Shown here: positions 1-58,867 of the stretch, one piece after another
How positions within the stretch are numbered: the first letter of the stretch is position 1
Layout of the letters: each line of letters opens with the position of its first letter
Origin: a virus
Taxonomy: Duplodnaviria > Caudoviricetes
DNA: 58,867 bases
Virus record (IMG/VR): IMGVR_UViG_3300049203_000265
Coordinates: 1-58,867 of that record
Strand: one strand, 5' to 3'
Program-made: the position numbers and the translations under genes
Notes under the pieces: model-generated
Told to the model about the DNA's origin: nothing
What the model saw: the letters and a program-made list of their open reading frames with translations, nothing else
Database searches by the model: none

Positions 1-129
1 GCCGGGGTCGGGCCCTGGGGGCCGGCCGGCTCCTCGCGGGAATCCGGGGCCGAGAGAGGCCGCCCGAGGGCGGCCTCCGCGATCACCTCCTGGTCTTCTT
101 GTGCAGGAGGACCACGAGCAGCAGGAGGA

Positions 130-414
130 TCATGACTGGTTGATCCTCTCGGCGAGGACCATCGCCCACTGGCGCCGGTGGATGTCGTTCGCGAACCGTC
201 CGAAGGCGACCTCGGCGACGCCTCGGTCGAACCCGTGGGCGACGAGCGTCTCGAAGAACTCCGTGCAATCCGGCAGCTCGGCCGGGTCGCCGTCGAACTC
301 GAGTTCGAAGGTCCCGTTCTCGTGCATCACCTGCTGGAGGCCCTTGATCCGCAGGGTGATGCGGCGCTTGGTCGGCTCTTTGCGCGGAGCCTTCGCGACC
401 CTGACGTCCTCCAC
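130..414 (-). CDS. hypothetical protein
   Basis: GTG-start ORF in the leftward cluster with phage-like codon usage. Confidence 0.6.
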   Translation of the reverse strand: MEDVRVAKAPRKEPTKRRITLRIKGLQQVMHENGTFELEFDGDPAELPDCTEFFETLVAHGFDRGVAEVAFGRFANDIHRRQWAMVLAERINQS

Positions 415-415
415 G

Positions 416-592
416 TCAGAACCCCGCCACCCAGCGGACGAAGTCCTCGAACACCCGGCGGGCGACGCTCGCGGGCGAGGGGCGGTAGAAGACCGGCCGG
501 CCGAGCCGGTAGCGGTCGTTGTTGCGGTGGACTGCGGCGACGGTCGTGCCGGACGCCAGGCGAAGGTTCGCCAGGAACTCGCTTCTTTCCAT
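416..592 (-). CDS. hypothetical protein (MERSEFLANLRL...)
   Basis: ATG at 592 with GGAGG upstream; abuts the next leftward gene. Confidence 0.6.
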   Translation of the reverse strand: MERSEFLANLRLASGTTVAAVHRNNDRYRLGRPVFYRPSPASVARRVFEDFVRWVAGF

Positions 593-667
593 GATACCCT
601 CCAAGGTAGGTGAGCACGGGATTGTGCGCACCTTATTGGAGGGGACCCTCGGGTCCCCCTGCCTAGG

Positions 668-982
668 TCACTTCGCCCAGGCGTTCTTGACTCCGGCGTC
701 CTTCATCTCCTTGTGGATGTTCTTGAAGGTGAACTCCAGCCGGCACGAGTAGACCTGCCCGTAGGACAGACCGAGGACCTTCGCCGCCTCGCGGTGCTTC
801 ATGTCCTTGAGGTCTCCGGACAGGATCCGACGAGCGTCGTCGTCGGTCATGTCACGGGTCGATTCGTCGGACTTCTTCGTGGACTCTTCGAGCGCCTTGA
901 CCCGACCTTCGAGCGCCTGCACGTAGGCGACGAGTTCCTTCAGGGTCGCCGGAACTTGGACTTGTTGGACTTGACCTTCCAT
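668..982 (-). CDS. coiled-coil + HTH-like DNA-binding protein, paralog of 53423..53860
   Basis: AGGAGA RBS before ATG 982; RDMTDDDA...HREAAKVLGLSYGQVYSCRLEFTFK resembles a helix-turn-helix. Confidence 0.75.
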   Translation of the reverse strand: MEGQVQQVQVPATLKELVAYVQALEGRVKALEESTKKSDESTRDMTDDDARRILSGDLKDMKHREAAKVLGLSYGQVYSCRLEFTFKNIHKEMKDAGVKNAWAK

Positions 983-1032
983 GATACTATCTCCTGGTTG
1001 TGTGCATCCCGGGATTGGGTTGCACAAGATAG

Positions 1033-1158
1033 ATTATACCGAGATAAACTAGCTTGTACAATCCATTTACACTTTATTACATCTTCACATTCCCCTCGAA
1101 ACCGCTCAACTTCATCAACTCACAAATTCATTATACATGTAACGATGCGCGATGTACA
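1033..1158 (-). promoter_or_regulatory. two tandem leftward sigma70-like promoters
   Basis: On the minus strand: TGTACA-N16-TATAAT (1060..1033) and TGTACA-N17-TATAAT (1158..1130). Confidence 0.6.
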
Positions 1159-1389
1159 ATGCTTTTACGAATTGTTACATCGTCTACATCTCATTACCTA
1201 TTCGCGAAACATATCGGGCGTCGCGCGGCGATAAGAAAAACGTATGGGGGCCCCAAACCGGCAGGGTGTGGGGTCCAGGGTGCCAGGCATTTCGAAAATT
1301 TGCAGCCTTTACAGTATTGAAGGCGTCACCGTGCGCGATGGGCGATGCGCATTGTCCTCCGAACGATGCACGTTGCGCGATGGACGATG

Positions 1390-1437
1390 ATTTTCGCACA
1401 ATTTTCGCGCTTTTCGCACAATTTTCGCGATTTTCCG
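1390..1437. repeat. phased TTTTC(GC) array upstream of putative terS
   Basis: attttcgcacaattttcgcgcttttcgcacaattttcgcgattttccg: five T4 tracts at ~10 bp spacing. Confidence 0.7.
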
Positions 1438-1539
1438 TCCCCGGGGCGTCGCCCGTCGCCCCCGAGTCGCCCGAAAATCCGAAAAGGGCGAGTTTTCGGC
1501 CCCCGGATCGTCGGACAGTGTTCCTTCGTGAATTCCCCG

Positions 1540-1580
1540 GACCAAAGGGGTGTACTTTTTGGTCCGGGCGCGGTAGAATA
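1540..1580 (+). promoter_or_regulatory. late-type promoter GACCAAAGGGG-TGTACT-N17-TAGAAT
   Basis: Shares the upstream box with the capsid promoter at 13779. Confidence 0.6.
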
Positions 1581-1602
1581 CTCGGCAGGAACGGATCCCG
1601 AA

Positions 1603-1962
1603 ATGTCCCACCAAGTCGCCCGCGTTCGCACCGCACAGGAGTCGGCACTCGCGCTCGTGCAGGCGGAGTTCCGCGACTACCACCCCCTTGTCGGCCTGGC
1701 AAGGCTGGCGCACCGCACCGAGGTGCAGGCCGACCCACGCCTCGAACTGGAGGTGCACAAGGCCATCCTGCCGTACGTCACGCCGAAGTTGGCGTCGATG
1801 GAGGTCAAGGAGGTGCCCTCGGACGACCGCCGGGTGATCGTGACGCTCTTCGAGGACGTGGAGGTCGTCGAGGAGACGGCCGAGGGCCGCCTGACGACGT
1901 CCGTGCCCGTGCAGATCCCGATGGTGGTCGAGGACGCCACCGAGCTCGTTCCGTTGGATTGA
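1603..1962 (+). CDS. putative terminase small subunit
   Basis: First gene of the late operon; helical protein with HKAILPYVTPKLASMEV, typical of TerS-like proteins. Confidence 0.55.
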   Translation: MSHQVARVRTAQESALALVQAEFRDYHPLVGLARLAHRTEVQADPRLELEVHKAILPYVTPKLASMEVKEVPSDDRRVIVTLFEDVEVVEETAEGRLTTSVPVQIPMVVEDATELVPLD

Positions 1963-1971
1963 GGAGTGACT

Positions 1972-2217
1972 ATGGCTTTCATGCGCATGAAACTGCAGGT
2001 CCTGTCGGTCGCCAACCACGGGGGCAACTACGAGCAGGTCGAGATGTCGGCCGTGGCCAAGAGCGACGGCTACCCGGCGGACGGGTCGGACGAGGACAAC
2101 ACCTTCGCCAGGTGGACGCCGTCGGCGACCCTGAAGTACACCGTGAACAACCCCAACCTGTTCGGCAAGCTGCGGCCGGGCATGAAGCTGTACGCCGATT
2201 TCGAAGTCGCGGAATGA
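1972..2217 (+). CDS. hypothetical protein
   Basis: GAGGAG RBS; EDNTFARWTPSATL..VNNP..FGK is a recurrent phage hypothetical pattern. Confidence 0.7.
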   Translation: MAFMRMKLQVLSVANHGGNYEQVEMSAVAKSDGYPADGSDEDNTFARWTPSATLKYTVNNPNLFGKLRPGMKLYADFEVAE

Positions 2218-2264
2218 TCCGCGGAGCGCGCCTCAGGCCCCTGGGGTAGACTGGAGAAAGTACC

Positions 2265-2735
2265 ATGCCGGTTCTCGCACGTAGTCTGGTCAACTACCCA
2301 CAAACCATCAGCGGTCAGACCATCCCAGCAATGGGGCAGCGCACCTACGGTGCACTGACGGCCGCTCTCACCACCGCCGTGAACAACGGGACGATCAAGG
2401 CCCAGGAGTACGTCGACCCGCAGGCGGCGTCGATCTACGCGGGGCAGAAGGTCCAGTACGCGACGCCGCTAACCGGCGAGACGCACACCGTGGACGACGA
2501 CGCCGACGTCGTGGTCATGCAGCCGGCCGGCACCATCGCCGCGCTGACGCTGAACATGCCCGCGTCGCCGTTCGACGGCCAGGAGGTGGCGTTCGCGTCG
2601 ACGCAGGTCATCACCGCTCTGACGATGAGCGGCAACGGCAAGACGCTGCTGGGGGCGCTCACCGCGGGCTCGGCCAACGGCTTCGCCAAGTGGCGCTACC
2701 GCGCGGCCACCACGACCTGGTACCGCGTCGGCTGA
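2265..2735 (+). CDS. putative virion structural/decoration protein
   Basis: GGAG RBS; Thr/Ala/Gly-rich beta protein ending TWYRVG. Confidence 0.6.
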   Translation: MPVLARSLVNYPQTISGQTIPAMGQRTYGALTAALTTAVNNGTIKAQEYVDPQAASIYAGQKVQYATPLTGETHTVDDDADVVVMQPAGTIAALTLNMPASPFDGQEVAFASTQVITALTMSGNGKTLLGALTAGSANGFAKWRYRAATTTWYRVG

Positions 2736-2812
2736 TCGGTCACTCGGGGCGGCCCCGGAAGTGAGGGGCCGCTTAAACGACCGTCAGGCGCCCGGCCAAC
2801 TTGGAGATTGAG

Positions 2813-3001
2813 ATGGAAGAGCCATTCGAGGTCGGCGCGACGGTGCGGCAGAGGCCCGCCGAGCCGGTCGAGGGCGAGGTCGTCGAGTCCCAGTGGGACG
2901 GCAAGGCCAAGTCCTTCAGGTACCTGGTGGAGACCGCCGAGGGCGGGCGCCACTGGTTCGAGCACGCTCAGGTCGAGCGGGTCGACGGGGAGGCGCAATG
3001 A
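2813..3001 (+). CDS. small SH3-like hypothetical protein
   Basis: FEVGATVR...GEVV...YLVE...HWF pattern; GGAG RBS. Confidence 0.6.
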   Translation: MEEPFEVGATVRQRPAEPVEGEVVESQWDGKAKSFRYLVETAEGGRHWFEHAQVERVDGEAQ

Positions 3002-3774
3002 ACCTGGTTCACAGTGAAAAGGCGAGAGCCCGGGCCGTCTTCGGCGCCGGTCTGCTCGCGGAGGCGGTCGTCGCGGAGCTCGCCGCCGCCACGAGCGTGT
3101 ACGGCTTCACGGCGACGGGCCCGGTCGAGGAGTACCGCGACCGGTACGTGCGGCTGCGCGACCGGGTGCTCGAGCTGGGCATCCAGGTGCGGCGCGAGCC
3201 CCACCGCCGCGAAGAGCTGCGCCGGGAGGCGGCGTTCCTGCGCGAGCGGCTGCGGGAGATCCCACAGGAGGTCAAGTGGGTCGACGAGATCCACAACGTC
3301 GTGTGCACGGAGGGGAAGAACGCCGCTCTGACGCACATGCTGAAGGGCAGCACGTACACGGCCGCCCAGGTCATGGGGCTGATCGAGGACGCCGGTTACG
3401 GGTTCGCGGGAGCGAACGGGTCCGGCGTCGCGGCGACCAACCTGATGGGCTCGGTCACCGCCGCGGCGGGGGCCTCCCCGGCCAACGGCTGGAACGAGGC
3501 GCAGTCCTCGTCGATGGCCACCCGCGGCACGCCGGCCTTCGGTACCGCGTCGGCCGGCGCGCTCGCCCTGTCGTCCGCACTGGTGTTCAACATGTTGGCG
3601 ACGGACACCATCAAGGGGGCGTTCCTCGGGATGAGGAGCGCGGCGGGTACGGCGCCGACCACGACGGTGGGCAACACGAGCGGCGCGTTCTGGTCCGCCG
3701 GGCTGTTCAGCGGCGGCGACAAGCCGGTCGGCAACGGAGACTCGCTCTCCGTGAGCTACAGCACGAGCCTGTGA
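2998..3774 (+). CDS. putative virion accessory (fibre/collar-type) protein
   Basis: ATGA overlap; NVVCTEGKN...FSGGDKPVGNGDSLSVSYS seen in fibre-associated proteins. Confidence 0.6.
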   Translation: MNLVHSEKARARAVFGAGLLAEAVVAELAAATSVYGFTATGPVEEYRDRYVRLRDRVLELGIQVRREPHRREELRREAAFLRERLREIPQEVKWVDEIHNVVCTEGKNAALTHMLKGSTYTAAQVMGLIEDAGYGFAGANGSGVAATNLMGSVTAAAGASPANGWNEAQSSSMATRGTPAFGTASAGALALSSALVFNMLATDTIKGAFLGMRSAAGTAPTTTVGNTSGAFWSAGLFSGGDKPVGNGDSLSVSYSTSL

Positions 3775-4127
3775 TGCAGCTCGATCCGGACGGCTTCGAC
3801 TGGCAGCGATGGGCGTTCCACCCGCTCGTCGCCTCGCTGTTCGGGGCCGCCATCCAAGTGGTGCACTCGGTCCCCGGCACCAGCCGGGGTATCCAGATCG
3901 CCAACGCGTTCACGGCCTTCGTCAGCGGCATCTTCCTGGGCGCCGTCGTGGTGGAGTGGCGCGAGATGTCCAGCCGGCCGCTCATCGGCCTCACTCACCT
4001 GCTCTTCGCGATCGGTGGACTGATCCTGATGGGCGGGTTCCTCAACTACCTCAAGGAGACGAAGTTCGCCGATCTGCCCTTCATAAGGGGGTTTCTCAAG
4101 GGAGTAGCCCCTAAGGAGGGCACATGA
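3774..4127 (+). CDS. holin-like membrane protein (3 TM)
   Basis: 117 aa, three hydrophobic segments, charged C-terminus. Confidence 0.55.
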   Translation: MQLDPDGFDWQRWAFHPLVASLFGAAIQVVHSVPGTSRGIQIANAFTAFVSGIFLGAVVVEWREMSSRPLIGLTHLLFAIGGLILMGGFLNYLKETKFADLPFIRGFLKGVAPKEGT

Positions 4128-4465
4128 TGTACGATGTGATGGCCTTTTGTTTCGTTCTCGCGTGTCTCGCGATCTGGAAGTACCCGCCGATCCACACCGG
4201 CACGTTCGGGTCCCTCGGACTGGTCGTCATGGCGATCGCGGCAGTCTTCAGCATGGACGACGGCCTGTACGGCAGCCCGGACAGCATCAAGTGGTGCTTC
4301 GTGACGCTCATGGGCGGAGCGGGGCTCGTGATGCTGCACGTGCTGTTCTCCGTGCAGAAGATGCTGCGCCACATGCCGAGGCACGCCTCCGAGGTGCCGC
4401 TGCGCCGGTCCACCGACTACGGTGACTTGGACGACGGGGACCGGTCGCACGGGATGCACGCGTGA
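4124..4465 (+). CDS. membrane protein (holin/antiholin-like, 3 TM)
   Basis: Three hydrophobic segments, hydrophilic tail with RRSTD; coupled to the previous gene. Confidence 0.55.
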   Translation: MMYDVMAFCFVLACLAIWKYPPIHTGTFGSLGLVVMAIAAVFSMDDGLYGSPDSIKWCFVTLMGGAGLVMLHVLFSVQKMLRHMPRHASEVPLRRSTDYGDLDDGDRSHGMHA

Positions 4466-4573
4466 CTCACGGCGTCAGGATCACGACCGTGCTCGCCCTA
4501 CTGCTGTGGTGGGCATTGGTCGTGATCGTGGGCCACGTCGTACTGACGCTCTCGTAACAACAAGGAATAACAG

Positions 4574-5290
4574 TTGCAGATCCTAAGAACAATCTTCGTG
4601 CTCGTATTGGCCGTCCTCGCATTCGTGGTCGGCGCGCTCCTGTCCAAGGCGAACGCCCAGGTGACGGACACCCCTGTGACCGCCAGGCCGGCGCTCAACA
4701 AACTGGTGGTCGAGATGGACTCCATGGGGCGCATGTGCGCCGTGTGGTGGGCGCGCGACTCGAACCGATACGGCGACTACCACCTCGCCGCGGCCGTGCT
4801 GGACCCGACCAAAGTGGCGGCGTCCGTGCGCGACGCACTGAAGGCCGCGATCGTGGCGCAGGACGTGGCCGCACTGACCAAGATGCGGACGCACGACGTG
4901 CGCGACCTGAGGGAGGCGCTCGAGCTGTGCGTGCCGTCGGACGAGCCCTCCGTCGACCCGGCCGTCGAGGCCAAGCGGCAGCGGATGCTGGACGCACTGT
5001 CGAGGGTGCTGCAGCCGGCGGCGTGGATCGTCTCCAAGTCGTCGAGCGCGGACGGCACCAACCCGGCCTACTGCCTGAAGGCCGACGGTACGCGGGACAC
5101 GACCAAGTCCTGCGGCCGCGCGGCCAGTCTCGTCCCGGGCACCACGAAGCCCATGTGGTGCGACTGCCTCGTGCGGTCCGTCGAGACCACACAGACCTCC
5201 TACTGTTCGTGGCCGTTCGCCAGGCAGACGTTCGACCCGAACGAGCCCCAGCGAGTAACTCGGTGCACGGAGAATGTGAGTGGTCTGTGA
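4574..5290 (+). CDS. exported Cys-rich protein
   Basis: TTG start after AAGGA; signal peptide ending ANA-Q; C-terminal domain with six Cys. Confidence 0.6.
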   Translation: MQILRTIFVLVLAVLAFVVGALLSKANAQVTDTPVTARPALNKLVVEMDSMGRMCAVWWARDSNRYGDYHLAAAVLDPTKVAASVRDALKAAIVAQDVAALTKMRTHDVRDLREALELCVPSDEPSVDPAVEAKRQRMLDALSRVLQPAAWIVSKSSSADGTNPAYCLKADGTRDTTKSCGRAASLVPGTTKPMWCDCLVRSVETTQTSYCSWPFARQTFDPNEPQRVTRCTENVSGL

Positions 5291-5490
5291 GCAGCCGAAC
5301 CCTGAACTTCGAGGAGCGCATCCGGGCACAGAAAGAGCGCAAGAAGCCTAAGCACCTCCTCAGGGCTCCGTACACCGACGAGGAGCTGTGCAAGGTCGAC
5401 CGCCACAATTCCCTGACGTTCGAGGAGCGCGTGCGCTGGGACCGCCTCCGCGGTGGCAAGCGCGCTCTGCCGAGGGCTCCGAAGTGCTAG
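5287..5490 (+). CDS. small basic hypothetical protein
   Basis: GTGA overlap; internal repeat LNFEERIR / LTFEERVR. Confidence 0.5.
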   Translation: MSSRTLNFEERIRAQKERKKPKHLLRAPYTDEELCKVDRHNSLTFEERVRWDRLRGGKRALPRAPKC

Positions 5491-6182
5491 GCCTGTTCCC
5501 GCCGGTGCGCGCCGGGATATTCAGGGCTCCGTCCGCGCGGCAGACCAACCAGCCGCGCGGCAACTTGCTCTTCGACTTCTCGACGGACGAGAACCCGCTC
5601 GCCGGTTGGCGGCACGGCCAGACCCACGGACTGGACTGGAACAACGTCCAGGCACTGGGCGGCGTGGCCTGCGGCGCTCACATCGCAGACGGCCCGTCCT
5701 ACGACGACCCGATCGCGACGCCGGACCTCGTGTTCCCGCGCAAACAGTTCGTCGAGGGCGAAGTGTACATAGCGCCCGGGTACGCCCCGGGCGCTGGCCA
5801 CGAGCTCGAGCTCCACCTGCACACGACCATCACCAACAACGGCACGGTCGGGTCGATCACCTCGTACGAGTTTCTGCACGACGTCATCAACGACACGTTC
5901 CAGGCTGTGCGATGGGATGGGCCGATCGGCACTTTCGATTTCGGCATATCGATCACGGTGTTTAATGGTGGGCCGACGGCCGCGGTGGACGGCACTGTGT
6001 TCCGGTTCCAGGACGACGGTGCGGGCAACTTCTCCGTCTACCAAGACGGCGTGCTGAAATGGACGTTCACTGACACGACGCACCAGGGCGGCGCTCCCGG
6101 CATCGCGTTCTTCTGGACGAACGCAGCCTGCGTCGCTGGCAGCGTCGGTTGGAAGTGGATTCGCATGGGAGTGAACCCGTGA
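5484..6182 (+). CDS. putative lectin-like beta-sandwich virion protein
   Basis: Aromatic/Gly-rich beta composition (FSVYQDGVLKWTFTDTTHQGGAPGIAF); start uncertain. Confidence 0.5.
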   Translation: MLGLFPPVRAGIFRAPSARQTNQPRGNLLFDFSTDENPLAGWRHGQTHGLDWNNVQALGGVACGAHIADGPSYDDPIATPDLVFPRKQFVEGEVYIAPGYAPGAGHELELHLHTTITNNGTVGSITSYEFLHDVINDTFQAVRWDGPIGTFDFGISITVFNGGPTAAVDGTVFRFQDDGAGNFSVYQDGVLKWTFTDTTHQGGAPGIAFFWTNAACVAGSVGWKWIRMGVNP

Positions 6183-8101
6183 CCATCGCGCGCGAGTCGC
6201 CGAGTCAGGCAACCGGCGTCATCGCGGACGCCGCGGCCAGTATCGGGCGCGCGTTCCTGAACAACGTTCAGACGGGATCGTTGGTCGTAATCGTCGTCGG
6301 CAGTGATTACGTCACCAACTTCGTCGCGGGAGACTGCACCAAGACCGCAGGCACCGCGACGCTGAGCGCGTTCACGCTCGATCGCATTCAGAACGACGGA
6401 GTCAATCAGCAGGTTGCGCACTGGTCGGCCATCGTGACGGCGGGCGGTTCGCTCACTGTCTCGGTCTCGACACCGGGCTCTCACTACTCGGTGATGGGCA
6501 TCAACGCCTACACCGGTAGCTGGGACTCGTCGCGTGTCGAGGCAGGCAATGGCGCCAACTTCACCACCAGCACCACGCCGTCGTCGGGCAATGCCACCAG
6601 TGCGGGCGAGGCCCTGTTCGTCGGCGGCTTGGCGGTGCACAACGGTGCTGTGGTCACGCTCACGCCGGGCAGCTCGTTCGCGTCGATCTTCAGCTCGCTC
6701 GACGGCACTGCCCACATCGTCGGCGACATCACCGACAAGATCGACGGTAGCGGCGCCACCGAGGCCGCGTCGTGGACCATCAGTGTCGCGCCGCTCACCA
6801 CTTCGGCGCAGGTCGTCGCGTACAAGGAGGCCGGCGTCAGTGCTACGGCCGACCAGGAGGGCGCGCGCTTCGGCAACGACGACGGGAGCGAGAGCGCCCA
6901 CACGTTCGCCGCCGCGCAGGATTCGAACGTCACCGCGCCGCTCGGGGCCAACCTCCTCGGGCGATTTCTGATCGACGGCACTCTCGACCTCCCGAACACG
7001 GCCTACACGCTTCGGTACCAGAAGAACGGCGCGGGCGGCTACGTCGCGGTACCAGTGGGCCCCACGTTCTCGACACCATCCACGTACTTCGGCGGCGCGA
7101 GCGGTGGCACGAACCCGACGACGAGCACGACGATCACCATCCCGGCGAGCCTGCCGGCGAACAGTGTATTGTCGCTCCACTTCACCAGCCGCGACCACAC
7201 GAGCGGCACGGGTCAGCCGATCGTCACCGACAACAACGGCGGTGCAGCGTGGACGCAGCGGCAGTTCTCAACCGACCGCAAGGCTCAGTGGTGGTACAAG
7301 CGCGTCGAGGCGAACCTGTCGGGCAAGACCATCACGATCAGCGGAGCGGTGGGTTCTCTGAGCGCGCGCCTGGTCGTGCTGCAGAACGTGTTCGCCACGG
7401 GCGACCCGTTCACGGACTTCGTCGAGGAGTCGAACGCTTCCGGCAACGAGACGCACGCGGCGATCACGCCGACGAACGCCGGCAGCGCTGTGGTGTTCGC
7501 CGTCTACAACTACGCGAACGACAACACGGTGACATCGGTGACTGCGGCGACCACAGGCGCGCCGGGCCAGTCGACGAGCCACGTGTCCACCGGCGGCCTC
7601 GACTCCGGGGTGCACGTGGCGGTGTGGGACAACCACCCTGCGTCGTCCTCCGGCGCGATCACCTGGGCGCAGACCGACGGCACTACTTACAGCCATGTGT
7701 ACGCGGTCAAACCGCTCGTCACCAACAACGAGATCTATGTCTCGCCGAGCAGCAACATCACCGCCGGCGGCGAGGCCACCACCGCGAGGCTGACCGCCCC
7801 GAGCGGCAAGACCACGTCGGACTTCGTGACCGGGCGTCGCTGGGACGACGAGAACGGGTCCGATTCCATCGACGTCACGGCCGACGACTACACCGAGCTC
7901 GAGTGGTGTCTGCAGGCACAGTCCCCGATGGTGAACGGTGACTACGTCGACCTACGCGTGTACGCTGGCGGAAGTGCTCTGGCCGGCTACGGCGTGACGC
8001 CTCGCTGGACTTTCGGCACGCCGACCACGTTCTCGACACCCATCGTACCGTTGCTGGTCCAACCGGCTCCGCGTCTTGCAGCCCTGCTGCGATCGTTCTA
8101 A
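6179..8101 (+). CDS. multidomain Thr/Ser/Gly-rich virion fibre-like protein
   Basis: 640 aa with several beta-sandwich modules; GTGA overlap. Confidence 0.6.
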   Translation: MTIARESPSQATGVIADAAASIGRAFLNNVQTGSLVVIVVGSDYVTNFVAGDCTKTAGTATLSAFTLDRIQNDGVNQQVAHWSAIVTAGGSLTVSVSTPGSHYSVMGINAYTGSWDSSRVEAGNGANFTTSTTPSSGNATSAGEALFVGGLAVHNGAVVTLTPGSSFASIFSSLDGTAHIVGDITDKIDGSGATEAASWTISVAPLTTSAQVVAYKEAGVSATADQEGARFGNDDGSESAHTFAAAQDSNVTAPLGANLLGRFLIDGTLDLPNTAYTLRYQKNGAGGYVAVPVGPTFSTPSTYFGGASGGTNPTTSTTITIPASLPANSVLSLHFTSRDHTSGTGQPIVTDNNGGAAWTQRQFSTDRKAQWWYKRVEANLSGKTITISGAVGSLSARLVVLQNVFATGDPFTDFVEESNASGNETHAAITPTNAGSAVVFAVYNYANDNTVTSVTAATTGAPGQSTSHVSTGGLDSGVHVAVWDNHPASSSGAITWAQTDGTTYSHVYAVKPLVTNNEIYVSPSSNITAGGEATTARLTAPSGKTTSDFVTGRRWDDENGSDSIDVTADDYTELEWCLQAQSPMVNGDYVDLRVYAGGSALAGYGVTPRWTFGTPTTFSTPIVPLLVQPAPRLAALLRSF

Positions 8102-8112
8102 CAGGAGGACTC

Positions 8113-8583
8113 ATGTCCGGCACGTTCCAAGTACCAATCCCGTTCACTTCGGTCTCGGCCGCGGTGGACCTCGCCGAAATCATCGGCCACGCGACCAAAC
8201 CGTACATCATCCTGGAGATCAACCTCTACCAGGTGACGGAGCTCGGCGACGCGGCCGAGGAGCAGCTCAAACTCGCCCTGAAGAGCGGCCAGACGACGTC
8301 CGGCTCCGGCGGCAACGCGGCCGTAGCGGCACCGTCCACCGACGCCGGCGCGGGCACGTCGGGCTTCACCTACGAGACAATGAACACCACGAAGGCGTCC
8401 GCAGGCACCATCACCACCCACAAAAACTTCGGATGGAACGTGCGCGGGCCGTTCGAGAAGGTGTTCACCGAGTATTCGCAGAACGTGATCCCGGCGGCCA
8501 CCAGGTCCACCCTCGAACTGGTGGACGCTCCGGCCGACGCGATCACCATCGGCGGTTACATGATCGTACAGGAAATCGGCTGA
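8113..8583 (+). CDS. putative virion protein
   Basis: Strong AGGAGG RBS; beta-rich. Confidence 0.65.
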   Translation: MSGTFQVPIPFTSVSAAVDLAEIIGHATKPYIILEINLYQVTELGDAAEEQLKLALKSGQTTSGSGGNAAVAAPSTDAGAGTSGFTYETMNTTKASAGTITTHKNFGWNVRGPFEKVFTEYSQNVIPAATRSTLELVDAPADAITIGGYMIVQEIG

Positions 8584-9923
8584 TGCGCACCAGGCTCTTC
8601 CAGAGGAGTCCGCGACCACAGCCGAAGGCTGTGATCCTGACCATTCTGCTCTCGAAGAGCACGATCACTTCTGCGTCCATCAGTGAGGCCGCCGCGGCCT
8701 CCGACTCGCTCTCGGCGACCGTGGTGCGAGTGGACGTGCTCTCGGAGTCCGCCTCGGGCACCGACACCGTCTCGTCGGTCCGCCAGTCGCCCGTCTCGCT
8801 CACGGAGCTCGGAGCGGGCTCCGAGACGGTCTCCGGGGCCAACCAGTCGCCCGTCTCGCTCGCCGAGGCCGGTTCGGGCTCCGATACGCTCTCGAGTGCT
8901 CTGCAGTCGCCCGTTTCGCTCTCCGAGGCCGGTTCGGGCTCGGAGACGGTGTCGGCGACACAGAGCACGACCGGGTCGGTCGCCGAGGCCGCATCCGGTT
9001 CGGACGCAATCTCGAGCGTCAGGGCGTCGCCCGTCTCGCTCACGGAAGCCGCGTCCGGCGGCGACACGACCGACGCGAGCACGTCGGGCAACCTCGTCAG
9101 CCTGGCGGAGCCGGCGAGCGCGGTGGACTCCGTCGGGACGACTCTACAGACCTCGGCGTCGGTCTCCGAGGCGGCTAGCGCGGCGGACGCGCCGTCCACC
9201 ACCCTGTCGACCGGGGCAAGCCTCGCCGAGGCGGCGTCGGCCGCGGAGGTCGTGTCGGCCGTCATGGCGGCGGTGGTGTCGATCGTCGAGGCAGCGGCCG
9301 CGGCGGACTCGCCCTCGGTCGTCAGACAGTCGAGCCACAGCCTGACGGAGCCGGCCTCGGCGGCCGACACGACCAACGCGTCCACCAGCAATCCGCTGTC
9401 CGACAGTCTGTCCGAGCCGGCGAGCGCGGCCGACACGGTGTCCACCACCGCCGCGATGGGCGTTGTGCTGAGCGAGCCGTCGCCGGCCTCGGACTCCGTG
9501 TCGGGGAGCAAGGCCACGTCGGCGGCCACCACCGAGGCCGCGGTCGCGGCGGACACGGTGTCGTCGGTCCGGACACTCGCCGTCGTGGTGCAGGAGTCGG
9601 CCAACAGCGGCGACACGTGGTCGACGATCGCGTCGATGGCGGTTCAGATCGGCGAGTTCGCCACCGGCCAGGACGTGGTGTCGACACTGTGGGCGACGCT
9701 CGCCCAGCTGACGGAGGTCGCGTCCGCACAGGACGTCATGAGCGCCAACACCCCGCAGGTGTCACTCGTCGAGGTCGCCGACGCCAAGGACTTCGTCGCT
9801 TGGATCAACTTCGACGGCGAAGAGCGACGGTACCGTGTGACGGCCGAGGCGCGCTCGTTCACGGTACCGGGCGAGGATCGCAGTATCGACGTAACCGACC
9901 AGGACAGGAGCTTCGGAGTATGA
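8583..9923 (+). CDS. repeat-containing fibre shaft-like protein
   Basis: About twenty ~19-aa repeats of S(L/V)xE(A/P)ASAxD(T/S)VS. Confidence 0.7.
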   Translation: MRTRLFQRSPRPQPKAVILTILLSKSTITSASISEAAAASDSLSATVVRVDVLSESASGTDTVSSVRQSPVSLTELGAGSETVSGANQSPVSLAEAGSGSDTLSSALQSPVSLSEAGSGSETVSATQSTTGSVAEAASGSDAISSVRASPVSLTEAASGGDTTDASTSGNLVSLAEPASAVDSVGTTLQTSASVSEAASAADAPSTTLSTGASLAEAASAAEVVSAVMAAVVSIVEAAAAADSPSVVRQSSHSLTEPASAADTTNASTSNPLSDSLSEPASAADTVSTTAAMGVVLSEPSPASDSVSGSKATSAATTEAAVAADTVSSVRTLAVVVQESANSGDTWSTIASMAVQIGEFATGQDVVSTLWATLAQLTEVASAQDVMSANTPQVSLVEVADAKDFVAWINFDGEERRYRVTAEARSFTVPGEDRSIDVTDQDRSFGV

Positions 9924-10246
9924 GCGAGACATTCGTCGTCGACAGCAAGACCGGCAAGGCGTCGATCGTCAAGGACCCCAACGCCGTGCTGGACTACACG
10001 TTCGATTGGACGACGTGGATGGACGCCATCCCGGAGACCACCATTTCCGCGGCGGACATCTCCGTGGTCGGGAGCGCGGTCGGCAGCACCGCAGCCCTAC
10101 AGTCGTACACCATTGCGGGCAAGACCGTGGTGGCGTGGATCTCCGGCGGCATCGTCGGGGAGAAGGTCACCGTGCGCTGCCGGATCACCACCGCGGGCGG
10201 GCGCATCGACGACCGCACCGTCTACCTCAAGATCAAAGAGCGCTGA
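9920..10246 (+). CDS. fibre-adaptor-like protein
   Basis: KDPNAVLDYTFDW...VAWISGG...CRITTAGGRIDDRT, a recognisable family next to phage fibre genes. Confidence 0.65.
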   Translation: MSETFVVDSKTGKASIVKDPNAVLDYTFDWTTWMDAIPETTISAADISVVGSAVGSTAALQSYTIAGKTVVAWISGGIVGEKVTVRCRITTAGGRIDDRTVYLKIKER

Positions 10247-11667
10247 TGGCCGTCGAGTTCAAGCTCTACGAGAAGCAACGCCGGGCGATCATGTCCCCGG
10301 CGGAGGAGATCCTGTACGGCGGCGCGGCCGGCGGCGGGAAGAGCTACATGATGCGCGTGCTCGCCATCATCCTGTGCATGGAGATCCCGAACCTCAAGGT
10401 CTTCCTCTTCCGGCGGATGTACAAGGAGCTGTACATCAACCACGTCTACTCGCCAGACGGATTCCTCGTCATGATGAAGCAGTTCATCGACAGTGGCGAC
10501 GTGGTGTTCAACAAGTCCGACGGGGTGTTCAACTTCACCTTCAACGGAGCACAGATCTACCTCTGTCACGCCCAGCACGAGACGGACATCCAGACCTACC
10601 TCGGCGCCGAGATCCATGTGCTCCTGGTGGACGAGGCCACACAGTTCACGGAGAAGATGGTCCGCTTCCTCCGCACCCGTGTCCGGCTCGGCGGCCTCAT
10701 CCTGCCGGCCAAGTGGGCGAAGCTGCTCCCGAAGATCATCTACGGGACCAACCCCGGCGGCATCAGCCACAGTTACTTCAAGAAGGGTTTCGTGTCCCAC
10801 GGCGAGAGGAGCGTGTTCAAGGCACCGGCCAACGACGGTGGAATGACCCGAGAGTTCATCCCGGCCCTGTCGACCGACAACATCATCATGCTGAAGAACG
10901 ACCCCCGGTACGGCGACCGCATTCGAGGCATCGGCGACGACCGGCTGGCGAACGCCTACCTGCACGGCAGCTGGGACCTCGACGAGGGCAACGCGTTCTC
11001 GGACCTGTGGGACCCGCACTTTCACATCGTGCAGAACCTCTCGCTTCCCAGACACTGGAAGATCGACCGCTGCCACGACTACGGGTACTCCGCGCCGGCC
11101 GCGATGCTGCACGCCGCGGAGAGCGACGGGACCAAGGTGGTCATCAACGACAAGGAGATGATCATCCCGCGCAAGAGCATCATCTTCATCTCGGAGCTCT
11201 ACCTCGCGGACAAGGAGGACAAGGGCCTCAAGCTCCTGCCGTACGAGCTCGGACTGCGGATGTACAACCACGAGGTCGGCCAGGGCTACCGGAATCTGGT
11301 ACAGGCCGGCCCGGCGGACAGCTCCATCTTCGACAAGGACAAGGGGATGGCGTCCATCCACGACTACTACGTCCAGAAGGGCGTGCGGTTCACCCGGGCG
11401 GACAAGCGGCCCGGCAGCCGTGAGCGCGGCTACGTGCTGTGGCGCCAGGGTCTGAAGGCCGCACTGGAGCGGAATGTGGAGCAGCCGTGGATTCTCGTGC
11501 ACCGGAGCTGCTCCAACCTGATCAGCCAGATTCCTGAGCTGCCGGTGGACCCTGAGAACCCGCAGGACGTGTACAGCTCCGCCAACGACCACCTCTACGA
11601 CGCCGGGCGCTACCGGCTGCTGAAGAGCGTGCTGACCGCCGAAATGAACGAAGTTTACGGAACGTGA
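10246..11667 (+). CDS. terL: terminase large subunit
   Basis: Walker A YGGAAGGGKS, Walker B LLVDEATQF, GTNPGG coupling motif, nuclease DYGYS and DHLYDAGRY. Confidence 0.95.
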   Translation: MAVEFKLYEKQRRAIMSPAEEILYGGAAGGGKSYMMRVLAIILCMEIPNLKVFLFRRMYKELYINHVYSPDGFLVMMKQFIDSGDVVFNKSDGVFNFTFNGAQIYLCHAQHETDIQTYLGAEIHVLLVDEATQFTEKMVRFLRTRVRLGGLILPAKWAKLLPKIIYGTNPGGISHSYFKKGFVSHGERSVFKAPANDGGMTREFIPALSTDNIIMLKNDPRYGDRIRGIGDDRLANAYLHGSWDLDEGNAFSDLWDPHFHIVQNLSLPRHWKIDRCHDYGYSAPAAMLHAAESDGTKVVINDKEMIIPRKSIIFISELYLADKEDKGLKLLPYELGLRMYNHEVGQGYRNLVQAGPADSSIFDKDKGMASIHDYYVQKGVRFTRADKRPGSRERGYVLWRQGLKAALERNVEQPWILVHRSCSNLISQIPELPVDPENPQDVYSSANDHLYDAGRYRLLKSVLTAEMNEVYGT

Positions 11668-11674
11668 GGATACT

Positions 11675-13027
11675 GTGGGCAAAGACATCAAAGAGTTCGC
11701 CAACCCGCAGTATCTCAAGATGCTGCCGGACTACCAGCTCATCCGCGACTGTTTCGACGGGTCGCGCGCCGTCAAGGAGGCCGGCGTCAAGTACCTGCCG
11801 AAGCTGAAGGGCCAGTCCCAGGACGATTACGACAACTACCTCACACGGGCGCTCTTCTTCCCCATCACCGGCAAGACCTGCACCACGATGGTGGGCATGG
11901 CCACGACCAAGCCGCCCAAGGCCGTTTACCCTGCGGAATTGGAGGACTACTTCGTCGACACCAACGCGAGCTACCAGTTCACGGAGTTCTACGTGCGCAC
12001 GCTCACCGAGGTCACCCTTATGGGCAGGTGGGGCGTGCTCATCGACGGCCCGGCGAATGCTTCGGGCGAGCCGCGGCTGTGCCCGTACAGTGCAGAGAAC
12101 ATCATGCGCTGGATCGTCGACCGTGACGGCAGGCCGATCGATCTCCTGTTGAGGGAGATGCACCTCGTTTCCGGCGAGCAGGAATTCGAGCTGAAGATGG
12201 TGACGATCTACCGCAGATGCGTCGTGGCCAACGGCGTGTACACGGTGATGGAATACGACGAGGACCTGAAGCCGAGCAAGCCGCCGGTCACCCCACTCTT
12301 CTCCGGCCGGACGATCGACTACGTGCCGTTCGTCTGCATGGGCTCGACCGGCGTCCACATGGAGCCGGACCGCCCGCCGATGCTCGACATCGCGACCATC
12401 AACCACTCGCACTACCTCACGAGCGCGGACCTCGAGTGGGGTCGCCACATCACAGGCCTTCCGACGCCGGTGGTGTCGGGCGTCGACTCCAGCACCAAGC
12501 TCTCCATCGGCGGCACTTCCGCCTGGGTGCTGCCGACGCCGGAGGCGAAGGCCTACTACATGGAGTTTCTCGGCCAGGGCCTGCAGTCGCTCGAGAAGGG
12601 CATGGCCGACAAGATCAGCCTGATGGCGTCCGTGTCGGCCCGCATGGTGGACACGTCCACCCGCGGTTCGGAGGCCGCCGAAACAGTCAAACTGCGCTAC
12701 ATGAGCGAGACGGCCAGCCTGGTACACATCATCAACTCCGTGGAGGGCGGGCTGACGATGCTGTACAACATGCTCGCCAAGCTGAAACTCTCGACGGGCG
12801 AGATCAAGCTGACGTTCTCCAAGGAGATCATCGGGGCCGGCATCACGTTCAAGGACCTGGCCGCGATGTTCGAGGCCTTCTACAAACGCATGATCAGCAA
12901 AGAGACGTTGATCTACAACCTGCGACGGGTCGACGCGATCGACCCCAACAGATCGGACGAGGATGAGATGGCGGCCATCCCGGACCCTCCTGAACCCAAG
13001 CCGCCGACAATACCGACAGGAGCCTGA
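11675..13027 (+). CDS. portal protein (DUF4055-like)
   Basis: Follows terL; YLPK...YDNYLTRALF, PPMLDIATINHSHYLTSADLE. Confidence 0.85.
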   Translation: MGKDIKEFANPQYLKMLPDYQLIRDCFDGSRAVKEAGVKYLPKLKGQSQDDYDNYLTRALFFPITGKTCTTMVGMATTKPPKAVYPAELEDYFVDTNASYQFTEFYVRTLTEVTLMGRWGVLIDGPANASGEPRLCPYSAENIMRWIVDRDGRPIDLLLREMHLVSGEQEFELKMVTIYRRCVVANGVYTVMEYDEDLKPSKPPVTPLFSGRTIDYVPFVCMGSTGVHMEPDRPPMLDIATINHSHYLTSADLEWGRHITGLPTPVVSGVDSSTKLSIGGTSAWVLPTPEAKAYYMEFLGQGLQSLEKGMADKISLMASVSARMVDTSTRGSEAAETVKLRYMSETASLVHIINSVEGGLTMLYNMLAKLKLSTGEIKLTFSKEIIGAGITFKDLAAMFEAFYKRMISKETLIYNLRRVDAIDPNRSDEDEMAAIPDPPEPKPPTIPTGA

Positions 13028-13030
13028 CAC

Positions 13031-13762
13031 ATGGTTATGAAGTACAAGATCGCCGCGCTCACGGACGTGCCCGAGGCACTCCGCTCCGAGTACAAGCCGG
13101 ACCCCGCAGGCGGGTTCGTCCTGGACGCTGAGGGCGTGGTGCCCAAGGAGCGCCTGGACGAGTTCCGCAACAACAACATCGCTCTCCAGCAGCAGATCGA
13201 CAAGTACAAGGACGTCGACCCCGTCAAGTACAAAGAGCTGATGCAGATTCAGCGCCGCATTCAGGAGAAGGAACTGATCGATAAGGGCGACGTCGACAAA
13301 CTGGTCGAACTGCGCGTGGCCACCATGCGCGATGAGTTGACCGGCCAGGTCAACACGCTCAACACCAGTCTGGCCACGGCCACGCAAACTCTGTCCGTCC
13401 TGATGATCGACAACAAGGTCAAGGACGCGGCAGTGAAGCTCGGCGTGACCCCGACGGCGATGGACGACGTGGTGCTCCGCGCGCACACCACCTACAAGGT
13501 GGACAACGGTCAGGCGGTTCCGAAGGACGGCAAGGGCCAGGTCATCTACGGCAAGGACGGCAAGAGCCCGATGGACATCGAGGAGTGGATGACCGGCCTG
13601 AAGAAAACCGCGCCCCACCTGTTCCTCGGGACGACGGGATCCGGTGCCGCGGGCGGCCACCTCGGCACCGCGGGCTTCGACATCACGAAGGCCAGCCCAC
13701 TCGACAAGATCAACGAGGGTCTCAGGGCCGGCGGGCTGCTGGCCAACCTGCCGGGGGCCTGA
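13031..13762 (+). CDS. head scaffolding protein
   Basis: Coiled-coil protein between portal and capsid; APHLF...GSGAAGG tail. Confidence 0.7.
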   Translation: MVMKYKIAALTDVPEALRSEYKPDPAGGFVLDAEGVVPKERLDEFRNNNIALQQQIDKYKDVDPVKYKELMQIQRRIQEKELIDKGDVDKLVELRVATMRDELTGQVNTLNTSLATATQTLSVLMIDNKVKDAAVKLGVTPTAMDDVVLRAHTTYKVDNGQAVPKDGKGQVIYGKDGKSPMDIEEWMTGLKKTAPHLFLGTTGSGAAGGHLGTAGFDITKASPLDKINEGLRAGGLLANLPGA

Positions 13763-13778
13763 GCCCCTGAAGTCCTAC

Positions 13779-13818
13779 GACCAAAGGGGTTTACAAACAG
13801 AGAAAATCGCCGTATAAT
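13779..13818 (+). promoter_or_regulatory. capsid promoter GACCAAAGGGG-TTTACA-N17-TATAAT
   Basis: Near-consensus sigma70 boxes with 17 bp spacer. Confidence 0.75.
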
Positions 13819-13966
13819 GTCACCCAAGCGCGAGAACCGGGGTCCGGGTGCTCGCAGTAGTGCTCGCCATCTCGAGATGCCTGGTAGGCATCTCGAAATG
13901 CGCAGGACCCTCCGGTGGAGGGGATGTTGACGCAGATCTTCATCAACTCTTCCGGAGAATTCCGAA

Positions 13967-14899
13967 ATGGCATCGCTCACCCTGACCGAAGCCGCCAAGA
14001 TCCAGCAGAATCCGCTGATCGCCGGCGTCATCGAGTCGATCGTCACGGTCAACCAGTTTTACCGCGTCCTGCCGTTCGACCAGATTGTCGGCAACGCTCT
14101 GCTGTACTCGCGCGAGAACGCCCTGGGCGGCGTGGCTCCGATCGGCATCGGCGGCGGGTCCAACGCCATCCCGGCGGCCGCGAAGCTCCCGGCGACCTTC
14201 ACGCCGGTCACGACCCCGCTCAAGGCCCTGATCGGCGACGCCGAGGTCGACCACTTCATCAACGTCACGATGGGTACCCAGAACAGCCAGACCGGCGTTC
14301 AGGTGATGTCGAAGGCCAAGAACCTCGGCCGCGAGTACCAGCGCCAGTTCATCCTCGGCGACTCGGCGGTCGATCCGCTGGAGTTCGACGGCCTCCAAAA
14401 GCTGACGCCCACGGCGCAGACCAAGGACTATGCGTCGGCGGCCTACACCCTGGACATGCTCGACGAGCTGATCAGCATGGTGAAGGCCAAGGACGGCGCG
14501 GTGGACTTCATCATGATGCCCGACGAAGGCCTGCGCAAGCACATGTCGGTGCTCCGCGGCCTGGGCGGCGCGAGCCTGACCGAAGTCGTGAACCTGCCCG
14601 GCGGCGGACAGCAGATGTTCTACCGCGGCATCCCGATGTTCCGCAACGACTACATCCCGGTGTCCGGCGGCGGCTCGCCCCGCAACGGCGACATCTACGT
14701 CGGGACGGTGGACGACGGCTCTCGCAAGGTCGGCATCGCCGGCCTGACTAGCCAAGTGCAGGCCGGCATCTTCGTGTCGGCGGTCGGCGAGGCCGAGCAG
14801 ACCAACGACATCATCACCCGCCTTCGCTTCTACGCGAGCATGGCGGTGTTCACGGAGCTGGGGGTCGCCCGCGGCAAAGACGTGAAGATGGTCGGCTGA
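13967..14899 (+). CDS. major capsid protein (HK97 fold)
   Basis: LTLTEAAK...LPF...GDAEVDHFI...FILGD...EFDGL; position; GGAG RBS. Confidence 0.9.
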   Translation: MASLTLTEAAKIQQNPLIAGVIESIVTVNQFYRVLPFDQIVGNALLYSRENALGGVAPIGIGGGSNAIPAAAKLPATFTPVTTPLKALIGDAEVDHFINVTMGTQNSQTGVQVMSKAKNLGREYQRQFILGDSAVDPLEFDGLQKLTPTAQTKDYASAAYTLDMLDELISMVKAKDGAVDFIMMPDEGLRKHMSVLRGLGGASLTEVVNLPGGGQQMFYRGIPMFRNDYIPVSGGGSPRNGDIYVGTVDDGSRKVGIAGLTSQVQAGIFVSAVGEAEQTNDIITRLRFYASMAVFTELGVARGKDVKMVG

Positions 14900-14905
14900 T
14901 CCGCC

Positions 14906-15454
14906 GTGAGCCTGACAGTCGACAGCGGGCCCCTCACCCAGACTTGCAACTCGTACGCAAGTCTGGGAGAGATGACGACCTACGTCACCGACATGGTGGC
15001 CGACGAGACCGTGGCCGATCAGTGGTCGGACCTCGACGCCAACGTCAAGGCTGCTTACCTGGTGAACGCCAGCAAGCGCCTGGACCAGCTGTTCGACTGG
15101 ATCGGAGAGAGGTACTCCGAGGCTCAGGGCATGAAGTGGCCGCGCTACAACGCGTGCGTGGACGGGTACCTGCTGACATCCACGGTCATCCCGCCGGCCG
15201 TGCGCGACGCGGCCTGCGAGATGGCGGTGTGGATGATGCAGAATGACGGGGTGATCTCCGTCGGCCAGTCACAGGCCTACAGCAAGATCGAGGTCGGCCC
15301 CATCCAGATCGACTTCAACCAGAACCTCGCCACTGCGGACCGCAAGTACGCGCCCGATAACGTGCCGATGATGCTGCGCGACTACGGCAGTATGAAGAAC
15401 CCTGACTTGCCGGGCGCCAAGAGCATCAGAGTCGTGAGGTTGGTCCGTGCTTAA
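14906..15454 (+). CDS. head-tail adaptor (DnaT-like family)
   Basis: NSYASL...QGMKWPR...IPPAVRDAACEMA. Confidence 0.75.
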   Translation: MSLTVDSGPLTQTCNSYASLGEMTTYVTDMVADETVADQWSDLDANVKAAYLVNASKRLDQLFDWIGERYSEAQGMKWPRYNACVDGYLLTSTVIPPAVRDAACEMAVWMMQNDGVISVGQSQAYSKIEVGPIQIDFNQNLATADRKYAPDNVPMMLRDYGSMKNPDLPGAKSIRVVRLVRA

Positions 15455-15806
15455 GGACACCGTCGCCGACGCGGTCGTCCAGGCCCGAGAGGCTCTGGAG
15501 GACCTCCTGGTCGAGGTGCCGGTGACCAGCCGAACGCCCAACGATCACGTGCCCGGGCAAGTGCAAACGTACGTCCCGACCGTCAAGACCATGAAGATGG
15601 CGGTACTGAACTACACCGACAAGGAGATCGACGGCAACCAGGTCAAATCCGTGGACCTGAAAGCAGTCCTGTTCCCCATCGACGGTTCGGTCGAGACCAA
15701 CGACCTGATCCTCCACGGCGGCGTCACCTACCGCATCCACCGAAACGATCCAACGATGATCGGAACCACCGTACTGATAAACACCCTGCAGCTGAGACCC
15801 ACGTGA
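15447..15806 (+). CDS. head closure protein
   Basis: Size, position, beta-barrel pattern ending LQLR. Confidence 0.6.
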   Translation: MLKDTVADAVVQAREALEDLLVEVPVTSRTPNDHVPGQVQTYVPTVKTMKMAVLNYTDKEIDGNQVKSVDLKAVLFPIDGSVETNDLILHGGVTYRIHRNDPTMIGTTVLINTLQLRPT

Positions 15807-16180
15807 TTCAGTACTCGATCAATTCCTCTGGGTGGCCTACCAAGGAGGACCTAGAGGAATTGGCCGAAGAGAGCGTCAAGCAGTACATCGGAGAAATCTT
15901 CCGATCCGCTGTTAAGCTTTCGCCTGTCTACTCGGGAGCGTTCCGAGCCAGCTGGCGCGTGAGCTACAACGAAGTGCGGACGGACGTGACCCCAGGGCGG
16001 GGTCCAGACGACCCGGTGCGCGGCGCGGCGTTCAGGTGGCCGCCAGGATTCAAGCTGGGATATACCGTGTACGTGTCCAATGCGCAGCCGTACGCCGAGC
16101 TCATCGAGTACGGCGGATGGTCCAACCAGGCGCCCTTCGGGGTGCTGCGGCTGGCCATCGCTGGGGCGAACCTGCGATGA
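15803..16180 (+). CDS. neck/tail completion protein (HK97 gp10-like)
   Basis: SPVYSGAFRASW...NAQPYAELIEYG..SNQAPFG. Confidence 0.8.
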   Translation: MIQYSINSSGWPTKEDLEELAEESVKQYIGEIFRSAVKLSPVYSGAFRASWRVSYNEVRTDVTPGRGPDDPVRGAAFRWPPGFKLGYTVYVSNAQPYAELIEYGGWSNQAPFGVLRLAIAGANLR

Positions 16181-16596
16181 AGTACAACAACGTCCAGACG
16201 CTCGTCGAGCAGTACGCGAAGGACACCTTCGCGTCACTGAACATCCAGCTCGCCTACGAGAACGCGGAGTTCAACCCCACCCTCTACACGAAGTACGTGC
16301 AGATGACGGTCCGGTTCGGCGACTCATTCCAGCGGGCCGTGGAGAACTGCTACCGAGTCGTCGGGATACTCCTGCTTGACATCAAGACCAGACCCGGTAC
16401 GGGCAAAGTCGAGTCGCTGACATTGGCAGACCAGTTGGCACCGTTCTTCGTCAAGAAGATTCTGGTGGCGACGCCGCCTCTCACGGCACCGGTGGTGCAA
16501 TTCATGGTACCCGAACTGGTCAAGGGGGCCAACGAGTCCAACGGCTGGATGGTCGACCATTACAGCTGCCCCTTCTACTTCAACGTGGAGTTCTGA
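16177..16596 (+). CDS. tail terminator protein
   Basis: AYENAEFNP...GILLLDI..PGTG...LADQL; directly before the tail tube. Confidence 0.7.
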   Translation: MKYNNVQTLVEQYAKDTFASLNIQLAYENAEFNPTLYTKYVQMTVRFGDSFQRAVENCYRVVGILLLDIKTRPGTGKVESLTLADQLAPFFVKKILVATPPLTAPVVQFMVPELVKGANESNGWMVDHYSCPFYFNVEF

Positions 16597-16597
16597 C

Positions 16598-17896
16598 ATG
16601 GCATCAGCCGACCTACTGGTTGTTCGATACATCAAAGAAGTGACGATGGGCGTCACGCCGGACAGCGGCGCGAAGGCCACCGGCACGCTCACCGGTTCGG
16701 GCCAACCGGCCAACAGTGACACCGTCACCATCAACGGCGTCACGTACACCTTCAAGACCGCGCTCACACCGGCGGCGTACGAGGTCAAGATCGGCGCGTC
16801 CTTGCAGGCGACACTCCTGAACCTGTACAACGCCATCAACCGCGCGGGCGGCGTGCCCGACACGGACTATGGCAAGGCGACGCCGGAGCACGGCACCGTC
16901 GAGGCGACGAGCGCCTCAGCCACCACTGTGGTCGTGCGCTCGAAGCGCGGCGGCACCGCCGGCAACGCGTACGCCACGACGGATGGTTCGGTCAACTTGT
17001 CGTGGGGCGGAGCCACTCTGGCCGGCGGCACCAACTCGGGATCCACAGCTCTCAAGCAGTTGCGCTACATCACCGAGTCGCTCGTCCACAACATCGAGAC
17101 CACCCAGTCCACGGAGGTCACGCCGGACCGCGCCGAGACCGATACCATCCCCGTGTCGGTGCAGGGCTCGGGCGGCGCCAACTTCGAACTGTCGTACGCG
17201 TCGTTCGACGACTTCCTCGAAGCCGTGATGTGCGGCGCCTACTCCGGCCTGAACCTGGACAACGGCACGACTCTCTCGACCTTCATGATCCAGAAGGAGT
17301 TCGGTGGCATGGCGCCGACCCAGTTCCACGACTTCAACGGCGTGGCCGTGGACGGCATGGACCTCAACATGGACGTGGGCAAGATCGTCACCGGCGCGCT
17401 CAGCTTCCTGGCGTTCGGCGCCACGGTGTTCGAAGCACAGATCGGCGGCGCGACCTTCCCGGCCGTCTCGACCACCACGCCGATGTCCGCGGTGGCGAAT
17501 TTGCAGAACATCAGCATCGACGGCGTGCCGTACACCGGCTGCGTGATGTCGATGAAGCTGCGGATCAAGAACAACATCCGCGCCATCCGCTGTGTGGGCC
17601 AGCCGAAGCCCCGCGACATGAAGGTCGGCAAGTTCCAGGTGACCGGCGACCTCCAATTCTACTTCAACGAGGGGTCGAACTATTCCAAGTTCACCAAGAA
17701 CACGGAGTTCAGCTTCAGCTTCGAGCTGCAGGACGCGGTTAGCAACAAGTACACCTTCACCTTCCCCCGCTGCAAGTTCGAGACCGGCGAGGTCGCGGGC
17801 GGCGGCATCAACACGGACGTCATGTTCAACGCGTCGTTCCGTGCGTTGAAGGACACGGTCACCGGTCGAGTCCTTCGCATCACCAAGACGTCCTGA
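16598..17896 (+). CDS. major tail tube protein with inserted surface domain
   Basis: YIKEVTMGVTP...LRYITESL...ELSYASFDDFLEA...VTGDLQFYF. Confidence 0.85.
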   Translation: MASADLLVVRYIKEVTMGVTPDSGAKATGTLTGSGQPANSDTVTINGVTYTFKTALTPAAYEVKIGASLQATLLNLYNAINRAGGVPDTDYGKATPEHGTVEATSASATTVVVRSKRGGTAGNAYATTDGSVNLSWGGATLAGGTNSGSTALKQLRYITESLVHNIETTQSTEVTPDRAETDTIPVSVQGSGGANFELSYASFDDFLEAVMCGAYSGLNLDNGTTLSTFMIQKEFGGMAPTQFHDFNGVAVDGMDLNMDVGKIVTGALSFLAFGATVFEAQIGGATFPAVSTTTPMSAVANLQNISIDGVPYTGCVMSMKLRIKNNIRAIRCVGQPKPRDMKVGKFQVTGDLQFYFNEGSNYSKFTKNTEFSFSFELQDAVSNKYTFTFPRCKFETGEVAGGGINTDVMFNASFRALKDTVTGRVLRITKTS

Positions 17897-17920
17897 TAAG
17901 GACTAGAAAGAGAGCATTCA

Positions 17921-18307
17921 ATGTTCCAATTCGACGCTGACGTGCCGTCCATCGACGGCGGAACCTGGACCCAGTACCGACAGTCCAGGTTCAAGATCGC
18001 ACACGTGTCCAACATGAAGTTTCAGCGAACGCTCGCACGGCTCCAGCAGCCGCACCGCCGCAAGATCGAGCGCGGCGAGCTGGACCCCGCGCTCGGCAAG
18101 GACATGTTTTGTCGGGCGATGTCCGAGGGCATCCTACTGGACTGGGAGAACGTGACCGACAAGAGCGGCGAGAAGGTGCCGTACTCGGCGGAGAAGGGCT
18201 ACGTGGCCCTGACGAAGGACCCGGAATTCCGTGATTTCGTGAGCGACTTCGCCGTCAGCATCGCCAACTTCAGGCAAGAGGAGATCGAGGCCGCGGGAAA
18301 CGACTGA
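17921..18307 (+). CDS. tail assembly chaperone (short form)
   Basis: Between tube and tape measure; ILLDWENV...PYS motif. Confidence 0.85.
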   Translation: MFQFDADVPSIDGGTWTQYRQSRFKIAHVSNMKFQRTLARLQQPHRRKIERGELDPALGKDMFCRAMSEGILLDWENVTDKSGEKVPYSAEKGYVALTKDPEFRDFVSDFAVSIANFRQEEIEAAGND

Positions 18308-18615
18308 AGGCGTGGCGGTCGTGGTACCGCCAGTGGGGTAAGGCTGAGGAGGGACTCTGGGGACTGTACGAGAACACTGGTGTTCTCGCCCAGGCCCTCC
18401 AAGACAAGCCTACACTGGATCCGGTGCTCGAAGAGTTCGTGCACGCCTACATGATTCTCGACAGACACCGCACTTGGGGGATGGAGAAGAATCCAATTCA
18501 GTTGTCCGAGATCGTCGCCTACTGCAGACTGTTCGGTCCGCCGGCGATGGACATGCAGATGTTTGAACAGCTCGTGGCCGTGATGGAAGAGCTCGATCGC
18601 GAGCAGAAAGAGTAG
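18295..18615 (+). CDS. tail assembly chaperone -1 frameshift extension
   Basis: Slippery G GGA AAC at 18295-18301; -1 frame open to TAG 18615 (NPIQLSEIVAYCRLFG). Confidence 0.8.
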   Translation, partial: GKRLKAWRSWYRQWGKAEEGLWGLYENTGVLAQALQDKPTLDPVLEEFVHAYMILDRHRTWGMEKNPIQLSEIVAYCRLFGPPAMDMQMFEQLVAVMEELDREQKE

Positions 18616-18617
18616 CA

Positions 18618-21305
18618 GTGGCAACAGCCATCAATGTCGGCGCAAACACCGCCCCCGCAGTAGGGGCGTTCGATGCACTGACGCGCTCGATCCTCGGTTC
18701 CAGAAACGGACTCGCGGCTCTCGACCGTGAGATGCAGCGGAACACCGCCACGTCCGACCGGCTGACACAGTCGATCGGCGGCGGGATGACCGGGGCGTTC
18801 AACCGCCTGCAGAGCATGATCAGTACCACGTTCTCGTGGATGACCCGCTTCGCCGGCGGCATCGAACTGGTCTTCAACTCCATCCTGAAGGAGGCCGACA
18901 AGCTGCAGGGCTTCAACGCCATCATGTCGGTCACGGCCGGCAGCTCCACGAAGGCCCGGCAGGAATTCGAATTTCTGCGAAAGACCGCGGACCAGCTGGG
19001 TCTGCAGTTCGACGCGCTCACGAGCAACTACGCGAAGCTCGTGGCGGCACTGCCCGAGGGCAACAACCGTCTGGAGACGGCGCGCACGCTCTTCCTCGGC
19101 ATCTCGATGGCGGCGCGCACCCTCCACGCGTCGAACCAGGACACCCAGCTGATGTTCTACGCGGTCACACAGATCGCGTCCAAGGGCGTGGTGTCGATGG
19201 AGGAGCTCCGCCGGCAACTCGGCGAGAAACTGCCGGGAGCCCTACAGATCGCGGCCCGCGCGCTGAACACCACCGCCGGCGAGCTCGAGGCGGCCATCCG
19301 CAAGGGCGTGGTGGATTCGGCCAAGTTCTTGGCGGCGTTCGGCCCGGAGCTCATCCGCACCTTCGCCGACCCGGCGGCGATCGCTTCGGGTAGCATCTCG
19401 GCGGCGGTCAACCGGCTGACCAACGTGTGGGTGGACTTCGTCAAGTCCATCCTCGACTCCGGCGCCGGCCAGGCGATCATCAACGTCTTCGACGCCCTGC
19501 GCGAGAAGCTGAGCGACCCGTACGCGATGTCCCAGTTCGCGGGAACCATCGAATACATCGCCACCAAGATCGCCGATTTCGTCAAGGCTCTGACCAAGGA
19601 CGACATCCGCAACGGCTTCGACACGTTCCGCCGCGGCGTGGAGTTCATTACCACCGCGGTGACCGGCCTGGTGTCGGCTTTCACGTGGATCATCAACAAT
19701 GCCGGGATCGTCGGCACCATCGTCGGCGCGCTCGTCGGCGGCGCCAAGGGGTTCGCGGCCGGCGGAGCCATCGGATCGGTGATCCCCGGCGTCGGCACCG
19801 CGGCGGGCGCTCTGGTCGGGCTCGGAATCGGCGCGGTCGGCGGCGCCGCGGGCGGCAGCTATCTCGGCAACAAGCTCAGTTCGAGCCCGGACGAGGTCGC
19901 GGTCCGGGCCCAACTGGACGACGCCGCCCGCAAGGCCGAGATCGAGGCGACCAAGCAGCGCGAGTTCATCGTCACGCAGTACATCAAGCCACTGCTGCAG
20001 CTGTACAACCTCAACTCCGTCGACGTGTCCCAACTGGTGCAGTCGGACCGGGCCAACATGGAGACGGTCAACGTCCTGCTGAGCACGCTCCAGGACAAGC
20101 GATTCAAGAACGACGCCGAGCGCCAGTCGGCGATCAAGATGTACGCCCGCACCGGGTACCTCATCCCCGAAAAGAGCACGACCACTCTGGAGGACGTGCT
20201 CAACGGCAAGGGCAAGGTCGACAAGACTCAGGCCCGACAGGACGAGACCACCCTGTTGGAGAGCATGGGATACCGTGGTGACTTCCTGAAAGATTGGAAC
20301 TCGCTCATCCGCCTGCAGGAGCGCGGCGTGATCACCGCCGACGAGCTCGACAAGGCTCAGGACAAGCTCCTCAGCCGCCAACCCCTCTTCATCGCGTACG
20401 CCAAGCAGGAGAAAGACGCCCAAGAGGCGTCCAACGCTGCGATGAACAAGAACATCGACTCGGCCGTGGCGTTCCTGAAGGTGAAGGAGGACCTCCACCT
20501 CAAGACGCAAGAATATACCGAGCAGGTGGAGCGCGAGCGCTACCTGCTCACGGCGAGTGCCCGTCAGCGGTTCGTCAACTCAGGTCTGGAGGACTTCGAC
20601 CGCGAGGCAGACCGCGCCCGCCTGAAGGCCAACAACCCGTACGAACTCGGCATCCTGAATGCACAGATCGACGCCGACCGGATCAAGCGCGCCCAGGAGC
20701 TGAACCAGCTGTACTCCGAACAGACGTCGGCGATCACTGGTTTGACTCAAGCCAACCAGAACTTCTTCGATTACTTCGAAGATCGGGCTTCTCGAGTGAA
20801 GGAGACGTTCGGTTCGTTCATGCAGGGTATGCAGTCGATGTGGGAGAAGTTCATCACCACCGGCAAGATCACACTGACGGACTTCGTCAACCTCATCCAG
20901 ATGGAGCTCGCCAAGGTCGTCTGGAACAAGTACATCGGTTCGGCGGCCACCGGCCTGGCCAGTTACCTGACCGGCGCTCTGTGGGGGTTCTCCGGCGGCG
21001 GCATCATGACCAGCCAGGGCCCACTGCCGATCAAGGAGTACGCCGGCGGCGGAATCGCCGACACGCCGCAGGTCTCGGTGTGGGGCGAGGGCCGCATGCC
21101 CGAAGCCAACGTGCCGCTCCCTGACGGGCGCACGATCCCCGTCACCATCAAGGGCAAGTCGGGCGGCGACCACATTACCATTCACCAAACTCTCTACGTC
21201 GGCAGCGGAGTGACCAGGTCCGAAGTGGCCGCGGCGATGGTCATGACGAAGAATGCCACGATCAGCGAAATCCTCAACGCCCGCAACCGCCGAAGGAGCG
21301 GCTGA
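18618..21305 (+). CDS. tape measure protein
   Basis: 895 aa, Ala-rich helical; QIASKGVVSMEELRRQLGEKLPGA; C-terminal YAGGGI...WGEGRMPEA. Confidence 0.92.
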   Translation: MATAINVGANTAPAVGAFDALTRSILGSRNGLAALDREMQRNTATSDRLTQSIGGGMTGAFNRLQSMISTTFSWMTRFAGGIELVFNSILKEADKLQGFNAIMSVTAGSSTKARQEFEFLRKTADQLGLQFDALTSNYAKLVAALPEGNNRLETARTLFLGISMAARTLHASNQDTQLMFYAVTQIASKGVVSMEELRRQLGEKLPGALQIAARALNTTAGELEAAIRKGVVDSAKFLAAFGPELIRTFADPAAIASGSISAAVNRLTNVWVDFVKSILDSGAGQAIINVFDALREKLSDPYAMSQFAGTIEYIATKIADFVKALTKDDIRNGFDTFRRGVEFITTAVTGLVSAFTWIINNAGIVGTIVGALVGGAKGFAAGGAIGSVIPGVGTAAGALVGLGIGAVGGAAGGSYLGNKLSSSPDEVAVRAQLDDAARKAEIEATKQREFIVTQYIKPLLQLYNLNSVDVSQLVQSDRANMETVNVLLSTLQDKRFKNDAERQSAIKMYARTGYLIPEKSTTTLEDVLNGKGKVDKTQARQDETTLLESMGYRGDFLKDWNSLIRLQERGVITADELDKAQDKLLSRQPLFIAYAKQEKDAQEASNAAMNKNIDSAVAFLKVKEDLHLKTQEYTEQVERERYLLTASARQRFVNSGLEDFDREADRARLKANNPYELGILNAQIDADRIKRAQELNQLYSEQTSAITGLTQANQNFFDYFEDRASRVKETFGSFMQGMQSMWEKFITTGKITLTDFVNLIQMELAKVVWNKYIGSAATGLASYLTGALWGFSGGGIMTSQGPLPIKEYAGGGIADTPQVSVWGEGRMPEANVPLPDGRTIPVTIKGKSGGDHITIHQTLYVGSGVTRSEVAAAMVMTKNATISEILNARNRRRSG

Positions 21306-21913
21306 TGACGATCTACGCCTACGAAACCACCGGCGTCTTCATCCCGAGCAAACAGAACCTCCTGATCAACGGCAACCAAATCGTGACCGAGAGCTTTCTC
21401 TCAGGCTACGTGCAGGTCGCGACCCGACCCGGCGCCAAGTGGGGTTGGGACATCACCCTCGGCGACTGCACGCCGGAGGAGTTGGCGGTGGTCGAGGCCT
21501 TCATCACCCGCCTCGACGGTCGAGAACACTGGACGACCATCTACGACTTTCTCCGGCCAAAACCGCGCGGCACGATCAACCTGTCCGGGGTCACCAACAA
21601 CGGCGTGATCGCACAGTTCGCCACTACCTGCAACCTCGCGGGTTGCGGCAACACGAAAACTCTGCTGCGCGGCGACTGGCTCAAACTGGGCACCCAACTG
21701 GTCATGAACGTGACGGACGCCACGTCCGACGCCGGCGGCAACATGGCCATCGAGTTCCGCCACAGGATGCGCGCGCAGGTATCGAGCGGCCAGCCGGTCA
21801 CACTGGACGGACCGACGAGCAACTACATCCTCGAGTCGTCCAACTTCGAGTCGATCCGCCAGGAGGGGTACGCACAGAGCGGACCTACTTTCAGACTTGG
21901 GGAGATCTTCTGA
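21305..21913 (+). CDS. distal tail protein
   Basis: Directly after TMP; typical size and sequence. Confidence 0.65.
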   Translation: MTIYAYETTGVFIPSKQNLLINGNQIVTESFLSGYVQVATRPGAKWGWDITLGDCTPEELAVVEAFITRLDGREHWTTIYDFLRPKPRGTINLSGVTNNGVIAQFATTCNLAGCGNTKTLLRGDWLKLGTQLVMNVTDATSDAGGNMAIEFRHRMRAQVSSGQPVTLDGPTSNYILESSNFESIRQEGYAQSGPTFRLGEIF

Positions 21914-22482
21914 TGCCTGACCGTGGCGTAAACGCGACAGCACTGACCAACCTCACCTCGCAGGTCGTCACCGATTTTCCGCTGATCGAGATGCAGCTGG
22001 CGAGCGGTATCCTGCGGATCGCCGCGCTCAACCACTCCGTCGACTGGAACGGGTTCACTTGGCTACCGGACCGGGGCCTCGGACGGATCGAGGCGATCAA
22101 GGAGTCCGGCGCGGAGATGGCCGGACTCTCGTTCGAGCTGAGCGCGGTTCCGACGGCGTTGATCAGCGCGGCCCTCTCGGAGAACGTGCGGGGCCGCCCG
22201 ATCATCGTGCGCAACGCCACTCTAAACGGCACGGTCGTGAGCGTCGACGACAACGTGTGGACCGGGCAACTGGACACGATGACGATCGAGGACGGCAAGG
22301 ACTCCGCGGTGATCCGCGTGACCGCCGAGCACCGGATGGTCTTCTGGCAGTCGCCCCACCCGGTGGACTTCTCGCACGCCGCCCAGCAGCTCGTGGACCC
22401 GACCGATACGTTCTACAGCCGCATGGCCGACATCGCCAACAAGACTCTCGTGTGGCCGAGCGCGGCCTTCTTCAAGAAATGA
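21913..22482 (+). CDS. tail tip/hub protein
   Basis: WNGFTW..GLG.IE.I.E...WTGQLD...Q....PTDTF..WP pattern. Confidence 0.65.
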   Translation: MPDRGVNATALTNLTSQVVTDFPLIEMQLASGILRIAALNHSVDWNGFTWLPDRGLGRIEAIKESGAEMAGLSFELSAVPTALISAALSENVRGRPIIVRNATLNGTVVSVDDNVWTGQLDTMTIEDGKDSAVIRVTAEHRMVFWQSPHPVDFSHAAQQLVDPTDTFYSRMADIANKTLVWPSAAFFKK

Positions 22483-22898
22483 GACTGCAAAACTGGGAAT
22501 CTCTCCTGTACGAATTCGTGCAGGATCCGGCCAACCACGAGTTCAAGTGGGGCGCGAACGACTGCGTCATGTTCTGCGGGCGGTGCATCGCGTTCATCAC
22601 CGACGAGGACCCGCTCGCCAAGGTGCTCGACGTGTGGACCGACGAGGCCTCCGCCGAGCAGGTGATCGAGCAGTACGGGTCGCTCCACGGTGCGGTGTGC
22701 TCAGTGATGGGCCAACCGCTCGAGAACCCTCTGATGGCCAAGCGCGGCGACCTGGCCCTCGTGCAGCTCGGCGAGATGGACTTCCTCGCCATGCACCTCG
22801 GTGACTGCCTCGTGGCGCCTTCCAGAGCGGGCGGACTCGTGAGGGTGCACACGCACCACGCCGACGTCGTGTGGCCGGTGGGTCGAGTCCATGGTTGA
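22479..22898 (+). CDS. NlpC/P60-like tail tip protein
   Basis: FKWGANDCVMF with catalytic Cys; AKRGDLA. Confidence 0.75.
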   Translation: MRLQNWESLLYEFVQDPANHEFKWGANDCVMFCGRCIAFITDEDPLAKVLDVWTDEASAEQVIEQYGSLHGAVCSVMGQPLENPLMAKRGDLALVQLGEMDFLAMHLGDCLVAPSRAGGLVRVHTHHADVVWPVGRVHG

Positions 22899-25800
22899 GC
22901 CGTTCACCGCATTCTTCGCGTGGCTAGGCACCGCCATCGGCGGCACCACGGGCGCGTTCCTGATCATGAACGCCACCGCCCTGGCCTACACGGCCCTGGT
23001 GGCGGCGTCGATCGCGTACGGCAACGCTCAGCAGCGCAAGGCCGAGCGGCGCGCGATCAACGCGTACAACGACACCCTCCGCGACCGGCACATCATGATC
23101 CGGACGGCCTCGTCGCCGTCTCCGTGGGCGCTCGGCCTGTCGAAGCTCAGCGGCCCGGTGGTGTTCGCCCACACCACCAGCTCGTCTCCCGGCTGGAACG
23201 ACATCCTACACCTGGTGATCCCGCTCGCCCGCCACGAGTGCGACGCGATCGAAGCGATCTACTTCAACGAGATCGAGCTGGACCCGGAGAACCCCGTCAC
23301 CGGCGCGGTGGAGACCGGGCCGTTCTCCCTCACGCGCAAAGAACTCTTCATCGAGGACTACACGTCCAACGGTTCGGGCGTGATCACGTTGGTCCGCAAC
23401 ACTGCCGAGGCTCCGTCGGTTTCGAACGGCATCAATAGTGGAAACCCGCTCGATAACCCCTCGATCCCAGTCGGGTACACGCACACCGTCGGCACGAACA
23501 CGATCAGCGGGCTCGCGGCCAGTACCCTGTACACCGTCACCTACTACGGCACGAACATCAATTCGTTCGTGAAGATCCGCAAGCACCTCGGTGCGCCGGG
23601 CCAGGTCGCCGACGCGGACCTCGTCGCCGACTCCGGCGGCGCGTGGACGTCGAGTGACAAGGGCACCAACACCTGCTACATCTACGTCCGACTGATCTAC
23701 AACCAGGACGTGTTCGGACAGATCGGTATCCCGAACATCTCGGCGCGCGTGCGCGGCAAGAAACTCTTCGACCCGCGGACCGGCCTCACGGTGTACAGCA
23801 CGAACGCCGCGCTCGCGGCCGCGGCCTACCTGAAGGACCAGACGTTCGGCATCCGTAGTGCGTCGGGCGAGGTGCCGGACGCGGAGCTCATCACCGCCGC
23901 CAACATCGCCGACGAGGACGTCACGATGTTCAACACCGGCACGGTGCAGGTGCAGAACGGCTCGCCCTCGATCACTTTCAGCGACACGACCAACGCCAAG
24001 AAGCGCGTGCGCAAGGGCATGACGCTCGTCGTCGGCGCCAACCGCGTCAAGCTCAAGACGTTCAACAACGGCCCGGGCGCGGCGACCGGGGTGCTGGAAT
24101 CCAACTACCCCGGAACGACCAACCTCACCGCGCCCTTCGCGGTGGTCCAGACCCGCTACACCGTCAACGGCGCGCTCAGCTCGGCCAACACTCCGTGGGA
24201 CAACCTGGAGGAGATCTGCAAGTCGATGGCCGGCTCGTCGGTGTGGTGCCAGGGCCGGTGGCTGGTGCGGGCCGGCGCGTACGAGGCACCGTCCCTCACG
24301 CTCAACGAGGACTACTTCGCGAACGCGTCGGTACAGATTCTTCCGCGAAAGGGCCGGCGCGACCTCTTCAACGGCGTTCAGGGCCGGTACGTCAACGTCA
24401 ACCTGAACCTCGCCGAGGACACCTACCCCTCGTACACCAGCTCGGCGTACGAGACGGAGGACGGCGAGCAGATCCTGATCCCATACAACTTCGACCTGGT
24501 CATCGACGGCACGGCGTGCCAGCGGCTGGCGAAGATCCTGGTGCTGCAGGGGCGGCAGGCCCTGACAGTCAAGATCACGACCAACCTGCGGGCGTACAAC
24601 CTCACGCCGATGGGTTCGGTAACTCTGAACGTCGCGCGCTACGGGTGGTCGAGCAAAGTGTTCGTGGTGCTGAGCCGCGAGTACAACATCGTCGAGAAGA
24701 AGATCGAGTACCTCTTGCAGGAGACGTCCCCGACGGTGTGGGACTGGCTCTACGCGGAGCAGGCCGGCATCGACCCCGCGCCGAACACCACCCTGCCGAG
24801 CCCGAACACTCCGCCCGCCAGGCTCACGTCGTTCGCGGCCGTGGCCGGTACGAGCGAGTTGGCCCGCCTGTCCGACGGCACCATCGTCAGTCGCGCCAAG
24901 GTCACGTGGGACATGCACCCGGAACTGTTCGTGCGGGAGGGCGGCCGCATCGAACTGCGCTGGAGGTACGCCAACGCGACGACGTCCGGATCCATTTCGT
25001 CCGCGCCGGGCGACTCCACCTCGGCGTACCTGGACAACATGCCCGAAGGCCGCTACGTCATGATCGACGGGCGTGCCGTCACCGCCAACAGCAAAGAGAG
25101 CGACTGGACCACGTACGGCCCGCTCCTGATCACCGGCAAATCGGCGCCCCCCGCGAACGTGTCCGGCCTGACGTACGACCAGATGCCGGACGGCATTCGC
25201 GTGAGGTGGACGCCCAATACGGAACTCGACTACCTCGAGACAGAGCTCCGCGTCGGCGCGTCGTGGGTCGCGGGCACGTTCCTCTTCAAGGGCGCGACCA
25301 GCCAGTACCCGTGGATCAATCCACTCTACGGCAGCTACACGGTGTGGGCGGCTCACCGCGACACGTCGCTCAACTACAGTGCGACTCCGCAGAGCATCTC
25401 GATCGTGGTGCTCAACAAGTCGGACACGACGTTCGTGGCCCACGGCTCCGGCGTCATGGACCTAGTCGGCCAGACGGCTCTCAAGTCCTCGGGCTCGTCG
25501 GCGTGGGACACCGGCGTGTACAGCCAGAACGGCATCCAGGGCGCATGCTCCGCATCGGCGAGGGTGTACGGCACCACGACGCTCCGCATGTTCGGTCTGA
25601 ACACGGATCCGACGACGGATGCGAGCTACTCGTCACTCGATCACGCGATCTATGTGGACACTACCGTGGTACGGATTTACGAGAGCGGCTCGCTCATCGT
25701 GGACCTCGGAGCTATTCACGCATCTGGGTATCAGTACGAGGTGCTCTACGACGGCTCATCCGTCAAATACTACCAGAACGGAGGCCTGCTGTTCCAGCGC

Positions 25801-27657
25801 GGCGTGGCTCCGAACCAGACGTTCTACTTCGACTCGTCGTTCTACTCGGTCGGCGCAGACCTGACCAACATGCTGTTCCGGCCGATGAGCGCCGGGCAGC
25901 GCGGCAACCTGCTCGACGCGAGCACGTGGACCGCCGGCAGCAGTGACAAGGGCGTCGCCGGCGGCAGTCGCTGGGTGCGTGCAGCCACTCCGACCTCCGA
26001 AGATACAGTGGTCTTCGAGCCCGGGCCGGACGGCCTCGTCGTACCTCTGTGGAAATCGACGTCGTCGGATAACGAACCTACGAACTCCGCAGACGGCGGA
26101 TACGTGACAGATTGGGTACCGATCGATCACCTGAAGGCATACCGCCAGGCCGTGTTCGTCATGTGCAACGCGTCCGGCGCGCTCGACGGCACTGTGTACC
26201 TCGGCATCGCAAACAACACTGTGCGGTCGATTCCCGGTACACTCGACGGCAACCCGTACACGAACGTCGTAAGTCGGTCGAATCTGGCGAAGCTTCGCTG
26301 GTATCTCGTGGTGGGCTACGTACTTCCGAGCAACTTCGGCACTACGGTCCCGAACCCTGTGATCGGAGCCGTGTACGACTGTTCGACCGGACAGCGAGTT
26401 CGAGAGGCGGACAACGATTACAAGTGGGAAGTCGGCATCGGACAGACCTATTTGCGCGCGTACCAGTTCTATGCGTCCAGTGGTCAGGTGCAGTACTTCT
26501 GGAACCCGCGCTTCGAGATGATCGACGGGTCCGAGCCGACCGTCGACCAGCTCCTCGCGCTCGCCAAACCGTCGCTCAGCCGACCGCTCACCAACGACTT
26601 CGAAGCGCTCTACGACCTGAACGGGCAGTTCCACAAGTGGCCGCTCGGAGCTTCGGCGCCGTCCGGGTGGATAGCGAATGGTTCGCCGACCATACGGAAC
26701 GAGACGACAGTTTTTCGGACCGGGCCGAACGCGGTGTACCTGTCGTCGGGGAGCGACGGTCACGGTCTGCGCCGAGAGCTATACTGGACTTCGCAACCGT
26801 ACGAGGCCGGCACGTTCATCGAGGGTACAGTCGACGCGTATCTCGTGGTGCACACGAGCGGCGGATACCCCGGTATACTGTTGCGGGTGTACGTCGACGC
26901 CGCGCTCACGACGTACCGTGACAACATATATCAGCTGCCGAACACCGCGACCGGCGCTTGGCAGACCATCGCGTTCAAGGCGTCCGTGCTGCCCGGCGAG
27001 CGGATTTACGGTGTCATCATCTATTTGCTGTGTAGTTGGGTCAGTTTGCCGAGCGGCGTCGGCAACAACGACGTGATCTTCGACTCCGTCACGGCCCGAG
27101 CCGTCCGTCCGTCGGACACACTTCAACTGCGGGAGAGCTCCGTCACTTCGAAATCTGTCGCCGCGGCGGGCGGGTCGTCGGTGTCGTGGACGAACGCGGC
27201 GTCGGACTTCGACGCATGGACCGGATCGAACAACGGTCCGACCGGCTCGGTGCTCTTCACCCACGAGTCGTCGCGGAACGAGTACCTCATCGACATGCAC
27301 TCTCAGATTCAGCTGGCCGCCGGCAGCAACCTCGTGGAATCGGTCTCCGGATTCGCGAAGCTCGTCCTCAGAGACATAACCGCGAACACCGCCGGCGTCG
27401 TCCACACCTTACTGAAGTTCGTGCACCGGACGTACGTGGACCCGCTCAACGTGACCGGGCGCAACGGCAACGCGAACGTCACACTCAGCTACGCCATTAC
27501 CACTTCGGCCGGCCTGACCGTCGGAAACCAGTACCGGGCCACAATGTACGTAACGGGCATAAGAGCGATCAACTCCGCCGGATCACAGATCGCGCCGGGA
27601 GCCTCGTCCTCTGTTTCTGCAGAATTGAACACTCGAGTGATGATAACCAAAGCATAG
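22891..27657 (+). CDS. central tail fibre / host-specificity protein (TipJ-like)
   Basis: 1588 aa; IPNISARVRGKKLFDPRTG, FN3-like GKSAPPANV; C-terminal lectin/CBM-like modules. Confidence 0.88.
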   Translation: MVEPFTAFFAWLGTAIGGTTGAFLIMNATALAYTALVAASIAYGNAQQRKAERRAINAYNDTLRDRHIMIRTASSPSPWALGLSKLSGPVVFAHTTSSSPGWNDILHLVIPLARHECDAIEAIYFNEIELDPENPVTGAVETGPFSLTRKELFIEDYTSNGSGVITLVRNTAEAPSVSNGINSGNPLDNPSIPVGYTHTVGTNTISGLAASTLYTVTYYGTNINSFVKIRKHLGAPGQVADADLVADSGGAWTSSDKGTNTCYIYVRLIYNQDVFGQIGIPNISARVRGKKLFDPRTGLTVYSTNAALAAAAYLKDQTFGIRSASGEVPDAELITAANIADEDVTMFNTGTVQVQNGSPSITFSDTTNAKKRVRKGMTLVVGANRVKLKTFNNGPGAATGVLESNYPGTTNLTAPFAVVQTRYTVNGALSSANTPWDNLEEICKSMAGSSVWCQGRWLVRAGAYEAPSLTLNEDYFANASVQILPRKGRRDLFNGVQGRYVNVNLNLAEDTYPSYTSSAYETEDGEQILIPYNFDLVIDGTACQRLAKILVLQGRQALTVKITTNLRAYNLTPMGSVTLNVARYGWSSKVFVVLSREYNIVEKKIEYLLQETSPTVWDWLYAEQAGIDPAPNTTLPSPNTPPARLTSFAAVAGTSELARLSDGTIVSRAKVTWDMHPELFVREGGRIELRWRYANATTSGSISSAPGDSTSAYLDNMPEGRYVMIDGRAVTANSKESDWTTYGPLLITGKSAPPANVSGLTYDQMPDGIRVRWTPNTELDYLETELRVGASWVAGTFLFKGATSQYPWINPLYGSYTVWAAHRDTSLNYSATPQSISIVVLNKSDTTFVAHGSGVMDLVGQTALKSSGSSAWDTGVYSQNGIQGACSASARVYGTTTLRMFGLNTDPTTDASYSSLDHAIYVDTTVVRIYESGSLIVDLGAIHASGYQYEVLYDGSSVKYYQNGGLLFQRGVAPNQTFYFDSSFYSVGADLTNMLFRPMSAGQRGNLLDASTWTAGSSDKGVAGGSRWVRAATPTSEDTVVFEPGPDGLVVPLWKSTSSDNEPTNSADGGYVTDWVPIDHLKAYRQAVFVMCNASGALDGTVYLGIANNTVRSIPGTLDGNPYTNVVSRSNLAKLRWYLVVGYVLPSNFGTTVPNPVIGAVYDCSTGQRVREADNDYKWEVGIGQTYLRAYQFYASSGQVQYFWNPRFEMIDGSEPTVDQLLALAKPSLSRPLTNDFEALYDLNGQFHKWPLGASAPSGWIANGSPTIRNETTVFRTGPNAVYLSSGSDGHGLRRELYWTSQPYEAGTFIEGTVDAYLVVHTSGGYPGILLRVYVDAALTTYRDNIYQLPNTATGAWQTIAFKASVLPGERIYGVIIYLLCSWVSLPSGVGNNDVIFDSVTARAVRPSDTLQLRESSVTSKSVAAAGGSSVSWTNAASDFDAWTGSNNGPTGSVLFTHESSRNEYLIDMHSQIQLAAGSNLVESVSGFAKLVLRDITANTAGVVHTLLKFVHRTYVDPLNVTGRNGNANVTLSYAITTSAGLTVGNQYRATMYVTGIRAINSAGSQIAPGASSSVSAELNTRVMITKA

Positions 27658-27666
27658 GGGAAAACC

Positions 27667-28089
27667 GTGAAACTTCACCTCGATCGGCTGCAATTCGGCC
27701 ACACCTTCACCATCGGCGATCTGCGGGTCGACGACGAGTGGCAGTGCTGGACTCTCGAAGACCGACGACGAGATCCCGGCGTCAAGGTGGCCCACGAGAC
27801 GTGCATCCAGGCCGGCGAGTACGAGGTCGTGGTGAACTTCAGTCAGCGGTTCCAGAAACTGATGCCGCTCCTCGTCGACGTGCCGATGTTCTCCGGCGTA
27901 CGCATCCACCCCGGTAACACGTCGGAGGACACCGAGGGCTGCATCCTCGTCGGCGACGTGCGACTCGCGTCGTCGATCGCCGGCAGCCGTGACGCCTACA
28001 GTTCGCTCATGGCCAAGATCAACGAGGCCTGGGGCAAGAACGAGCGGATCGTCATTTCCATCACCGAGAGCGGGCTGGGCGCATCATGA
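27667..28089 (+). CDS. putative endolysin (DUF5675-like)
   Basis: TIG.L...CWTLED...ETCIQAGEY...GVRIHPGNT..DTEGCILVG; precedes spanins. Confidence 0.75.
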   Translation: MKLHLDRLQFGHTFTIGDLRVDDEWQCWTLEDRRRDPGVKVAHETCIQAGEYEVVVNFSQRFQKLMPLLVDVPMFSGVRIHPGNTSEDTEGCILVGDVRLASSIAGSRDAYSSLMAKINEAWGKNERIVISITESGLGAS

Positions 28090-28607
28090 ACCTCACCACT
28101 CTTCTGATGGGCCTGCTCGGCGTGGCCATGGCCTTCGGCCTCGGTCACTGGCGCGGCGACTCGGTCGGCTACGACCGCGGCGTCCAGGAGAAGCAGCTTG
28201 AGATCAACGGGATGGTGATCGACCACCAGAACGCCCTCATCCTGAAGAACGGACAGATCAACGACCTCTCTACGAGGCTACAGGAGCAGAAAGATGAAGC
28301 CGACGCTGACCGCGTTGCACTGCACGACAAGAACCGTGTTATCAGTGCTGAGTTCGACCGCGTTCGCTCTGAGCGCAACGGGTTGCGCGGCACCCTCGAC
28401 GCCGCGCTCGCTACCCGTATCGACGCAGCAGGAGCTGAGGCTGCCCTCCAAGCCTGTCGTGAGCACGGAGAGTCTCTCAACCGACAGCTGGACCTTGGTG
28501 TGCAGCTACTTGCAAAACTTGCAAACAGAGCTCAGGGTTGCGCTATCGACCTCCGAGCTGTGCTCCAAGCTTGGCCCGCCTCCGGCTCCGAGTTCAGCTC
28601 CGAGTAA
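28086..28607 (+). CDS. i-spanin (Rz-like)
   Basis: N-terminal TM plus coiled coil, after the endolysin. Confidence 0.8.
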   Translation: MNLTTLLMGLLGVAMAFGLGHWRGDSVGYDRGVQEKQLEINGMVIDHQNALILKNGQINDLSTRLQEQKDEADADRVALHDKNRVISAEFDRVRSERNGLRGTLDAALATRIDAAGAEAALQACREHGESLNRQLDLGVQLLAKLANRAQGCAIDLRAVLQAWPASGSEFSSE

Positions 28608-28611
28608 GTAG
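28294..28611 (+). CDS. o-spanin (Rz1-like lipoprotein), nested in +1 frame
   Basis: Lipobox-like ALSATG-C, Pro-rich; host frame loses GC3 bias here; GGAG upstream. Confidence 0.75.
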   Translation: MKPTLTALHCTTRTVLSVLSSTAFALSATGCAAPSTPRSLPVSTQQELRLPSKPVVSTESLSTDSWTLVCSYLQNLQTELRVALSTSELCSKLGPPPAPSSAPSK

Positions 28612-28659
28612 CCGACCGCGGTTTGGGTGTGTCAGCGTCGCCGTCTAGCCCAGCGGCTT

Positions 28660-28689
28660 GGGACGGGTGCTGGAGCCCGTCCCCTTTTT
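28660..28689 (+). terminator. rho-independent terminator of the late operon
   Basis: GGGACGGG-N8-CCCGTCCC-C-TTTTT. Confidence 0.8.
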
Positions 28690-28718
28690 AACTCCGGCGC
28701 CCGGCGCCGCACAATTAC

Positions 28719-28800
28719 CGCTCTCCGGGACGTTTTGGTGCGTATCCGGGAATCCCGGACGCTCTCTTCGTAGTTATACAAAGGTGCCGGCTCCCGGACG
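28719..28800 (+). repeat. dispersed ~82 bp TCCNGGA element, copy 1
   Basis: Aligns with 48971-49053 and the reverse complement of 56495-56575. Confidence 0.85.
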
Positions 28801-28820
28801 AATGGGCACAAAACGTTTAT

Positions 28821-28860
28821 AATCAAAGTAGTTTACACATCGCGCGTCAGGTGGTATAAT
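28821..28860 (+). promoter_or_regulatory. promoter AATCAAA-N4-TTTACA-N17-TATAAT
   Basis: Member of the repeated promoter family; upstream of primase. Confidence 0.8.
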
Positions 28861-28922
28861 AGTTGAGTCGTTCGGACGGCGTATCACCTCCGCGGGCTTC
28901 GTAATCCCGCCACAACCATCGT

Positions 28923-31331
28923 ATGTCAGAAGATCTCCAGACGGATCTGATCAGCGAGTTTTTCTCCGCAGGGTGGCGCGTCGCCCCCTTCATCAAGACC
29001 TCCGACGGGTATCTCGGGGTCAAGGCCTGGCCGAAGCGGGCGGCCAAGAACCACGCCGAACTGACCGAGCTGCTCGCCGAGCAGGCGGCGAAGTCCAGCA
29101 AAGTGCCGCTGATGGGCATCGTACCGGCGGCCGGAAGGTTCGTGGTCGACATCGACCTGAAGAACAACATCGGGGCACTCGACCTGTGGCGGAGCAAGGT
29201 CCACGAGATGACGGGCGACCTGTCACTCGCCACTCCGAACATGATCGTCAAGACCAAGTCGGGCGGGTACCACCTGTACTACTCCGATGGGTCCGACAGG
29301 CAGATCCACTCGCCGATCAGTGTGTTCGGCAAGGACTCGGGCATCGACGTGCGGGGCTTCACCGGGATGGTGATAGCCCCGACTTCCATCGGGACCGCCA
29401 ACGAGTGGCAGCCCGGCGAGTACACCATCATCAAGGGCCGGCCGTCCGACAAGCTGACCGTCCTGCAGATCGGCAAGGTGCTCGGGGACTCGTACGACGA
29501 GGTCGACCACTTCGTCCGCAACCTACTGGCCACCGTCAACGAGTGTCTGCGGAACGACTCCGTCGGCGAGCTGCACCGGCACAAACTGATCCCCGACTCG
29601 CTCGTCATACCGTCGTCCAGCCGCGACAACACCCTGTACCGGTGCGCGAGGCTCTGCCGGCTGTCCGGCATCTCGCAGGACGCCGCGCTCCAGTTCATGC
29701 ACGTGCTCGCCGCCAGGTGCGAGGCCACGCCCGAGGAACCGCTCGAACACTGGATAGCCCTCGCCTCCGACAAGGTGCGGCGCGTGTACGCCGACGAGAA
29801 GGAGATGCGGCTCAAGACCGTGTCGGCGCTCTACGAGGAGCTCGACAACGCCGGCACGGTGCTGCTGCGCGAGGTCGGTCGGGCCTTTTACTACTTCAGG
29901 CACGGCTCGAAACTGCTGAGGATCGAACCGAGGTCGATGTTCTCCACCGAGAACATCGGCAACGTGCTCCAGGGAATACAGATCGTCGGCGAGGAGGAGA
30001 CCGTCCCGGCCAAGAAAGTCGTCGGCTCGTACGCGCCGAAGGACGTGGCGGCCAACGCGGCGTTCTACCCCAAGAAGGACATGCCGTACTTCGAGTTCGA
30101 GGGCAAGCGCTTTGTCAACACCTACCACGACCCCTTCGCCACCTTCGAGCCCAACCGGGACTACTTCGAGCAGGCTCAGCCGTACGTCGAGCGGTTCACC
30201 CAGCTCGTGCGCCACATCACCGGCCACGAGGACAACGACGATGTGCGATTGCTTGACAAGCTCGCGTGGATCGTGCAGCGCCCCTACCGCAAGCTGCCCA
30301 CTGGTACGATCATCTACTCGCACACGCGGGGTTCGGGCAAGGACGTGTTTATGTCTGTCGTTCGGGAGCTGATCGGCCGGCAGTACTACATGCCCATCAG
30401 CCTCAGCTCCATCGAGTCCAAGCACGCCATCTTCCACGAGCGGATCATGTGCGTGGCGTCGGAGGTCCAGCTGCAGACGAGCGCCCGCGGCAATATCGCG
30501 GCCGCCAGCTTCATGGGCAAGATCAAGGACCTCGTGACGGCGAAGAACGTGCAGGTCGAGCCGAAATTCCAGCAGCCGTACAACGCTCCCTTCTTCGCCA
30601 ATTTCACCATCCTGTCCAACTTCGAGCTGTCCTCGATCATCGAATCCGGCGACCGGCGGTGGGACATCTACCACGCCACCGAGGAGAAGCTCGACCAGAA
30701 GCTCTTCGGCGAGCTGGCCGACGTGGGCAACGACGGCGTGTGGCTCGACAAGCCCGCCAAGATGCAGGAGCTGCGGCGCCACATCGTCTACGTCATCCGG
30801 CAGTCACTCATCGAGCGGCACATCGACCCGCACTTCGACCGCACCGAGGCGGTGATGAACGAGGTGAAGGCCACTCTGATGGAGCACCACAACCCGCCGG
30901 CGATGGACTGGATGTTCAACTCACTGCCGCCCTACTTCACCGAGGACGTGGCACAGGTCGCCTGCCTGTTCTGCCCGATGCGGGCGCACCCCGAGTACAT
31001 CATGAAGCAGTTGCGGGAACACTTCGGCCCGAAGATGCAGCCGGTCTACCGCTCCGGCCGGCAGGCGTTCAGGCTGAACGGTGCTCCGAAGCTGGAGCTT
31101 AGGACGGACGGCACCCACAACGTGCCGGTGCTGAACTTCGACGTGAAGACGAACGACTCGTCCTGCCGCAAGCCGGTGTACACGTTCGGCAAGCTGCGGG
31201 ACGCCGTGCCGAGCGACGCACAGGTCCGCCACATCCTGATGGACTGGTACCGTGCGATGCGGGAACGGTACCTCGGCGCCACGACCAACCTGCCCAGCCA
31301 GAAGCCCGTTGCAGGGCCCGAATTGATTTGA
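28923..31331 (+). CDS. bifunctional primase-polymerase (Prim-Pol) fused to SF3-like helicase
   Basis: VVDIDLK, TKSGGYHLYY, GIDVRG; SRDNTLYR; P-loop HTRGSGKD; motif C ILSN. Confidence 0.88.
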   Translation: MSEDLQTDLISEFFSAGWRVAPFIKTSDGYLGVKAWPKRAAKNHAELTELLAEQAAKSSKVPLMGIVPAAGRFVVDIDLKNNIGALDLWRSKVHEMTGDLSLATPNMIVKTKSGGYHLYYSDGSDRQIHSPISVFGKDSGIDVRGFTGMVIAPTSIGTANEWQPGEYTIIKGRPSDKLTVLQIGKVLGDSYDEVDHFVRNLLATVNECLRNDSVGELHRHKLIPDSLVIPSSSRDNTLYRCARLCRLSGISQDAALQFMHVLAARCEATPEEPLEHWIALASDKVRRVYADEKEMRLKTVSALYEELDNAGTVLLREVGRAFYYFRHGSKLLRIEPRSMFSTENIGNVLQGIQIVGEEETVPAKKVVGSYAPKDVAANAAFYPKKDMPYFEFEGKRFVNTYHDPFATFEPNRDYFEQAQPYVERFTQLVRHITGHEDNDDVRLLDKLAWIVQRPYRKLPTGTIIYSHTRGSGKDVFMSVVRELIGRQYYMPISLSSIESKHAIFHERIMCVASEVQLQTSARGNIAAASFMGKIKDLVTAKNVQVEPKFQQPYNAPFFANFTILSNFELSSIIESGDRRWDIYHATEEKLDQKLFGELADVGNDGVWLDKPAKMQELRRHIVYVIRQSLIERHIDPHFDRTEAVMNEVKATLMEHHNPPAMDWMFNSLPPYFTEDVAQVACLFCPMRAHPEYIMKQLREHFGPKMQPVYRSGRQAFRLNGAPKLELRTDGTHNVPVLNFDVKTNDSSCRKPVYTFGKLRDAVPSDAQVRHILMDWYRAMRERYLGATTNLPSQKPVAGPELI

Positions 31332-31369
31332 TCAAAGCGGTGTACATTCCGGAAAGAACGAGGTATAAT
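31330..31369 (+). promoter_or_regulatory. promoter GATCAAA-N4-TGTACA-N17-TATAAT
   Basis: Repeated motif; ATG only 7 nt after the -10 box, so possibly leaderless. Confidence 0.8.
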
Positions 31370-31376
31370 AGCTGAC

Positions 31377-33221
31377 ATGCACGCACTGGACTTGGAGACG
31401 GCGCCCAACACCGGCGACCTGTCCAACGGTTGGGCCCTCGAGCCGTGGCGCGCCCGGCAGGGCAAGGCCCGCATCACGAGCGTCGCCGTGTACGGCGACA
31501 AGGTCCGCAAACAGATCCTCGAGCCGAAGCGCGAGCAGCTGATCGAGCTGCTCGAGGAGCTGGCCGGCGAGGAGGTGTACGCGCACTGGGCACTGTTCGA
31601 CATCGCGTGGCTGATCGCCTCGGTCGAGCCGAACCGGATGGCCCGCCTGCACGAGGCGGTCAAGCGTGTGAGGTGGCGCGACACGGCCCTCCTCGCCAAG
31701 TGGTGCATCAACGGCCGCAAGGCCGACGACATGTACTTCAGCTACGCACTGCTGAACCTCATCAACGTCTTCAAGGGCAAGATGGGATACGAGGGCGCGG
31801 ACGAATTCATCCGCATGAAGCAGGCCGAGGCGCTCGAACAGACCGACGAGTACTGGCAGAAGCGCGGCGAGCAGGACGTGCTGTGGACCTACCGCCTGGC
31901 CAAGTTCCTCGAGTCGCAGCTGCCGGCGCCGTGCCGCCGCGGCTTCGTCATCGAACAGAGGTCCCTACCCCAAATCGCCAACAGCTGGCTGATAGGCATG
32001 TATGTCGACCAGGATGCGTTCAAGAAAGCGGAGGCTCAGATCGAGAGCGACATCGCCGCGGGGTGCCGGGAGCTCGGACTTTCTGAGGCAGTTGTCGGAT
32101 CTCCAGCTCAGCTTGGCCGCGTTGTCTTTGGCGAGTGGGGATTTCAGCCTATCGCTACGACTCCTACGGGACAGCCTAAGGCCGACGCGGATACGTGGAT
32201 TGTTCTGGCGTACCAGTTTGGCGACCCGAGACTTAAGACTCTTCTCAAAACTCGGCAAGCACTTACCCTTCGATCCAAATACATCCGCACCGTTTACGAT
32301 GCTCTCGCTCACACCGGCGACGGGTACATGTACGGGAAGCCCCAGCTGTTCGGGACCACCTCCGGTCGGCTGACGATGACGAGCGAGACCGTCAAGGGCA
32401 TGAAGGTCTCCATGGCGATGCACCAGATACCGCGCAAGGACAAGATCATCCGCGCGTTCATGTCGCCCCCGCCGGGCTACAAGATCTTCGAGACCGACGC
32501 CGCGGCGCAGGAGTCGCGCATCATGGGCATCTGGTCTGGTGACGAGGAGATCACCCGCATCTTCAACGAGGGGATCAACTTCCACTCGAGCATGGCGTGC
32601 GAGATCTACCACATCCCGTACGAGACGTTCCAGGCCGAGCTGAAGAGGGAGAATCCGCAGTACATCGAGTTCCGGCAGATGGGCAAGCTGACCAACCTGT
32701 CGTGCAACTTCCGCATCGGCGGCAAGAAGCTGGCGATGAAGTCCCTGACGGAGTACGACAGCTACATGACCGAGATGGACGGCCGCAAACTGGTCCGGAC
32801 CTTCCAGCGCAAGTATCCGATGGTGCCGGCCTACTGGAACGCCATCATCGAGTTCGCTAAGCAGAACGGCTACAGCTACACGCTAGCCCAGCGCAGGTGG
32901 AAGGTGCCGACCGAGATGCTGAACTCCGGCGACGCGTGGAAAGTCGAAGGTACGGTCATCAGCCACCCGATCCAGGGCACCGGCGGCGAGATGTTTTTGG
33001 CAGCCCTTAGCCAGGTGCCGGAGGCGAGGATGCAGACCAGCCTACACGACGGCATCTTCTGGATGGTGGAGGACTCTCCGTACGGTCAGCAGGAGGCCGA
33101 CGAGATCCTGCACCGCATGAACAGCACCCCGTACGCCAAGCTGTGGGACATGGCCGAGCTGCCGATCCCGCTGCTGTACGAGGGCACGCGACTCGGGAGC
33201 TCGTATGCCGACGTCAAGTGA
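31377..33221 (+). CDS. polA: DNA polymerase family A with 3'-5' exonuclease
   Basis: ALDLET (ExoI), TTSGRL, motif A DAAAQESR, motif B RQMGKLTNLSCNFR, IQGTG, motif C LHDG. Confidence 0.92.
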   Translation: MHALDLETAPNTGDLSNGWALEPWRARQGKARITSVAVYGDKVRKQILEPKREQLIELLEELAGEEVYAHWALFDIAWLIASVEPNRMARLHEAVKRVRWRDTALLAKWCINGRKADDMYFSYALLNLINVFKGKMGYEGADEFIRMKQAEALEQTDEYWQKRGEQDVLWTYRLAKFLESQLPAPCRRGFVIEQRSLPQIANSWLIGMYVDQDAFKKAEAQIESDIAAGCRELGLSEAVVGSPAQLGRVVFGEWGFQPIATTPTGQPKADADTWIVLAYQFGDPRLKTLLKTRQALTLRSKYIRTVYDALAHTGDGYMYGKPQLFGTTSGRLTMTSETVKGMKVSMAMHQIPRKDKIIRAFMSPPPGYKIFETDAAAQESRIMGIWSGDEEITRIFNEGINFHSSMACEIYHIPYETFQAELKRENPQYIEFRQMGKLTNLSCNFRIGGKKLAMKSLTEYDSYMTEMDGRKLVRTFQRKYPMVPAYWNAIIEFAKQNGYSYTLAQRRWKVPTEMLNSGDAWKVEGTVISHPIQGTGGEMFLAALSQVPEARMQTSLHDGIFWMVEDSPYGQQEADEILHRMNSTPYAKLWDMAELPIPLLYEGTRLGSSYADVK

Positions 33222-33387
33222 GGGTCGCCTGCACGTACACCCGCTGAACGACTTGCGAGAGCACGTCGTCGACCCCGACGTCGAATGTTGGTGCAATCCG
33301 ACGTACGACGAAGAGTACGATCTCGTGATTCACAACTCGCTAGACGGCCGGGAACTGTACGAGACCGGCGAGAGGCTGCCGCAATGA
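33205..33387 (+). CDS. small His/Cys hypothetical protein
   Basis: HVHPLNDLREH...CWCNP...VIHNSLDGRE. Confidence 0.65.
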   Translation: MPTSSEGRLHVHPLNDLREHVVDPDVECWCNPTYDEEYDLVIHNSLDGRELYETGERLPQ

Positions 33388-33620
33388 ACTGGGACGTCGA
33401 GCGGCGAGAGCCGTATACGGTCGTCGGTATCCGCCGGCTGGCGTGCATCAGGTGCGGTGGAGCCGCCGAGGAGCAGTGGCAGATCTGTGCGGACCGGAAC
33501 CGGTTCAGGCCGATATGTCTGCCGTGCGACGTCGCGCTCAACCGCCTCGTCCTCGAATTCATGAGGCACCCGAACGTCGAAGACGTGATGCAACGGTACA
33601 CGAAGGAGAAACTGGTTTGA
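33384..33620 (+). CDS. zinc-finger hypothetical protein
   Basis: CIRC...C...CLPC; ATGA overlap. Confidence 0.65.
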   Translation: MNWDVERREPYTVVGIRRLACIRCGGAAEEQWQICADRNRFRPICLPCDVALNRLVLEFMRHPNVEDVMQRYTKEKLV

Positions 33621-34300
33621 TCGCACTATCCTGGTCGCGCCTCTCGGACTACATGCAGTGTCCGAAGAAGTTCCACCTCAAATACATCTCGAAGTCGTTC
33701 CCGAAGGAGGACGAGAACAACGTCCACTTTGTGAAGGGCCGGTCCATCCACAAGCAGCTGGAGGACTACGTGATCGCCAAGAACGGGCAGGGCGAGATGC
33801 CGTTGGGCTTCACGCCCGAGGTCAAGCAGGCCCTGCCGTACGTGGACAAGCTCTATGCCAAATTCTCCCAGGTCCACCCCGAAGCACAGATCGCCACCGA
33901 CGTCAACTGGAAGCCGACCGACTGGTTCGCACCCAACACGGCTTGGCGGGCTATTTGGGACGTTGTCGGACTCGCACCTGCTACGTGTTACGTCGGTGAC
34001 TACAAGTCCGGCAAGGTCTATCCGTACGGTAGTTCATACGGCCAGCTGCACCTATCAGCTGTCATTGCGCTCAATCGATTTCCCGAAGTGCCGGAAGTCA
34101 ATTCTGCCTACATCTACGTCGAGCACAAGCAGATCATGCCGGTGAAGGTGACGCGCGCCGACCTGCCGCAGGTGCAGGCCCACTTCGAGGCCAAGTTCCA
34201 GGAGGTACAGCACGAGACGGCGTGGGAGCCCAAGCAGAACGAGAACTGTAAGTGGTGCCCCGCCACCAAGGGACAGTGCAAGTATTCGAGGAAGCTTTGA
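33617..34300 (+). CDS. PD-(D/E)XK Cas4/RecB-like exonuclease
   Basis: SWSRLSDYMQCP, G..IH..LE, DYKSGK, QL.L, CKWCP....C. Confidence 0.85.
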   Translation: MIALSWSRLSDYMQCPKKFHLKYISKSFPKEDENNVHFVKGRSIHKQLEDYVIAKNGQGEMPLGFTPEVKQALPYVDKLYAKFSQVHPEAQIATDVNWKPTDWFAPNTAWRAIWDVVGLAPATCYVGDYKSGKVYPYGSSYGQLHLSAVIALNRFPEVPEVNSAYIYVEHKQIMPVKVTRADLPQVQAHFEAKFQEVQHETAWEPKQNENCKWCPATKGQCKYSRKL

Positions 34301-34671
34301 CGCCCGAGGGCAAGGTAAAGGAGTGGATCAAGCGTTGGCTCGACAAGCACGAGCCGACACACTGGCGCGTCATGCCGCGGGGAGGCCCGTTCGGCAAGGG
34401 CGGAACGCCTGACTTCATCCTCTGCTGGAGGGGCATCTTCGTCGCCATCGAGGCCAAGGCCGAGGACGGCACAGTGTCACCGCTGCAGATGAATCAGCTG
34501 AGGAACATACAGGCGGCCGGGGGTGTGGCCGCTGTGGTCCGAGGCAAGGACGAGACGCGCATGCGCGCCATCATGTACGAGGTGCACAGAAGATGTCATT
34601 CAGTATTGACCAGTACGCCTGGCCAGCTTTCCAGGGCCGAAAGCCCTTCAGCCACCAGCGCAGTACAGTAG
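34297..34671 (+). CDS. VRR-NUC nuclease / resolvase
   Basis: TPEGKVK...GTPDFI...AIEAKA...SPLQ. Confidence 0.85.
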   Translation: MTPEGKVKEWIKRWLDKHEPTHWRVMPRGGPFGKGGTPDFILCWRGIFVAIEAKAEDGTVSPLQMNQLRNIQAAGGVAAVVRGKDETRMRAIMYEVHRRCHSVLTSTPGQLSRAESPSATSAVQ

Positions 34672-35981
34672 CTTTCCTCCTCCGCAACAAGCGGGCGTTC
34701 GTGCTCAACGACATGGGCACGGGCAAGACGCTCTCCGCCGTCTGGGCGGCCGACATACTGCTGGAGGCCCAGAAGATCAGGCGCGTGCTCGTGGTCGGAC
34801 CGCTGTCCACCATGAAGTCGGTGTGGGGCAACGAGCTGTACCTGAACGTGCCCCACCGCAAGTTCGCCATCCTCCACGGCACCAGGCAGCAGCGCCTGGA
34901 GCGGCTGCACTCCGGCGCGGAGTTCTTCATCATCAACCACGACGGCATCAAGTCGATCGAGGACGAGCTGATAGCCTTCGGCTTCGACGTGCTGATCATC
35001 GACGAGCTGACGGCTTTCAAGTCGCACAGCTCCGACCGGTCCAAGACGATGAAGCGGATCGCGGACACGTGCCGCGCGGTGTGGGGCATGACCGGCGACC
35101 TGACGCCGAACTCTCCGCTCGAGGCCTACATGCCGGTCAAGATCGTGAACCCGGCCAGCCACTACCTGCCGAGGTACTTCGGCGTGTACCGCGACGCGTG
35201 CATGATACAGGTCAACGAGCAGTACTGGGTGCCGAAGCCCGAGGCCCCTCAGATCGTGTCGATGTGCGTTCAGCCGGCGATCCGCTACACGCGAGAGCAG
35301 TGCCTCGACCTGCCCGACACCACCTACCAGGTGCTCGAGATCCCGATGACCGCCGAGCAGCGGAAGTTCTACGACGCGATGAAGAAGCAGGCCCTCATCG
35401 ATACGGAGAACGGGACGATCACCGCGGCCAACGCGGCGGTCGTGCTGAACAAGCTCCTGCAGATCTCGGCCGGCGCGGTGAAGAACGACGACGGTGGGGT
35501 GGTCGAGATCGGCTGCCAGGACCGGATGGAGGCGCTCCTCCAGCTGTACGACGAGACGCCGCAGAAGAAGCTCGTGATATTCGCGACGTACCGTGCTACG
35601 ATCGACATGCTCGTGCGGGAGTTCACCAAACACAAGATTTCGGTGGCGAAGATCGACGGCGACGTGCCGCAGAACCTACGCGCGTCGCACATCGACCGCT
35701 TTCAGCGCGGCGACCTGAGCGTGCTCGTGCTGCAGCCGCAGTCGTCGGCGCACGGCATCACACTGACCGCGTCGTCCACCGTCGTGTGGTTCAGCCTCGT
35801 GCCGAGCAACGAGCTCTTCCAGCAAGGCAACGCGCGCATCGTGCGCGCGGGCCAGAACTTGAAGACCTTCATCTATCTGATGGTGGGTAGCAAGGCCGAG
35901 AAGCACGTGGCCCGCATCCTGCAGCGCAAGGACAACTTGTCTCGGGAGATTCTGGATCTGTTCCGGGCCGGGGATCTCTAA
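34593..35981 (+). CDS. SNF2-like SF2 helicase
   Basis: DMGTGKT, IIDELT, MTG, HGITLT, QGNARIVRAGQ. Confidence 0.9.
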   Translation: MSFSIDQYAWPAFQGRKPFSHQRSTVAFLLRNKRAFVLNDMGTGKTLSAVWAADILLEAQKIRRVLVVGPLSTMKSVWGNELYLNVPHRKFAILHGTRQQRLERLHSGAEFFIINHDGIKSIEDELIAFGFDVLIIDELTAFKSHSSDRSKTMKRIADTCRAVWGMTGDLTPNSPLEAYMPVKIVNPASHYLPRYFGVYRDACMIQVNEQYWVPKPEAPQIVSMCVQPAIRYTREQCLDLPDTTYQVLEIPMTAEQRKFYDAMKKQALIDTENGTITAANAAVVLNKLLQISAGAVKNDDGGVVEIGCQDRMEALLQLYDETPQKKLVIFATYRATIDMLVREFTKHKISVAKIDGDVPQNLRASHIDRFQRGDLSVLVLQPQSSAHGITLTASSTVVWFSLVPSNELFQQGNARIVRAGQNLKTFIYLMVGSKAEKHVARILQRKDNLSREILDLFRAGDL

Positions 35982-36019
35982 TCAAAACGGTGTACACATA
36001 CGATCAACCGTGTTATAAT
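35980..36019 (+). promoter_or_regulatory. promoter AATCAAA-N4-TGTACA-N17-TATAAT
   Basis: Repeated motif. Confidence 0.8.
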
Positions 36020-36031
36020 AGGTGAACGACG

Positions 36032-36577
36032 ATGAGCAACATCCCTGATTTCGAGGACAGTGATCTCGACCCGGAGTGGGGCGAGGTGGACTTCGACGAT
36101 ACCAGCAAGAGCCCGAAGTTCTTCCCGATGCCGGCGCACGCGGTCGAGGATCCCGAAGTGTTCAAGACGATGCTCGAGAGCAAGGTCGACGGGCTGATCC
36201 TGATGTACCGTGAGATCCGTGACCAGCTCGGGACCGACCGCCATGGCTGGAAGGCCCGAGACGAGCTCATGAAGCGGCGCATGCTGCTCATCAGTTCGGA
36301 GCTCATGCGCCGTGGCGAGGCGCTCGGCGTGGACTCCTTCCGCACCGACCAGGGTACTGCCTACAAGCACACTAAGGAGAAGTTCAAGATCGAGAACTGG
36401 GACGAGGTGCGCGAGTACCTCGACGAGACCCACAACTACCACATCCTGCAGAAGCGCGTGTCGCCCGACGCGGTGCGTGGCATCCGCACGGAGGACGGCT
36501 CGCTCCCGAAGGGCGTGGGCGTCTTCGAAGAAGTCGAATTTGCGGTTCGCACGCCGACCGTCCGCAAATTCAAATAG
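36032..36577 (+). CDS. conserved replication-module hypothetical protein
   Basis: Coiled coil then SFRTDQGT...NWD...LQKRVS...LPKGV. Confidence 0.7.
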   Translation: MSNIPDFEDSDLDPEWGEVDFDDTSKSPKFFPMPAHAVEDPEVFKTMLESKVDGLILMYREIRDQLGTDRHGWKARDELMKRRMLLISSELMRRGEALGVDSFRTDQGTAYKHTKEKFKIENWDEVREYLDETHNYHILQKRVSPDAVRGIRTEDGSLPKGVGVFEEVEFAVRTPTVRKFK

Positions 36578-36595
36578 TCGGCTGGAGTAATAGAC

Positions 36596-37492
36596 ATGAG
36601 CATGGAAGTTCCGGAGTATCTGCGATCGGGCCCCGGCGCCGACGCTGCCAAGAAGGCCCTGGCGGACGCGGCGTCGATGGCCGCCTCGTCCAACAGTGTG
36701 CCCCGCATCAGCCTTCGAGGCCGCGAATTCCGCGTCATCGAAAACGGCGAGGAGATCAAGAAGTACCGCGACGAGATGCAGTTCGTCATCGTCGGCGTCG
36801 AGCCGGACGCGGGCTTCATGATCAAGACGTTCTACTCCAAGGGTTACCAGTCCGGCGCGAAGGAGCCGCCGTCCTGCAGCTCGGAGGACGGCATCGCGCC
36901 CGCGCCGTGGGTGCAGGAGAAGCAGGCTCCGACCTGCCGTCAGTGCCCGAAGAACGTGTTCGGTTCGGCCATCAGCCCGAGCGGCAAGCAGACCAAGGCC
37001 TGCCGTGACAGCAAGCGGGCGTGGATCGTGCTGGCCGACGACCCGAGGCCGGTGCACGAGCGCACTCTCTACGGCCTGAACGTGACGGTCGCCTCGCTGA
37101 AGGCGTTCTCGGACCACGGCCGCAAGCTGCACGCGGCCGGCGTGGCGCCGTTCATGGCGATCACGCGCGCCAAGATGATGGACGCGGAGTTCCCGCAGCT
37201 CGACTTCGAGTTGGCGGGGTGGGTCAGCCAGTCGGACCTGCCGCAAGTGACGAAGCTGAACATGGACAAGCCGTGGAAGATCCAGTTCGCCGGTGCGGGC
37301 CTCGCACTGGCAATGAGCGGCGGTGCGGACGCGTCTACGGCGCGGGCCACCCTGCCCACCAGCCTGCCGGGCCAAACGGAGCGAGCGGCGCAAGCTCCAG
37401 TGATGCAGGCGCCTGCATCGCAGCCCGTGCAGGACGCGGTGGTCCGCTCGCCCATCCCCGACGTCGGCAACACGGACGTCGACAGCTGGTAA
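36596..37492 (+). CDS. putative ssDNA-binding/annealing protein
   Basis: PSCSSEDG, CRQCPKNVFGS, KACR; low-complexity linker and acidic aromatic end (DVDSW). Confidence 0.6.
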   Translation: MSMEVPEYLRSGPGADAAKKALADAASMAASSNSVPRISLRGREFRVIENGEEIKKYRDEMQFVIVGVEPDAGFMIKTFYSKGYQSGAKEPPSCSSEDGIAPAPWVQEKQAPTCRQCPKNVFGSAISPSGKQTKACRDSKRAWIVLADDPRPVHERTLYGLNVTVASLKAFSDHGRKLHAAGVAPFMAITRAKMMDAEFPQLDFELAGWVSQSDLPQVTKLNMDKPWKIQFAGAGLALAMSGGADASTARATLPTSLPGQTERAAQAPVMQAPASQPVQDAVVRSPIPDVGNTDVDSW

Positions 37493-37493
37493 C

Positions 37494-37602
37494 ACCGGAG
37501 ACCGAATGGCGGGGTGCCGAGGCAGGTAGCCCGTCGCTCAGCGTATGAGCAGAATTAGGTCGTAGTTCCGGTCGAGCTGGGCATCTCTCGAAACTGCCCA
37601 CC
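37494..37602 (+). ncRNA. candidate structured leader of the modification operon
   Basis: Nested stems ACCGGAG/TTCCGGT, GGCGGG/CCCGTC, GCTCA/TGAGC, then a TGGGCA/TGCCCA hairpin. Confidence 0.45.
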
Positions 37603-37616
37603 AATTCGGAGGAATC

Positions 37617-39242
37617 GTGAAGAGTTTGCTGCTGACCCTCGGCCACAACAGCTCGGCCGTCCTGATGGACGACAACCGTGTGGCTTGGGGCTACGAGACC
37701 GAGCGGATTTCCGGGGCGAAGTCCGACAGCAATTTCCCGGCCCGAGTGCTCGAGCGCCGCCTGTGGTCGAGCGTGGACATGGTCTACGTCACTCACTGGG
37801 CGCCGACCGGCCAGCTGATCGACATGTCGCACAAACACTGGCGGCCGGAGTTCTTCGACGGCATACCCGTGCGGTCGCTCTCTCCGTCGTGCTCGCACCA
37901 CGACACCCACATCGCGGGCGCGATGTGTTACGCCGGCCCGCGCTTCCCCTACGGGCGGAAGACCATCGGCGTGGTGGTCGACGGGTTCGGCATCCTCGGC
38001 GAACACTTCAGCGTGTACCAGCTCGAGGCTCACCAGAAGCCGAGGCTCCTGCGCCGCGTGCACGGCTACGGCACCAGCCTCGGGCTGTGGTATCAGTACG
38101 CCACCGCCTTCATGGGTATGAAGATGCACGAGGACGAGTACAAGCTGCTCGGCTACGAGGCGCATATCCGGGAGGAGGACGCAGAAGACCTCGACCGCCT
38201 GTCCAAGAGCGCCTCGGAGAAGTGGCTCGAGTGGATGGGGCAATCCGTCTACGGGTCCGAGTTCGACCCAGTCTACAACCTCGCCGCGCTCGAGGAGGTC
38301 AAGAAGAAGGTGTTCGGCCAGCTTCTGGCCGTGTGCAAGTACTTCGGCCTCGCCGACCCGTCAGCCGACCTCTCGCGCCGCATCCTGTCGTACTACGTGC
38401 AGAGGGTGCTCGAGCGCGTGGTGGTCGGCCTGATCGACCTCAGCGCGGGCGACTACACCAACATGATCTGCTCGGGCGGTGTGTTCTACAACGTCAAGCT
38501 CAACAAGATCCTTCTCGACCAGGTGGCCGAGCGCGGCGGCCAGATGTGCGTGTACCCTCTGGCGGGCGACCAGGGCTGCGCTCTAGGCCTCTACGCCATC
38601 GACCACCCGGCACTGGAGTTTCCGAAGGACCTGAACTGGGGCGTGCGCGAGCTCTACGACGTCGGCGAGGTCAAGGGCCTCATCGTGTTCGAGAACGAGC
38701 TCGAGGCCGTCGACTACTCGATCCACCGCCTCCGTACCAAGGGCGTGGTGAACCTCGTGCGGGGCGCGATGGAATTCGGGCCTCGCGCCATGTGCAACAC
38801 GTCGACCATCGCCTTGCCCAACCGCAAGGTGGTGCGCAAGATCAACACGGCCAACGAGCGGAACACCGTCATGCCGATGGCTCCGGTCATGAGCGAGACG
38901 CAGTACACGTCGCTCCTCGAGAAGACCCCGCACGTGTGGCGCTCGCACCGCCACATGATAATGGCGATGGAGATGAAGGAGCACCCGTTGGACAACATGC
39001 TGGGCTGCACGCACGAGTACCATCGCCCGACGAAGCACCACACGTGCCGCCCGCAGGTGGTGGGCCCGAGCGACGGAGTCATGACCAAGATGCTGTCGGC
39101 CTTCGGGCACCCGCTCATCAACACCTCTTTCAACTATCACGGCATGCCCATCGCGTTCGACATGCCGTCGATCATACAAAACCACAACATGCAGCACCAG
39201 CGCGACAACGACTTTCACACAGTGGTGATCCAAAATGTCTAA
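37617..39242 (+). CDS. NodU/CmcH-family O-carbamoyltransferase
   Basis: GHNSSA, ER....K, HHDTH, VVDGFG, SGGVFYNVKLN, GDQG, EFGPRA, INTSFNYHGMPI. Confidence 0.92.
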   Translation: MKSLLLTLGHNSSAVLMDDNRVAWGYETERISGAKSDSNFPARVLERRLWSSVDMVYVTHWAPTGQLIDMSHKHWRPEFFDGIPVRSLSPSCSHHDTHIAGAMCYAGPRFPYGRKTIGVVVDGFGILGEHFSVYQLEAHQKPRLLRRVHGYGTSLGLWYQYATAFMGMKMHEDEYKLLGYEAHIREEDAEDLDRLSKSASEKWLEWMGQSVYGSEFDPVYNLAALEEVKKKVFGQLLAVCKYFGLADPSADLSRRILSYYVQRVLERVVVGLIDLSAGDYTNMICSGGVFYNVKLNKILLDQVAERGGQMCVYPLAGDQGCALGLYAIDHPALEFPKDLNWGVRELYDVGEVKGLIVFENELEAVDYSIHRLRTKGVVNLVRGAMEFGPRAMCNTSTIALPNRKVVRKINTANERNTVMPMAPVMSETQYTSLLEKTPHVWRSHRHMIMAMEMKEHPLDNMLGCTHEYHRPTKHHTCRPQVVGPSDGVMTKMLSAFGHPLINTSFNYHGMPIAFDMPSIIQNHNMQHQRDNDFHTVVIQNV

Positions 39243-39696
39243 CATCTCAGCAGAGATCGTCGAGCCAGTCCATTCGACGGACCCCGTCTTCGACGCGATC
39301 TACGACTTCAACGAGATGGTCGTCGGCGTGGCCGTCGACCTGAAGATCAACGGCCTGACCGACGACCAGCGCAAGTGGATGTCGAAGGCTCTCCGCGAGG
39401 AAGCGAAGGAGTTCGACGATGCCGAGGCCGTCATGAGTCATAGCTTCGAAGATTTCGTGGTGGCTCAGGTCGACGCGCTCCTCGACTCCATCTACTTCGC
39501 GGTGGGCGGGCTCAAAAAGATGGGTCTCACCCGTGCCCAGGCCTACGAGTGCATGATGGCAGTGCACCGTGCCAACATGAACAAGAAGCGCGGCGGCAAG
39601 GCCAGCCGTGGCAACTTCGCGGAGGACGCCGTCCGGACGGAGGAATTCGTGCCGCCCGAAGCCGCCATCAAGCGCATCATCTTCGGAGGCATCTGA
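39235..39696 (+). CDS. MazG-like nucleotide pyrophosphohydrolase (putative dCTPase)
   Basis: EEAKEF...VDALLDSIYFAVG...VHRANMNK. Confidence 0.8.
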   Translation: MSNISAEIVEPVHSTDPVFDAIYDFNEMVVGVAVDLKINGLTDDQRKWMSKALREEAKEFDDAEAVMSHSFEDFVVAQVDALLDSIYFAVGGLKKMGLTRAQAYECMMAVHRANMNKKRGGKASRGNFAEDAVRTEEFVPPEAAIKRIIFGGI

Positions 39697-40263
39697 ATGG
39701 CGATCGTACTCGAGGGGCCCGACAACGCCGGCAAGACGACGCTCGCTCAGGCCCTGCAATCCGCCATCCCGTGCCACTACGTGCACGCGGGTGGGCCGCC
39801 CGCGAGTTCCCAGGTCGAGCTCGATTGCCTCGCCAAGCAGCAGGCCCTCTTTCTCGAGCCGGACGCGGTGCTGGACCGCGTCACGTGCGTGAGTCAGTCG
39901 GTGTACAACCCGTCGGAGAGCATGGATCCCATCCGGCGCCACGCCCGCGCCCACATGGTGCACCAGGGCGTGCTGCTCGTGTTCTGCCGGCCGAGCACGG
40001 ACCGACTCATGCGGACCAACGACTTCACCTGGCGGGTGGACGAGCCCGACGAGCTGAAGCAGAAAATCGTGCACAACCAACAGACGTTCGTTATGCGGTA
40101 CGACCACGTCATGGCCGTCACGCCGCACGTGCACTACAACTTCGAAGAGCCGGGCATCGCCACACAGATCGCCGAGATGCTGGTGGACGTGCTGAAGGGG
40201 GACCTCGGAGCCTACAACGCACTGCACCGCATGATGCACATGCGAGGGGGAATCGTCGGATGA
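39697..40263 (+). CDS. dNMP kinase (thymidylate-kinase fold; putative hm-dCMP kinase)
   Basis: IVLEGPDNAGKTT P-loop; LDR...SQSVY. Confidence 0.8.
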   Translation: MAIVLEGPDNAGKTTLAQALQSAIPCHYVHAGGPPASSQVELDCLAKQQALFLEPDAVLDRVTCVSQSVYNPSESMDPIRRHARAHMVHQGVLLVFCRPSTDRLMRTNDFTWRVDEPDELKQKIVHNQQTFVMRYDHVMAVTPHVHYNFEEPGIATQIAEMLVDVLKGDLGAYNALHRMMHMRGGIVG

Positions 40264-41081
40264 AGGTCCTCAATTCCGGCCACAACGCCGTCTCGATGCT
40301 GGCCATGTACCGCATGGCCCTGTCCGGCGTCGAGATCCACGCCCGAGGCACGACGAGCCGCAACGTGCGCAACCTGTGCATCGTGCTGAACCCGCAGGAC
40401 TCGTGCCTCACCTCGTTCGACGCCCGCAAGCTGAACCTCGACTACTGCAAGAAAGAGTGGCTGTGGTATCTGCGGGCGGACAAGTACGACGACTCGATCG
40501 AGAAGCACGCCAGCATGTGGGCCAAGATCAAGCAGCCGGACGGGTCCTACTACAGCAACTACGGCCAGTACCTCTTCGCCCCCGGGCCGGTCGAGAGCGG
40601 CGCCTCGCAGTTCGAGTACTGCGTGCACACGCTGCGGAAGGACCCTGACTCGCGGCGGGCCTCCATTGTTCTGCTCCAGCGGAACCACCTCTTTCCCGAC
40701 AACGCCGACGTGGTGTGCACGTACGCCATCCACTTCTGCATCGAGCTCGGGCGCCTGCACATGACGGTCCACATGCGGAGCAACGACGTGGTGTTCGGCT
40801 TCACCAACGACTCGTTCTGCTTCTGGCAGCTGTACCGCTTCATGTTCGTACTGCTGAAGCTGAAGTACCCCGACCTCAAGTTCGGCACGTACACCCACAC
40901 GGCCAACTCCATGCACGTGTACGACCGGCACTACGAGATGCTGACCAAGATCGACTCGGCCGGCCTGGCTGGCCACACCGACGTCGACGTGCCGATGCCG
41001 ACGGCCAACGAGGTCGCCATCCTGATCAGGTCGAGGGGCGAGGACGGCGAAGGAGCGTACAGTGACTGGCTCAAGGCTTGA
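40260..41081 (+). CDS. thymidylate-synthase-family dCMP hydroxymethylase
   Basis: SNYG, DSRRA, catalytic DVVCT, MRSNDVVFGFTND (Asp at the TS Asn specificity site, as in T4 gp42), SMHVYDRH. Confidence 0.85.
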   Translation: MKVLNSGHNAVSMLAMYRMALSGVEIHARGTTSRNVRNLCIVLNPQDSCLTSFDARKLNLDYCKKEWLWYLRADKYDDSIEKHASMWAKIKQPDGSYYSNYGQYLFAPGPVESGASQFEYCVHTLRKDPDSRRASIVLLQRNHLFPDNADVVCTYAIHFCIELGRLHMTVHMRSNDVVFGFTNDSFCFWQLYRFMFVLLKLKYPDLKFGTYTHTANSMHVYDRHYEMLTKIDSAGLAGHTDVDVPMPTANEVAILIRSRGEDGEGAYSDWLKA

Positions 41082-41634
41082 CGTCGATGAGTATTTCCTC
41101 CTTATGGCGGAGCTTGTGGCACGACGCTCCACGTGCTCGCGCCGAAGCGTTGGCTGCGTACTCGTCAGCGCTAGCAACCACGTTCTCGCCACCGGATACA
41201 ACGGCGTTCACAAGGGCGCTGATCACTGCACTGAGGTACCGTGCGCAGGTGCATCGCTCCCGTCCGGCACGGGTCTCGACAAGTGCGAGGCTGTCCACGC
41301 GGAGCAGAACGCGATCATTCAGTGCCATGACACCGAGGCTATCCACACGGCTTACGTCACGGCTCGGCCCTGCGTGTTCTGCATGCGGATGCTCGCGAAC
41401 ACGAGTGTTCGACGAATCGTCTACCTAGAGGAGTACCCCCATGTCGAGACAGAACGGATCGCCCGAGTCCGAGAAATCGAGCTCGCCCACCGCCCTCGGA
41501 CCGGTGGCCCAGACGTTCCAGCACTGTGTGGACCAGTACGGGCTGATCGGGACGGCGCAGTGCAAATTGGTGTGGTACCACGCGAGTCTCCAGATGTACA
41601 ACCTGATGGTCGACGTGCTGCGGACGAACCCTGA
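41062..41634 (+). CDS. dCMP deaminase
   Basis: RSTC.RR.VG, TGYNG, HAEQNA, PCVFC zinc motifs. Confidence 0.9.
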   Translation: MTGSRLDVDEYFLLMAELVARRSTCSRRSVGCVLVSASNHVLATGYNGVHKGADHCTEVPCAGASLPSGTGLDKCEAVHAEQNAIIQCHDTEAIHTAYVTARPCVFCMRMLANTSVRRIVYLEEYPHVETERIARVREIELAHRPRTGGPDVPALCGPVRADRDGAVQIGVVPRESPDVQPDGRRAADEP

Positions 41635-41698
41635 GGTCATCGCGGCCGTCACGGCCGCGGTCAAGCACGACATCGACAAGTACTTCGAGGACCAGTAA
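41441..41698 (+). CDS. hypothetical protein overlapping the deaminase 3' end
   Basis: GAGGAG RBS; phage-typical codon usage in this frame. Confidence 0.6.
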   Translation: MSRQNGSPESEKSSSPTALGPVAQTFQHCVDQYGLIGTAQCKLVWYHASLQMYNLMVDVLRTNPEVIAAVTAAVKHDIDKYFEDQ

Positions 41699-41708
41699 GT
41701 CCGCCACT

Positions 41709-41749
41709 GATCAAATACGTTTACAAGGGGCGCCGGGACGGCGTACAAT
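41709..41749 (+). promoter_or_regulatory. promoter GATCAAA-N4-TTTACA-N18-TACAAT
   Basis: Repeated motif; ligase ATG 6 nt downstream. Confidence 0.75.
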
Positions 41750-41755
41750 AGACAT

Positions 41756-42835
41756 ATGGACGAGATCCGACTATTCCGGAAGAACCAGCTGGGCATCGGG
41801 ACCTGGCGCATCTGGGCCGAGGACGTGCGGCCCGACCAGGCTCACCTCTGCTACGCGCACGCCGTCACCGAGGGCGGGACCGAGGTACCGCACCGTGACA
41901 CGATCGTCATGAACGGGTCGGGGCGGAACATCGAGGAGCAGCTCAGGCTCGAGCGGGACTCGCGCGTGCGCCGCATGATGGATAAGGGGTATAAGCCCAC
42001 CCGCGACGAAGCCCTGCTCGGCGCCACCAACCAGCTCGGGCTGCTGAACCCGATGCTGGCCCAGACCATCGAGAAGGTGGCGTCGTTCGAGTTCGAGGGC
42101 GTCTTCGTGCAGCCAAAGCTGGACGGTCACCGCTGCATGATCACCAACCAGGGCGGTAACATCTTCGCGTACACGCGCAAGGGCCGGCCCATCGAGACGA
42201 TCCCCCACGTGCTGAACCAGTTCGGCTGGCTGCTCGAGGGCAAGACCGTGGACGGCGAACTGTACATCCACGGCGAGAAGCTGCAGACCATCAGCAGCCT
42301 CATCAAGCGGGCCCAGCCGAGGAGCTCCGAACTGCGCTTTCACTGGTACGACTGGATCTCGCCGCGCCCGTTCATCGCGAGGTGGGCCGAGATGAAGCAG
42401 GCCTATGCCACGAAGAAACCGGAATTCGTGGACCTCGTGCCGACGGTCGAGGTGTACAGTATGGAGGACGTGTACAGCCACTTCAAGGTGCACCGCGCAT
42501 CGGGCTACGAGGGTACCATGGTGCGGAGGTCGGTCGCGGGCTACGAGGCCAATTACCGCTCGCCCCAACTGTTGAAGGTCAAGGAGCGGCACGACTGCGA
42601 GGTCACCGTACTCGGCGGCAGGCCGTCGCGCGAGGGCTGGGCCATCCTGCAGGTGCGGATGGACAGTGGTAAGACGTTCGACGTGAGCGCGCCGGGGTCG
42701 GTCATCGAGAAGACGAAGGTCCTCGCCGAGATTCCGAAGTACGTCGGGCGGCGCCTGACGATCGAGTACGCCCACCTGACCAACGACGGCATCCCGTTCC
42801 ACGCCGTCGCGCTCCGGTGGAGGGAGGATCTGTGA
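41756..42835 (+). CDS. lig: ATP-dependent DNA ligase
   Basis: QPKLDGHRC, DGELY, YEGTMVR, LLKVK, GIPFH. Confidence 0.92.
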   Translation: MDEIRLFRKNQLGIGTWRIWAEDVRPDQAHLCYAHAVTEGGTEVPHRDTIVMNGSGRNIEEQLRLERDSRVRRMMDKGYKPTRDEALLGATNQLGLLNPMLAQTIEKVASFEFEGVFVQPKLDGHRCMITNQGGNIFAYTRKGRPIETIPHVLNQFGWLLEGKTVDGELYIHGEKLQTISSLIKRAQPRSSELRFHWYDWISPRPFIARWAEMKQAYATKKPEFVDLVPTVEVYSMEDVYSHFKVHRASGYEGTMVRRSVAGYEANYRSPQLLKVKERHDCEVTVLGGRPSREGWAILQVRMDSGKTFDVSAPGSVIEKTKVLAEIPKYVGRRLTIEYAHLTNDGIPFHAVALRWREDL

Positions 42836-43062
42836 GCCCCATCGAGCACTCATCGAACAACATCGTCATGAAGGCGCCGGAGGACATGCCCGACTGCATC
42901 GACCTTCTAGCCACCCGGTTGGAGGTCGACGGCTACCACGTCATCCAATCGTACTGGCAACCGTCCGAGCACGAGCTCAAACTGCTCGCGGCCGGCAAGC
43001 CGGTCATGCTGAGCATCTTCGGTCGCTCGATGTCCCCTGTCTGGATCACCGTTCCCGAATAG
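42832..43062 (+). CDS. hypothetical protein
   Basis: S.W.PS..E...L..G..V.L pattern; GGAGG RBS. Confidence 0.65.
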   Translation: MSPIEHSSNNIVMKAPEDMPDCIDLLATRLEVDGYHVIQSYWQPSEHELKLLAAGKPVMLSIFGRSMSPVWITVPE

Positions 43063-43108
43063 CCCCGGGGAGAGGGTAGGATCAAAATTTGTAACACCGC
43101 GTAACACA

Positions 43109-43339
43109 ATGACCTACGAATCCGACGAGATGGTCGGGCGCGCGTTCGGCCGCCTCACCGCGGTGGCTCGCGTCGGGAGCGACAAGTGGAAATCTGCCCT
43201 GTGGCTGTGCAGGTGCAGGTGCGGAAGAGAGACCACAGCCTCCGCGAGCAAGTTGGTTCGGGGCGAGCGGAAGTCGTGCGGGTGTCTAAAACTCGAATCA
43301 ATCGCGTACATCAACGCAGACCGAAGGGGGTCGACATGA
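43109..43339 (+). CDS. truncated homing-endonuclease-associated Cys domain
   Basis: G..FGRLT...WLCRCRCG...L..G..KSCGC with no nuclease domain following. Confidence 0.65.
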   Translation: MTYESDEMVGRAFGRLTAVARVGSDKWKSALWLCRCRCGRETTASASKLVRGERKSCGCLKLESIAYINADRRGST

Positions 43340-43755
43340 AAGCGTACGTACTGGGGTTCGCCTTCGACGACGTGGGCCGGGTGGTGCTCATGCGCAAGAA
43401 CCGTCCCGACTGGCAGAAGGGCCGTTGGAACGGCGTGGGTGGGCTCATCGAGGGCGGTGAGACACCGCAGGTGGCCATGGCCCGCGAGTTCAAGGAGGAG
43501 ACCGGCGTAGACGTGCACCCGGCCCACTGGACGAAGATCGGCAACATGGTCGGCACCGTGGGATGGTTCGTGCACGTGTATACCACGAAGGGCGTTGCCG
43601 TGCGGGACTGCCACACGTGCACCGACGAAGAGGTGAGCCACTTCGTGCCCTGGAAGCTCCCGGAAGGCATGATTCCGAACCTGCCGGCGATGATCAGCAT
43701 CGCGCAGATCGCCGAGGGCGACGAGCGGCCAGAGTTCGTGTTCAGTTACCGTTGA
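43336..43755 (+). CDS. Nudix hydrolase
   Basis: Nudix box GGLIEGGETPQVAMAREFKEETG. Confidence 0.9.
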   Translation: MKAYVLGFAFDDVGRVVLMRKNRPDWQKGRWNGVGGLIEGGETPQVAMAREFKEETGVDVHPAHWTKIGNMVGTVGWFVHVYTTKGVAVRDCHTCTDEEVSHFVPWKLPEGMIPNLPAMISIAQIAEGDERPEFVFSYR

Positions 43756-43793
43756 TCAAACTGGTGTACTTCCGAGCTCGGACGTGTTATAGT
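43754..43793 (+). promoter_or_regulatory. promoter GATCAAA-N4-TGTACT-N17-TATAGT
   Basis: Repeated motif. Confidence 0.7.
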
Positions 43794-43801
43794 AGCTACA
43801 A

Positions 43802-43999
43802 ATGACTAAAGCGCGCACCTCCGACCGTGACGGGGCAGCGGTACTCCGGGCGCCCCGCGCGCCTCTTGATACAAGGCGCCCGGAGCCCCAACAGATCTGT
43901 AAGGACCTCGACGGAGACTGCGACGAGGTCGCCGACAAAGTCAAGTGCTGGCTGTACATGCCGTGCCGCGGTATGTGCCCGTACCTGCGAAGCCGCTGA
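43802..43999 (+). CDS. small Cys-rich protein
   Basis: Directly after a promoter; five Cys. Confidence 0.55.
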   Translation: MTKARTSDRDGAAVLRAPRAPLDTRRPEPQQICKDLDGDCDEVADKVKCWLYMPCRGMCPYLRSR

Positions 44000-44490
44000 T
44001 GGACAGCTACATAAAAGCGTACGTGCGAGTGCACGTGCACATCGACGCCGGCGCCAGGGTCTGGTGCAAGGGCGAGCAGCTCAAGGTCCACACCTCCGGG
44101 GACGGCACTCTCAAGGTGGTGCTGCCGATCTCGAAGATCCTCTTCAGCTTCGACGACCTGAAGCGCATGGGAGCCCGGTGCGATGTCCAGACGCTCAAAA
44201 CACTCGCGATGGCCGGCGCCGACGCGCGATGGTCTGACGAGCAGGTGGCGCGGCGCGAGAACGGACTTCCGAAGAACGTCTATGTCGCGAATGCACGGAC
44301 CATCCAGCTGGCCATCGCGGCCGGCAAACCTGCCCCGCCCGCGCGCTTCCTGGCGCGCAAGCGAGACCGCATGACGGACGTGTACGCCACCGCCGACGAG
44401 GCCGTTCTGGCCATGCACGAGGAGCGGTGGCGCACGAAGTTCAGCAAGGGACAGTTCGCCAAGACGGGCTACGTGGAGAAAAAGCGATGA
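43999..44490 (+). CDS. hypothetical protein
   Basis: TGATG coupling; codon usage. Confidence 0.65.
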   Translation: MDSYIKAYVRVHVHIDAGARVWCKGEQLKVHTSGDGTLKVVLPISKILFSFDDLKRMGARCDVQTLKTLAMAGADARWSDEQVARRENGLPKNVYVANARTIQLAIAAGKPAPPARFLARKRDRMTDVYATADEAVLAMHEERWRTKFSKGQFAKTGYVEKKR

Positions 44491-44705
44491 GGATCCCCCG
44501 AGCGGTCGCGCACCCGGTCAGGAGCGCGAAGCTACTGTTCAGGCACCTGTACGTGGCGTGGAACTACGCCATGGACCTGCAGCACTTCCGCGCCCTCAGG
44601 CAGCAGAACATGCTGACCGAGCGCGAGCGCAGGTGCTGGGTCGGCCGGCTCGAGACGTGGGAGACCTCGCTCGAGGCCGTCCGCTTCGAGTGGAGGCACC
44701 TGTGA
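44487..44705 (+). CDS. hypothetical protein
   Basis: ATGA overlap; GGAG RBS. Confidence 0.6.
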   Translation: MRIPRAVAHPVRSAKLLFRHLYVAWNYAMDLQHFRALRQQNMLTERERRCWVGRLETWETSLEAVRFEWRHL

Positions 44706-45148
44706 CGGAGTACCTCGTCCTGCACAAACTCGGCAACATGTCGGGTATCTCGGTCGAGCCGGCCGGCGGCACGTACGAGCACCCCACGGAGTGCTGGGCC
44801 CTCGACACCGGCAAGAAGGTGATGTACGCGCGGCGCCGCATCGTGGGCGACCTCGCGACGTTCCACCTCGGCGGCACGTTCGAGTCCAGGGCCCGGTACG
44901 TGATGCCGTACGACGAGCTGTACGCGGTGCTCACGGAGCGCATGGGGCCCTGCGACCGCGTCAAGTACCTTCTGGTCAGGGAGCGCGCGGCACAGACGCC
45001 GTACGTCGGCCTCCGGTCGAGGGGCGAGTTCGCCAGCCGGTCCGCGGACCTGCTACTGTTCACGGTCGGCAAGGCCCTGAAGTTCCTGACGATCGTGCTG
45101 CTCTTCCCCTTCCTGATCATGTGGTTCAACAAGAGGACGCGCCGTTGA
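44702..45148 (+). CDS. hypothetical protein with C-terminal membrane anchor
   Basis: GGAGG RBS; FLTIVLLFPFLIMWF followed by KRTRR. Confidence 0.6.
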   Translation: MTEYLVLHKLGNMSGISVEPAGGTYEHPTECWALDTGKKVMYARRRIVGDLATFHLGGTFESRARYVMPYDELYAVLTERMGPCDRVKYLLVRERAAQTPYVGLRSRGEFASRSADLLLFTVGKALKFLTIVLLFPFLIMWFNKRTRR

Positions 45149-45156
45149 ACGACCTC

Positions 45157-45197
45157 GATCGAAACGTTGTACATCCGGGGCAGGGGCGGTGTACAAT
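45157..45197 (+). promoter_or_regulatory. promoter GATCGAA-N4-TGTACA-N18-TACAAT
   Basis: Repeated motif; would drive the HTH gene and the ncRNA. Confidence 0.75.
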
Positions 45198-45280
45198 ATG
45201 AACTGCAAATCGCTAATGAGGCGTCGCCCACAGCCGCTTTAGCGATCCTCCAGCAAGTGGGCATTTTCCAGGAGAAAGAA

Positions 45281-45784
45281 ATGACCGAAGCAACCCAAAC
45301 CGCCGACGCCGCGGGCGAGGCCCGCAAGCGCGCGGCCGCATCGAACTTCCTCGCCATCGTGCGCGGCCGCCTGCCGCTGATCTTCGTGCACGCCATCCGC
45401 TTCGACGAGGTGGTTTCGAAGATGGGCAACAAGGACGCCGCCGCCAAGTTCGGCACGTCCGTCGGCAAGGTGTTCGACATCCGCAAGGGCCGCAACTTCT
45501 CGTACGTCGACCAGGGCTTCAAGCCGAACGCCGACGACGTGGCCCAGGCCAAGTCGTGGGCCGAGCAGGTCGGCGCGCAGAACGCCAAGGGGCTGACTGC
45601 CAGCGGCGACAAGGACCTGATGCTGAAGATCGTGGGCGAGTACGAGGCGCGCGGCCTCGGGACCGGTGCACAGCGCCCGGCCCGCACGCCCGGCGAGAAA
45701 CAGCCCGCAGCGGCGGCCGCGGGTGCCGGTGGTGAACAGACGCAGGCGGCGGGTGCCAACACCGCCGACGCGCTCCTGAGCTGA
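45281..45784 (+). CDS. HTH-like nucleic-acid-binding protein
   Basis: AGGAGA RBS; NKDAAAKFGTSVGKVFDIRKGRNF; very biased codon usage. Confidence 0.7.
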   Translation: MTEATQTADAAGEARKRAAASNFLAIVRGRLPLIFVHAIRFDEVVSKMGNKDAAAKFGTSVGKVFDIRKGRNFSYVDQGFKPNADDVAQAKSWAEQVGAQNAKGLTASGDKDLMLKIVGEYEARGLGTGAQRPARTPGEKQPAAAAAGAGGEQTQAAGANTADALLS

Positions 45785-45789
45785 ACACG

Positions 45790-46537
45790 CAGGCAGCAAG
45801 AGTAGCCTCCCACTCTTTGTTCGGGGCCGGTCCGTACGGACACCATCCGGGCGCTAAACGAAGGCCGTTGACGAGACGTAAACTCGCCTAGACCTGGGCA
45901 TGTCGACAAAACTGCCCACTTATCTGTTTCGGCCGGAGAGGGGGAGGCGATGGCCCCCGTAAAGGTAAATCGAGGTGTTGCTGCGGCTTGCTGCATTTGT
46001 CGCACCGAACAGGCGCTCGGGCCGAAACAGATAAGTTGCAAGGCCAGTTAAGGTCGCGTTCGTTCCATGTCGCGGCAGTGACGCAGGCCCCAATCGGCGG
46101 CAGATCGTGATGAGAGTTGTCCCGGGCGCATCTCCAATGTGCCGCCAGCCCGGACGGACGTTTGTAGTTGGCTTCAGGCATCAAGTCTCGACAAAGCGGC
46201 AATTCGGCGGAATTAATGCCGTGAAAACGAGAGCCCCCGCCGGGGAAGCATAGGGCGATTTGAGGACGAGCCGGGTTTACTGGTCAACTCTTAAAGTTCC
46301 GAAGAGGGCGGCAGCCCCTGGCGCCTGAGGTTAACTACAAGGGTCCGGAGCGACGGCCGACCGCGGGATGTGAAGCCCTCGCGGAGAGCCGCCGGGCTCT
46401 TGACGAGTTCTGTGGGCCGCTCTAGCTCAGAAAGCTCAGCCGAATTCTAGACAAGGCCGAGTGCGGTAGAGCCCCGGGCTAATAACCCGGTACGTGCGGA
46501 GAGATGGGCCTCCTCCGGAGCGGCCCACAGAGCTTAT
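45790..46537 (+). ncRNA. large structured non-coding RNA (unassigned family)
   Basis: ~760 nt gap in a gene-dense region; three 17-18 bp helices, two with G-U pairs valid only on the + strand. Confidence 0.7.
46414..46527 (+). ncRNA. aberrant tRNA-like cloverleaf, anticodon AAU
   Basis: TAGCTCAG...GGTAGAGC D arm; CCGGG-CTAATAA-CCCGG anticodon arm; no TTC loop. Confidence 0.55.
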
Positions 46538-46549
46538 CGGAGGTCTGTC

Positions 46550-46981
46550 ATGATCAGTCGCAGAGGCCTGCTGGCCGGGTTCGCCGCGAGCGCGGCTGGC
46601 GTTCTGGTGCCGCAAGCGCCGGCCATCGTGCGCAGCACATCGCTCATGCCGGTGCGGCCGCTCGAGGACTTTCTCGTGTACTCCGTCAGCTACCGACATG
46701 TTGGAGTGTTCGGAGACACGTTCGTCGCCCGGGCCTGGTGGCATGCGGCCACCAAACGGTGGTACCAGCCCGTCGCCGAACACGAGTACGACCGTGACAG
46801 ACCCAGCGGGATGTGGATGCGCCGGAACGGCACGTACTTCGCCAGTGACGTCGACGGCTCCGGCGATGGCTGGGAACAGCGCCGCGTCGAAGTGCCGGTG
46901 CTTCGCACCATGGAGCTCTGTGAAGTGAAATTCGGGTCCAGAGGATCCATCGAGATGGTGACAAAGGAGATAGATTTGTGA
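46550..46981 (+). CDS. hypothetical protein with twin-arginine-like N-terminus
   Basis: MISRRGLLAGFAA; GGAGG RBS. Confidence 0.6.
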   Translation: MISRRGLLAGFAASAAGVLVPQAPAIVRSTSLMPVRPLEDFLVYSVSYRHVGVFGDTFVARAWWHAATKRWYQPVAEHEYDRDRPSGMWMRRNGTYFASDVDGSGDGWEQRRVEVPVLRTMELCEVKFGSRGSIEMVTKEIDL

Positions 46982-47505
46982 GAGATCTGATGCTGGACCT
47001 GGAGACGATGGGCGTCCGCCCGACGTCGGCCATCGTGTCGATCGGGGCCGTCATGTTCGACGAGAACGGCCTCGGCTCGGAGTTTTACACCCCGGTCAGT
47101 CTGCAGTCGTGCGTGCGCTTCGGGCTCACCACCGACGCGGACACCGTGAAGTGGTGGGAGACGCAGCCGGAGCTCGTGCGCAACGCGTGGGCGGACGAGC
47201 ACGCTCCCCTCATGGACGTCGCGCTCAAGGCCTTCAACGACTGGTGCGTCAAGAACGGCGTGCAGCGGGTCTGGGGCAACGGCGCCGACTTCGACCCGCC
47301 GATCATCGTCAACGCCTTTCGCGCTCTCGACGCCGAGGCGCCGTGGCCGTGGCACGGGCACCGCTGCTACCGCACGGTGAGGAACATGTTCGACGACCCG
47401 CAGACGCCGCGGACAGGCACGCTCCACCACGCCCTGGACGATGCCAAGTACCAGGCACAGAACCTGCTGGCCATCATGTCGATGAACCGGCTGCACCTCG
47501 GCTAA
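46978..47505 (+). CDS. DEDDh 3'-5' exonuclease/exoribonuclease
   Basis: MLDLETMG, WGNGADFD, H.ALDDAKYQA. Confidence 0.88.
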   Translation: MRDLMLDLETMGVRPTSAIVSIGAVMFDENGLGSEFYTPVSLQSCVRFGLTTDADTVKWWETQPELVRNAWADEHAPLMDVALKAFNDWCVKNGVQRVWGNGADFDPPIIVNAFRALDAEAPWPWHGHRCYRTVRNMFDDPQTPRTGTLHHALDDAKYQAQNLLAIMSMNRLHLG

Positions 47506-47514
47506 GGAGTCCGT

Positions 47515-47736
47515 ATGGCAAAGTTCGCGATGTACCTGGTGAACCTCGGAGAGGGCACTGTCCACGGCTGCAACGACACGGAGCGCATCGGAGCCGTCAT
47601 CGAGGCGGACGAGGACTACGATTCCGACAACTTCCTGATCATCCACGCCACCAACGGCCAGGTACAGCAGTGGCACCTGCCCGCCAACGAGATCGCCGAA
47701 TTGCCGGACCCCGACGAGGCCGCCGACTCCGAATAG
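47515..47736 (+). CDS. small acidic protein
   Basis: AAGGAG RBS; Asp/Glu-rich. Confidence 0.65.
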   Translation: MAKFAMYLVNLGEGTVHGCNDTERIGAVIEADEDYDSDNFLIIHATNGQVQQWHLPANEIAELPDPDEAADSE

Positions 47737-47766
47737 CCCGCCGAGAACGAGGACGATGATTGATTT

Positions 47767-47807
47767 GATCGAAACGGTGTACAGGGAGCACCGGGACGGC
47801 GTACAAT
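47767..47807 (+). promoter_or_regulatory. promoter GATCGAA-N4-TGTACA-N18-TACAAT
   Basis: Repeated motif. Confidence 0.75.
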
Positions 47808-47814
47808 AGTCGAC

Positions 47815-48021
47815 ATGCACATACAGCTAAAGCACGCGGTCAACGTGCGCAGCTCCACGGGGCGGCTCCACATCGTCCTGCGGGGCAAGCAGGTCAACTA
47901 CTCCCGCAAGCGGCTGGACGAGCACCACGTCGAGCACAGATTCAGCGTGGCGCTCCCGAACGGGCAGTTCCTCGAGCACAAGCAGGTGAGCGTGAAGGGC
48001 GCGGTGCCGTCGTGGCTGTGA
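47815..48021 (+). CDS. small basic hypothetical protein
   Basis: Directly after a promoter. Confidence 0.6.
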   Translation: MHIQLKHAVNVRSSTGRLHIVLRGKQVNYSRKRLDEHHVEHRFSVALPNGQFLEHKQVSVKGAVPSWL

Positions 48022-48359
48022 TCCGGAGCGACTATCTGCGGAACGCGATGGCCGCGCCGGCCGCCAACCACCTGGCTGTGTTCGGCCTCCAGTCGATACT
48101 CCGGTTCCACTGGCGGCGGATGGAGGATGACCTCGCTGCACTGGAGCACGCGGGGCACAGGTTCACTGTCCGACCGATGGCCCGCCTGGTGTTCGCCGAG
48201 GGTGGGATGCTGTGGTTCGCCGTGGCGAGCCACGTGAGGGACATCTACAAGTTCCAGGGCATCGAACTTGCCGATTTCTGGATAGACGTGTCCGTGCCTT
48301 ACCCTGTGCACGGTCCGCTAAAGTCGGTTCTACAGGGTCGAATCCGTCATCAGATATGA
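48018..48359 (+). CDS. hypothetical protein
   Basis: GTGA overlap. Confidence 0.5.
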   Translation: MIRSDYLRNAMAAPAANHLAVFGLQSILRFHWRRMEDDLAALEHAGHRFTVRPMARLVFAEGGMLWFAVASHVRDIYKFQGIELADFWIDVSVPYPVHGPLKSVLQGRIRHQI

Positions 48360-48955
48360 GCGAGGAAACCATGAGCAATCCGTTCGCGGCGTACGTGGGA
48401 AATTACTGGCCGAGGCGCCTGGAGTCGGACTACGACCACGACCGCCGTCAGCGGCAGAAGCTGTTCAACCACGTGGTCACGCGCGGAGGGGCCGACCGCC
48501 TCGACCCCGCGCTCTTCGTCCACCGCTACGGCAGCAGCCCCGCGCTCTACCCGAAGCCCAACGGCGGCAAGCGCACGCTCCCGTCCGTGTACGTGCAATT
48601 GCGGGCCGGTACGTGGCTCAACGCCGTCGGCGAGTACCTCGACGTGGTGGGGATGAACCCTGGCCACATCGAAAACTGCTGCAAGCTCCTGAACGAGTCG
48701 CACGGCAACGTGGTGGCCAAGTGCACCGAGCTGCTCGGCCGGATGGCCAACCACTTCGCGAACCAACCCGACATCGTCGAGCGATTGGAGGCCGTCTGCC
48801 GCCGGATGCAGGAGGTGGACGTGTCGGAGATGTACCCGATCATGGAGGACCTCCGCGCCGAGCTGCACGACCGGCCGGCGTCGCCGAGGACGACGGTGGA
48901 CCCGGAGAACCTCCGGGACACGCTCGATCTCTGGAACGACGACGAACCGTACTAA
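48356..48955 (+). CDS. hypothetical protein
   Basis: ATGA overlap (alternative start 48371); codon usage. Confidence 0.65.
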   Translation: MSEETMSNPFAAYVGNYWPRRLESDYDHDRRQRQKLFNHVVTRGGADRLDPALFVHRYGSSPALYPKPNGGKRTLPSVYVQLRAGTWLNAVGEYLDVVGMNPGHIENCCKLLNESHGNVVAKCTELLGRMANHFANQPDIVERLEAVCRRMQEVDVSEMYPIMEDLRAELHDRPASPRTTVDPENLRDTLDLWNDDEPY

Positions 48956-48970
48956 AGTAGCACACTGGAG

Positions 48971-49053
48971 GCGCTCTCCGGGACGATACGGGGTATATCC
49001 GGGACTCCCGGACGCCGTTCTAGTAGTTATACATAGGAGCCGGCTCCCGGACG
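48971..49053 (+). repeat. dispersed ~82 bp TCCNGGA element, copy 2
   Basis: Aligns with 28719-28800. Confidence 0.85.
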
Positions 49054-49059
49054 ACGAAC

Positions 49060-49296
49060 ATGTACAAGGTGTTTTGTGACATTTGTGGAACAGAGATTAC
49101 CGGCTACAGCCGCATGACCCGTTCTGGCAACGGTCGGTTGATGGTCGAGAGGCAGGCGGCGCACGGGTCCGGCCACAACTACTTCCGGTTCGAGGTGATG
49201 GTCGGTACGGACGGAGTCGCCAACCAGGGCGACTTCTGCAAATACTGCATCATCGATTCGATCAACTGCGCCGACGACCGTGCTAGGGCAGCATGA
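49060..49296 (+). CDS. zinc-ribbon protein
   Basis: CDIC...DFCKYC. Confidence 0.65.
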   Translation: MYKVFCDICGTEITGYSRMTRSGNGRLMVERQAAHGSGHNYFRFEVMVGTDGVANQGDFCKYCIIDSINCADDRARAA

Positions 49297-49613
49297 GCAA
49301 GCTCGTGAACCTCTTCGAACCATTCACGCCGGTGCAGGAGATTTCGACCGGCACGGTGTTCCTCGGAGCGGCCAACCGCCCGTGGCAAGAGCCGCCGAAC
49401 TTCGACCCGCAGAGCCAGCCCGACCCTGTGGCCGGCGACCTGTGCTGGTACTTCCTGAAGGACAGCGACTCTCCGTGGCCGCGCCTCGCGCACCGCCCGG
49501 TGAGGGTGTACGACGTCAGGCCGGATTGGGTACTGGAGGCGTACGAGGGCAACACCCCGGACGCAACGAAGATGGCCACGTTCAAGCGGCTCTACCGGAG
49601 GGTTACGTCATGA
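49293..49613 (+). CDS. hypothetical protein
   Basis: ATGA overlaps at both ends. Confidence 0.6.
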   Translation: MSKLVNLFEPFTPVQEISTGTVFLGAANRPWQEPPNFDPQSQPDPVAGDLCWYFLKDSDSPWPRLAHRPVRVYDVRPDWVLEAYEGNTPDATKMATFKRLYRRVTS

Positions 49614-50023
49614 GCCCGTACCAGCTCTGTCAGGAGCTCGCCGTTCAGCACGAGCCCAAACTGTGGCGACTGATCACGGCCTGCGCACTGCTCAACAAGA
49701 CGAGCGGCAATCAGGTCCGCCCGATGATCGAGCGGTTCTGGGAGCTGTGCGGCGAGCCGGCGAAGTGCATCCACAACGTGCGCACCGCGGAGGTAGCGAC
49801 CCTGCTACAGCCTCTTGGCCTGTACACGCGACGGGCATCGCTCCTCGCGCGGATGGCGGACGACTACCTGTCCGGAATACCACTCGAGCGCACCGCCGGC
49901 GTGGGCAAGTACGCCCTCGACTCGGTGAAGGTCTTTATCGAGGGTCACTCCGACGTGGTCACCGACGACCCGTGGATCAGCAAGTATTTGGAGTGGCGCA
50001 GGTCGCCGGAGTGCACGGAGTGA
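49610..50023 (+). CDS. MBD4-like HhH-GPD DNA glycosylase
   Basis: W.LI.AC.LLNKTSG, LLQPLGLYTRRA, GVGKYALDS..F, TDD..ISKYLEW match the MBD4 glycosylase domain. Confidence 0.8.
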   Translation: MSPYQLCQELAVQHEPKLWRLITACALLNKTSGNQVRPMIERFWELCGEPAKCIHNVRTAEVATLLQPLGLYTRRASLLARMADDYLSGIPLERTAGVGKYALDSVKVFIEGHSDVVTDDPWISKYLEWRRSPECTE

Positions 50024-50241
50024 ACACATTCTTCGTCAAGATCAAGGGCCGCAAGGAGTACGTCCGTGACGACGAGGTCCGCCACGACTGGGAAGCCGGC
50101 GTGGAGTTCAAGTCGCACCTCACCGACGAGCCGGTCACAGTGAAGGACGAGCTGCGCATGCGCATGGCCGGCTTCACGGAGCTGTGGATCGTGTGGTGGG
50201 ACGGCGAGCGGGTCCGCCACGTCAAGAAGGAACTGAAATGA
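50020..50241 (+). CDS. hypothetical protein
   Basis: GTGA overlap; codon usage. Confidence 0.6.
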   Translation: MNTFFVKIKGRKEYVRDDEVRHDWEAGVEFKSHLTDEPVTVKDELRMRMAGFTELWIVWWDGERVRHVKKELK

Positions 50242-50459
50242 GCGATCCCGCGATCGACTGGGAACCTCTCCAGAAGTATAAGAAGGACACGGTCGAGTGT
50301 CACTGCGGCACCGTCTACATGTCCCACAGCAAGGGCGTGATCCACGAAAAACAGTTCGCGGTCTACACGCAAGAGCCCTGCCCCAAGTGCGGCAGTTACA
50401 TCAACCCACGACGGGTCTCCAGCCTCGTAGAGCCATGGGACATTCCAGCAAAGAGATGA
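50238..50459 (+). CDS. zinc-ribbon protein
   Basis: CHCG...CPKCG. Confidence 0.65.
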   Translation: MSDPAIDWEPLQKYKKDTVECHCGTVYMSHSKGVIHEKQFAVYTQEPCPKCGSYINPRRVSSLVEPWDIPAKR

Positions 50460-50659
50460 GCACCTACGGCGACGACTTCGTGTCGTCCATGAAGCACGCG
50501 GCCAACGAGCGCCACGCCCGAGCCATCTACGGCCGCCTCATGATGAGGATCTGGTCAGTGGCCCACATCGGGTGGCCCAAACTCCTGTCGTCGTGGAACG
50601 ACGACGTCGAGCGGGTCGAGCGCGTGGCGAAGGAGCGGGGATTCGACCTGTCCAGGTGA
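50456..50659 (+). CDS. hypothetical protein
   Basis: ATGA overlap. Confidence 0.55.
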   Translation: MSTYGDDFVSSMKHAANERHARAIYGRLMMRIWSVAHIGWPKLLSSWNDDVERVERVAKERGFDLSR

Positions 50660-50841
50660 CCGATGCCGCATCCCGATCCGAAGTGTGCGGGGTGCGGCCG
50701 GCGCCCCAGCACGTGCACCTGTCTCGGCGGGCCGTCGTACAGCATATCCGGCTACGTGTGGACCTGCCGGAGTGACCCTCGCATCAGGGCCTGGGTCGCG
50801 ACCGATCCCCCGGGCCTCCGACAGCGGGTTAGATTATCCGC

Positions 50842-50882
50842 GATCAAACTGTTGTACAAGGAGAGCATGGGCGGCGTAAGAT
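50842..50882 (+). promoter_or_regulatory. promoter GATCAAA-N4-TGTACA-N18-TAAGAT
   Basis: Repeated motif. Confidence 0.7.
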
Positions 50883-50920
50883 ACTACTATCGCGATAACA
50901 CTTGATCGGAGGTAACCGCG

Positions 50921-51217
50921 ATGAAAGTAGCCAACCGGACCGTCGTGATCCCACCCCAACTGGACGGCGACGGAAGGGCCGCCGTGCCCGTCACCCTCGA
51001 ACGGGAGTGCGTGCTCTACGGCACGCGCCCCGTGCCCAACCTGCGGTACGGGCACGTGAGAAACTGCATCGAGCGCTTCGTCGAGACGCGCCGCTCAGTC
51101 CACAGTCAACTCGGCGGCATGCTGTGGATCGTGCTGTGGTTCTGCCAGCTCAACAAGCTGCGCTACACCATGATGGCGGACCCGAACCACGGGTACGTCG
51201 TGGAGCTGCTGCCGTGA
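50921..51217 (+). CDS. hypothetical protein
   Basis: GGAGGT RBS after a promoter. Confidence 0.7.
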   Translation: MKVANRTVVIPPQLDGDGRAAVPVTLERECVLYGTRPVPNLRYGHVRNCIERFVETRRSVHSQLGGMLWIVLWFCQLNKLRYTMMADPNHGYVVELLP

Positions 51218-51495
51218 GGGCCCGCCGCAAGTCGGCTCCCGTCACGGCGGAGCGCCCCTTCGAGACCGACTACGCCGGAGCCTGGCACGGCCGGTGCAAG
51301 TCGCGCGAGTCCGCCGTGAACGCGGCATCCAAGCACATCCAGAGCGACGGCTACGCGAAGTGCACGGTCACCGACCTGCGCACGAACTACATCGTCGCCG
51401 AGGTGTTCCGCGAAGGTCAGTACGGGTTCCGCGTCAAGTTGTACGGGACGCCGCTCATGCCAGTCCGCCGCCCGAACCTGCGGAGAGTCAAGTGA
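51214..51495 (+). CDS. hypothetical protein
   Basis: GTGA overlap. Confidence 0.6.
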   Translation: MRARRKSAPVTAERPFETDYAGAWHGRCKSRESAVNAASKHIQSDGYAKCTVTDLRTNYIVAEVFREGQYGFRVKLYGTPLMPVRRPNLRRVK

Positions 51496-51659
51496 GAGCC
51501 GCTCTCATCGTCGCCCTCCTCCTGGCCGCCTGCGGCGGAGGAGATCCCTGCGCCGACGGGTACGAGTGGGCCGAGTCGCTCGGGCAGTGCGTGCGCTGCC
51601 CGCCCGGGTTTCACTGGAACGATCGCGCTGGCAAGTGCCAGGGAGGTGCGGTGTCATGA
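51492..51659 (+). CDS. small Cys-rich lipoprotein
   Basis: MRAALIVALLLAA-C lipobox; two C..G..W.....C units. Confidence 0.65.
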   Translation: MRAALIVALLLAACGGGDPCADGYEWAESLGQCVRCPPGFHWNDRAGKCQGGAVS

Positions 51660-51919
51660 GCTTCTTCTGGGTCCAATTCTCCGGACCGTCCGACGTCGCG
51701 TCCAGAATCCACGACGGCTGCACCGTCCGGGCCAAGGACAAGGACGAAGCCGTGGTGGTCGCCACGCAGGAGACCGGCAAAGTCGTCGTGAGGGCCGACT
51801 TTCTGCCGTACCCGGCGCACCCCTACATCAGGAGCGACGGCCACCCGACGTTCTGCCACGACCCGGAGCGGTGCCGCGGCCGGACCAGTTGCCCGAAGTC
51901 GTACGCCTGCTCGGAGTAG
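51656..51919 (+). CDS. hypothetical protein, Cys-rich C-terminus
   Basis: GGAGG RBS; LPYPA...FC..P..C.GR.SCP..C. Confidence 0.65.
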   Translation: MSFFWVQFSGPSDVASRIHDGCTVRAKDKDEAVVVATQETGKVVVRADFLPYPAHPYIRSDGHPTFCHDPERCRGRTSCPKSYACSE

Positions 51920-51923
51920 CGAA

Positions 51924-52529
51924 GTGAAAGTCATCGAGGCCATCCAGAACATCGCCGCCGTCAAGGGCGTGCGCTACGCCCGCAACTGTGCGGTCGTGGC
52001 GAGCGCCCTCGACCTCATCCTCCAGATGGAGACGGCCCTCAGACAGGGGCAGAAGCTCGAGCCGGACACGCCCGCCGAGACGAACCTCATCCTGTCCCGT
52101 AACATGACGACGGTCAACCTTCTGAAGGCGCTCGGCGTCGACCTCGCCGACGTGAACACGATCATACAGATCGCCGAGGCTGACGGCTCGGAGGTCAACC
52201 GGGCCATGTCGGAGGACGGCCTCGTCGGCCTCGGCCGCGTGCTGACCAAGTGGTCGCGCGAGATGAACCGCCCTGAGACCGAGGTCCAGCCCGACCTCAT
52301 GGGGTTCAGCGCCGAGGGCCGGGTCATGCGCCTCGTCCGCCGCGGAGTGCTCCTCAAGATGCACGACGTGGTCAGCACGGCGGACGGTACTCGAGAGGTG
52401 GTGGGCGGTTCCCCCGGGACAGACTCCGTCCTGCTGTACCGACCGGGCGGCGTGACCACCGAGCATCGCACATCGCACATCGAGGCCCAGTGGCTCGAGG
52501 TGCAACCCGACAACAACCCGTCTTTCTGA
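51924..52529 (+). CDS. hypothetical protein
   Basis: GGAG RBS; codon usage. Confidence 0.65.
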   Translation: MKVIEAIQNIAAVKGVRYARNCAVVASALDLILQMETALRQGQKLEPDTPAETNLILSRNMTTVNLLKALGVDLADVNTIIQIAEADGSEVNRAMSEDGLVGLGRVLTKWSREMNRPETEVQPDLMGFSAEGRVMRLVRRGVLLKMHDVVSTADGTREVVGGSPGTDSVLLYRPGGVTTEHRTSHIEAQWLEVQPDNNPSF

Positions 52530-52542
52530 CAAGGAGCTTCAC

Positions 52543-53169
52543 ATGGGAACCGACATTCACGCAGTATTTCAGGCCCGCACGCCGACCGGGTGGAAGGACG
52601 TGCCCTCCAAGTACCGAGAGGAGCGGCACTACCAGCTCTTCGCGGTGTTGGCCGACGTGCGCAACGGCCGCGGCTTCGCCGGCATCCCGACGGGCGAGGT
52701 TGTGACCCCGATCGCCGAGCCGAGGGGGCTCCCCGACGACTTCGAGATGTCGGCCGACTGCCACCCCGTGGCGACGCTCGAGTTGCTCGGCCGCCGAGCC
52801 GAGTGGCACGAGCCGAACGAGCCTCTCGAGGTATGGATGGGCGACCACTCGTACAGCTGGCTCACGGCCGACGAGATTCTCGCATGGTCACCGCCCCGGG
52901 TGCTGAAGACAGGTATCATCGACCGCAAGGACTACGAGACGTGGGACCACAAGACGCCGCCGTCCAGTTACTGCGGTGGGATCAGCGGACCCAACGTCGT
53001 CGTAGTCAGGGACAACAAGCGAGAGCTCGAGACCAATCCGAAGTGGACGCACGTCCGCGTCGAGTGGGAGGCTGACCTCAGGGAAGAGCTTTCGTACTTC
53101 ATCGAAGAGATAGCGAGGCTGCGGGCCGAGCACGGCGACGTGCGGATGGTCTTCGGGTTCGACAGCTGA
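52543..53169 (+). CDS. conserved phage hypothetical protein
   Basis: MGTDIH...LFAVLADVRNG...PRGLP...DHSYSWLT..E...VRMVFGFDS. Confidence 0.75.
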   Translation: MGTDIHAVFQARTPTGWKDVPSKYREERHYQLFAVLADVRNGRGFAGIPTGEVVTPIAEPRGLPDDFEMSADCHPVATLELLGRRAEWHEPNEPLEVWMGDHSYSWLTADEILAWSPPRVLKTGIIDRKDYETWDHKTPPSSYCGGISGPNVVVVRDNKRELETNPKWTHVRVEWEADLREELSYFIEEIARLRAEHGDVRMVFGFDS

Positions 53170-53422
53170 CGTGGCCGACGACTGGTACAAGCCCGTGGCG
53201 TGCGTGGCAGCCGGAGTTGCCGCCGGCGCGCTCGCGTGGCTGCTCGGGGCGGACGCCGTTACGTCCGTCGTGCTGGGAACGGTCGTCTTCGCGGGCTTTG
53301 CAATATTTTCCTCCTAAAAGGAGTAACAAAGTTACACCTCGTCACGGATCCTATTCGGAATCAGGTGGCAGGGGTGGCCAGGGGGCAGTACAATATCGTT
53401 ACGATCAACTCGGAGTTAGCAC

Positions 53423-53860
53423 ATGACGGGGACACCTGAACTGACGGGACTGGCCAAACTGGAGCAGATGGAGGCTCCGGAGCGGGTCCGGAAGGCCGCG
53501 ATCAAGTCGGCCGAGGCGATGGCCGCGGCGCTCGACCTGGGCAACCGGGTCGCCGAGATGGAGGCGAGGTTCGAAAAGTTCGTCCTGGAGGAGCACCTGC
53601 CGCTACTCGACCGCCTCGACGCCATCGAGCGGCGCCTGATGGCCCGCAACAAGTCCAGCTCCACCAAGCGGGACATGACGGACGACGACGCCAAGGAGGT
53701 GCTGATCGGCGCCTACAAGGACATGTCGCACAAGACGGCCGAGGGCGCGTCGAACCTCACCTACGCGCAGGTCTACTCGTGTCGGCTGGAGTACACCTTC
53801 AAGCACGTACACAAGGAACTGAGACAGGCCGGCTGGAAGAACCCGTGGGCTAAGAAATAG
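53423..53860 (+). CDS. coiled-coil + HTH-like protein, paralog of 668..982
   Basis: RDMTDDDA...TYAQVYSCRLEYTFKHVHKE...KNPWAK. Confidence 0.75.
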   Translation: MTGTPELTGLAKLEQMEAPERVRKAAIKSAEAMAAALDLGNRVAEMEARFEKFVLEEHLPLLDRLDAIERRLMARNKSSSTKRDMTDDDAKEVLIGAYKDMSHKTAEGASNLTYAQVYSCRLEYTFKHVHKELRQAGWKNPWAKK

Positions 53861-53869
53861 ATAGTCCTC

Positions 53870-53909
53870 GATCAAATGTGTGTACATCCGCGTCCGGGAG
53901 CAGTACAAT
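53870..53909 (+). promoter_or_regulatory. promoter GATCAAA-N4-TGTACA-N17-TACAAT
   Basis: Repeated motif. Confidence 0.75.
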
Positions 53910-53957
53910 AGCTCTAGGCGCGCGGATGTCGCGCGTCGCACATCGGAGTGCGAACCA

Positions 53958-54269
53958 ATGAAAGTCTTCATCCCCCATCCGGACGTTCCACAGTGGAACG
54001 CTCACAGCATCCACGTGATGCGGATGCTCGGCCTCCGACCGGGCGGGCACCTCCCCGCCGAGGGCATGCCCGTCCGGGTGATCCAGGGCATCAAGGTCTG
54101 GGTGACTCCGTACGTGGCGCGCACGTACGTCGAGCCCTGGTCTGGCATGGCGAGGCGCGTGAAATCGTCCAAGCACCGCGTAATGGCCGAGTGCCCGCAC
54201 TGCGGCAAGCACCTGTCCGCGGGGCGCCTGCACCAGCACAAGTGCAAGACGCCGGGAGAGCGCACGTGA
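53958..54269 (+). CDS. zinc-finger protein
   Basis: CPHCGK.LSAGRL.QH.C. Confidence 0.65.
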   Translation: MKVFIPHPDVPQWNAHSIHVMRMLGLRPGGHLPAEGMPVRVIQGIKVWVTPYVARTYVEPWSGMARRVKSSKHRVMAECPHCGKHLSAGRLHQHKCKTPGERT

Positions 54270-54385
54270 AGTGCGCGAAGTGCGGCGCGAAGCGGTGGGC
54301 GCCGTGCCTGGGAGTCCGCGGAAAGCCGAGGTCGTCGGTCCACATCGAGCGGTGGTCGAGGCTCCTGAATCGGAGACAGAAATGA
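54266..54385 (+). CDS. tiny zinc-finger protein
   Basis: CAKCGA....PC.........H..R; overlaps both neighbours by 4 nt. Confidence 0.5.
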   Translation: MKCAKCGAKRWAPCLGVRGKPRSSVHIERWSRLLNRRQK

Positions 54386-54636
54386 AGAACTACACTGTGG
54401 TCCTCCTCGTGCCAGAGTACATGTGCGTCGAGGCGGCGTACGGTCAGGAGATCTACGTCTCGCTCACCCGAGGCGACAGCACCGTCGAGGCGATAGACCG
54501 TGCCAAGGACGAGGCGTACGCGGCCCACATGAGCGACCGTCCCGAGGTAATGCCCGAGAGCCCCAAGGATTACAAGCTTTGCGTGATGTTCGAGGGCCAC
54601 CACGACGTCGCGCTCTTCGGATGGCAGGCCCACTGA
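54382..54636 (+). CDS. hypothetical protein
   Basis: GGAG RBS; YTVVLL.PEY. Confidence 0.65.
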   Translation: MKNYTVVLLVPEYMCVEAAYGQEIYVSLTRGDSTVEAIDRAKDEAYAAHMSDRPEVMPESPKDYKLCVMFEGHHDVALFGWQAH

Positions 54637-54740
54637 CATGATCGGAGCGGTGAAATGATGTACTTCATGTTCTTCTCGGGCATGACCGCCGGCATGATGC
54701 TTGGCGCGGCGATTACCATGTGGTGCTATAGGCAACGCAA

Positions 54741-55040
54741 ATGACCAAAGTCGTCCCCACCCCCGACGAGTACTTCCGGGCCCACCCGCTCAAGACCTGC
54801 GAGCGGTGCGAGGTCGAGAAGCCCAACAACTTCGAGAACTTCCCGAAGCGGCTGTACAAGACCCGCTTCTGGTTCATCACGGCCAACGTGTGCTTCGCGT
54901 GCCGCACCGCCAAGTCGGCGGCGACCCGCAGCATGAACCGCAAGGCCGGCCTCCCCGACGCCGACCTGGCGATAACGGCCATCGCCGACGCGGTGGCGTC
55001 CCGACCCATCTCCCCCGACGAGTGGGAACAGAACCTCTGA
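54741..55040 (+). CDS. zinc-ribbon protein
   Basis: KTCERC..EK....F...CFAC. Confidence 0.6.
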   Translation: MTKVVPTPDEYFRAHPLKTCERCEVEKPNNFENFPKRLYKTRFWFITANVCFACRTAKSAATRSMNRKAGLPDADLAITAIADAVASRPISPDEWEQNL

Positions 55041-55050
55041 GAGGAACGCA

Positions 55051-55440
55051 GTGAACAGATTTATCCTCGTGACCGTCAAGGTCAAGCTCCCGGTCACCGA
55101 CCTCGCGAACTGGGACGACCCGGACTCCGGCCCCGCGACCGACGTGCGGACCGCGGCCCTCTACCAGCAGAAGTGGTACGAGGACGGCAGTGTCGACCTG
55201 ATCGAGACGATTGCCATGGCCGACAAGGAGAACATCGAGGTCTCCTGCCACGGCTTCGACCTGCCGGTCGTGCCCGAAGTGCCGACCCCGGCCCAGCGCG
55301 CGATGCTCGCGGCCAACGCTCCGGGCAAAGCGCCAGGCCGCCCGGTCGACGGCCTCGGTCCGGCCATACCCGCCGAGCCGCCGGGAGCAGTGCCGGCCCC
55401 TCCGCCCGAGGCGGACGGCTCCCCCGGGAGGCAGCCGTGA
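55051..55440 (+). CDS. hypothetical protein with Pro-rich tail
   Basis: GAGGA RBS. Confidence 0.6.
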   Translation: MNRFILVTVKVKLPVTDLANWDDPDSGPATDVRTAALYQQKWYEDGSVDLIETIAMADKENIEVSCHGFDLPVVPEVPTPAQRAMLAANAPGKAPGRPVDGLGPAIPAEPPGAVPAPPPEADGSPGRQP

Positions 55441-56486
55441 ACGAGCTGAACGTCAGAGCGTTCGCCAAGTGCGACGGCACGGACGAGACCGCCGCGCTGA
55501 AGCGCGCGATCGACGTGGCCAGGTACCACAAAGTCGAGCTCCTCGTGCCGGCCAACACGGCCGTGCACTACTCCGAGGTCCTGACCCTCGACGGGGTGTC
55601 CGTCCGGGGCTTCGACGACACCTCGCAGCTCATCGCCCTCAACGAGGCCAAAGCCGCGATCGTCGTGCGCGGCAAGGGGCCGTCTCTGCGGAACCTCAGG
55701 CTCGGCATGGTGCCGAACCCGACCGCCCGCAAGGCGCCCTTCGAGTTCAGCCGCGTGGCGGTGCTGTGGGCCCAGGACTGGCACCTGGCCGACCTGCTCA
55801 TCGAGCGGGCCGCCGGCTGCGGCATCATCTCGTCCCGCGGCAGCTGCAACGGGTGGATCGAGAGCGTGACCGTGCGCGGCACCCTCGCCGACGCGGTCCA
55901 CATGACGGACGGCACGTCTCACGTGACCGTCTTCGACTGCGACGCCGAGGGCTGCGGCGACGACGGGATCGCCGTGGTCAGCAAGCGGGAACAGGCCGCG
56001 ATCTGCTCCAACATCCGCGCCTACCACAACCGCGTGCGCAACAGCCGGGGCGGCCGGGGGCTCACCGTGGTGGGCGGTCAGGACGTGGCCTACACCGACA
56101 ACTTCGTCGAGAACGTCCTCTCCGGCGCCGGCATCCTGGTGGCGCAGGAGGACGCGTACACGACCCGCGGCTGCAAGAACGTCACGGTAGCCAACAACAC
56201 GGTCCGCAACTGCGGGAACGTGGCGAACGGGCACACCATGGTCATGGTCCACTCGTCTGGTACGGAGCCGAACGAGGGCGTGCTCGTGTCGCGCAACCTC
56301 GCCGAGCAGACCACGACCGACGGATGGGCGACGCCCACGCCCTACGGCTACCGCGCGACGGGACCGGGGTCGAACATCGAGCTCAGCGGAAACGTCTACG
56401 TCGGGCCGCCCGACCGGGCGCGCGGGAACGTCTCCTCGGCGCTCTGGACGCCGTACACCGGCGGCCCGGTCGGGGTGATGTCGTGA
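55437..56486 (+). CDS. right-handed parallel beta-helix (pectate-lyase-like) protein
   Basis: AKCDGTDETAALKRAI N-cap, ADAVH, GDDGIAV, repeated I.AYHN.V.N / V.VANN.VRN rungs. Confidence 0.8.
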   Translation: MNELNVRAFAKCDGTDETAALKRAIDVARYHKVELLVPANTAVHYSEVLTLDGVSVRGFDDTSQLIALNEAKAAIVVRGKGPSLRNLRLGMVPNPTARKAPFEFSRVAVLWAQDWHLADLLIERAAGCGIISSRGSCNGWIESVTVRGTLADAVHMTDGTSHVTVFDCDAEGCGDDGIAVVSKREQAAICSNIRAYHNRVRNSRGGRGLTVVGGQDVAYTDNFVENVLSGAGILVAQEDAYTTRGCKNVTVANNTVRNCGNVANGHTMVMVHSSGTEPNEGVLVSRNLAEQTTTDGWATPTPYGYRATGPGSNIELSGNVYVGPPDRARGNVSSALWTPYTGGPVGVMS

Positions 56487-56494
56487 GCGGAGTC

Positions 56495-56575
56495 TCCGGG
56501 AGCCGGCACCTTGGTATACTTACGGGAGAGCGCTCCGGGAGTCCCGGAACCGCCCCGTATCGTCCCGGAGAGCGC
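56495..56575 (-). repeat. dispersed ~82 bp TCCNGGA element, copy 3 (inverted)
   Basis: Reverse complement aligns with 48971-49053. Confidence 0.85.
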
Positions 56576-56617
56576 TAGTTGCGTTCAACTAACGTTCGTA
56601 CGAACTAGGAGGACAGT

Positions 56618-56812
56618 GTGTTCGAGATGCCGTTTCAGTGCGTACGGATCATGTGGTTCAGCCACCCTCAGTCCGGACAGGTCCGGTACCCCGTCTACGG
56701 AGTACCGGAGGCCGCGGCCCGCGACGTGATCGCAGTCATGAAGACTTACGACTTCAAGTTCGAGCCGGAGGCGTCGTCGAGCCTCGCGCACTGCGGAAAG
56801 GGGAGACTGTGA
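56618..56812 (+). CDS. hypothetical protein
   Basis: AGGAGG RBS. Confidence 0.6.
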   Translation: MFEMPFQCVRIMWFSHPQSGQVRYPVYGVPEAAARDVIAVMKTYDFKFEPEASSSLAHCGKGRL

Positions 56813-57048
56813 TGCCGATCACACAGGGAACGGGTCACATGTTCGCCTACGGCGACACGGTGGTCCACTTGACTGACGGTGGCAAGTACGTCGTCACGGG
56901 CACGCCGCCGCTCGTGAAACTGAAGAGCCCCACGACCGGGCTGTGGCACAACGCCTACCAGTACGTCCCGTGCGACGGCCGCCCCGCGACGACGTACGTC
57001 CGCGAAGCGATCGCGTTCGAGGCCAAATTCGGGAGGATACCTCAATGA
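56809..57048 (+). CDS. small SH3-like (DUF1653-type) protein
   Basis: VVH..GGKY.V...Y.Y......YVR....F..KF. Confidence 0.55.
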   Translation: MMPITQGTGHMFAYGDTVVHLTDGGKYVVTGTPPLVKLKSPTTGLWHNAYQYVPCDGRPATTYVREAIAFEAKFGRIPQ

Positions 57049-57275
57049 CCATCGACGAGCTCATATCCGTCCTCTACCGGGCGGGCGAGCAGTTCGGGAC
57101 CGGCGCCGAGGTGGTGCTGTGGGACCTGGACAGCTCGGGATACTTCGTGCTGCGGCCCGAGCACGTGGAGGGCCAGACCGGCCCGGACGGCGTGTCCCGC
57201 GTGTCGATCGGCCTCAACGCCTGGACCGACGAGTCGGCCGGGCAGCCACTGGCGAGGCCGACGTGGCGGCCGTGA
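57045..57275 (+). CDS. hypothetical protein
   Basis: GGAGG RBS; MTIDELI..L. Confidence 0.6.
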   Translation: MTIDELISVLYRAGEQFGTGAEVVLWDLDSSGYFVLRPEHVEGQTGPDGVSRVSIGLNAWTDESAGQPLARPTWRP

Positions 57276-57484
57276 CGATTCCCCGCTGCTGGGTGTGCGG
57301 CAAGGAGCTCGGCCCGGCCTACGGCAGGTTCGACGCCCGCGGCCGGCTGCGCCGCTTCACCTACTCCCTCGTGACCGACGCGACTGGCATCGCGCACCGC
57401 ACGCACCACAGGTGCGCCCCGGACGGCGACGGCCGCGTGACCGGCCGGGGATTGGCCGACTGCCTTCTGGGGGACCGACTGTGA
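57272..57484 (+). CDS. small zinc-binding protein
   Basis: CWVCGK...H..C; GTGA overlap. Confidence 0.5.
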   Translation: MTIPRCWVCGKELGPAYGRFDARGRLRRFTYSLVTDATGIAHRTHHRCAPDGDGRVTGRGLADCLLGDRL

Positions 57485-57765
57485 CGCTCCCGCGCCTGAC
57501 GGGCGAGGCTCCGGTGAACCACCGCCGCCTCAGCCGAACCAAGCCGCACATCTGGCGGCAGTACGACGCGCACCCTCCGGTCGGAGAGCCGGGCTGGACG
57601 TGGATGGCGGCGTACGGAGCGCACCGCGCGTCGGCCCCGACCCCGGCGGCCGCGTACAAGATCGTGACCTTCCTGCAGAAGATGCACGAACAGGCGATGG
57701 ACCGCGCCTTCGGGCGCCGCCGCGGCCTGCGCTCGTACTCCGACCCGGGCCTCTGGCAGACGTGA
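57481..57765 (+). CDS. hypothetical protein
   Basis: GTGA overlap. Confidence 0.5.
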   Translation: MTLPRLTGEAPVNHRRLSRTKPHIWRQYDAHPPVGEPGWTWMAAYGAHRASAPTPAAAYKIVTFLQKMHEQAMDRAFGRRRGLRSYSDPGLWQT

Positions 57766-57989
57766 CGTACGCCTACATCGCGCAGGAGGGCTGGCTCAAC
57801 CGGCTCCCAGCCGAGCCGGGCAGCACGTGGGTCTCGCTCCCGGAGGCCGCGCTCCCGCAGGTGCTCAGATCGACGCGGCGGTCAGTCGCGTGGCTCAACG
57901 CGGGCGACGGCCGGTGGTCCGGTCCGTTCGTCGAGGCCGACGACCGCGACCCGCCGGACGCCCTCGAGCGCAGCGTCAGAGGACTGTAA
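57762..57989 (+). CDS. hypothetical protein
   Basis: GTGA overlap; last rightward ORF. Confidence 0.45.
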   Translation: MTYAYIAQEGWLNRLPAEPGSTWVSLPEAALPQVLRSTRRSVAWLNAGDGRWSGPFVEADDRDPPDALERSVRGL

Positions 57990-58169
57990 CAGGAGGTGCC
58001 CGCCCACCGGCGGCATGATCGGGCGGCGCCGCGAGCGCGGGGCATGGATCCATAGGCCGGCTCCCGGAAACGGGGATCAGCCCGGGCCGTAACAGGTGAG
58101 CATCAGCCGCCCGGCGGGGGCAGGGGCCGCGATCAGGGGGACGGGCCGTACCGTAAGTTATCGGCACAA

Positions 58170-58645
58170 AAAACTTATGGTAAACGTTTACGGTAAAACG
58201 AAAAGTTCAATCCGGATAATAACTTAAGTGCGAAACTGCGCCGTGGCGTGCTCTGAGCGGCTCCCGGAGTAGGCAGGGGCGTGTGCAGGGGACCGTGCGA
58301 GTTGTGCATCGCACATCGCACGCGGTGGACGGAAACGTTACCGTAACGTACCGTAACTGCGTGACGGACGGGCTCGGTTTCAGCCAGTTTCTACCCGCGG
58401 CGTCGGCCGAAGCCCGTACACTTAAGTTATTAATTTTGTTGAACTTTAGTATTTACCATATATTTACCATAAATATAATAAAAGTATATAAATGAATATA
58501 TTCCATGATTAGGTCCTATTCAATTGTAATATACAATTTATACTTAAAACCATATATATTCTATTATATAATTAAGTTTTGAAAAGTTATGGTAAACGTA
58601 TGGTAAACCCTAAATATCGTTATAAATTAATAACTTAAGTGCGCG
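58170..58645. repeat. AT-rich region with direct and inverted repeat units (candidate origin/terminal control region)
   Basis: TATGGTAAA...TAATAACTTAAGTG unit at 58175-58232 and 58587-58643, inverted at 58419-58471. Confidence 0.7.
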
Positions 58646-58867
58646 GATTCTAGCCGAGCGCCCGGGTAGCACAACTTGTCCCGGACGTCGCACGAGGCAC
58701 AAAAGGTCCCGGAGAGCACTCCGGCGACGCAGGTTGGCCCACTGGGGCGATGGCCGACGCGCGAAGTCCGACGAGCGTGGGCGAAGCCCGTCGCACATCG
58801 CTCCCGGAGGCCCCTGGAACGATTCCTAGATCCGGGGGCGCAGGCTCGTCGGGCGGGCGGCCGGGCG

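Follow-up and report, generated by a model that had tools for sequence, protein, structure and literature searches.

Phage enzymes acting on modified cytosine were described by Yang et al. 2021 (eLife, PMC8670742), in which a metagenomic phage carbamoyltransferase was purified whose source contig also carried a thymidylate synthase (TS) homologue. In that paper the enzyme, supplied with carbamoyl phosphate and ATP, converted 5-hydroxymethylcytosine (5hmC) in ssDNA, 5hmdCTP and RNA into 5-carbamoyloxymethylcytosine and was inactive on 5mdCTP and 5hmdUTP, while the co-occurring domains were TS, PRA-PH, dCMP deaminase and MafB19, found only in modified-cytosine-enriched contigs. The preliminary description of the locus analysed here had stated that TS-adjacent phage carbamoyltransferases carbamoylate 5hmC, which is correct. 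The T4 pathway (gp56 dCTPase, gp42 dCMP hydroxymethylase, gp1 dNMP kinase, cd dCMP deaminase and glucosyltransferases) shares with our locus the logic of reprogramming the nucleotide pool. Stenotrophomonas phage AXL3 gp31–gp27 (MT536174) follow the same order of a tailoring enzyme, NTP pyrophosphatase, kinase, TS homologue (Asp, Cys-Thr) and dCMP deaminase, with the last four proteins being 30%, 37% (N-terminal part), 28% and 46% identical to those of this phage. AXL3 DNA resisted 35 of 35 tested restriction enzymes with G/C in their site, and AXL3 differs from this phage in having a ThyX-type gene (PMC7504290) and a first gene annotated as a methyltransferase, with no carbamoyltransferase there. 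The resistance of a phage with a homologous cassette favours the reading put forward below.

The window analysed is the whole 58,867-nucleotide viral record, and the phage is a distant Xp15-like siphovirus of soil metagenomes. Its module at 37617–41634 on the + strand consists of five co-directional genes that all abut or overlap (Table 1): going along the module, successive genes overlap by 8 nt, abut with a 0-nt gap, overlap by 4 nt (ATGA) and overlap by 20 nt. All five ORFs of the preliminary description were recovered with agreeing family matches, and its operon claim held for the tight five-gene packing but not for the operon boundaries, as the genes are embedded in a long co-directional replication module and a scan of 36000–43200 gave no terminator-like site on the + strand. 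The sole promoter-like site in this interval (41720–41749) matches the number expected by chance. Gene families, key residues and synteny are established in this genome, and the five-gene set is a further example of the anti-restriction system published in 2021 rather than a new one. The system of PMC8670742 and this one have in common a two-domain Carbam_trans_N/C enzyme adjoining a TS homologue whose residue at E. coli position 177 is Asp, PRA-PH and dCMP-deaminase/MafB19 domains and the predicted product 5-carbamoyloxymethylcytosine (5cmdC), a likeness of domains and gene neighbourhood. This phage differs in being a high-GC Xp15-like siphovirus from soil metagenome runs and in having a conserved, Pfam-less P-loop kinase family between pyrophosphatase and TS homologue, a kinase being mentioned zero times in the paper.

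Table 1. Features of the modification module and its surroundings.
Feature	Position	Strand	Length	Profile match
NodU/TobZ-type carbamoyltransferase gene	37617-39242	+	541 aa	
MazG-like NTP pyrophosphohydrolase gene	39235-39696	+	153 aa	
P-loop nucleotide-kinase-like gene	39697-40263	+	188 aa	
Thymidylate-synthase (TS) homologue gene	40260-41081	+	273 aa	
dCMP deaminase gene	41062-41634	+	190 aa	
NUDIX hydrolase, 3' of module	43186-43755	+		Pfam NUDIX 2.9e-13
Phage DNA polymerase, context only	31377-33221	+		PHROG 17 'DNA polymerase' 7.7e-58

The module was compared with the 25 nearest viral and phage loci possessing a carbamoyltransferase homologue. In 23 of these loci a TS homologue was located no more than 7 kb from the carbamoyltransferase, and the full five-gene order occurred in five (Xp15, Effie and the three viral contigs L005, L020 and L025), indicating that the arrangement is non-random. 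The pyrophosphatase was found by tblastn in 4/25 loci and the kinase in 5/25; a profile search raised these counts to 6/25 and 18/25, with 9 of the 18 kinase matches being weak (E 4e-4 to 4e-3), so that the five-gene form is one lineage's version of the system, a restricted spread that counts against the reading given below.

Our reading, which we consider likely, is that the cassette reprograms the nucleotide pool so that phage cytosine is replaced by a 5-hydroxymethylcytosine derivative, most likely 5cmdC. The carbamoyltransferase matched Pfam Carbam_trans_C (1.1e-20) and Carbam_trans_N (1e-14), both over cut-off, and, over its full length, PHROG 1601 'Nol-like carbamoyltransferase' (4e-53), with TobZ and novobiocin carbamoyltransferase as its best solved relatives. 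Residues H94, H98 and D318 align with the TobZ His/His/Asp positions. The TobZ positions W408/G421/R423, flagged by Yang et al. 2021 (PMC8670742), are L380/C393/T395 in this phage, and among 26 viral homologues the same positions showed Trp in 0/26, Cys in 25/26 and Thr in 26/26. These clade-specific residues, common to the phage enzyme and its viral homologues, favour the 5cmdC reading, and the protein is predicted from its sequence to belong to a TS-linked clade of NodU/TobZ-family O-carbamoyltransferases and to act as a 5hmC carbamoyltransferase. O-carbamoyltransferases of the TobZ/NodU family need a hydroxyl acceptor, so only a hydroxymethyl product, and not a methyl one, could feed this enzyme.

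The TS homologue is the only TS-family gene of the genome, in which a scan found neither a ThyX nor a trimeric dUTPase, in keeping with our reading. Having no TS or ThyX of its own also sets the phage apart from T4. It matched Pfam PF00303 Thymidylat_synt (1.4e-19; profile positions 30–219 of 266) and failed all NCBIfam TS equivalog models (≤51 bits against cut-offs of 108–405). Its best solved relatives were MilA CMP hydroxymethylase (4.3e-20) and T4 dCMP hydroxymethylase (2e-18), with true TS ranking below them at 3.4e-14 or weaker. The preliminary description had noted Asp in place of Asn, as in the T4 enzyme, and this was borne out: the motif RSNDVVFGFTND aligns in HMMER onto MRSNDVVFGFRND of the T4 chain 1b49/1b5e, its last Asp falling on T4 D179, the position of E. 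coli N177. The protein conserves the RSxD motif and the equivalents of T4 E60, C148 (Cys-Thr) and D179, and MRSNDVVFGF-ND of gp42 is nearly identical in the alignment. Asp and Cys-Thr were also carried by 24/24 TS matches in the 23 linked loci. The protein is thus predicted to be a TS-family pyrimidine C5 transferase with dCMP hydroxymethylase activity.

This Asp does not separate hydroxymethylases from methylases, because in a 2024 preprint (10.1101/2024.12.05.627091) 5mdCMP was the product of five of the seven Asp-type, deaminase-linked TS homologues that were assayed. The module may therefore be read as a 5mC cassette of the Xp12 type, in which the TS homologue would make 5m-dCMP, kinase and polymerase would place 5mC in DNA, the deaminase would convert 5m-dC to dT nucleotides and the carbamoyltransferase would use another acceptor. 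Deamination of 5m-dC to dT would explain why a genome without TS or ThyX does not need a TS, the deaminases in the preprint favoured 5mC and 5hmC, and AXL3 keeps the pyrophosphatase-kinase-TS-deaminase order without a carbamoyltransferase. We nevertheless regard this as improbable, given that those 23 of 25 loci pair the carbamoyltransferase with an Asp-type TS, that the carbamoyltransferase stop overlaps the start of the next gene and so couples it translationally into the cassette, that hydroxymethylases come first among the solved relatives of the TS homologue, and that the characterised family member requires 5hmC and is inactive on 5mdCTP (PMC8670742).

The MazG-like protein passed the Pfam PRA-PH cut-off of 21.3 bits with 23.2 bits and matched PHROG families annotated 'hydrolase' and 'nucleotide pyrophosphohydrolase', and E55, E56, E59, D80 and D84 were invariant across 12 sequences. 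Its AF2 model (pLDDT 86) had as best Foldseek match DR2231, at a modest E of 2e-3 and a TM of about 0.6. DR2231 is a MazG-like structure solved with dUMP and dUMPNPP, which weighs against a dCTPase assignment, and the dCTPase DCTPP1 matched only at E >1 in Foldseek. The protein is accordingly predicted to be an all-alpha pyrimidine dNTP pyrophosphatase for dCTP and/or dUTP, in contrast to T4 gp56, which has a different fold. The gene repertoire of phages with 5-hydroxymethyluracil (5hmU) likewise includes a dCMP deaminase, dNTP pyrophosphatases and TS-like hydroxymethylases. This overlap in gene content, together with the dUMP analogues of the nearest structure, allows a thymine-side route of the SPO1/ViI type, where the deaminase would supply dUMP, the TS homologue would make 5hm-dUMP and the carbamoyltransferase would decorate 5hmU. 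Such a route is highly improbable in our view, as Asp and not Asn occupies the pyrimidine-specificity position here and in all linked TS homologues and the characterised carbamoyltransferase was inactive on 5hmdUTP (PMC8670742).

The kinase-like protein had no Pfam model over cut-off, with a P-loop match below threshold only, and matched PHROG 761 'thymidylate kinase' at 4e-10. An EGPDNxGK P-loop and a DR motif were invariant in 29 homologues. Its AF2 model (pLDDT 93) had YorR/BSU20280 as top Foldseek match, followed by adenylate, shikimate and thymidylate kinases, and its VIA-align Z scores were 13.8 against 2axp and 12.2 against a thymidylate kinase; T4 gp1 was absent among the structural matches listed by the two programs. 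This resemblance to generic P-loop small-molecule kinases counts against our reading, in which this protein of the P-loop nucleoside/nucleotide-kinase fold is the predicted kinase for modified dCMP.

In the route to 5cmdC, the MazG-like protein would convert dCTP, and possibly dUTP, back into the monophosphate, and the TS homologue would place a one-carbon unit, drawn from methylene-tetrahydrofolate, on C5 of dCMP, with attack by water giving 5hm-dCMP. The P-loop kinase would phosphorylate this product, host NDP kinase would complete 5hm-dCTP, and the phage DNA polymerase, which would need to accept modified dCTP, would incorporate it. With carbamoyl phosphate and ATP, the carbamoyltransferase would then O-carbamoylate this base at its hydroxymethyl group, on 5hm-dCTP or nascent ssDNA, where T4 uses glucosyltransferases for tailoring. 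As the phage is without its own TS or ThyX, the deaminase may channel a share of the (d)C nucleotides to dUMP for host thymidylate synthase. We infer that the TS homologue makes a hydroxymethyl product, which substrates the pyrophosphatase, kinase and deaminase take, that substitution is full and that it protects the DNA from restriction; if true, 5cmdC replacement would be a phage anti-restriction trick. The preliminary description had proposed this pathway on reasonable grounds but too firmly, considering the ambiguity of Asp177, the affinity of the MazG-like protein to DR2231 and not to a dCTPase, and the substrate of the deaminase.

The deaminase matched Pfam dCMP_cyt_deam_1 (3.4e-20) and MafB19-deam (4.9e-11), carries HAE and PCxxC motifs and has S. 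mutans dCMP deaminase as its best solved relative (6.6e-20), with T4 cd, of the same family, at 7e-10. By sequence it is a zinc deaminase of the dCMP-deaminase family. The preprint cited above (10.1101/2024.12.05.627091) found TS-linked phage deaminases that prefer modified C (5mC, 5hmC), some of its enzymes turning 5hmdCTP into 5hmdUTP, and hypothesized that they are adapted to modified cytosines. The same enzymes may therefore lead to another end state, with partial or transient carbamoylation, or with 5hm-dC nucleotides deaminated and 5hmU, perhaps modified further, taking the place of thymine as well, so that the virion base composition would not be simply 5cmC for C. The lack of TS or ThyX and the dUMP analogues bound in the structure nearest to the MazG-like protein point the same way. 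We judge this outcome unlikely, as selectivity for modified C has a polyphyletic distribution and is unreadable from sequence, the nearest relatives of this deaminase are ordinary dCMP deaminases (such as those of S. mutans and of cluster A mycobacteriophages), and the inactivity of the characterised carbamoyltransferase on 5hmdUTP (PMC8670742) applies here as well. The conserved core of the deaminase spans codons 1–142, to about 41487, and homologues stop soon after; for the last 48 codons neither a homologue nor a GC3 signal was found, GC3 in this frame dropping to 0.27–0.30 beyond 41520. This odd tail and a gene GC3 of 0.67–0.80, in comparison to 0.85–1.0 in neighbours, count against the main reading. 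Of the codons through codon 142 that differ in strain variants recovered from other soil runs, 8 of 9 have synonymous changes, and no indels occur.

Identical five-gene content and order links the module to Xanthomonas phage Xp15 gp39–gp35 (NC_007024) and to Acinetobacter phages Effie, HHU4 and MD-2021a. These share upstream genes for 181-aa and 298-aa proteins and a downstream ligase gene with this phage and provide the best portal protein matches (41% and 37% identity), but differ in having only 25–52% amino-acid identity per protein and no nucleotide-level match. Their module genes are annotated 'hydrolase', 'DNA polymerase subunit' or 'hypothetical'. Our literature search returned no paper on DNA modification of these four phages and none that describes 5cmdC in the virion DNA of any phage isolate. 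As the module is present in cultured phages, their virion DNA could reveal 5cmdC.

The NUDIX hydrolase 3' of the module is possibly a second dNTP pyrophosphatase and only a putative member of the pathway; its NCBIfam matches were weak and far under cut-off, including a pyrimidine (deoxy)nucleoside triphosphate diphosphatase (1.3e-6), and a search of the 25 related loci gave no homologue of it. The four GC-only 4-mer palindromes occurred at observed/expected ratios of 1.01–1.10 and 6-mer palindromes at a median of 0.96; this lack of avoidance of GC-containing palindromes is weakly consistent with a genome that needs no restriction-site avoidance.

Our analysis of the five-gene module indicated that it likely serves to place carbamoylated 5-hydroxymethylcytosine (5hmC) in the phage DNA, while the individual roles predicted for the pyrophosphatase, kinase and deaminase are held with lower confidence. 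The preliminary description had listed the five genes with their coordinates and quoted a thymidylate synthase (TS) motif, RSNDVVFGFTND, and the ORFs together with the Pfam and PHROG assignments upheld each of these details. Its interpretation of the module is the best available and is the same as the published one, as the chemistry and the gene association have been in print since 2021, according to the accessible text of that paper, and the window adds no new principle.

Successive genes of the module are joined by an 8-nt overlap, a zero gap, a 4-nt ATGA overlap and a 20-nt overlap, and a GGAGG- or AAGGAG-like sequence is found 5' of four of the five gene starts. Scanning of positions 36000-43200 gave one promoter-like site, against a chance expectation of 0.9, and two sites resembling terminators, against an expectation of 3.6, both of them on the - strand; it provides no information on the limits of the operon. 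The window covers an entire IMG/VR virus record (58,867 bp) of the linear class, with an estimated completeness of 100% (CheckV) and a GC content of ~0.61-0.69. Its remaining genes include those for terminase, portal, major head protein, tape measure, J-like central fibre, primase and DNA polymerase, as well as a PD-(D/E)XK nuclease, SNF2 helicase, ligase, NUDIX hydrolase and 3'-5' exoribonuclease-like protein, a content that agrees with a siphovirus; tRNA genes were not found anywhere in the window.

Coordinates of the module genes, further features of the window and comparison loci in other phage genomes
Sequence	Feature	Coordinates	Strand	Description
Window	Two proteins of unknown function	36032-37492		Directly 5' of the carbamoyltransferase; 181 aa, and Cys-rich 298 aa with PHROG 27714
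Window	Carbamoyltransferase, gene 1	37617-39242	+	541 aa; Pfam Carbam_trans_N + Carbam_trans_C; PHROG 1601 'Nol-like carbamoyltransferase' 4e-53
Window	MazG-like, gene 2	39235-39696	+	153 aa; Pfam PRA-PH (PF01503), MazG-like NTP pyrophosphohydrolase family
Window	Kinase-like, gene 3	39697-40263	+	188 aa; P-loop; PHROG 761 'thymidylate kinase' 4e-10
Window	TS homologue, gene 4	40260-41081	+	273 aa; Pfam Thymidylat_synt
Window	Deaminase, gene 5	41062-41634	+	190 aa; Pfam dCMP_cyt_deam_1 (PF00383) + MafB19-deam (PF14437)
Window	ORF overlapping the deaminase tail	41441-41698		85 codons, GC3-rich, in another frame
Window	NUDIX hydrolase	43186-43755		Two genes downstream of ligase; weak similarity to pyrimidine (d)NTP diphosphatase models
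Window	Right-handed beta-helix protein	55173-56486		437 aa; Beta_helix + alpha-1,3-glucanase-like domain
AXL3 (MT536174)	Cassette	1491-5525		Pyrophosphatase-kinase-TS-deaminase
Bacteroides phage BF503P1	Carbamoyltransferase-TS region	5986-12015		Carbamoyltransferase, two TS homologues, trimeric-type dut
RsoM2USA (MG752970)	TS homologue	7742-8419
RsoM2USA (MG752970)	Carbamoyltransferase homologue	123542-125023

Carbamoyltransferase domains were previously found to be enriched in phage contigs that survived selection for modified cytosine, where TS, PRA-PH, dCMP-deaminase and MafB19 domains co-occurred with them, and the pairing of carbamoyltransferase with TS was confined to modified contigs (accessible text of Yang et al. 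2021, PMC8670742). In the same text the purified phage enzyme required carbamoyl phosphate and ATP and converted 5hmC to 5-carbamoyloxymethylcytosine (5cmC) in ssDNA, nearly to 100% on oligonucleotides; conversion was weaker in dsDNA, reached ~60% on 5hmdCTP and extended to RNA, while 5mdCTP and 5hmdUTP were not substrates (PMC8670742). These data bear out the preliminary statement that phage carbamoyltransferases are established to carbamoylate 5hmC, and a 2025 paper (PMC12783734), in its accessible part, also places carbamoylation among the known elaborations of 5hm-pyrimidines. The window shares with the system of Yang et al. a two-domain carbamoyltransferase with His/His/Asp, a TS homologue 1 kb downstream bearing Asp at E. 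coli position 177 and, among the co-occurring domains, PF01503 in gene 2 and PF00383 with PF14437 in gene 5, all above cut-off.

Both Pfam domains of the window carbamoyltransferase likewise exceeded their cut-offs, and its solved relatives in a PDB search were novobiocin carbamoyltransferase and TobZ. H94, H98 and D318 align with the TobZ His, His and Asp, positions that we take to be metal ligands, and were conserved in 26/26 viral sequences aligned. In the accessible text of Yang et al. 2021 (PMC8670742), the carbamoyltransferases of modified contigs depart most from those of unmodified contigs at TobZ W408, G421 and R423. When a numbering offset of 6 between the PDB chain and TobZ is inferred, the corresponding window residues are L380, C393 and T395, and with the column assignment resting on that offset the window and 25 viral homologues had Trp in 0/26, Cys in 25/26 and Thr in 26/26 sequences, a pattern compatible with membership of the published system but not decisive for it.

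The 4-kb region had no megablast match among 50,697 phage records, and relatives of the module are visible solely at the protein level, where the carbamoyltransferase matched 20 phage records. The best of these were Xanthomonas phage Xp15 (41%), the Acinetobacter phages MD-2021a, HHU4 and Effie (~40%) and six Bacteroides phages (33%). The same five genes occur in the same order as Xp15 gp39-gp35 and Effie genes 390-350, annotated there as 'hydrolase', 'DNA polymerase subunit', 'thymidylate synthase' or 'hypothetical'. In 25 viral loci with a carbamoyltransferase homologue (3 from annotated phages and 22 from an IMG/VR scan), tblastn placed a TS homologue within 7 kb of the carbamoyltransferase in 23/25 (E <= 1e-3), the exceptions being L021 and L023, the latter cut just upstream of the carbamoyltransferase. 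The deaminase was found by tblastn in 14/25 loci, the kinase in 5/25 and the pyrophosphatase in 4/25; profiles built from homologues recovered the pyrophosphatase in 6/25 and a kinase-like ORF in 18/25, half of these 18 being weak matches (E 4e-4 to 4e-3). All five genes in collinear order were present in five of the 25 loci, namely Xp15 (L002), Effie (L003), L005, L020 and L025.

The portal protein of the window also has Xp15 (41%) and Acinetobacter phages (37%) as its first matches, and synteny extends to the module flanks in Xp15, Effie and L005, with the 181-aa and 298-aa proteins upstream and an ATP-dependent ligase downstream. On the strength of portal relationships and flank synteny, the module is part of an Xp15-like lineage and was not recently inserted. 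The complete cassette is inherited together with the core genes of a siphovirus lineage that includes cultured Xanthomonas and Acinetobacter phages, in which virion 5cmdC could be sought. Our literature search, with most subscription journals and supplements outside it, found no report of 5cmdC in the virion DNA of an isolated phage and none of DNA modification in Xp15 or its relatives, which makes Xp15, Effie and HHU4 the obvious test cases.

Two further genomes showed other arrangements of these genes. Bacteroides phage BF503P1 carries a carbamoyltransferase, two TS homologues with Asp at the specificity position (Asp-type) and a trimeric-type dut gene, tblastn found no homologues of the MazG-like protein, kinase or deaminase at this locus, and it appears to be a differently built version of the carbamoyltransferase-TS system in gut phages. 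The Ralstonia jumbo phage RsoM2USA encodes the closest TS homologue among the annotated phages (43.5% identity, among the matches listed) and a distant carbamoyltransferase homologue (24%); the two genes are ~115 kb from each other, and the pair thus does not form a tight cluster in every genome.

The TS homologue of the window was found to be closest to nucleotide hydroxymethylases. In the PDB sequence search MilA CMP 5-hydroxymethylase ranked first (4.3e-20) and T4 dCMP hydroxymethylase second (2e-18), with 75 and 70 bits respectively, in comparison to 56 bits and 3.4e-14 or weaker for true thymidylate synthases. In the HMMER alignment to the T4 enzyme (1b49/1b5e) the window MRSNDVVFGFTND lies over T4 MRSNDVVFGFRND, so that the last Asp is the equivalent of T4 D179, and the chain of the D179N mutant (PDB 6l18) differs at exactly this column. 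On the basis of the alignments to 1b49/1b5e and 5b6d, the T4 E60 equivalent, C148 (as Cys-Thr), RSxD, the DSRR phosphate-binding motif and the SxHxY motif are all conserved, and the TS fold, catalytic Cys, Glu60, RSxD and Asp179 that mark the dCMP/CMP hydroxymethylase branch (T4 gp42, MilA) are all present. In all 24 TS hits from the 23 loci the specificity residue was likewise Asp, and the nucleophile lay in Cys-Thr.

A canonical ThyA was considered and rejected, as the equivalog cut-off was missed, position 177 is Asp instead of Asn, and Thr, not His, follows the catalytic Cys. The Pfam match covered profile positions 30-219 of 266, leaving the C-terminal positions 220-266 unmatched, and NCBIfam TS equivalog models gave at most 51.4 bits against cut-offs of 108-405 (best: 51.4 vs 327), both of which set the protein apart from ThyA. 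It is the single TS-family gene of the genome, in which neither ThyX nor a trimeric dUTPase was found.

A methyl product of the TS homologue has to be weighed against a hydroxymethyl one. Xanthomonas phage Xp12 encodes an experimentally verified 5mC-forming TS; the Xp12 record was absent among matches to the window deaminase, among the 60 of 1041 listed matches to the window TS, and from all 17 matches to the TS of Stenotrophomonas phage AXL3. Asp-type homologues that make 5mdCMP do exist according to the accessible text of a 2024 preprint (10.1101/2024.12.05.627091), and therefore Asp177 alone is no proof of a hydroxymethyl product. A hydroxymethyl product is nevertheless favoured because the partner carbamoyltransferase needs a hydroxyl group, because the characterized carbamoyltransferase rejects 5mdCTP, and because the pairing of the two genes is kept in nearly all of the loci surveyed. 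The ranking of hydroxymethylases over true thymidylate synthases and the unmatched profile positions 220-266 lend it indirect support.

Sequence-only PDB searches were weak for the MazG-like protein (E 0.04 or weaker) and for the kinase (P-loop noise alone, E 0.055 or weaker), and for this reason both proteins were modelled and then fold-searched. No Pfam or NCBIfam family exceeded its cut-off for the kinase, and the PHROG 761 match spans its N-terminal 108 residues. In a set of 5.8 billion clustered proteins its family comprised 39 homologues besides the window protein, of which hardly any had a Pfam hit (a precomputed PF02223 hit was listed for two of the 39), and the EGPDNxGK P-loop and DR motif were invariant in 29 homologues. 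The AlphaFold (AF2) model (pLDDT 93) had as its top structural match the SPbeta prophage protein YorR/BSU20280 (2axp; Foldseek E 1.9e-5; VIA-align Z 13.8, rmsd 3.5 over 163 residues), and thymidylate kinases (Z ~12), deoxynucleoside kinases, PPK2 and shikimate kinases came next. T4 gp1 was absent among the Foldseek and VIA-align matches listed, which is no evidence of differing folds.

By its model, the product of gene 3 is a nucleotide-kinase-fold protein, and from its position in the module we infer that it would phosphorylate 5hm-dCMP. A kinase is nowhere mentioned in the accessible text of Yang et al. 2021 (PMC8670742), and our analysis brings out a conserved P-loop kinase family without a Pfam model that domain-based co-occurrence analysis had missed.

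PF01503 matched the MazG-like protein with 23.2 bits against a cut-off of 21.3, the search gave nine homologues besides it, and E55, E56, E59, D80 and D84 were invariant in 12 sequences. With five helices of at least 4 residues in its model (pLDDT 86), the product of gene 2 combines the PRA-PH/MazG domain, acidic cluster and helical bundle of the all-alpha NTP pyrophosphohydrolases. Its best fold match was Deinococcus DR2231 (E 2e-3, TM ~0.6), a MazG-like pyrophosphohydrolase crystallized with dUMP and dUMPNPP, and the dCTPases DCTPP1 and RS21-C6 reached E > 1 at best. The dCTPase label is therefore an assumption, and on fold comparison the enzyme may be a dUTPase or act on dCTP and dUTP alike. 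The NUDIX hydrolase of the window might be a second enzyme of the dNTP pool; no homologue of it was found among the 25 related loci.

The deaminase matched PF00383 with 72 bits against a cut-off of 25, its best solved relative was S. mutans dCMP deaminase (6.6e-20; T4 cd 7e-10), and the HAE and PCxxC zinc motifs are seen in alignment to 2hvv, 4p9c, 2w4l and 1vq2. These features point to a regular dCMP-deaminase-family protein; its nearest relatives among phages come from a metagenomic phage of the Mediterranean, Xp15, AXL3 and the cluster A mycobacteriophages. Homology stops near codon 142 and the ORF continues for 48 codons, overlapping the 85-codon ORF. GC3 of the deaminase gene is 0.67-0.80, in comparison to 0.85-1.0 in its neighbours; no homologues of this tail or of the 85-aa ORF were found in the 25 loci.

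An assembly frameshift as the source of the tail was checked against contigs from four other soil runs, which had no indels across 41367-41800; this makes an error confined to the present assembly unlikely, though the runs may share one campaign. The strain differences examined were the 40 best supported of 88 considered, and the 30 inside the five genes were analysed. Among these listed differences, 8/9 codons changed within the first 142 of the deaminase frame were synonymous, in comparison to 7/12 in the carbamoyltransferase, and 3/4 changed codons were non-synonymous in the frame of the overlapping ORF. Purifying selection thus acts on the deaminase core, and the tail probably represents read-through. 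The overlapping ORF had mostly non-synonymous variants in its first 16 codons, which indicates that its start probably lies further downstream.

Modified-cytosine contigs show a strong association with dCMP deaminases encoded next to Asp-type TS homologues, and some TS-linked deaminases prefer 5mC and 5hmC at the triphosphate level (accessible text of 10.1101/2024.12.05.627091). For seven such deaminases the partner TS was predicted to form 5mdCMP, a product demonstrated for five of the seven, and the authors proposed that 5mC phages obtain dTTP from 5mdCTP via the deaminase; this selectivity for modified C is polyphyletic, and the main text gives no diagnostic residues for it (10.1101/2024.12.05.627091). 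By analogy, the window deaminase might therefore act on a modified nucleotide instead of dCMP.

It is conceivable, though we regard it as improbable, that one hydroxymethylase feeds both pyrimidines, with 5cmC replacing C and 5-hydroxymethyl-U (or a derivative) replacing some or all of T. A TS-linked deaminase selective for modified C would then act on 5hm-dC nucleotides, a phage without TS or ThyX would gain 5-hydroxymethyl-U in place of T, and removal of canonical dUTP or dTTP would fall to the MazG-like enzyme, for which the closest solved structure has dUMP analogues bound. In a milder variant, carbamoylation would occur at the 5hm-dCTP level and the polymerase would then incorporate 5cm-dCTP directly.

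Apart from these variants, the reading of the module as a source of carbamoylated 5hmC may be compared with the cassette of AXL3 (L029), in which the pyrophosphatase-kinase-TS-deaminase order, including Asp and Cys-Thr in the TS, is as in the window, whereas a gene annotated as a methyltransferase stands in place of the carbamoyltransferase. AXL3 DNA was cut by two of 37 enzymes tested, both with A/T-only sites, and resisted the 35 with G/C in their sites (accessible text of PMC7504290). The different first gene suggests that the cassette may be a modular scaffold for different C5 cytosine modifications in which the tailoring enzyme is exchangeable.

At the DNA level, CCGG, GGCC, CGCG and GCGC were not under-represented in the window (O/E 1.01-1.10) and 6-mer palindromes had a median O/E of 0.96, while CTAG was rarer than expected (O/E 0.53). 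The unavoided GC palindromes fit, weakly, a genome protected in some other way. The sequence of the module was present in 24 listed soil or rhizosphere metagenome runs, all at contig level and with no RNA run among them, and nine contained at least half of the sampled words. The window also encodes a right-handed beta-helix protein that resembles a depolymerase or tailspike, and its gene is located towards the right end, a long way from the tail module (16-28 kb).

Follow-up and report, generated by a model that had tools for sequence, protein, structure and literature searches.

A covarying pseudoknot joined to an array of predicted long-stem RNA domains in the largest internal gap of a soil phage genome

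A non-coding gap between phage genes

Here, we describe the largest internal gap (45785-46549) in the complete 58.9-kb genome of a soil phage, the whole 58,867 nucleotides of which are referred to as the window. The gap is non-coding. Between about 45616 and 46651, GC periodicity by codon position is absent, and no internal run of this kind is longer; the remaining internal runs measure 345 nt or less, and all others lie at both genome ends. Open reading frames on the + strand of the gap reach at most 48 amino acids and lack periodicity, and the 48-aa frame in the linker showed no protein conservation when read directly, codon by codon. The GC content of the gap is 0.62-0.66. The original prediction had called this the only large internal non-coding gap, a description that agrees with its being the longest internal run without codon periodicity. 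The locus, and a second copy of one of its elements elsewhere in the genome, comprise the following features.

37566-37605, + strand: second, diverged copy of pseudoknot M (model R1 14.5 bits, E 0.034)
45168-45197, + strand: sigma-70-like promoter (TGTACA-N18-TACAAT), with two more sites of this kind elsewhere in the genome
45281-45784, + strand: gene for a conserved 167-aa phage protein, the locus marker in relatives (180 homologues, E≤0.001)
45785-45888, + strand: 3' untranslated spacer from the stop codon to M, without codon periodicity and lying under both metatranscriptome contigs
45889-45918, + strand: pseudoknot M, 30-nt H-type (model R1 35.8 bits, this copy being in the training set)
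45918-46036, + strand: domain H1, a closing stem round a branched interior, its first base being the last base of M
46037-46154, + strand: linker with its own hairpins, together with the start of H2 the part best kept in the closest relative
46155-46347, + strand: domain H2, an 18-bp core stem with a multi-arm interior of about 143 nt (predicted fold)
46405-46535, + strand: domain H3, an 18-19-bp stem with a cloverleaf-like three-arm junction (predicted fold)
46550-46981, + strand: gene for a 143-aa protein with an N-terminus resembling a twin-arginine signal, without Pfam or PHROG family
46978-47505, + strand: gene for a DEDDh exonuclease of the Rv2179c-like 3'-5' exoribonuclease family (PF16473, E 1e-46; phrog_255)

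A promoter had been placed upstream of the gap at 45157, and a promoter-like site is indeed present at 45168-45197; its pattern matches three times in the genome against zero expected from 100 shuffles. Judged from its sequence, this promoter is the likely source of a transcript through the gap. The segments that come after H1, H2, and H3 (AAGUUGCAAGG, GGAGCGACGG, and AUCGGAGG, respectively) did not qualify as intrinsic terminators, and no terminator-like site was found on the + strand in 44000-48000.

The 45281 protein consists of a weakly HTH-like core, a disordered linker, and a conserved C-terminal ..ADxLLS, and its predicted structure has a mean pLDDT of 70.9. Its closest homologues have 67-79% identity. 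Pfam and PHROG searches assigned it to no family, and its fold had no PDB match at E≤0.001. The HTH resemblance proposed earlier is present but weak, with a best Foldseek E of 0.29, a best VIA Z of 3.6, and a best Atlas score of 0.84, which is under the trust level. On the other side of the gap, the 46550 gene has a GGAGG ribosome-binding site at 46540-46544, 4 nt from the end of H3. The predicted DEDDh exonuclease was recovered as the Rv2179c-like gene listed above, which keeps its synteny with the RNA slot in relatives, as read directly in L006, L020, and L028.

A pseudoknot shared by many phages

Pseudoknot M consists of stem S1, in which 45889-45892 face 45903-45906 (UAGA/UCGA, three of four pairs), stem S2, in which UGGGCA at 45895-45900 pairs with UGCCCA at 45913-45918, and an A-rich loop L3 (CAAAAC). 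The original prediction had left out M, the one element of the gap conserved across phages. Its pattern matches once within the window and never in shuffles, and the family consensus CCUGRGCAYG ... AAACUGCYCA, with S2 as UGRGCA/UGCYCA, is found at 45893-45918. M is a genuine base-paired element. Across 99 copies, pairing amounts to 93.6% of its cells (76.2% in shuffles) and covariation scores 0.464 (0.144 in shuffles), and none of 500 shuffles attained either value. The R/Y covariation of S2 is apparent in column pair 15-36, which is A-U in 78 copies and G-C in 17, while S1 cells are 90.6% paired and all three of its pairs change on both sides. Furthermore, the three nucleotides 5' of CCUG pair with the three 3' of CAYG in 109 of 138 copies, compared to about 12 of 138 after shuffling. 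A reading of M as a sigma-54 or sigma-70 promoter was rejected; the spacing is unfit on direct reading and the covariation argues for pairing.

M covaries strongly and was recovered from at least 119 IMG/VR stretches; in many phages it lies between co-directional genes, 0-19 nt after the stop codon in 63 of 136 cases and 10-39 nt before the start codon in 54 of 141. Examples precede scaffold genes, capsid genes, and a tRNA, and the second copy in this genome, 15 nt ahead of the GTG of a carbamoyltransferase gene, occupies this usual context. The listed hosts of the phages are Actinobacteria, Cyanobacteria, Firmicutes, and Proteobacteria, and M also occurs in crAss-like phages and Microviridae. 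Rfam has no M family and gave no match in 11 M-bearing loci. The full-text matches listed for its sequence were primers and unrelated sequences, and among the matches listed for new classes of phage ribozymes or pseudoknots nothing fitted M.

In this phage and in about half of the copies next to 45281-like genes, M is joined to a long hairpin, whereas 129 copies from other phages showed no enrichment of long stems after M as compared to controls. In the 45281 family, 40-190 nt separate the stop codon from M and 0-3 nt separate M from the hairpin, so that the position of M is tied more closely to the downstream element than to the stop codon upstream.

The nearest known element is the coremin exonuclease-resistant RNA (xrRNA) of plant viruses, which we cite as an analogue without claiming homology. 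Coremin, or xrRNA-C, is described in beny-, cucumo-, and other plant RNA viruses, with a first hairpin (hp1) loop of 4-6 nt (YGAD/YGNNAD), a conserved spacer GUUAAACUAC of which A16-A20 are essential, and an action on eukaryotic Xrn1 and scanning ribosomes (Dilweg et al. 2019, PMC6546385; Dilweg et al. 2023, PMC10520033). Coremin resembles M in its first hairpin of 3-5 bp, in part in its A-rich spacer, which has UAAACU in common with NUAAACUGC of M, and in a variable second hairpin (hp2) that follows right after, as H1 begins at the last base of M. Set against (N)NAAACUGC of M, AAACU is common and A20/C21 are replaced by G/C. A second hairpin directly after M was also found in L007, L010, L014, L019, L025, and L029, but not in the 129 other-phage copies. 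Unlike the short coremin loop, that of M is a 10-nt CCUGRGCAYG, six bases of which are Watson-Crick paired with UGCYCA, and most M copies lack hp2.

It is tempting to take the analogy further and to regard M as the bacterial-virus counterpart of eukaryotic xrRNAs, fused in coremin style to an obligatory second hairpin. M would then halt host decay at 45889-45918, and an M-H1-H2-H3 RNA of about 640 nt would accumulate as a non-coding RNA resistant to decay, like a flaviviral sfRNA, its domains, including H3, acting as a sponge for dsRNA sensors, host RNases, or defence nucleases directed at tRNAs. We consider this a long shot.

Long-stem domains and their counterparts in relatives

The three long helices of the original prediction were recovered in both the MFE and the centroid fold, each closing a predicted multibranch interior. 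H1 (45918-45934/46020-46036) is a perfect helix of 17 bp. H2 (46162-46179/46323-46340) has 18 bp with three G-U pairs and is extendable to 46155/46347 with further G-U pairs and one mismatch. H3 (46405-46422/46518-46535) has 18 bp with two G-U pairs, or 19 bp with three in the helix scan. Such stems are not expected by chance, as mononucleotide shuffles of the gap gave one stem of at least 17 bp in 1 of 300 cases and two in none, against the three observed. The folding energy is -344.6 kcal/mol (z -4.0) on the + strand and -319.8 kcal/mol (z -3.4) on the - strand (20 shuffles each). On the - strand H1 is the same, H3 shrinks to 14 bp, and H2 is absent, in line with the proposed pairing at the RNA level on the + strand. 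The arms of two further pseudoknots proposed for the gap were found in the sequence, and the only alignable relative, L010, stops short of their 3' partners; the GGGGG/CCCCC hairpin is retained there with one compensatory change, in the outer pair.

Three large inverted repeats in the largest non-coding region, beside a weakly HTH-like gene and within the replication and nucleotide-metabolism half of the genome, could also act as DNA, i.e., as cruciforms or protein-binding dyads of an origin or regulatory region bound by this neighbour, and H1 is a perfect palindrome-type repeat at the DNA level. However, the G-U pairs of H2 and H3 become A-C mismatches on the opposite strand, the adjoining M is an interleaved pseudoknot and as such impossible for duplex DNA, and the hairpin of L007 is fused to a tRNA gene. 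A replication origin was rejected, as the gap contains no iterons, its direct repeats (11-13 nt) being limited to two copies each, and lacks an A+T-rich stretch for unwinding. We thus regard a role as DNA as very improbable.

The domains belong to none of the known RNA classes that were searched. Rfam 15 gave no match at the gathering threshold in the whole window and nothing in 20 relatives' loci. At E≤10, the sole match in 45600-46700 was mir-942 on the - strand, which corresponds to the H1 hairpin and scored 21.6 bits where 100 are needed. The earlier statement that the RNA is not a tmRNA, RNase P, or group I/II intron therefore stands and extends to GOLLD, ROOL, known ribozymes and riboswitches, and other Rfam families; ARAGORN called no tRNA or tmRNA in the window. 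A retron msr-msd was rejected, as the genome has no RVT_1 match, and the linker is not a pseudogene of the exonuclease N-terminus, with which it shares just an 11-nt match that is at chance level in unrelated loci.

H3 comes closest to a tRNA. Three arms lie inside its stem (MFE 46405-46535) with cloverleaf spacings of 2/1/6/0, and it carries the blocks UAGCUCAG and GGUAGAGC and a 5-bp arm with a 7-nt loop. Yet its 11-nt loop AGAUGGGCCUC lacks the T-loop motif GUUCRAnnC, ARAGORN was negative at default and lowered thresholds and also with the 34-nt insert skipped, and the Rfam model RF00005 also failed to match at E≤10. When H1-H3 were compared locally with 11 tRNAs (nine from relatives, two from other phage loci), similarity did not exceed that of shuffles (H3 p ~0.18).

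Other loci with a 45281-like gene hold in the same slot either long-stem domains of unrelated sequence or tRNA genes. The number of such domains per locus ranges from 0 to 3, the gap after the gene from roughly 150 to about 1000 nt, and L010 alone among the relatives shares sequence with the gap. With one mismatch allowed, 10 of 24 related loci have a stem of at least 17 bp in the 450 nt that follow the gene, against 5 of 202 control windows (~17-fold), and the other 14 loci lack one; this cut-off was chosen because 14 bp, reached by 17 of the 24 loci and by 69 of the 202 controls, fails to discriminate. The arrangement itself recurs at the locus, where the long stem begins at most 10 nt after the end of M. 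Of 15 M copies, four (window, L007, L019, and L029) are followed by contiguous stems of 17-23 bp and three more (L010, L014, and L025) by contiguous stems of 9-10 bp, which lengthen to 22 bp in L010 and 17 bp in L014 if one mismatch is allowed. The hairpins of the relatives end 15-50 nt ahead of the next start codon. In L007 the hairpin abuts a tRNA-Pro gene at 4224, base to base, and real tRNA genes occupy the slot of L007, L011, and L023. The relative Xp15 infects Xanthomonas.

Positions 1073-1205 of L010 align with window 46085-46218 at 71-72% identity, and the H1 orthologue at L010 902-1037 has 5 of 32 predicted pairs changed on both sides. When the hairpins of L006 and L028 were compared arm by arm, at least four pairs showed compensatory change. 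The proposed covariation check thus yields stems kept by compensatory substitution in two orthologous pairs, which as far as sequence comparison can tell places the long helices under selection. IMG/VR single-protein scans with the 45281 and 46550 proteins gave no more close relatives, the 21-nt linker pattern matched no stretch, the genome-contig search added one locus (L156, a duplicate of L011), and the DNA runs X20 and X22 held no variants of the gap. Directly after M, L011 and L156 have a sequence that looks hammerhead-like by eye (GCAUUA-CUGAUGA-GGCU..AGCC-GAA-ACC-GAAA-GGU-A-UAAUGC), without an Rfam hammerhead hit at E≤1; no such core was found in the window.

The original prediction of one multi-domain RNA of about 760 nt did not hold, given that no sequence is shared outside L010 and that gap length and domain number vary. 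Because the slot in relatives varies in stem number, sequence, and tRNA content, the gap is, on comparative grounds, a modular, fast-evolving array and not one conserved 760-nt RNA. Such full turnover between 0-3 hairpins, tRNAs, or the hammerhead-like core of L011, in gaps of such different length, would also be expected of evolutionary debris. In that case the slot would accept insertions such as tRNA genes, ribozyme-like units, and hairpin elements, and the long stems would be tolerated but unused remains of tRNA genes in decay or of small insertions with inverted repeats; tRNA-like blocks without a T-loop in H3 would fit a decayed tRNA gene. We consider this rather improbable, however, as compensatory substitutions maintain the stems in two independent pairs, and as the stems are perfect or near-perfect across 17-27 bp and enriched at the locus over control windows. 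A MITE-like element was rejected in particular; apart from their own partners, the arms have no match in the 58.9-kb genome, and direct reading revealed no direct repeats or target-site duplications flanking the stems.

Cutting and protection of the surrounding messages

Of the readings of this array, we tentatively favour, with somewhat less than even confidence, a co-transcribed cis-acting module for RNA processing and stability, in which the long stems would be cut and M would cap an RNA end. A + strand transcript from the 45168 promoter would run from the 45281 gene through the whole gap into the 46550 and exonuclease genes. The closing stems of 17-19 bp would offer double-stranded RNA targets, for which host RNase III is the obvious candidate, and cutting them would split off an abundant upstream message from the cistrons that follow. 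The new RNA end would receive a mechanical cap in M, and the downstream message would begin with a structured 5' end left by H3, which ends 4 nt ahead of the ribosome-binding site. The excised interiors might persist as by-products.

RNase III processing stems are known from T7 early and late mRNA sites and from the stems flanking 16S and 23S rRNA. The stems of the gap resemble them as long, flank-formed duplexes in a putative polycistronic transcript that are kept while their sequence drifts. Extended flank-formed duplexes are present at contiguous lengths of 17-19 bp, which is rather short for a substrate that RNase III cuts efficiently. In T7, each site is one irregular hairpin of about 60 nt that lacks a large branched interior, whereas the stems here enclose such interiors, and cleavage at them is proposed by analogy. 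Neither a simple barrier nor an RNase III site needs branched interiors of 80-145 nt, which counts against the processing module, as do the shortness of the stems and the 14 of 24 related loci that lack a stem of at least 17 bp.

Contigs from RNA runs cover 45734-45916 (X23, depth 9.4) and 45665-45848 (X24, depth 4.6) and are the only ones on 44900-47600. Neither run covers 45917-46854, which leaves H1-H3 outside the contigs and counts against the processing module, although such a hole proves nothing by itself. The X23 contig ends 2 nt short of the last base of M, a weak hint in favour of the processing module, given that both runs were selected for holding words of the stretch, that contigs cannot define RNA ends, and that DNA carry-over is possible. 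A capping of 3' ends by M would fit this hint, whereas coremin, the closest analogue, blocks 5'-3' decay instead.

Alternatively, the three domains could each encode a stable small RNA of about 120-190 nt that acts in trans once released at the stems, with H3 serving, by its likeness to tRNA, as a mimic or decoy that engages a defence nuclease or a host enzyme handling tRNAs. The interior of every stem has several arms, H3 has a cloverleaf with tRNA-like junction spacing, tRNA genes take the slot in three relatives, and the syntenic exonuclease gene is RNase T-like. Conservation of part of the H1 interior and of the linker in L010 likewise hints at more than a role in cis. T4 species 1 and 2 RNAs are stable small RNAs co-transcribed with phage tRNA clusters, and YrlA is a bacterial Y RNA-like RNA with a long stem and a tRNA-like domain. 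Both parallel the locus in that hairpin-closed or tRNA-like RNAs share a slot with tRNA genes, and H3 resembles YrlA in its long terminal stem and cloverleaf-like body. A Y RNA or YrlA acting with Ro was nevertheless rejected, as there is no Rfam match, no Ro/TROVE gene in the phage, and no T-loop. The lack of such a partner also weighs against stable small RNAs in general, as do the failure of ARAGORN and Rfam to call H3 a tRNA, the similarity to tRNAs at the level of shuffles, the wholly different interiors of long-stem domains between relatives, and the position of H1-H3 outside the two RNA contigs. We therefore consider this explanation unlikely, though a serious contender. The proposal of a novel ncRNA or of a precursor cut at its long helices survives in its second part, since the base-to-base abutment of hairpin and tRNA in L007 keeps cutting at these helices under consideration; a single conserved RNA does not agree with the data.

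Phage gene expression is usually explained via promoters and terminators, and punctuation at the RNA level has been detailed mainly for T7 and lambda. The array described here, if its predicted folds form, probably shapes the cutting and protection of the surrounding messages. Its design, with M joined straight to long-stem domains, mirrors the hp1-spacer-hp2 arrangement of plant-virus exonuclease-resistant RNAs. The locus is a compact test bed that brings together a single promoter, a single pseudoknot, three stems, and two flanking genes. Should the domains prove to be stable RNAs, phage small RNAs would gain a class located at the tRNA positions of relatives. Should M block bacterial RNases, it would offer a portable part for stabilising RNA and represent a new principle of phage message punctuation.

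The non-coding gap and its neighbouring genes

The window represents one entire IMG/VR virus record of 58,867 bp (completeness estimate 100%), with nearly all genes on the + strand. It encodes structural and packaging proteins (terminase, portal, major head, tape measure, tail fibre) as well as a Prim-Pol primase, a family A DNA polymerase, a helicase, a ligase and a carbamoyltransferase. The genes on either side of the gap have a third-codon-position GC of 0.8-1.0, and between about 45616 and 46651 codon-position GC periodicity is absent. Nowhere else inside the genome is a run without periodicity as long, all others being at most 345 nt or located at the genome ends, in agreement with the original prediction of a single large non-coding gap. 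Its three long closing helices were found where that prediction had placed them:

45918-45934/46020-46036, + strand: H1
46162-46179/46323-46340, + strand: H2
46405-46422/46518-46535, + strand: H3

All three occur in the MFE as well as in the centroid fold and enclose branched interiors. Among 300 shuffles of the gap, one contained a single stem of at least 17 bp and none contained two, as compared to three observed. Folding is stronger for the + strand than for the - strand (-344.6 vs -319.8 kcal/mol), and the G-U pairs in H2 and H3 vanish on the latter, in line with the proposal that these pairs work on the + strand only. Rfam returned no match at gathering score; at E<=10 the sole hit was a meaningless miRNA-hairpin match on H1.

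Several known kinds of element were rejected for this region. H3 has a cloverleaf-like fold whose junction spacing and D-arm blocks resemble those of a tRNA. It is not a tRNA, as it has no T-loop, ARAGORN and the Rfam tRNA model were negative, and in a comparison with 11 tRNAs, taken from relatives and from other phage loci, it scored no higher than shuffles. A retron, a Y RNA and a replication origin were dismissed because the genome has no reverse transcriptase and no Ro/TROVE gene, and the gap has neither iterons nor an A+T-rich stretch. The arms of H1-H3 have no further copies anywhere in the genome, which excludes a MITE. At 58217-58641, in the right genome end, two long inverted repeats (58217-58232/58418-58432 and 58419-58436/58623-58641; 15-19 bp, loops of about 187 nt) adjoin each other; this end has 42% G+C and may be a terminal or origin region.

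The 45281 gene preceding the gap was originally described as HTH-like. A helical core is confidently predicted for its protein (pLDDT about 90 at residues 31-120), its likeness to HTH folds being weak. The only cultured relatives found via this protein are Xanthomonas phage Xp15 and some Acinetobacter phages, with 43-46% identity across 41% of its length. The C-terminus of the family (window 45281-45784; homologue alignment A1) carries a conserved A-D-x-L-L-S/G tail behind a disordered Ala/Gly-rich linker, and several homologues have an extra hydrophobic, signal-like N-terminus. The gene 3' of H3 (46550-46981), for which no Pfam or PHROG family was found, has the N-terminus MISRRGLLAGFAASAAG, similar to a twin-arginine export signal.

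Pseudoknot M

Relatives were collected through the conserved 45281 protein (180 homologues, alignment A1, and their loci). Sequences 3' of their 45281-like genes have almost nothing in common with the gap, which is not a single conserved large RNA. The original interpretation holds in part: the region acts at the RNA level, is listed in none of the catalogues searched, and may be processed at the stems. The exception is a ~27-nt block (45893-45918 in the window), whose 3' edge lies exactly at the start of a long hairpin. This block marks a pseudoknot, M, that had previously been missed, with the following parts:

S1: 3-5 bp
L1: CC
S2: UGRGCA/UGCYCA
L2: YG
L3: A-rich (NNAAAC)

A degenerate pattern for M matches in at least 119 IMG/VR stretches, about the number that we estimate the pattern alone would find by chance. 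Chance is nevertheless excluded by pairing and covariation at positions that the pattern left free. The base 3' of CUGC co-varies with R of CUGRGCA, and the 3 nt before CCUG pair with the 3 nt after CAYG in 109 of 138 distinct copies, versus about 12 of 138 after shuffling. In an alignment of 99 sequences, 93.6% of the cells of the two interleaved helices are paired (76.2% shuffled) with a covariation score of 0.464 (0.144 shuffled); none of 500 shuffles reached either value, and pairing falls to 26-44% in slid controls. M is therefore an H-type pseudoknot. The gap is a modular array with M at its head.

In phages with such listed hosts as Arthrobacter, Mycobacterium, Nostoc, Synechococcus, Paracoccus and Lactobacillus, M sits in spacers that carry no annotation, and it is present too in crAss-like phages and one microvirus. 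Three records illustrate its usual settings: it lies 8 nt past a gene and 184 nt ahead of tRNA-Gln in phage Labelle, ahead of the genes for scaffold and major head in phage AQ113, and ahead of the capsid region in the microvirus. Spacing from stop codon to M is 0-19 nt in 63 of 136 cases, and from M to start codon 10-39 nt in 54 of 141. A covariance model of M found no copy ahead of H2 or H3 and revealed a second, diverged copy in the window:

37566-37605: M copy 2 (S1 UCGAG/CUCGA, S2 UGGGCA/UGCCCA), 3' end of a 124-nt structured leader, 15 nt 5' of the GTG of the Nol-like carbamoyltransferase gene

At five loci (L066, L112, L127, L131, L142), M precedes small genes beginning MPxYEY or M(F/Y)EY and ends in UGCUCC-UU. 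Its CUCCUU is complementary to an AAGGAG RBS 8-12 nt 3', by which S2 formation and RBS masking would be mutually exclusive, a switch-like layout.

Long stems at the 45281 locus

In the 45281 family, M either precedes an RBS (copy 2 of the window, both copies of L018) or joins a long stem. Contiguous stems starting at most 10 nt from the end of M are as follows.

Contiguous stem after M, by locus
Window: 17 bp
L007: 23 bp
L019: 18 bp
L029: 20 bp
L010: 10 bp
L014: 9 bp
L025: 9 bp

With one mismatch allowed, the stem extends to 22 bp in L010 and 17 bp in L014. Stems following 129 M copies from other phages are no longer than those in control windows. Long stems without M occur at the loci L006, L017, L028 and L030 of the 45281 family, the last with three consecutive long-stem domains as in the window. 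Helices of at least 17 bp (one mismatch allowed, span 60-280 nt) were found within 450 nt 3' of the 45281-like gene at 10 of 24 loci, one of which (L016) may be inside a gene, versus 5 of 202 windows taken elsewhere in these loci. The long-stem domains have no sequence in common, and most contain two or three arms. Pairing is under selection in both alignable orthologous pairs: 5 of 32 predicted pairs are altered on both sides between the window and L010, two of them in the closing stem of H1, as are at least four pairs in the 19-24-bp stem of L006 and L028.

Real tRNA genes occupy the same slot in L007, L011 and L023. In L007, a 137-nt hairpin ends at 4223 and tRNA-Pro begins at 4224; the hairpin is thus part of a tRNA precursor. 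L007 5033-5111 and L023 4071-4147 are tRNAs according to Rfam (45.6 and 54.9 bits) and negative by ARAGORN; the anticodon region is enlarged in both, so these may be phage tRNAs that carry an intron or are aberrant. L011 contains a textbook-looking candidate with all core bases directly 3' of M, and Rfam reported no hammerhead on this locus at E<=1:

2422-2475 of L011: candidate hammerhead core, stems GCAUUA/UAAUGC, GGCU/AGCC and ACC/GGU, GUA where the cleavage site is expected

The word CUUAUAA occurs three times in L011, up to the tRNA-Pro gene. The sequence of 2422-2475 is identical in L156, a phage-like contig in a MAG labelled Nitrososphaerota archaeon and the sole match in the genome collection, and the sequence 3' of the 45281-like gene of L156 matches metagenome locus L011. 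L156 probably derives from a phage and ended up in an archaeal MAG through binning.

Transcription and a proposed cis-acting cassette

45168: promoter-like site TGTACA-N18-TACAAT, GATCGAAACG box upstream

Sister sites of the same type (TGTACA-N17/18-TACAAT) lie at 47778 and 53881, and GATCGAAACG precedes those at 45168 and 47778. The three sites belong to a putative promoter family of the phage's own. No terminator-like site exists on the + strand in 44000-48000, and the gap hairpins were accordingly rejected as an intrinsic terminator. In 22 soil DNA runs, half or more of the words sampled from the stretch were present, and two rhizosphere metatranscriptome runs contained a small part of it. 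Against 44900-47600, the RNA runs yielded one identical contig each (45734-45916; 45665-45848) and one poor partial match. The contigs span the 3' part of the 45281 gene and the spacer as far as M, with one contig ending 2 nt short of the last base of M. Because the runs were picked for containing words of the stretch, ends cannot be defined from contigs and DNA may have been carried over, they hint only weakly at an abundant upstream message that may end at M.

The observations best support a co-transcribed cis-acting cassette, in which the long duplexes would be cleavage sites, M would form the end cap, and the downstream message would be left with a structured 5' end. Such a cassette would account for the fixed M-hairpin junction, the hairpins just 5' of the next RBS, the retention of pairing without retention of sequence, and the tRNA-precursor context in L007. 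It leaves unexplained the size and branching of the interiors and the conservation with L010 of the linker between H1 and H2 and of part of the H1 interior, which keeps alive the alternative that the domains give rise to stable small RNAs.

Among described elements, M and H1 together come nearest to the coremin xrRNA of plant viruses. Coremin comprises a 3-5-bp hairpin and the spacer GUUAAACUAC, of which AACUA is essential, and requires a second hairpin of variable sequence directly 3' (PMC6546385; PMC10520033). A different plant-virus xrRNA is the subject of PMC11702639. M resembles coremin in stem size, in part of the spacer (UAAACU) and, within the 45281 family, in the abutting second hairpin. 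It differs in its loop and in forming a Watson-Crick pseudoknot of 6 bp. We regard this likeness as a working analogy, not as membership. New here are the fusion of M to long stems and the arraying of long-stem, cloverleaf-like domains. We propose that the gap belongs with structured intercistronic processing and stability elements, a known kind.

What the first reader, a model, noticed from the sequence alone, without database searches (positions are those of the whole stretch)
46405..46535. Remodelled tRNA mimic with AAU anticodon, hairpin-expanded D-loop and no TpsiC loop
Seen: acceptor-like GGGCCGCTC/GAGCGGCCC extended to 18 bp; canonical TAGCTCAG and GGTAGAGC D-arm halves separated by a 34-nt insert that can fold (CTCAGCC/GGCCGAG); a perfectly spaced anticodon arm CCGGG-CT AAT AA-CCCGG resembling Met/Ile tRNA arms; T-stem CGGAG/CTCCG closing an 11-nt non-consensus loop; CCA at 46525-46527. 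Established: A34 Ile anticodons are very rare in bacteria, and phages use tRNA variants to counter host anticodon nucleases. Inference: all stems are intact while both elbow loops are rebuilt, which suggests a selected tRNA mimic (decoy for a tRNase, synthetase or modification enzyme) rather than a decayed tRNA.
Basis: partly seen in the sequence, partly recalled or inferred. Interest (0 to 1): 0.8.

Follow-up and report, generated by a model that had tools for sequence, protein, structure and literature searches.

The report
Remodelled tRNA relic in phage leader
A soil phage carries a stretch that clearly descends from a tRNA gene but has been rebuilt into a stem-clamped RNA that cannot work as a tRNA; what it does now, if anything, is still unknown.

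Summary
The described features are all present at 46405-46535 (+). The RNA folds into a cloverleaf closed by an 18-bp helix (z -5.3). A relaxed cloverleaf descriptor hits only here in the window, against 1 hit in 100 shuffles. The D-arm halves and the anticodon arm match real Lys(UUU), Asn(GUU) and Met(CAU) tRNAs, so tRNA ancestry is secure.

It is not a working tRNA. ARAGORN and Rfam find nothing. The T loop is non-consensus, the D loop holds a 34-nt hairpin, the CCA is base-paired, and ATT codons are rare in the phage.

The element is the third of three stem-closed, multibranched domains in a 765-nt non-coding gap of a complete 58.9-kb phage, and it ends 3 nt before the ribosome-binding site of the next gene.

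I found no homologue, no sequence variant and no transcript covering it, so function is inferred only. My best reading is a tRNA-derived structural module of a processed leader RNA (confidence about 0.4). An anticodon-arm decoy (about 0.15) and a neutral relic (about 0.25) are not excluded. The phage encodes no integrase, Ro60 or reverse transcriptase.

The parts
45785..46549 (+). 765-nt non-coding gap between the 205-aa ORF (45167-45784) and the 143-aa ORF (46550-46981); GC 0.61
   Evidence: The longest + strand ORF inside is 48 aa. It is one of three stretches without a convincing + strand ORF. The whole-gap fold is -344.6 kcal/mol, z -4.04, on + and -319.8 kcal/mol, z -3.41, on -.
45918..46036 (+). 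Domain 1: multibranched fold closed by a 21-nt inverted repeat, 95% complementary
   Evidence: I1. For 45895-46040, one search gives z -4.42, with 0 of 200 shuffles as good. The + strand folds at -57.9 and the - strand at -51.2 kcal/mol.
46155..46347 (+). Domain 2: multibranched fold closed by a 25-nt inverted repeat, 80% complementary, with many G-U pairs
   Evidence: I2. For 46150-46352, one search gives z -4.66. The + strand folds at -88.8 kcal/mol with 11 G-U pairs and the - strand at -67.8 with 6, which favours an RNA read from the + strand.
46405..46535 (+). Domain 3: the tRNA-derived element (cloverleaf with an 18-bp closing helix)
   Evidence: Helix pair probabilities are 0.73-1.0. There is no strand asymmetry: + is -67.3 and - is -67.7 kcal/mol.
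46405..46422 (+). 5' strand of the closing helix. The 7 innermost bases are acceptor-like, and GGGCCGC at 46414-46420 matches the acceptor of real tRNA-Lys genes.
   Evidence: I3. Acceptor match to L098 and L130.
46518..46535 (+). 3' strand of the closing helix, including the paired CCA at 46525-46527
46425..46472 (+). D-like arm: stem GCTC (46425-46428) / GAGC (46469-46472) around a 40-nt loop
   Evidence: Pair probability 0.93.
46431..46464 (+). 34-nt insert in the D loop. It forms a hairpin at 46434-46462 and begins with a second copy of AGCTCAG.
   Evidence: Hairpin pair probability 0.93.
46474..46490 (+). Anticodon-like arm: 5 bp plus the 7-nt loop CTAATAA; AAT at 46481-46483
   Evidence: The same arm with other anticodons occurs in 120 real tRNAs, and AAT in 0 of 120. 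The same arm with AAT occurs in two metagenome tRNAs.
46497..46517 (+). T-like arm: 5-bp stem with an 11-nt loop that does not fit the T-loop consensus
   Evidence: Pair probability 0.73. None of the matches to a T-loop consensus pattern lies in the gap.
46539..46552 (+). GGAGG ribosome-binding site (46539-46543) and ATG (46550) of the downstream ORF. The site starts 3 nt after the closing helix ends.
45868..45894 (+). First copy of the motif TTGACGAG...CTAGNNC, 24 nt upstream of domain 1
   Evidence: (D3). The pattern was written after seeing both copies.
46400..46428 (+). Second copy of the motif. It overlaps the 5' strand of the closing helix and the TAGCTC of the D arm.
   Evidence: One search gives 2 matches in the window, both in this gap, against a mean of 0.13 in 100 shuffles. 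The sigma-70 scan found no promoter-like site.

Best explanation
The element is a former tRNA gene of the phage. Its anticodon arm and acceptor are of the Lys/Asn/Met type. It has been rebuilt into a stem-clamped, non-decoding RNA module.

Shown:
- It keeps all four tRNA helices.
- It has lost the T loop, carries a 34-nt hairpin in the D loop, and has its acceptor helix lengthened to 18 bp, so there is no free NCCA end.
- It is the third of three domains of like build (long closing helix, branched interior) in one 765-nt non-coding stretch on the coding strand.
- It ends 3 nt before the ribosome-binding site of the next gene.

Inferred:
- The gap is transcribed with the flanking genes.
- The three long helices (21, 25 and 18 bp) are double-strand-specific processing and stability sites of the RNase III kind. 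They would separate the upstream replication-module message from the downstream small-gene message and leave structured ends.
- The tRNA-like core is kept for its compact fold, not for decoding.

I put about 0.85 on 'tRNA-derived and not a working tRNA' and about 0.4 on the cis-acting processing or stability role.
For: tRNA ancestry:
- The sequence and geometry fit.
- The cloverleaf descriptor hits once in the window, against 1 hit in 100 shuffles.
- Both D-arm halves occur together once, against 0 in 100 shuffles.
- The D-3' plus anticodon-arm string is shared with 120 real tRNAs.
- Bacterial tRNA-Lys genes L098 and L130 also share the acceptor GGGCCGC/GCGGCCC plus A.

Not a working tRNA:
- ARAGORN finds 0 genes in the window and none at relaxed settings. 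Of 63 in-silico deletions of the insert, none gave a + strand call.
- Rfam finds nothing at gathering score or at E up to 10.
- The CCA is paired.
- ATT makes up 34 of 12,990 codons in 35 ORFs, against 514 ATC.

Selection on structure:
- All 21 cloverleaf pairs are Watson-Crick and 11 added pairs extend the helix.
- Pair probabilities are 0.73-1.0.

Context:
- Three stem-closed domains have z -4.4, -4.7 and -5.3.
- Domains 1 and 2 fold better on the + strand, by 6.7 and 21 kcal/mol.
- The ORF map puts all genes on the + strand, and the gap has near-average GC, unlike the two AT-rich gaps.
- The ribosome-binding site begins 3 nt after the helix.
Against: - No comparative support exists. No homologue was found in phage records, in viral contigs, in 84 loci totalling 603,637 bases searched with model R1, or in 5 of the 10 kin contigs.
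- The contigs of the three soil DNA runs laid (X23, X13, X7) that cover the element show no differing letter. There is therefore no covariation.
- Expression is not shown.
- My own tRNA model R2 (41 tRNAs), run with filters off, gives only a partial hit at 46456-46490: 12.8 bits, E 0.49, fifth of 61 chance-level hits. The tRNA likeness thus rests on motifs and geometry, not on a significant model score.
- Domain 3 itself shows no strand asymmetry.
- RNase III cleavage is an analogy recalled from T7-type phages and was not tested.
- An 18-bp inverted repeat can also arise in one step by template switching, without selection.
Confidence: 0.4

Rival explanations
1. Trans-acting anticodon-arm decoy. 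The clamped RNA is released and presents an intact Lys/Met-type anticodon stem-loop with an AAU triplet. This would bind and occupy a host anticodon nuclease or an anticodon-loop modification enzyme.
For: - The anticodon arm is the best-kept tRNA part: 5 Watson-Crick pairs, a 7-nt loop, U33 and A37.
- Its stem is identical to that of real tRNA-Lys(UUU), the substrate class of known anticodon nucleases.
- PARIS AriB cleaves tRNA-Lys, and phage T5 escapes with its own tRNA-Lys variant (passages of PMC11455837).
- PrrC and RloC are tRNA-Lys-type anticodon nucleases (abstract of PMC2610378, listed).
- Clamped ends would make the RNA stable.
- The same arm with AAT recurs in two unrelated metagenome tRNAs.
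Against: - No expression, binding or conservation data exist.
- The phage answers described in what I read are working replacement tRNAs, not decoys.
- The two anticodon bases that would differ from Lys(UUU) are the ones such nucleases would be expected to read. This point is recalled, not tested.
- The phage has no tRNA-repair or other tRNA-related gene among the 20 proteins I scanned.
Confidence: 0.15
2. Neutral relic. This is a dead tRNA gene that suffered a duplication-insertion in the D loop and replacement of the T loop. The long helix arose by a one-step inverted duplication, and the element has no function.
For: - The insert begins with a second copy of AGCTCAG, as a slippage or duplication event would leave.
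- No tRNA finder accepts the element.
- Neither conservation nor expression is shown.
- Domain 3 has no + over - folding advantage.
Against: - Enough change occurred to erase the T loop, yet there is not one mismatch in the 21 cloverleaf pairs.
- Eleven added pairs include two G-U pairs.
- Two neighbouring domains have the same build.
- A 765-nt non-coding stretch is retained in an otherwise tightly packed genome.
Confidence: 0.25
3. DNA-level signal. The repeated motif TTGACGAG...CTAGNNC marks two promoters or operator sites, and the TAGCTC is a -10-like box. Transcription for the downstream genes would then start inside the element, so the full cloverleaf would form only in read-through RNA.
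For: The pattern occurs twice in the window, both times in this gap on the + strand, against a mean of 0.13 in shuffles. The second copy sits about 120 nt before the next gene's ribosome-binding site.
Against: - The pattern was defined after seeing both copies.
- TTGACGAG alone is at chance level: 2 matches found against a mean of 2.58 expected.
- The sigma-70 scan finds 0 promoter-like sites in 45600-46800.
- This reading does not explain the anticodon arm, the T-like stem or the 3' strand of the helix.
Confidence: 0.1
4. An unusual but working tRNA whose D-loop insert and flanks are removed by processing.
For: - Four intact helices and U33 are present.
- G18/G19-like GG is kept at 46465-46466.
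- tRNA(AAT) genes with a large insertion exist elsewhere and pass Rfam's tRNA threshold.
Against: - There is no T-loop consensus.
- A 34-nt insert is too short for a self-splicing intron.
- The phage's kin infect bacteria, where no enzyme that removes such inserts is known (recalled).
- With the insert deleted in silico, ARAGORN still calls nothing on the + strand.
- ATT codons are rare.
Confidence: 0.03

Closest known systems
Phage-encoded tRNAs, including variants that escape host anticodon nucleases (T5 tRNA-Lys against PARIS; passages of PMC11455837)
   Same: It is a tRNA-derived sequence in a phage genome. Its anticodon stem is identical to that of real tRNA-Lys/Asn/Met genes.
   Different: Those are complete, chargeable tRNAs. 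This element has no T loop, a 40-nt D loop and a paired 3' end, and no tRNA finder accepts it.
Bacterial and phage Y RNAs of the YrlA type (PMC4201824; passages read)
   Same: A long helix made by the 5' and 3' ends is joined to a tRNA-like module, and some are encoded by phages.
   Different: In YrlA the conserved parts are the T and D arms. YrlA also has a GNCGAA motif near the 5' end and a Ro60 (TROVE) gene within about 4 kb. Here the T and D loops are the parts lost, the 5' strand of the helix has no such motif, the genome has no TROVE gene and no Rfam family matches.
tRNA pseudogenes and remnants in phage and bacterial genomes
   Same: The motifs are recognisable but the element fails tRNA models.
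   Different: All helices are intact and the acceptor helix is lengthened by 11 pairs. The element sits in a series of three like-built domains.
RNase III processing hairpins between cistrons of T7-type phage transcripts
   Same: Long double-stranded helices lie in intercistronic RNA on the coding strand, directly upstream of a ribosome-binding site.
   Different: Those are simple hairpins with an internal bubble. Here each helix closes a branched interior, and cleavage was not tested.
tRNA(AAT) genes with a roughly 110-nt insertion in metagenome contigs L219 and L220
   Same: From TAGCTCAG to AACCCG the sequence is the same apart from the D-loop bases between the two halves (2 nt in L219, the 34-nt insert here) and one base. 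Both have an AAT anticodon triplet and a large insertion in an otherwise tRNA-shaped gene.
   Different: Those keep canonical D and T loops, score 43.8 and 33.0 bits on Rfam tRNA, and have their insertion after the anticodon stem. The contigs show no protein similarity to this phage.

Membership tests
tRNA (Rfam RF00005; ARAGORN definition) | Scores at or above the family threshold on a tRNA covariance model or tRNA finder | tested here: not met
   - ARAGORN finds 0 genes and none at relaxed thresholds.
- Rfam gives no tRNA match at gathering score or at E up to 10 in 601-, 1001- and 131-nt searches.
- My own model R2 gives only a partial hit: 12.8 bits, E 0.49.
tRNA (Rfam RF00005; ARAGORN definition) | 7-bp acceptor stem with a single-stranded discriminator and CCA end | tested here: not met
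   The helix runs on for 18 bp, and the CCA at 46525-46527 is paired.
tRNA (Rfam RF00005; ARAGORN definition) | 7-nt T loop of consensus sequence on a 5-bp stem | tested here: not met
   The 5-bp stem is present but the loop is 11 nt and non-consensus. No match to a T-loop consensus pattern lies in the gap.
tRNA (Rfam RF00005; ARAGORN definition) | D stem of 3-4 bp with a loop of about 7-11 nt holding GG | tested here: not met
   The 4-bp stem and the GG are present, but the loop is 40 nt and contains a hairpin.
tRNA (Rfam RF00005; ARAGORN definition) | 5-bp anticodon stem and 7-nt loop with U33 and a purine at 37 | tested here: met
   CCGGG / CTAATAA / CCCGG at 46474-46490. The arm is identical to that of 120 real tRNAs except for the anticodon.
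Y RNA / YrlA | Ro60 (TROVE-domain) gene nearby on the same strand | tested here: not met
   PF05731 gives 0 matches in the 58,867-nt record, while the control genomes ring.
Y RNA / YrlA | GNCGAA motif near the 5' end plus conserved T and D arms (as described in PMC4201824) | tested here: not met
   The 5' strand 46405-46422 has no such motif, the T and D loops are the altered parts, and no Rfam hit was found.
tmRNA | tRNA-like domain with a tag reading frame, detectable by ARAGORN or Rfam | tested here: not met
   ARAGORN finds 0 tmRNA genes. Rfam finds none.
attP site carrying part of a tRNA gene | An integrase is encoded by the phage | tested here: not met
   PF00589 gives 0 matches. PF00239 gives only a 13-bit sub-threshold match on the - strand inside a long + strand ORF.
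Retron non-coding RNA | An adjacent reverse transcriptase | tested here: not met
   PF00078 gives 0 matches in the record.
RNase III processing site | About two turns of double-stranded RNA in a transcribed intercistronic region, cut in vivo or in vitro | tested here: inconclusive
   Helices of 21, 25 and 18 bp are present on the coding strand. Transcription and cleavage cannot be tested with these tools.

The most novel reading that the evidence does not exclude
The phage makes a stable, end-clamped RNA that has shed everything a tRNA needs for translation. It keeps a perfect Lys/Met-type anticodon stem-loop with an uncuttable AAU triplet. This would be an RNA decoy that soaks up a host anticodon nuclease or anticodon-loop enzyme, and so an RNA-based anti-defence device distinct from the known replacement-tRNA strategy. 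The two neighbouring stem-closed domains could be further decoys or sponges in the same array.
Probability: 0.12. Interest if true: 0.8.

Novelty: new variant of a known kind. Interest (0 to 1): 0.4.

Why it matters
Phage tRNA genes are now seen as weapons against tRNA-cleaving host defences, not only as codon-usage aids (passages of PMC11455837). A tRNA gene turned into a non-decoding, stem-clamped RNA would show another fate for such genes. It could be a building block for structured leader or processing signals, or an RNA decoy.

The three-domain, 765-nt structured gap is also a candidate new non-coding RNA locus in an uncultured soil phage group with few sequenced relatives. The closest cultured kin share only 47% terminase identity.

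As it stands this is a single sequence with no conservation or expression data. Its value is that of a well-defined lead, not a result.

Tried and rejected
Searches for homologues of the element that found none:
- blastn of 45700-46700 against 50,697 phage records gave no match.
- An exact 26-nt string gave 0 matches in viral contigs.
- TAGCTCAG-N20-50-GGTAGAGC-N6-CTNNTAA in viral contigs gave 12 loci. By my reading, 0 of 12 have a D-loop insert; the ones I parsed show the first D-arm half in another tRNA just upstream or wrapped around the one that matches.
- Model R1, built from the element, hit only the element itself (both strands) in 84 sources totalling 603,637 bases.
- R1 matched in 0 of the 5 kin contigs I searched; I had 10 such contigs.

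Flanking-gene routes to relatives:
- The downstream ORF found no relatives in viral contigs or metagenome contigs.
- The exonuclease alone found none. Used as an alignment, it found 503 relatives, of which the best 80 were kept, all at 48% identity or less.
- The ligase found none.
- The terminase found 10 relatives at 65-73% identity, all on fragments of 4.3-15 kb.
- Proteins P0002 (87%), P0003 (98%) and P0004 (75%) show that closer kin exist.

Sequencing runs:
- 24 runs were listed and 4 were laid.
- The DNA contigs were identical to the window.
- The only RNA-library contig (X24) covers 45734-45916 and not the element. That says nothing about expression of the element.

Other readings tested:
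- A loop-loop contact that would rebuild the elbow is rejected.
- Y RNA, attP, retron and tmRNA readings are rejected.
- Xp15 and Effie, the closest cultured kin, have no tRNA near their homologue of the upstream gene.

Literature: three full-text searches turned up no description of a tRNA-like RNA with this build. They were not exhaustive.

Full report
What the window is. The window is a complete IMG/VR virus record of 58,867 bases. By a GC3-based ORF map, all convincing genes lie on the + strand, and GC is about 0.62-0.69. The record encodes a terminase, portal and major head protein, plus a primase, DNA polymerase, helicase, ATP-dependent DNA ligase, NUDIX hydrolase and an Rv2179c-like 3'-5' exonuclease. 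The closest cultured kin are Xanthomonas phage Xp15 and Acinetobacter phage Effie, at 47% terminase identity. This is therefore a bacterial, probably proteobacterial, tailed phage from soil. It has no tyrosine integrase, no credible serine recombinase, no reverse transcriptase and no Ro60/TROVE protein.

The observation.
- An 18-bp closing helix lies at 46405-46422 / 46518-46535.
- TA follows, then the D-stem half inside TAGCTCAG (46423-46430).
- A 34-nt insert occupies 46431-46464, followed by GGTAGAGC (46465-46472) and one base.
- The anticodon-like arm CCGGG-CTAATAA-CCCGG spans 46474-46490.
- Six bases follow, then CGGAG/CTCCG around an 11-nt loop (46497-46517).
- The 3' strand of the helix comes next with no spacer.

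RNAfold returns exactly this cloverleaf as both MFE and centroid: -67.3 kcal/mol, z -5.30, with 0 of 200 shuffles as good. Helix pair probabilities are 0.73-1.0.

Three details need correcting. The insert hairpin has one mismatch. The CCA (46525-46527) is paired inside the helix. The arm is not specifically Met/Ile-like.

Is it more than chance, and is it tRNA-derived? I wrote a relaxed cloverleaf descriptor: 21 pairs with G-U allowed, D loop 7-45 nt, variable region 4-6 nt and T loop 7-11 nt. It hits once in the window, at 46416-46524 on the + strand, and once in total in 100 dinucleotide shuffles. The two D-arm halves at this spacing occur once, against 0 in 100 shuffles. Both tests were designed after seeing the element, so they bound chance rather than prove descent.

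ARAGORN calls nearly all of them tRNAs. The anticodons are 56 Lys-TTT, 46 Asn-GTT, 15 Met-CAT, 3 Lys-CTT and 0 AAT. Bacterial tRNA-Lys genes in a Burkholderiales MAG (L098) and an Actinomycetota MAG (L130) also share the acceptor GGGCCGC/GCGGCCC and the following A with the element. A Microbacterium tRNA-Met (L071) matches the D-3'/anticodon-arm stretch at every base but one, the first base of the anticodon triplet. I take tRNA ancestry as secure. The ancestor's identity (Lys, Met, Asn or a tRNA(AAT)) stays open.

Results against a tRNA reading. ARAGORN finds no tRNA or tmRNA in the window. It finds none at relaxed thresholds, and none on the + strand in 63 in-silico deletions of the insert; the 3 calls it did make were on the opposite strand. 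Rfam gives no match at gathering score in the whole window. It gives no tRNA match at E up to 10 even when only the 131 nt are searched. I built a tRNA model from 41 tRNAs that were not selected by the pattern. Run with filters off, it gives only a partial hit on the D-3'/anticodon arm: 46456-46490, 12.8 bits, E 0.49, fifth of 61 chance-level hits.

Together with the missing T loop, the 40-nt D loop and the paired 3' end, this rules out an ordinary working tRNA. Decoding would also be of little use. ATT accounts for 34 of 12,990 codons in 35 ORFs, against 514 for ATC. The D-insert loop and the T loop have no meaningful complementarity: -1.0 kcal/mol, and 828 of 1000 shuffles do as well or better. 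There is thus no sign of a rebuilt elbow.

The element lies in a 765-nt stretch (45785-46549) with no + strand ORF longer than 48 aa. A crude ORF map leaves three stretches without a convincing + strand ORF. The other two, 927-1344 and 57990-58675, are AT-rich (GC 0.48 and 0.50). This one has GC 0.61, just below the genome's range.

The gap holds three long-range inverted repeats. Each closes a branched fold:
- 45918-46036: 21 nt, 95% complementary.
- 46155-46347: 25 nt, 80% complementary.
- The element itself.

Each domain folds far better than shuffles, with z -4.42, -4.66 and -5.30. Domains 1 and 2 fold better as + strand RNA, by 6.7 and 21 kcal/mol, with more G-U pairs. Domain 3 shows no such asymmetry.

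The element ends 3 nt before the GGAGG of the next ORF (46550-46981), whose product starts with a twin-arginine-like signal. A motif TTGACGAG...CTAGNNC occurs twice in the window, both times in this gap. One copy lies before domain 1 and the other overlaps the element's 5' strand. The sigma-70 scan sees no promoter there.

Comparative and expression evidence: none could be obtained.
- No similar DNA exists in 50,697 phage records.
- No pattern match of the right kind exists in viral contigs.
- Model R1 hits nothing but the element itself in 603,637 bases of 84 sources, including 80 loci around distant exonuclease homologues.
- Terminase relatives at 65-73% identity are short fragments. R1 matched in 0 of the 5 I searched, out of 10.
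- Twenty-four sequencing runs hold the gap. In the 4 that were laid, the DNA contigs were identical to the window, so there is no variation to test for covariation.
- Closer kin exist as proteins: 87% for the downstream ORF, and 98% and 75% for the exonuclease. Their DNA was out of reach.

A lead from the last metagenome scan. GGTAGAGC-NNN-GGGCTAATAACCC found two contigs, L219 and L220, which are 82% alike and unrelated to this phage. Each has a gene that Rfam scores as tRNA above threshold (43.8 and 33.0 bits). These genes have normal D and T loops, the same anticodon loop with AAT, and a roughly 110-nt insertion after the anticodon stem. ARAGORN misses them. L219 has a PTH2 peptidyl-tRNA hydrolase just upstream. 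tRNA(AAT) genes with this very arm therefore exist, again with a large insertion. The element's AAT may be inherited rather than a recent mutation.

How it most likely works.

Shown: the element is a tRNA-derived cloverleaf that cannot be charged or decode. Its ends are clamped by a helix 11 pairs longer than a tRNA acceptor stem. It sits in series with two domains of like build, on the coding strand, flush against a ribosome-binding site.

Inferred: the gap is transcribed with its neighbours. The long helices would be double-strand-specific processing and stability sites, separating the replication-module message from the downstream small-gene message. The analogy to RNase III sites of T7-type phages is recalled, not tested. 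The tRNA core would serve as a compact fold.

I give this reading about 0.4. The rivals are:
- A neutral relic (0.25). The duplicated AGCTCAG at the start of the insert fits a slippage event, but intact helices and the neighbouring domains argue against pure decay.
- An anticodon-arm decoy for a host tRNA-cleaving or tRNA-modifying enzyme (0.15). The Lys-type arm is suggestive given PARIS and PrrC/RloC, but nothing here tests it.
- A DNA-level promoter or operator reading (0.1).
- A processed, working tRNA (0.03).

Comparison with known families. The element fails every tested defining feature of tRNA except the anticodon arm. It fails the Y RNA/YrlA criteria described in PMC4201824: there is no GNCGAA motif, the T and D arms are not conserved, and there is no Ro60 gene. 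It is not tmRNA, not an attP tRNA fragment and not a retron RNA. It resembles YrlA only in the general plan of a terminal helix plus a tRNA-like module, but with the opposite parts of the tRNA kept.

Verdict. This is a real, non-random, tRNA-derived structured element of unusual build, in a notable three-domain non-coding region. Its function is unproven. I rate it a new variant of a known kind, of moderate interest, pending conservation and expression data.

Noticed in passing
L219 749-932 and L220 302-485 (metagenome contigs): These are tRNA genes with the anticodon loop CTAATAA (AAT), canonical D and T loops, and a roughly 110-nt insertion right after the anticodon stem. Rfam scores them as tRNA at 43.8 and 33.0 bits (gathering score 29), but ARAGORN calls nothing. 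L219 encodes the CCA end. A second odd tRNA-like gene (L219 674-741, 28.9 bits) and a PTH2 peptidyl-tRNA hydrolase ORF (L219 156-509, E 4.9e-17) lie just upstream.
   Followed up: partly
L004 6117-6183; L006 7342-7407 (= L014); also L005, L007/L009, L010, L012, L013 (viral contigs): Several phage contigs seem to hold a complete tRNA nested at the anticodon-loop or intron position of another tRNA, or tRNAs packed head to tail with shared flanks.
   Followed up: no
window 45918-46036 and 46155-46347: These are two further stem-closed, multibranched predicted RNA domains in the same gap (z -4.4 and -4.7). Both fold better on the + strand, and neither matches an Rfam family.
   Followed up: partly
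window 57990-58675 and 927-1344: These are AT-rich (GC 0.50 and 0.48) stretches without a convincing + strand ORF in a genome of about 64% GC. The first has long imperfect inverted repeats of 42-49 nt. They are candidates for an origin, promoter or packaging region.
   Followed up: no
window 46550-46981: The ORF directly after the element begins with a twin-arginine-like signal (MISRRGLLAGFAASAAG...). It has no Pfam or PHROG family. Its only relatives are 99% and 87% identical proteins from metagenomes.
   Followed up: partly
L071 3600-7805 (Microbacterium sp. genome contig): ARAGORN calls more than 20 tRNA genes in about 4 kb. The array includes the tRNA-Met whose D-3'/anticodon-arm stretch differs from the element's at one base, the first of the anticodon triplet.
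   Followed up: no
window 37617-39242: This ORF matches PHROG 1601, a Nol-like carbamoyltransferase (E 4.2e-53), and sits within the replication module.
   Followed up: no
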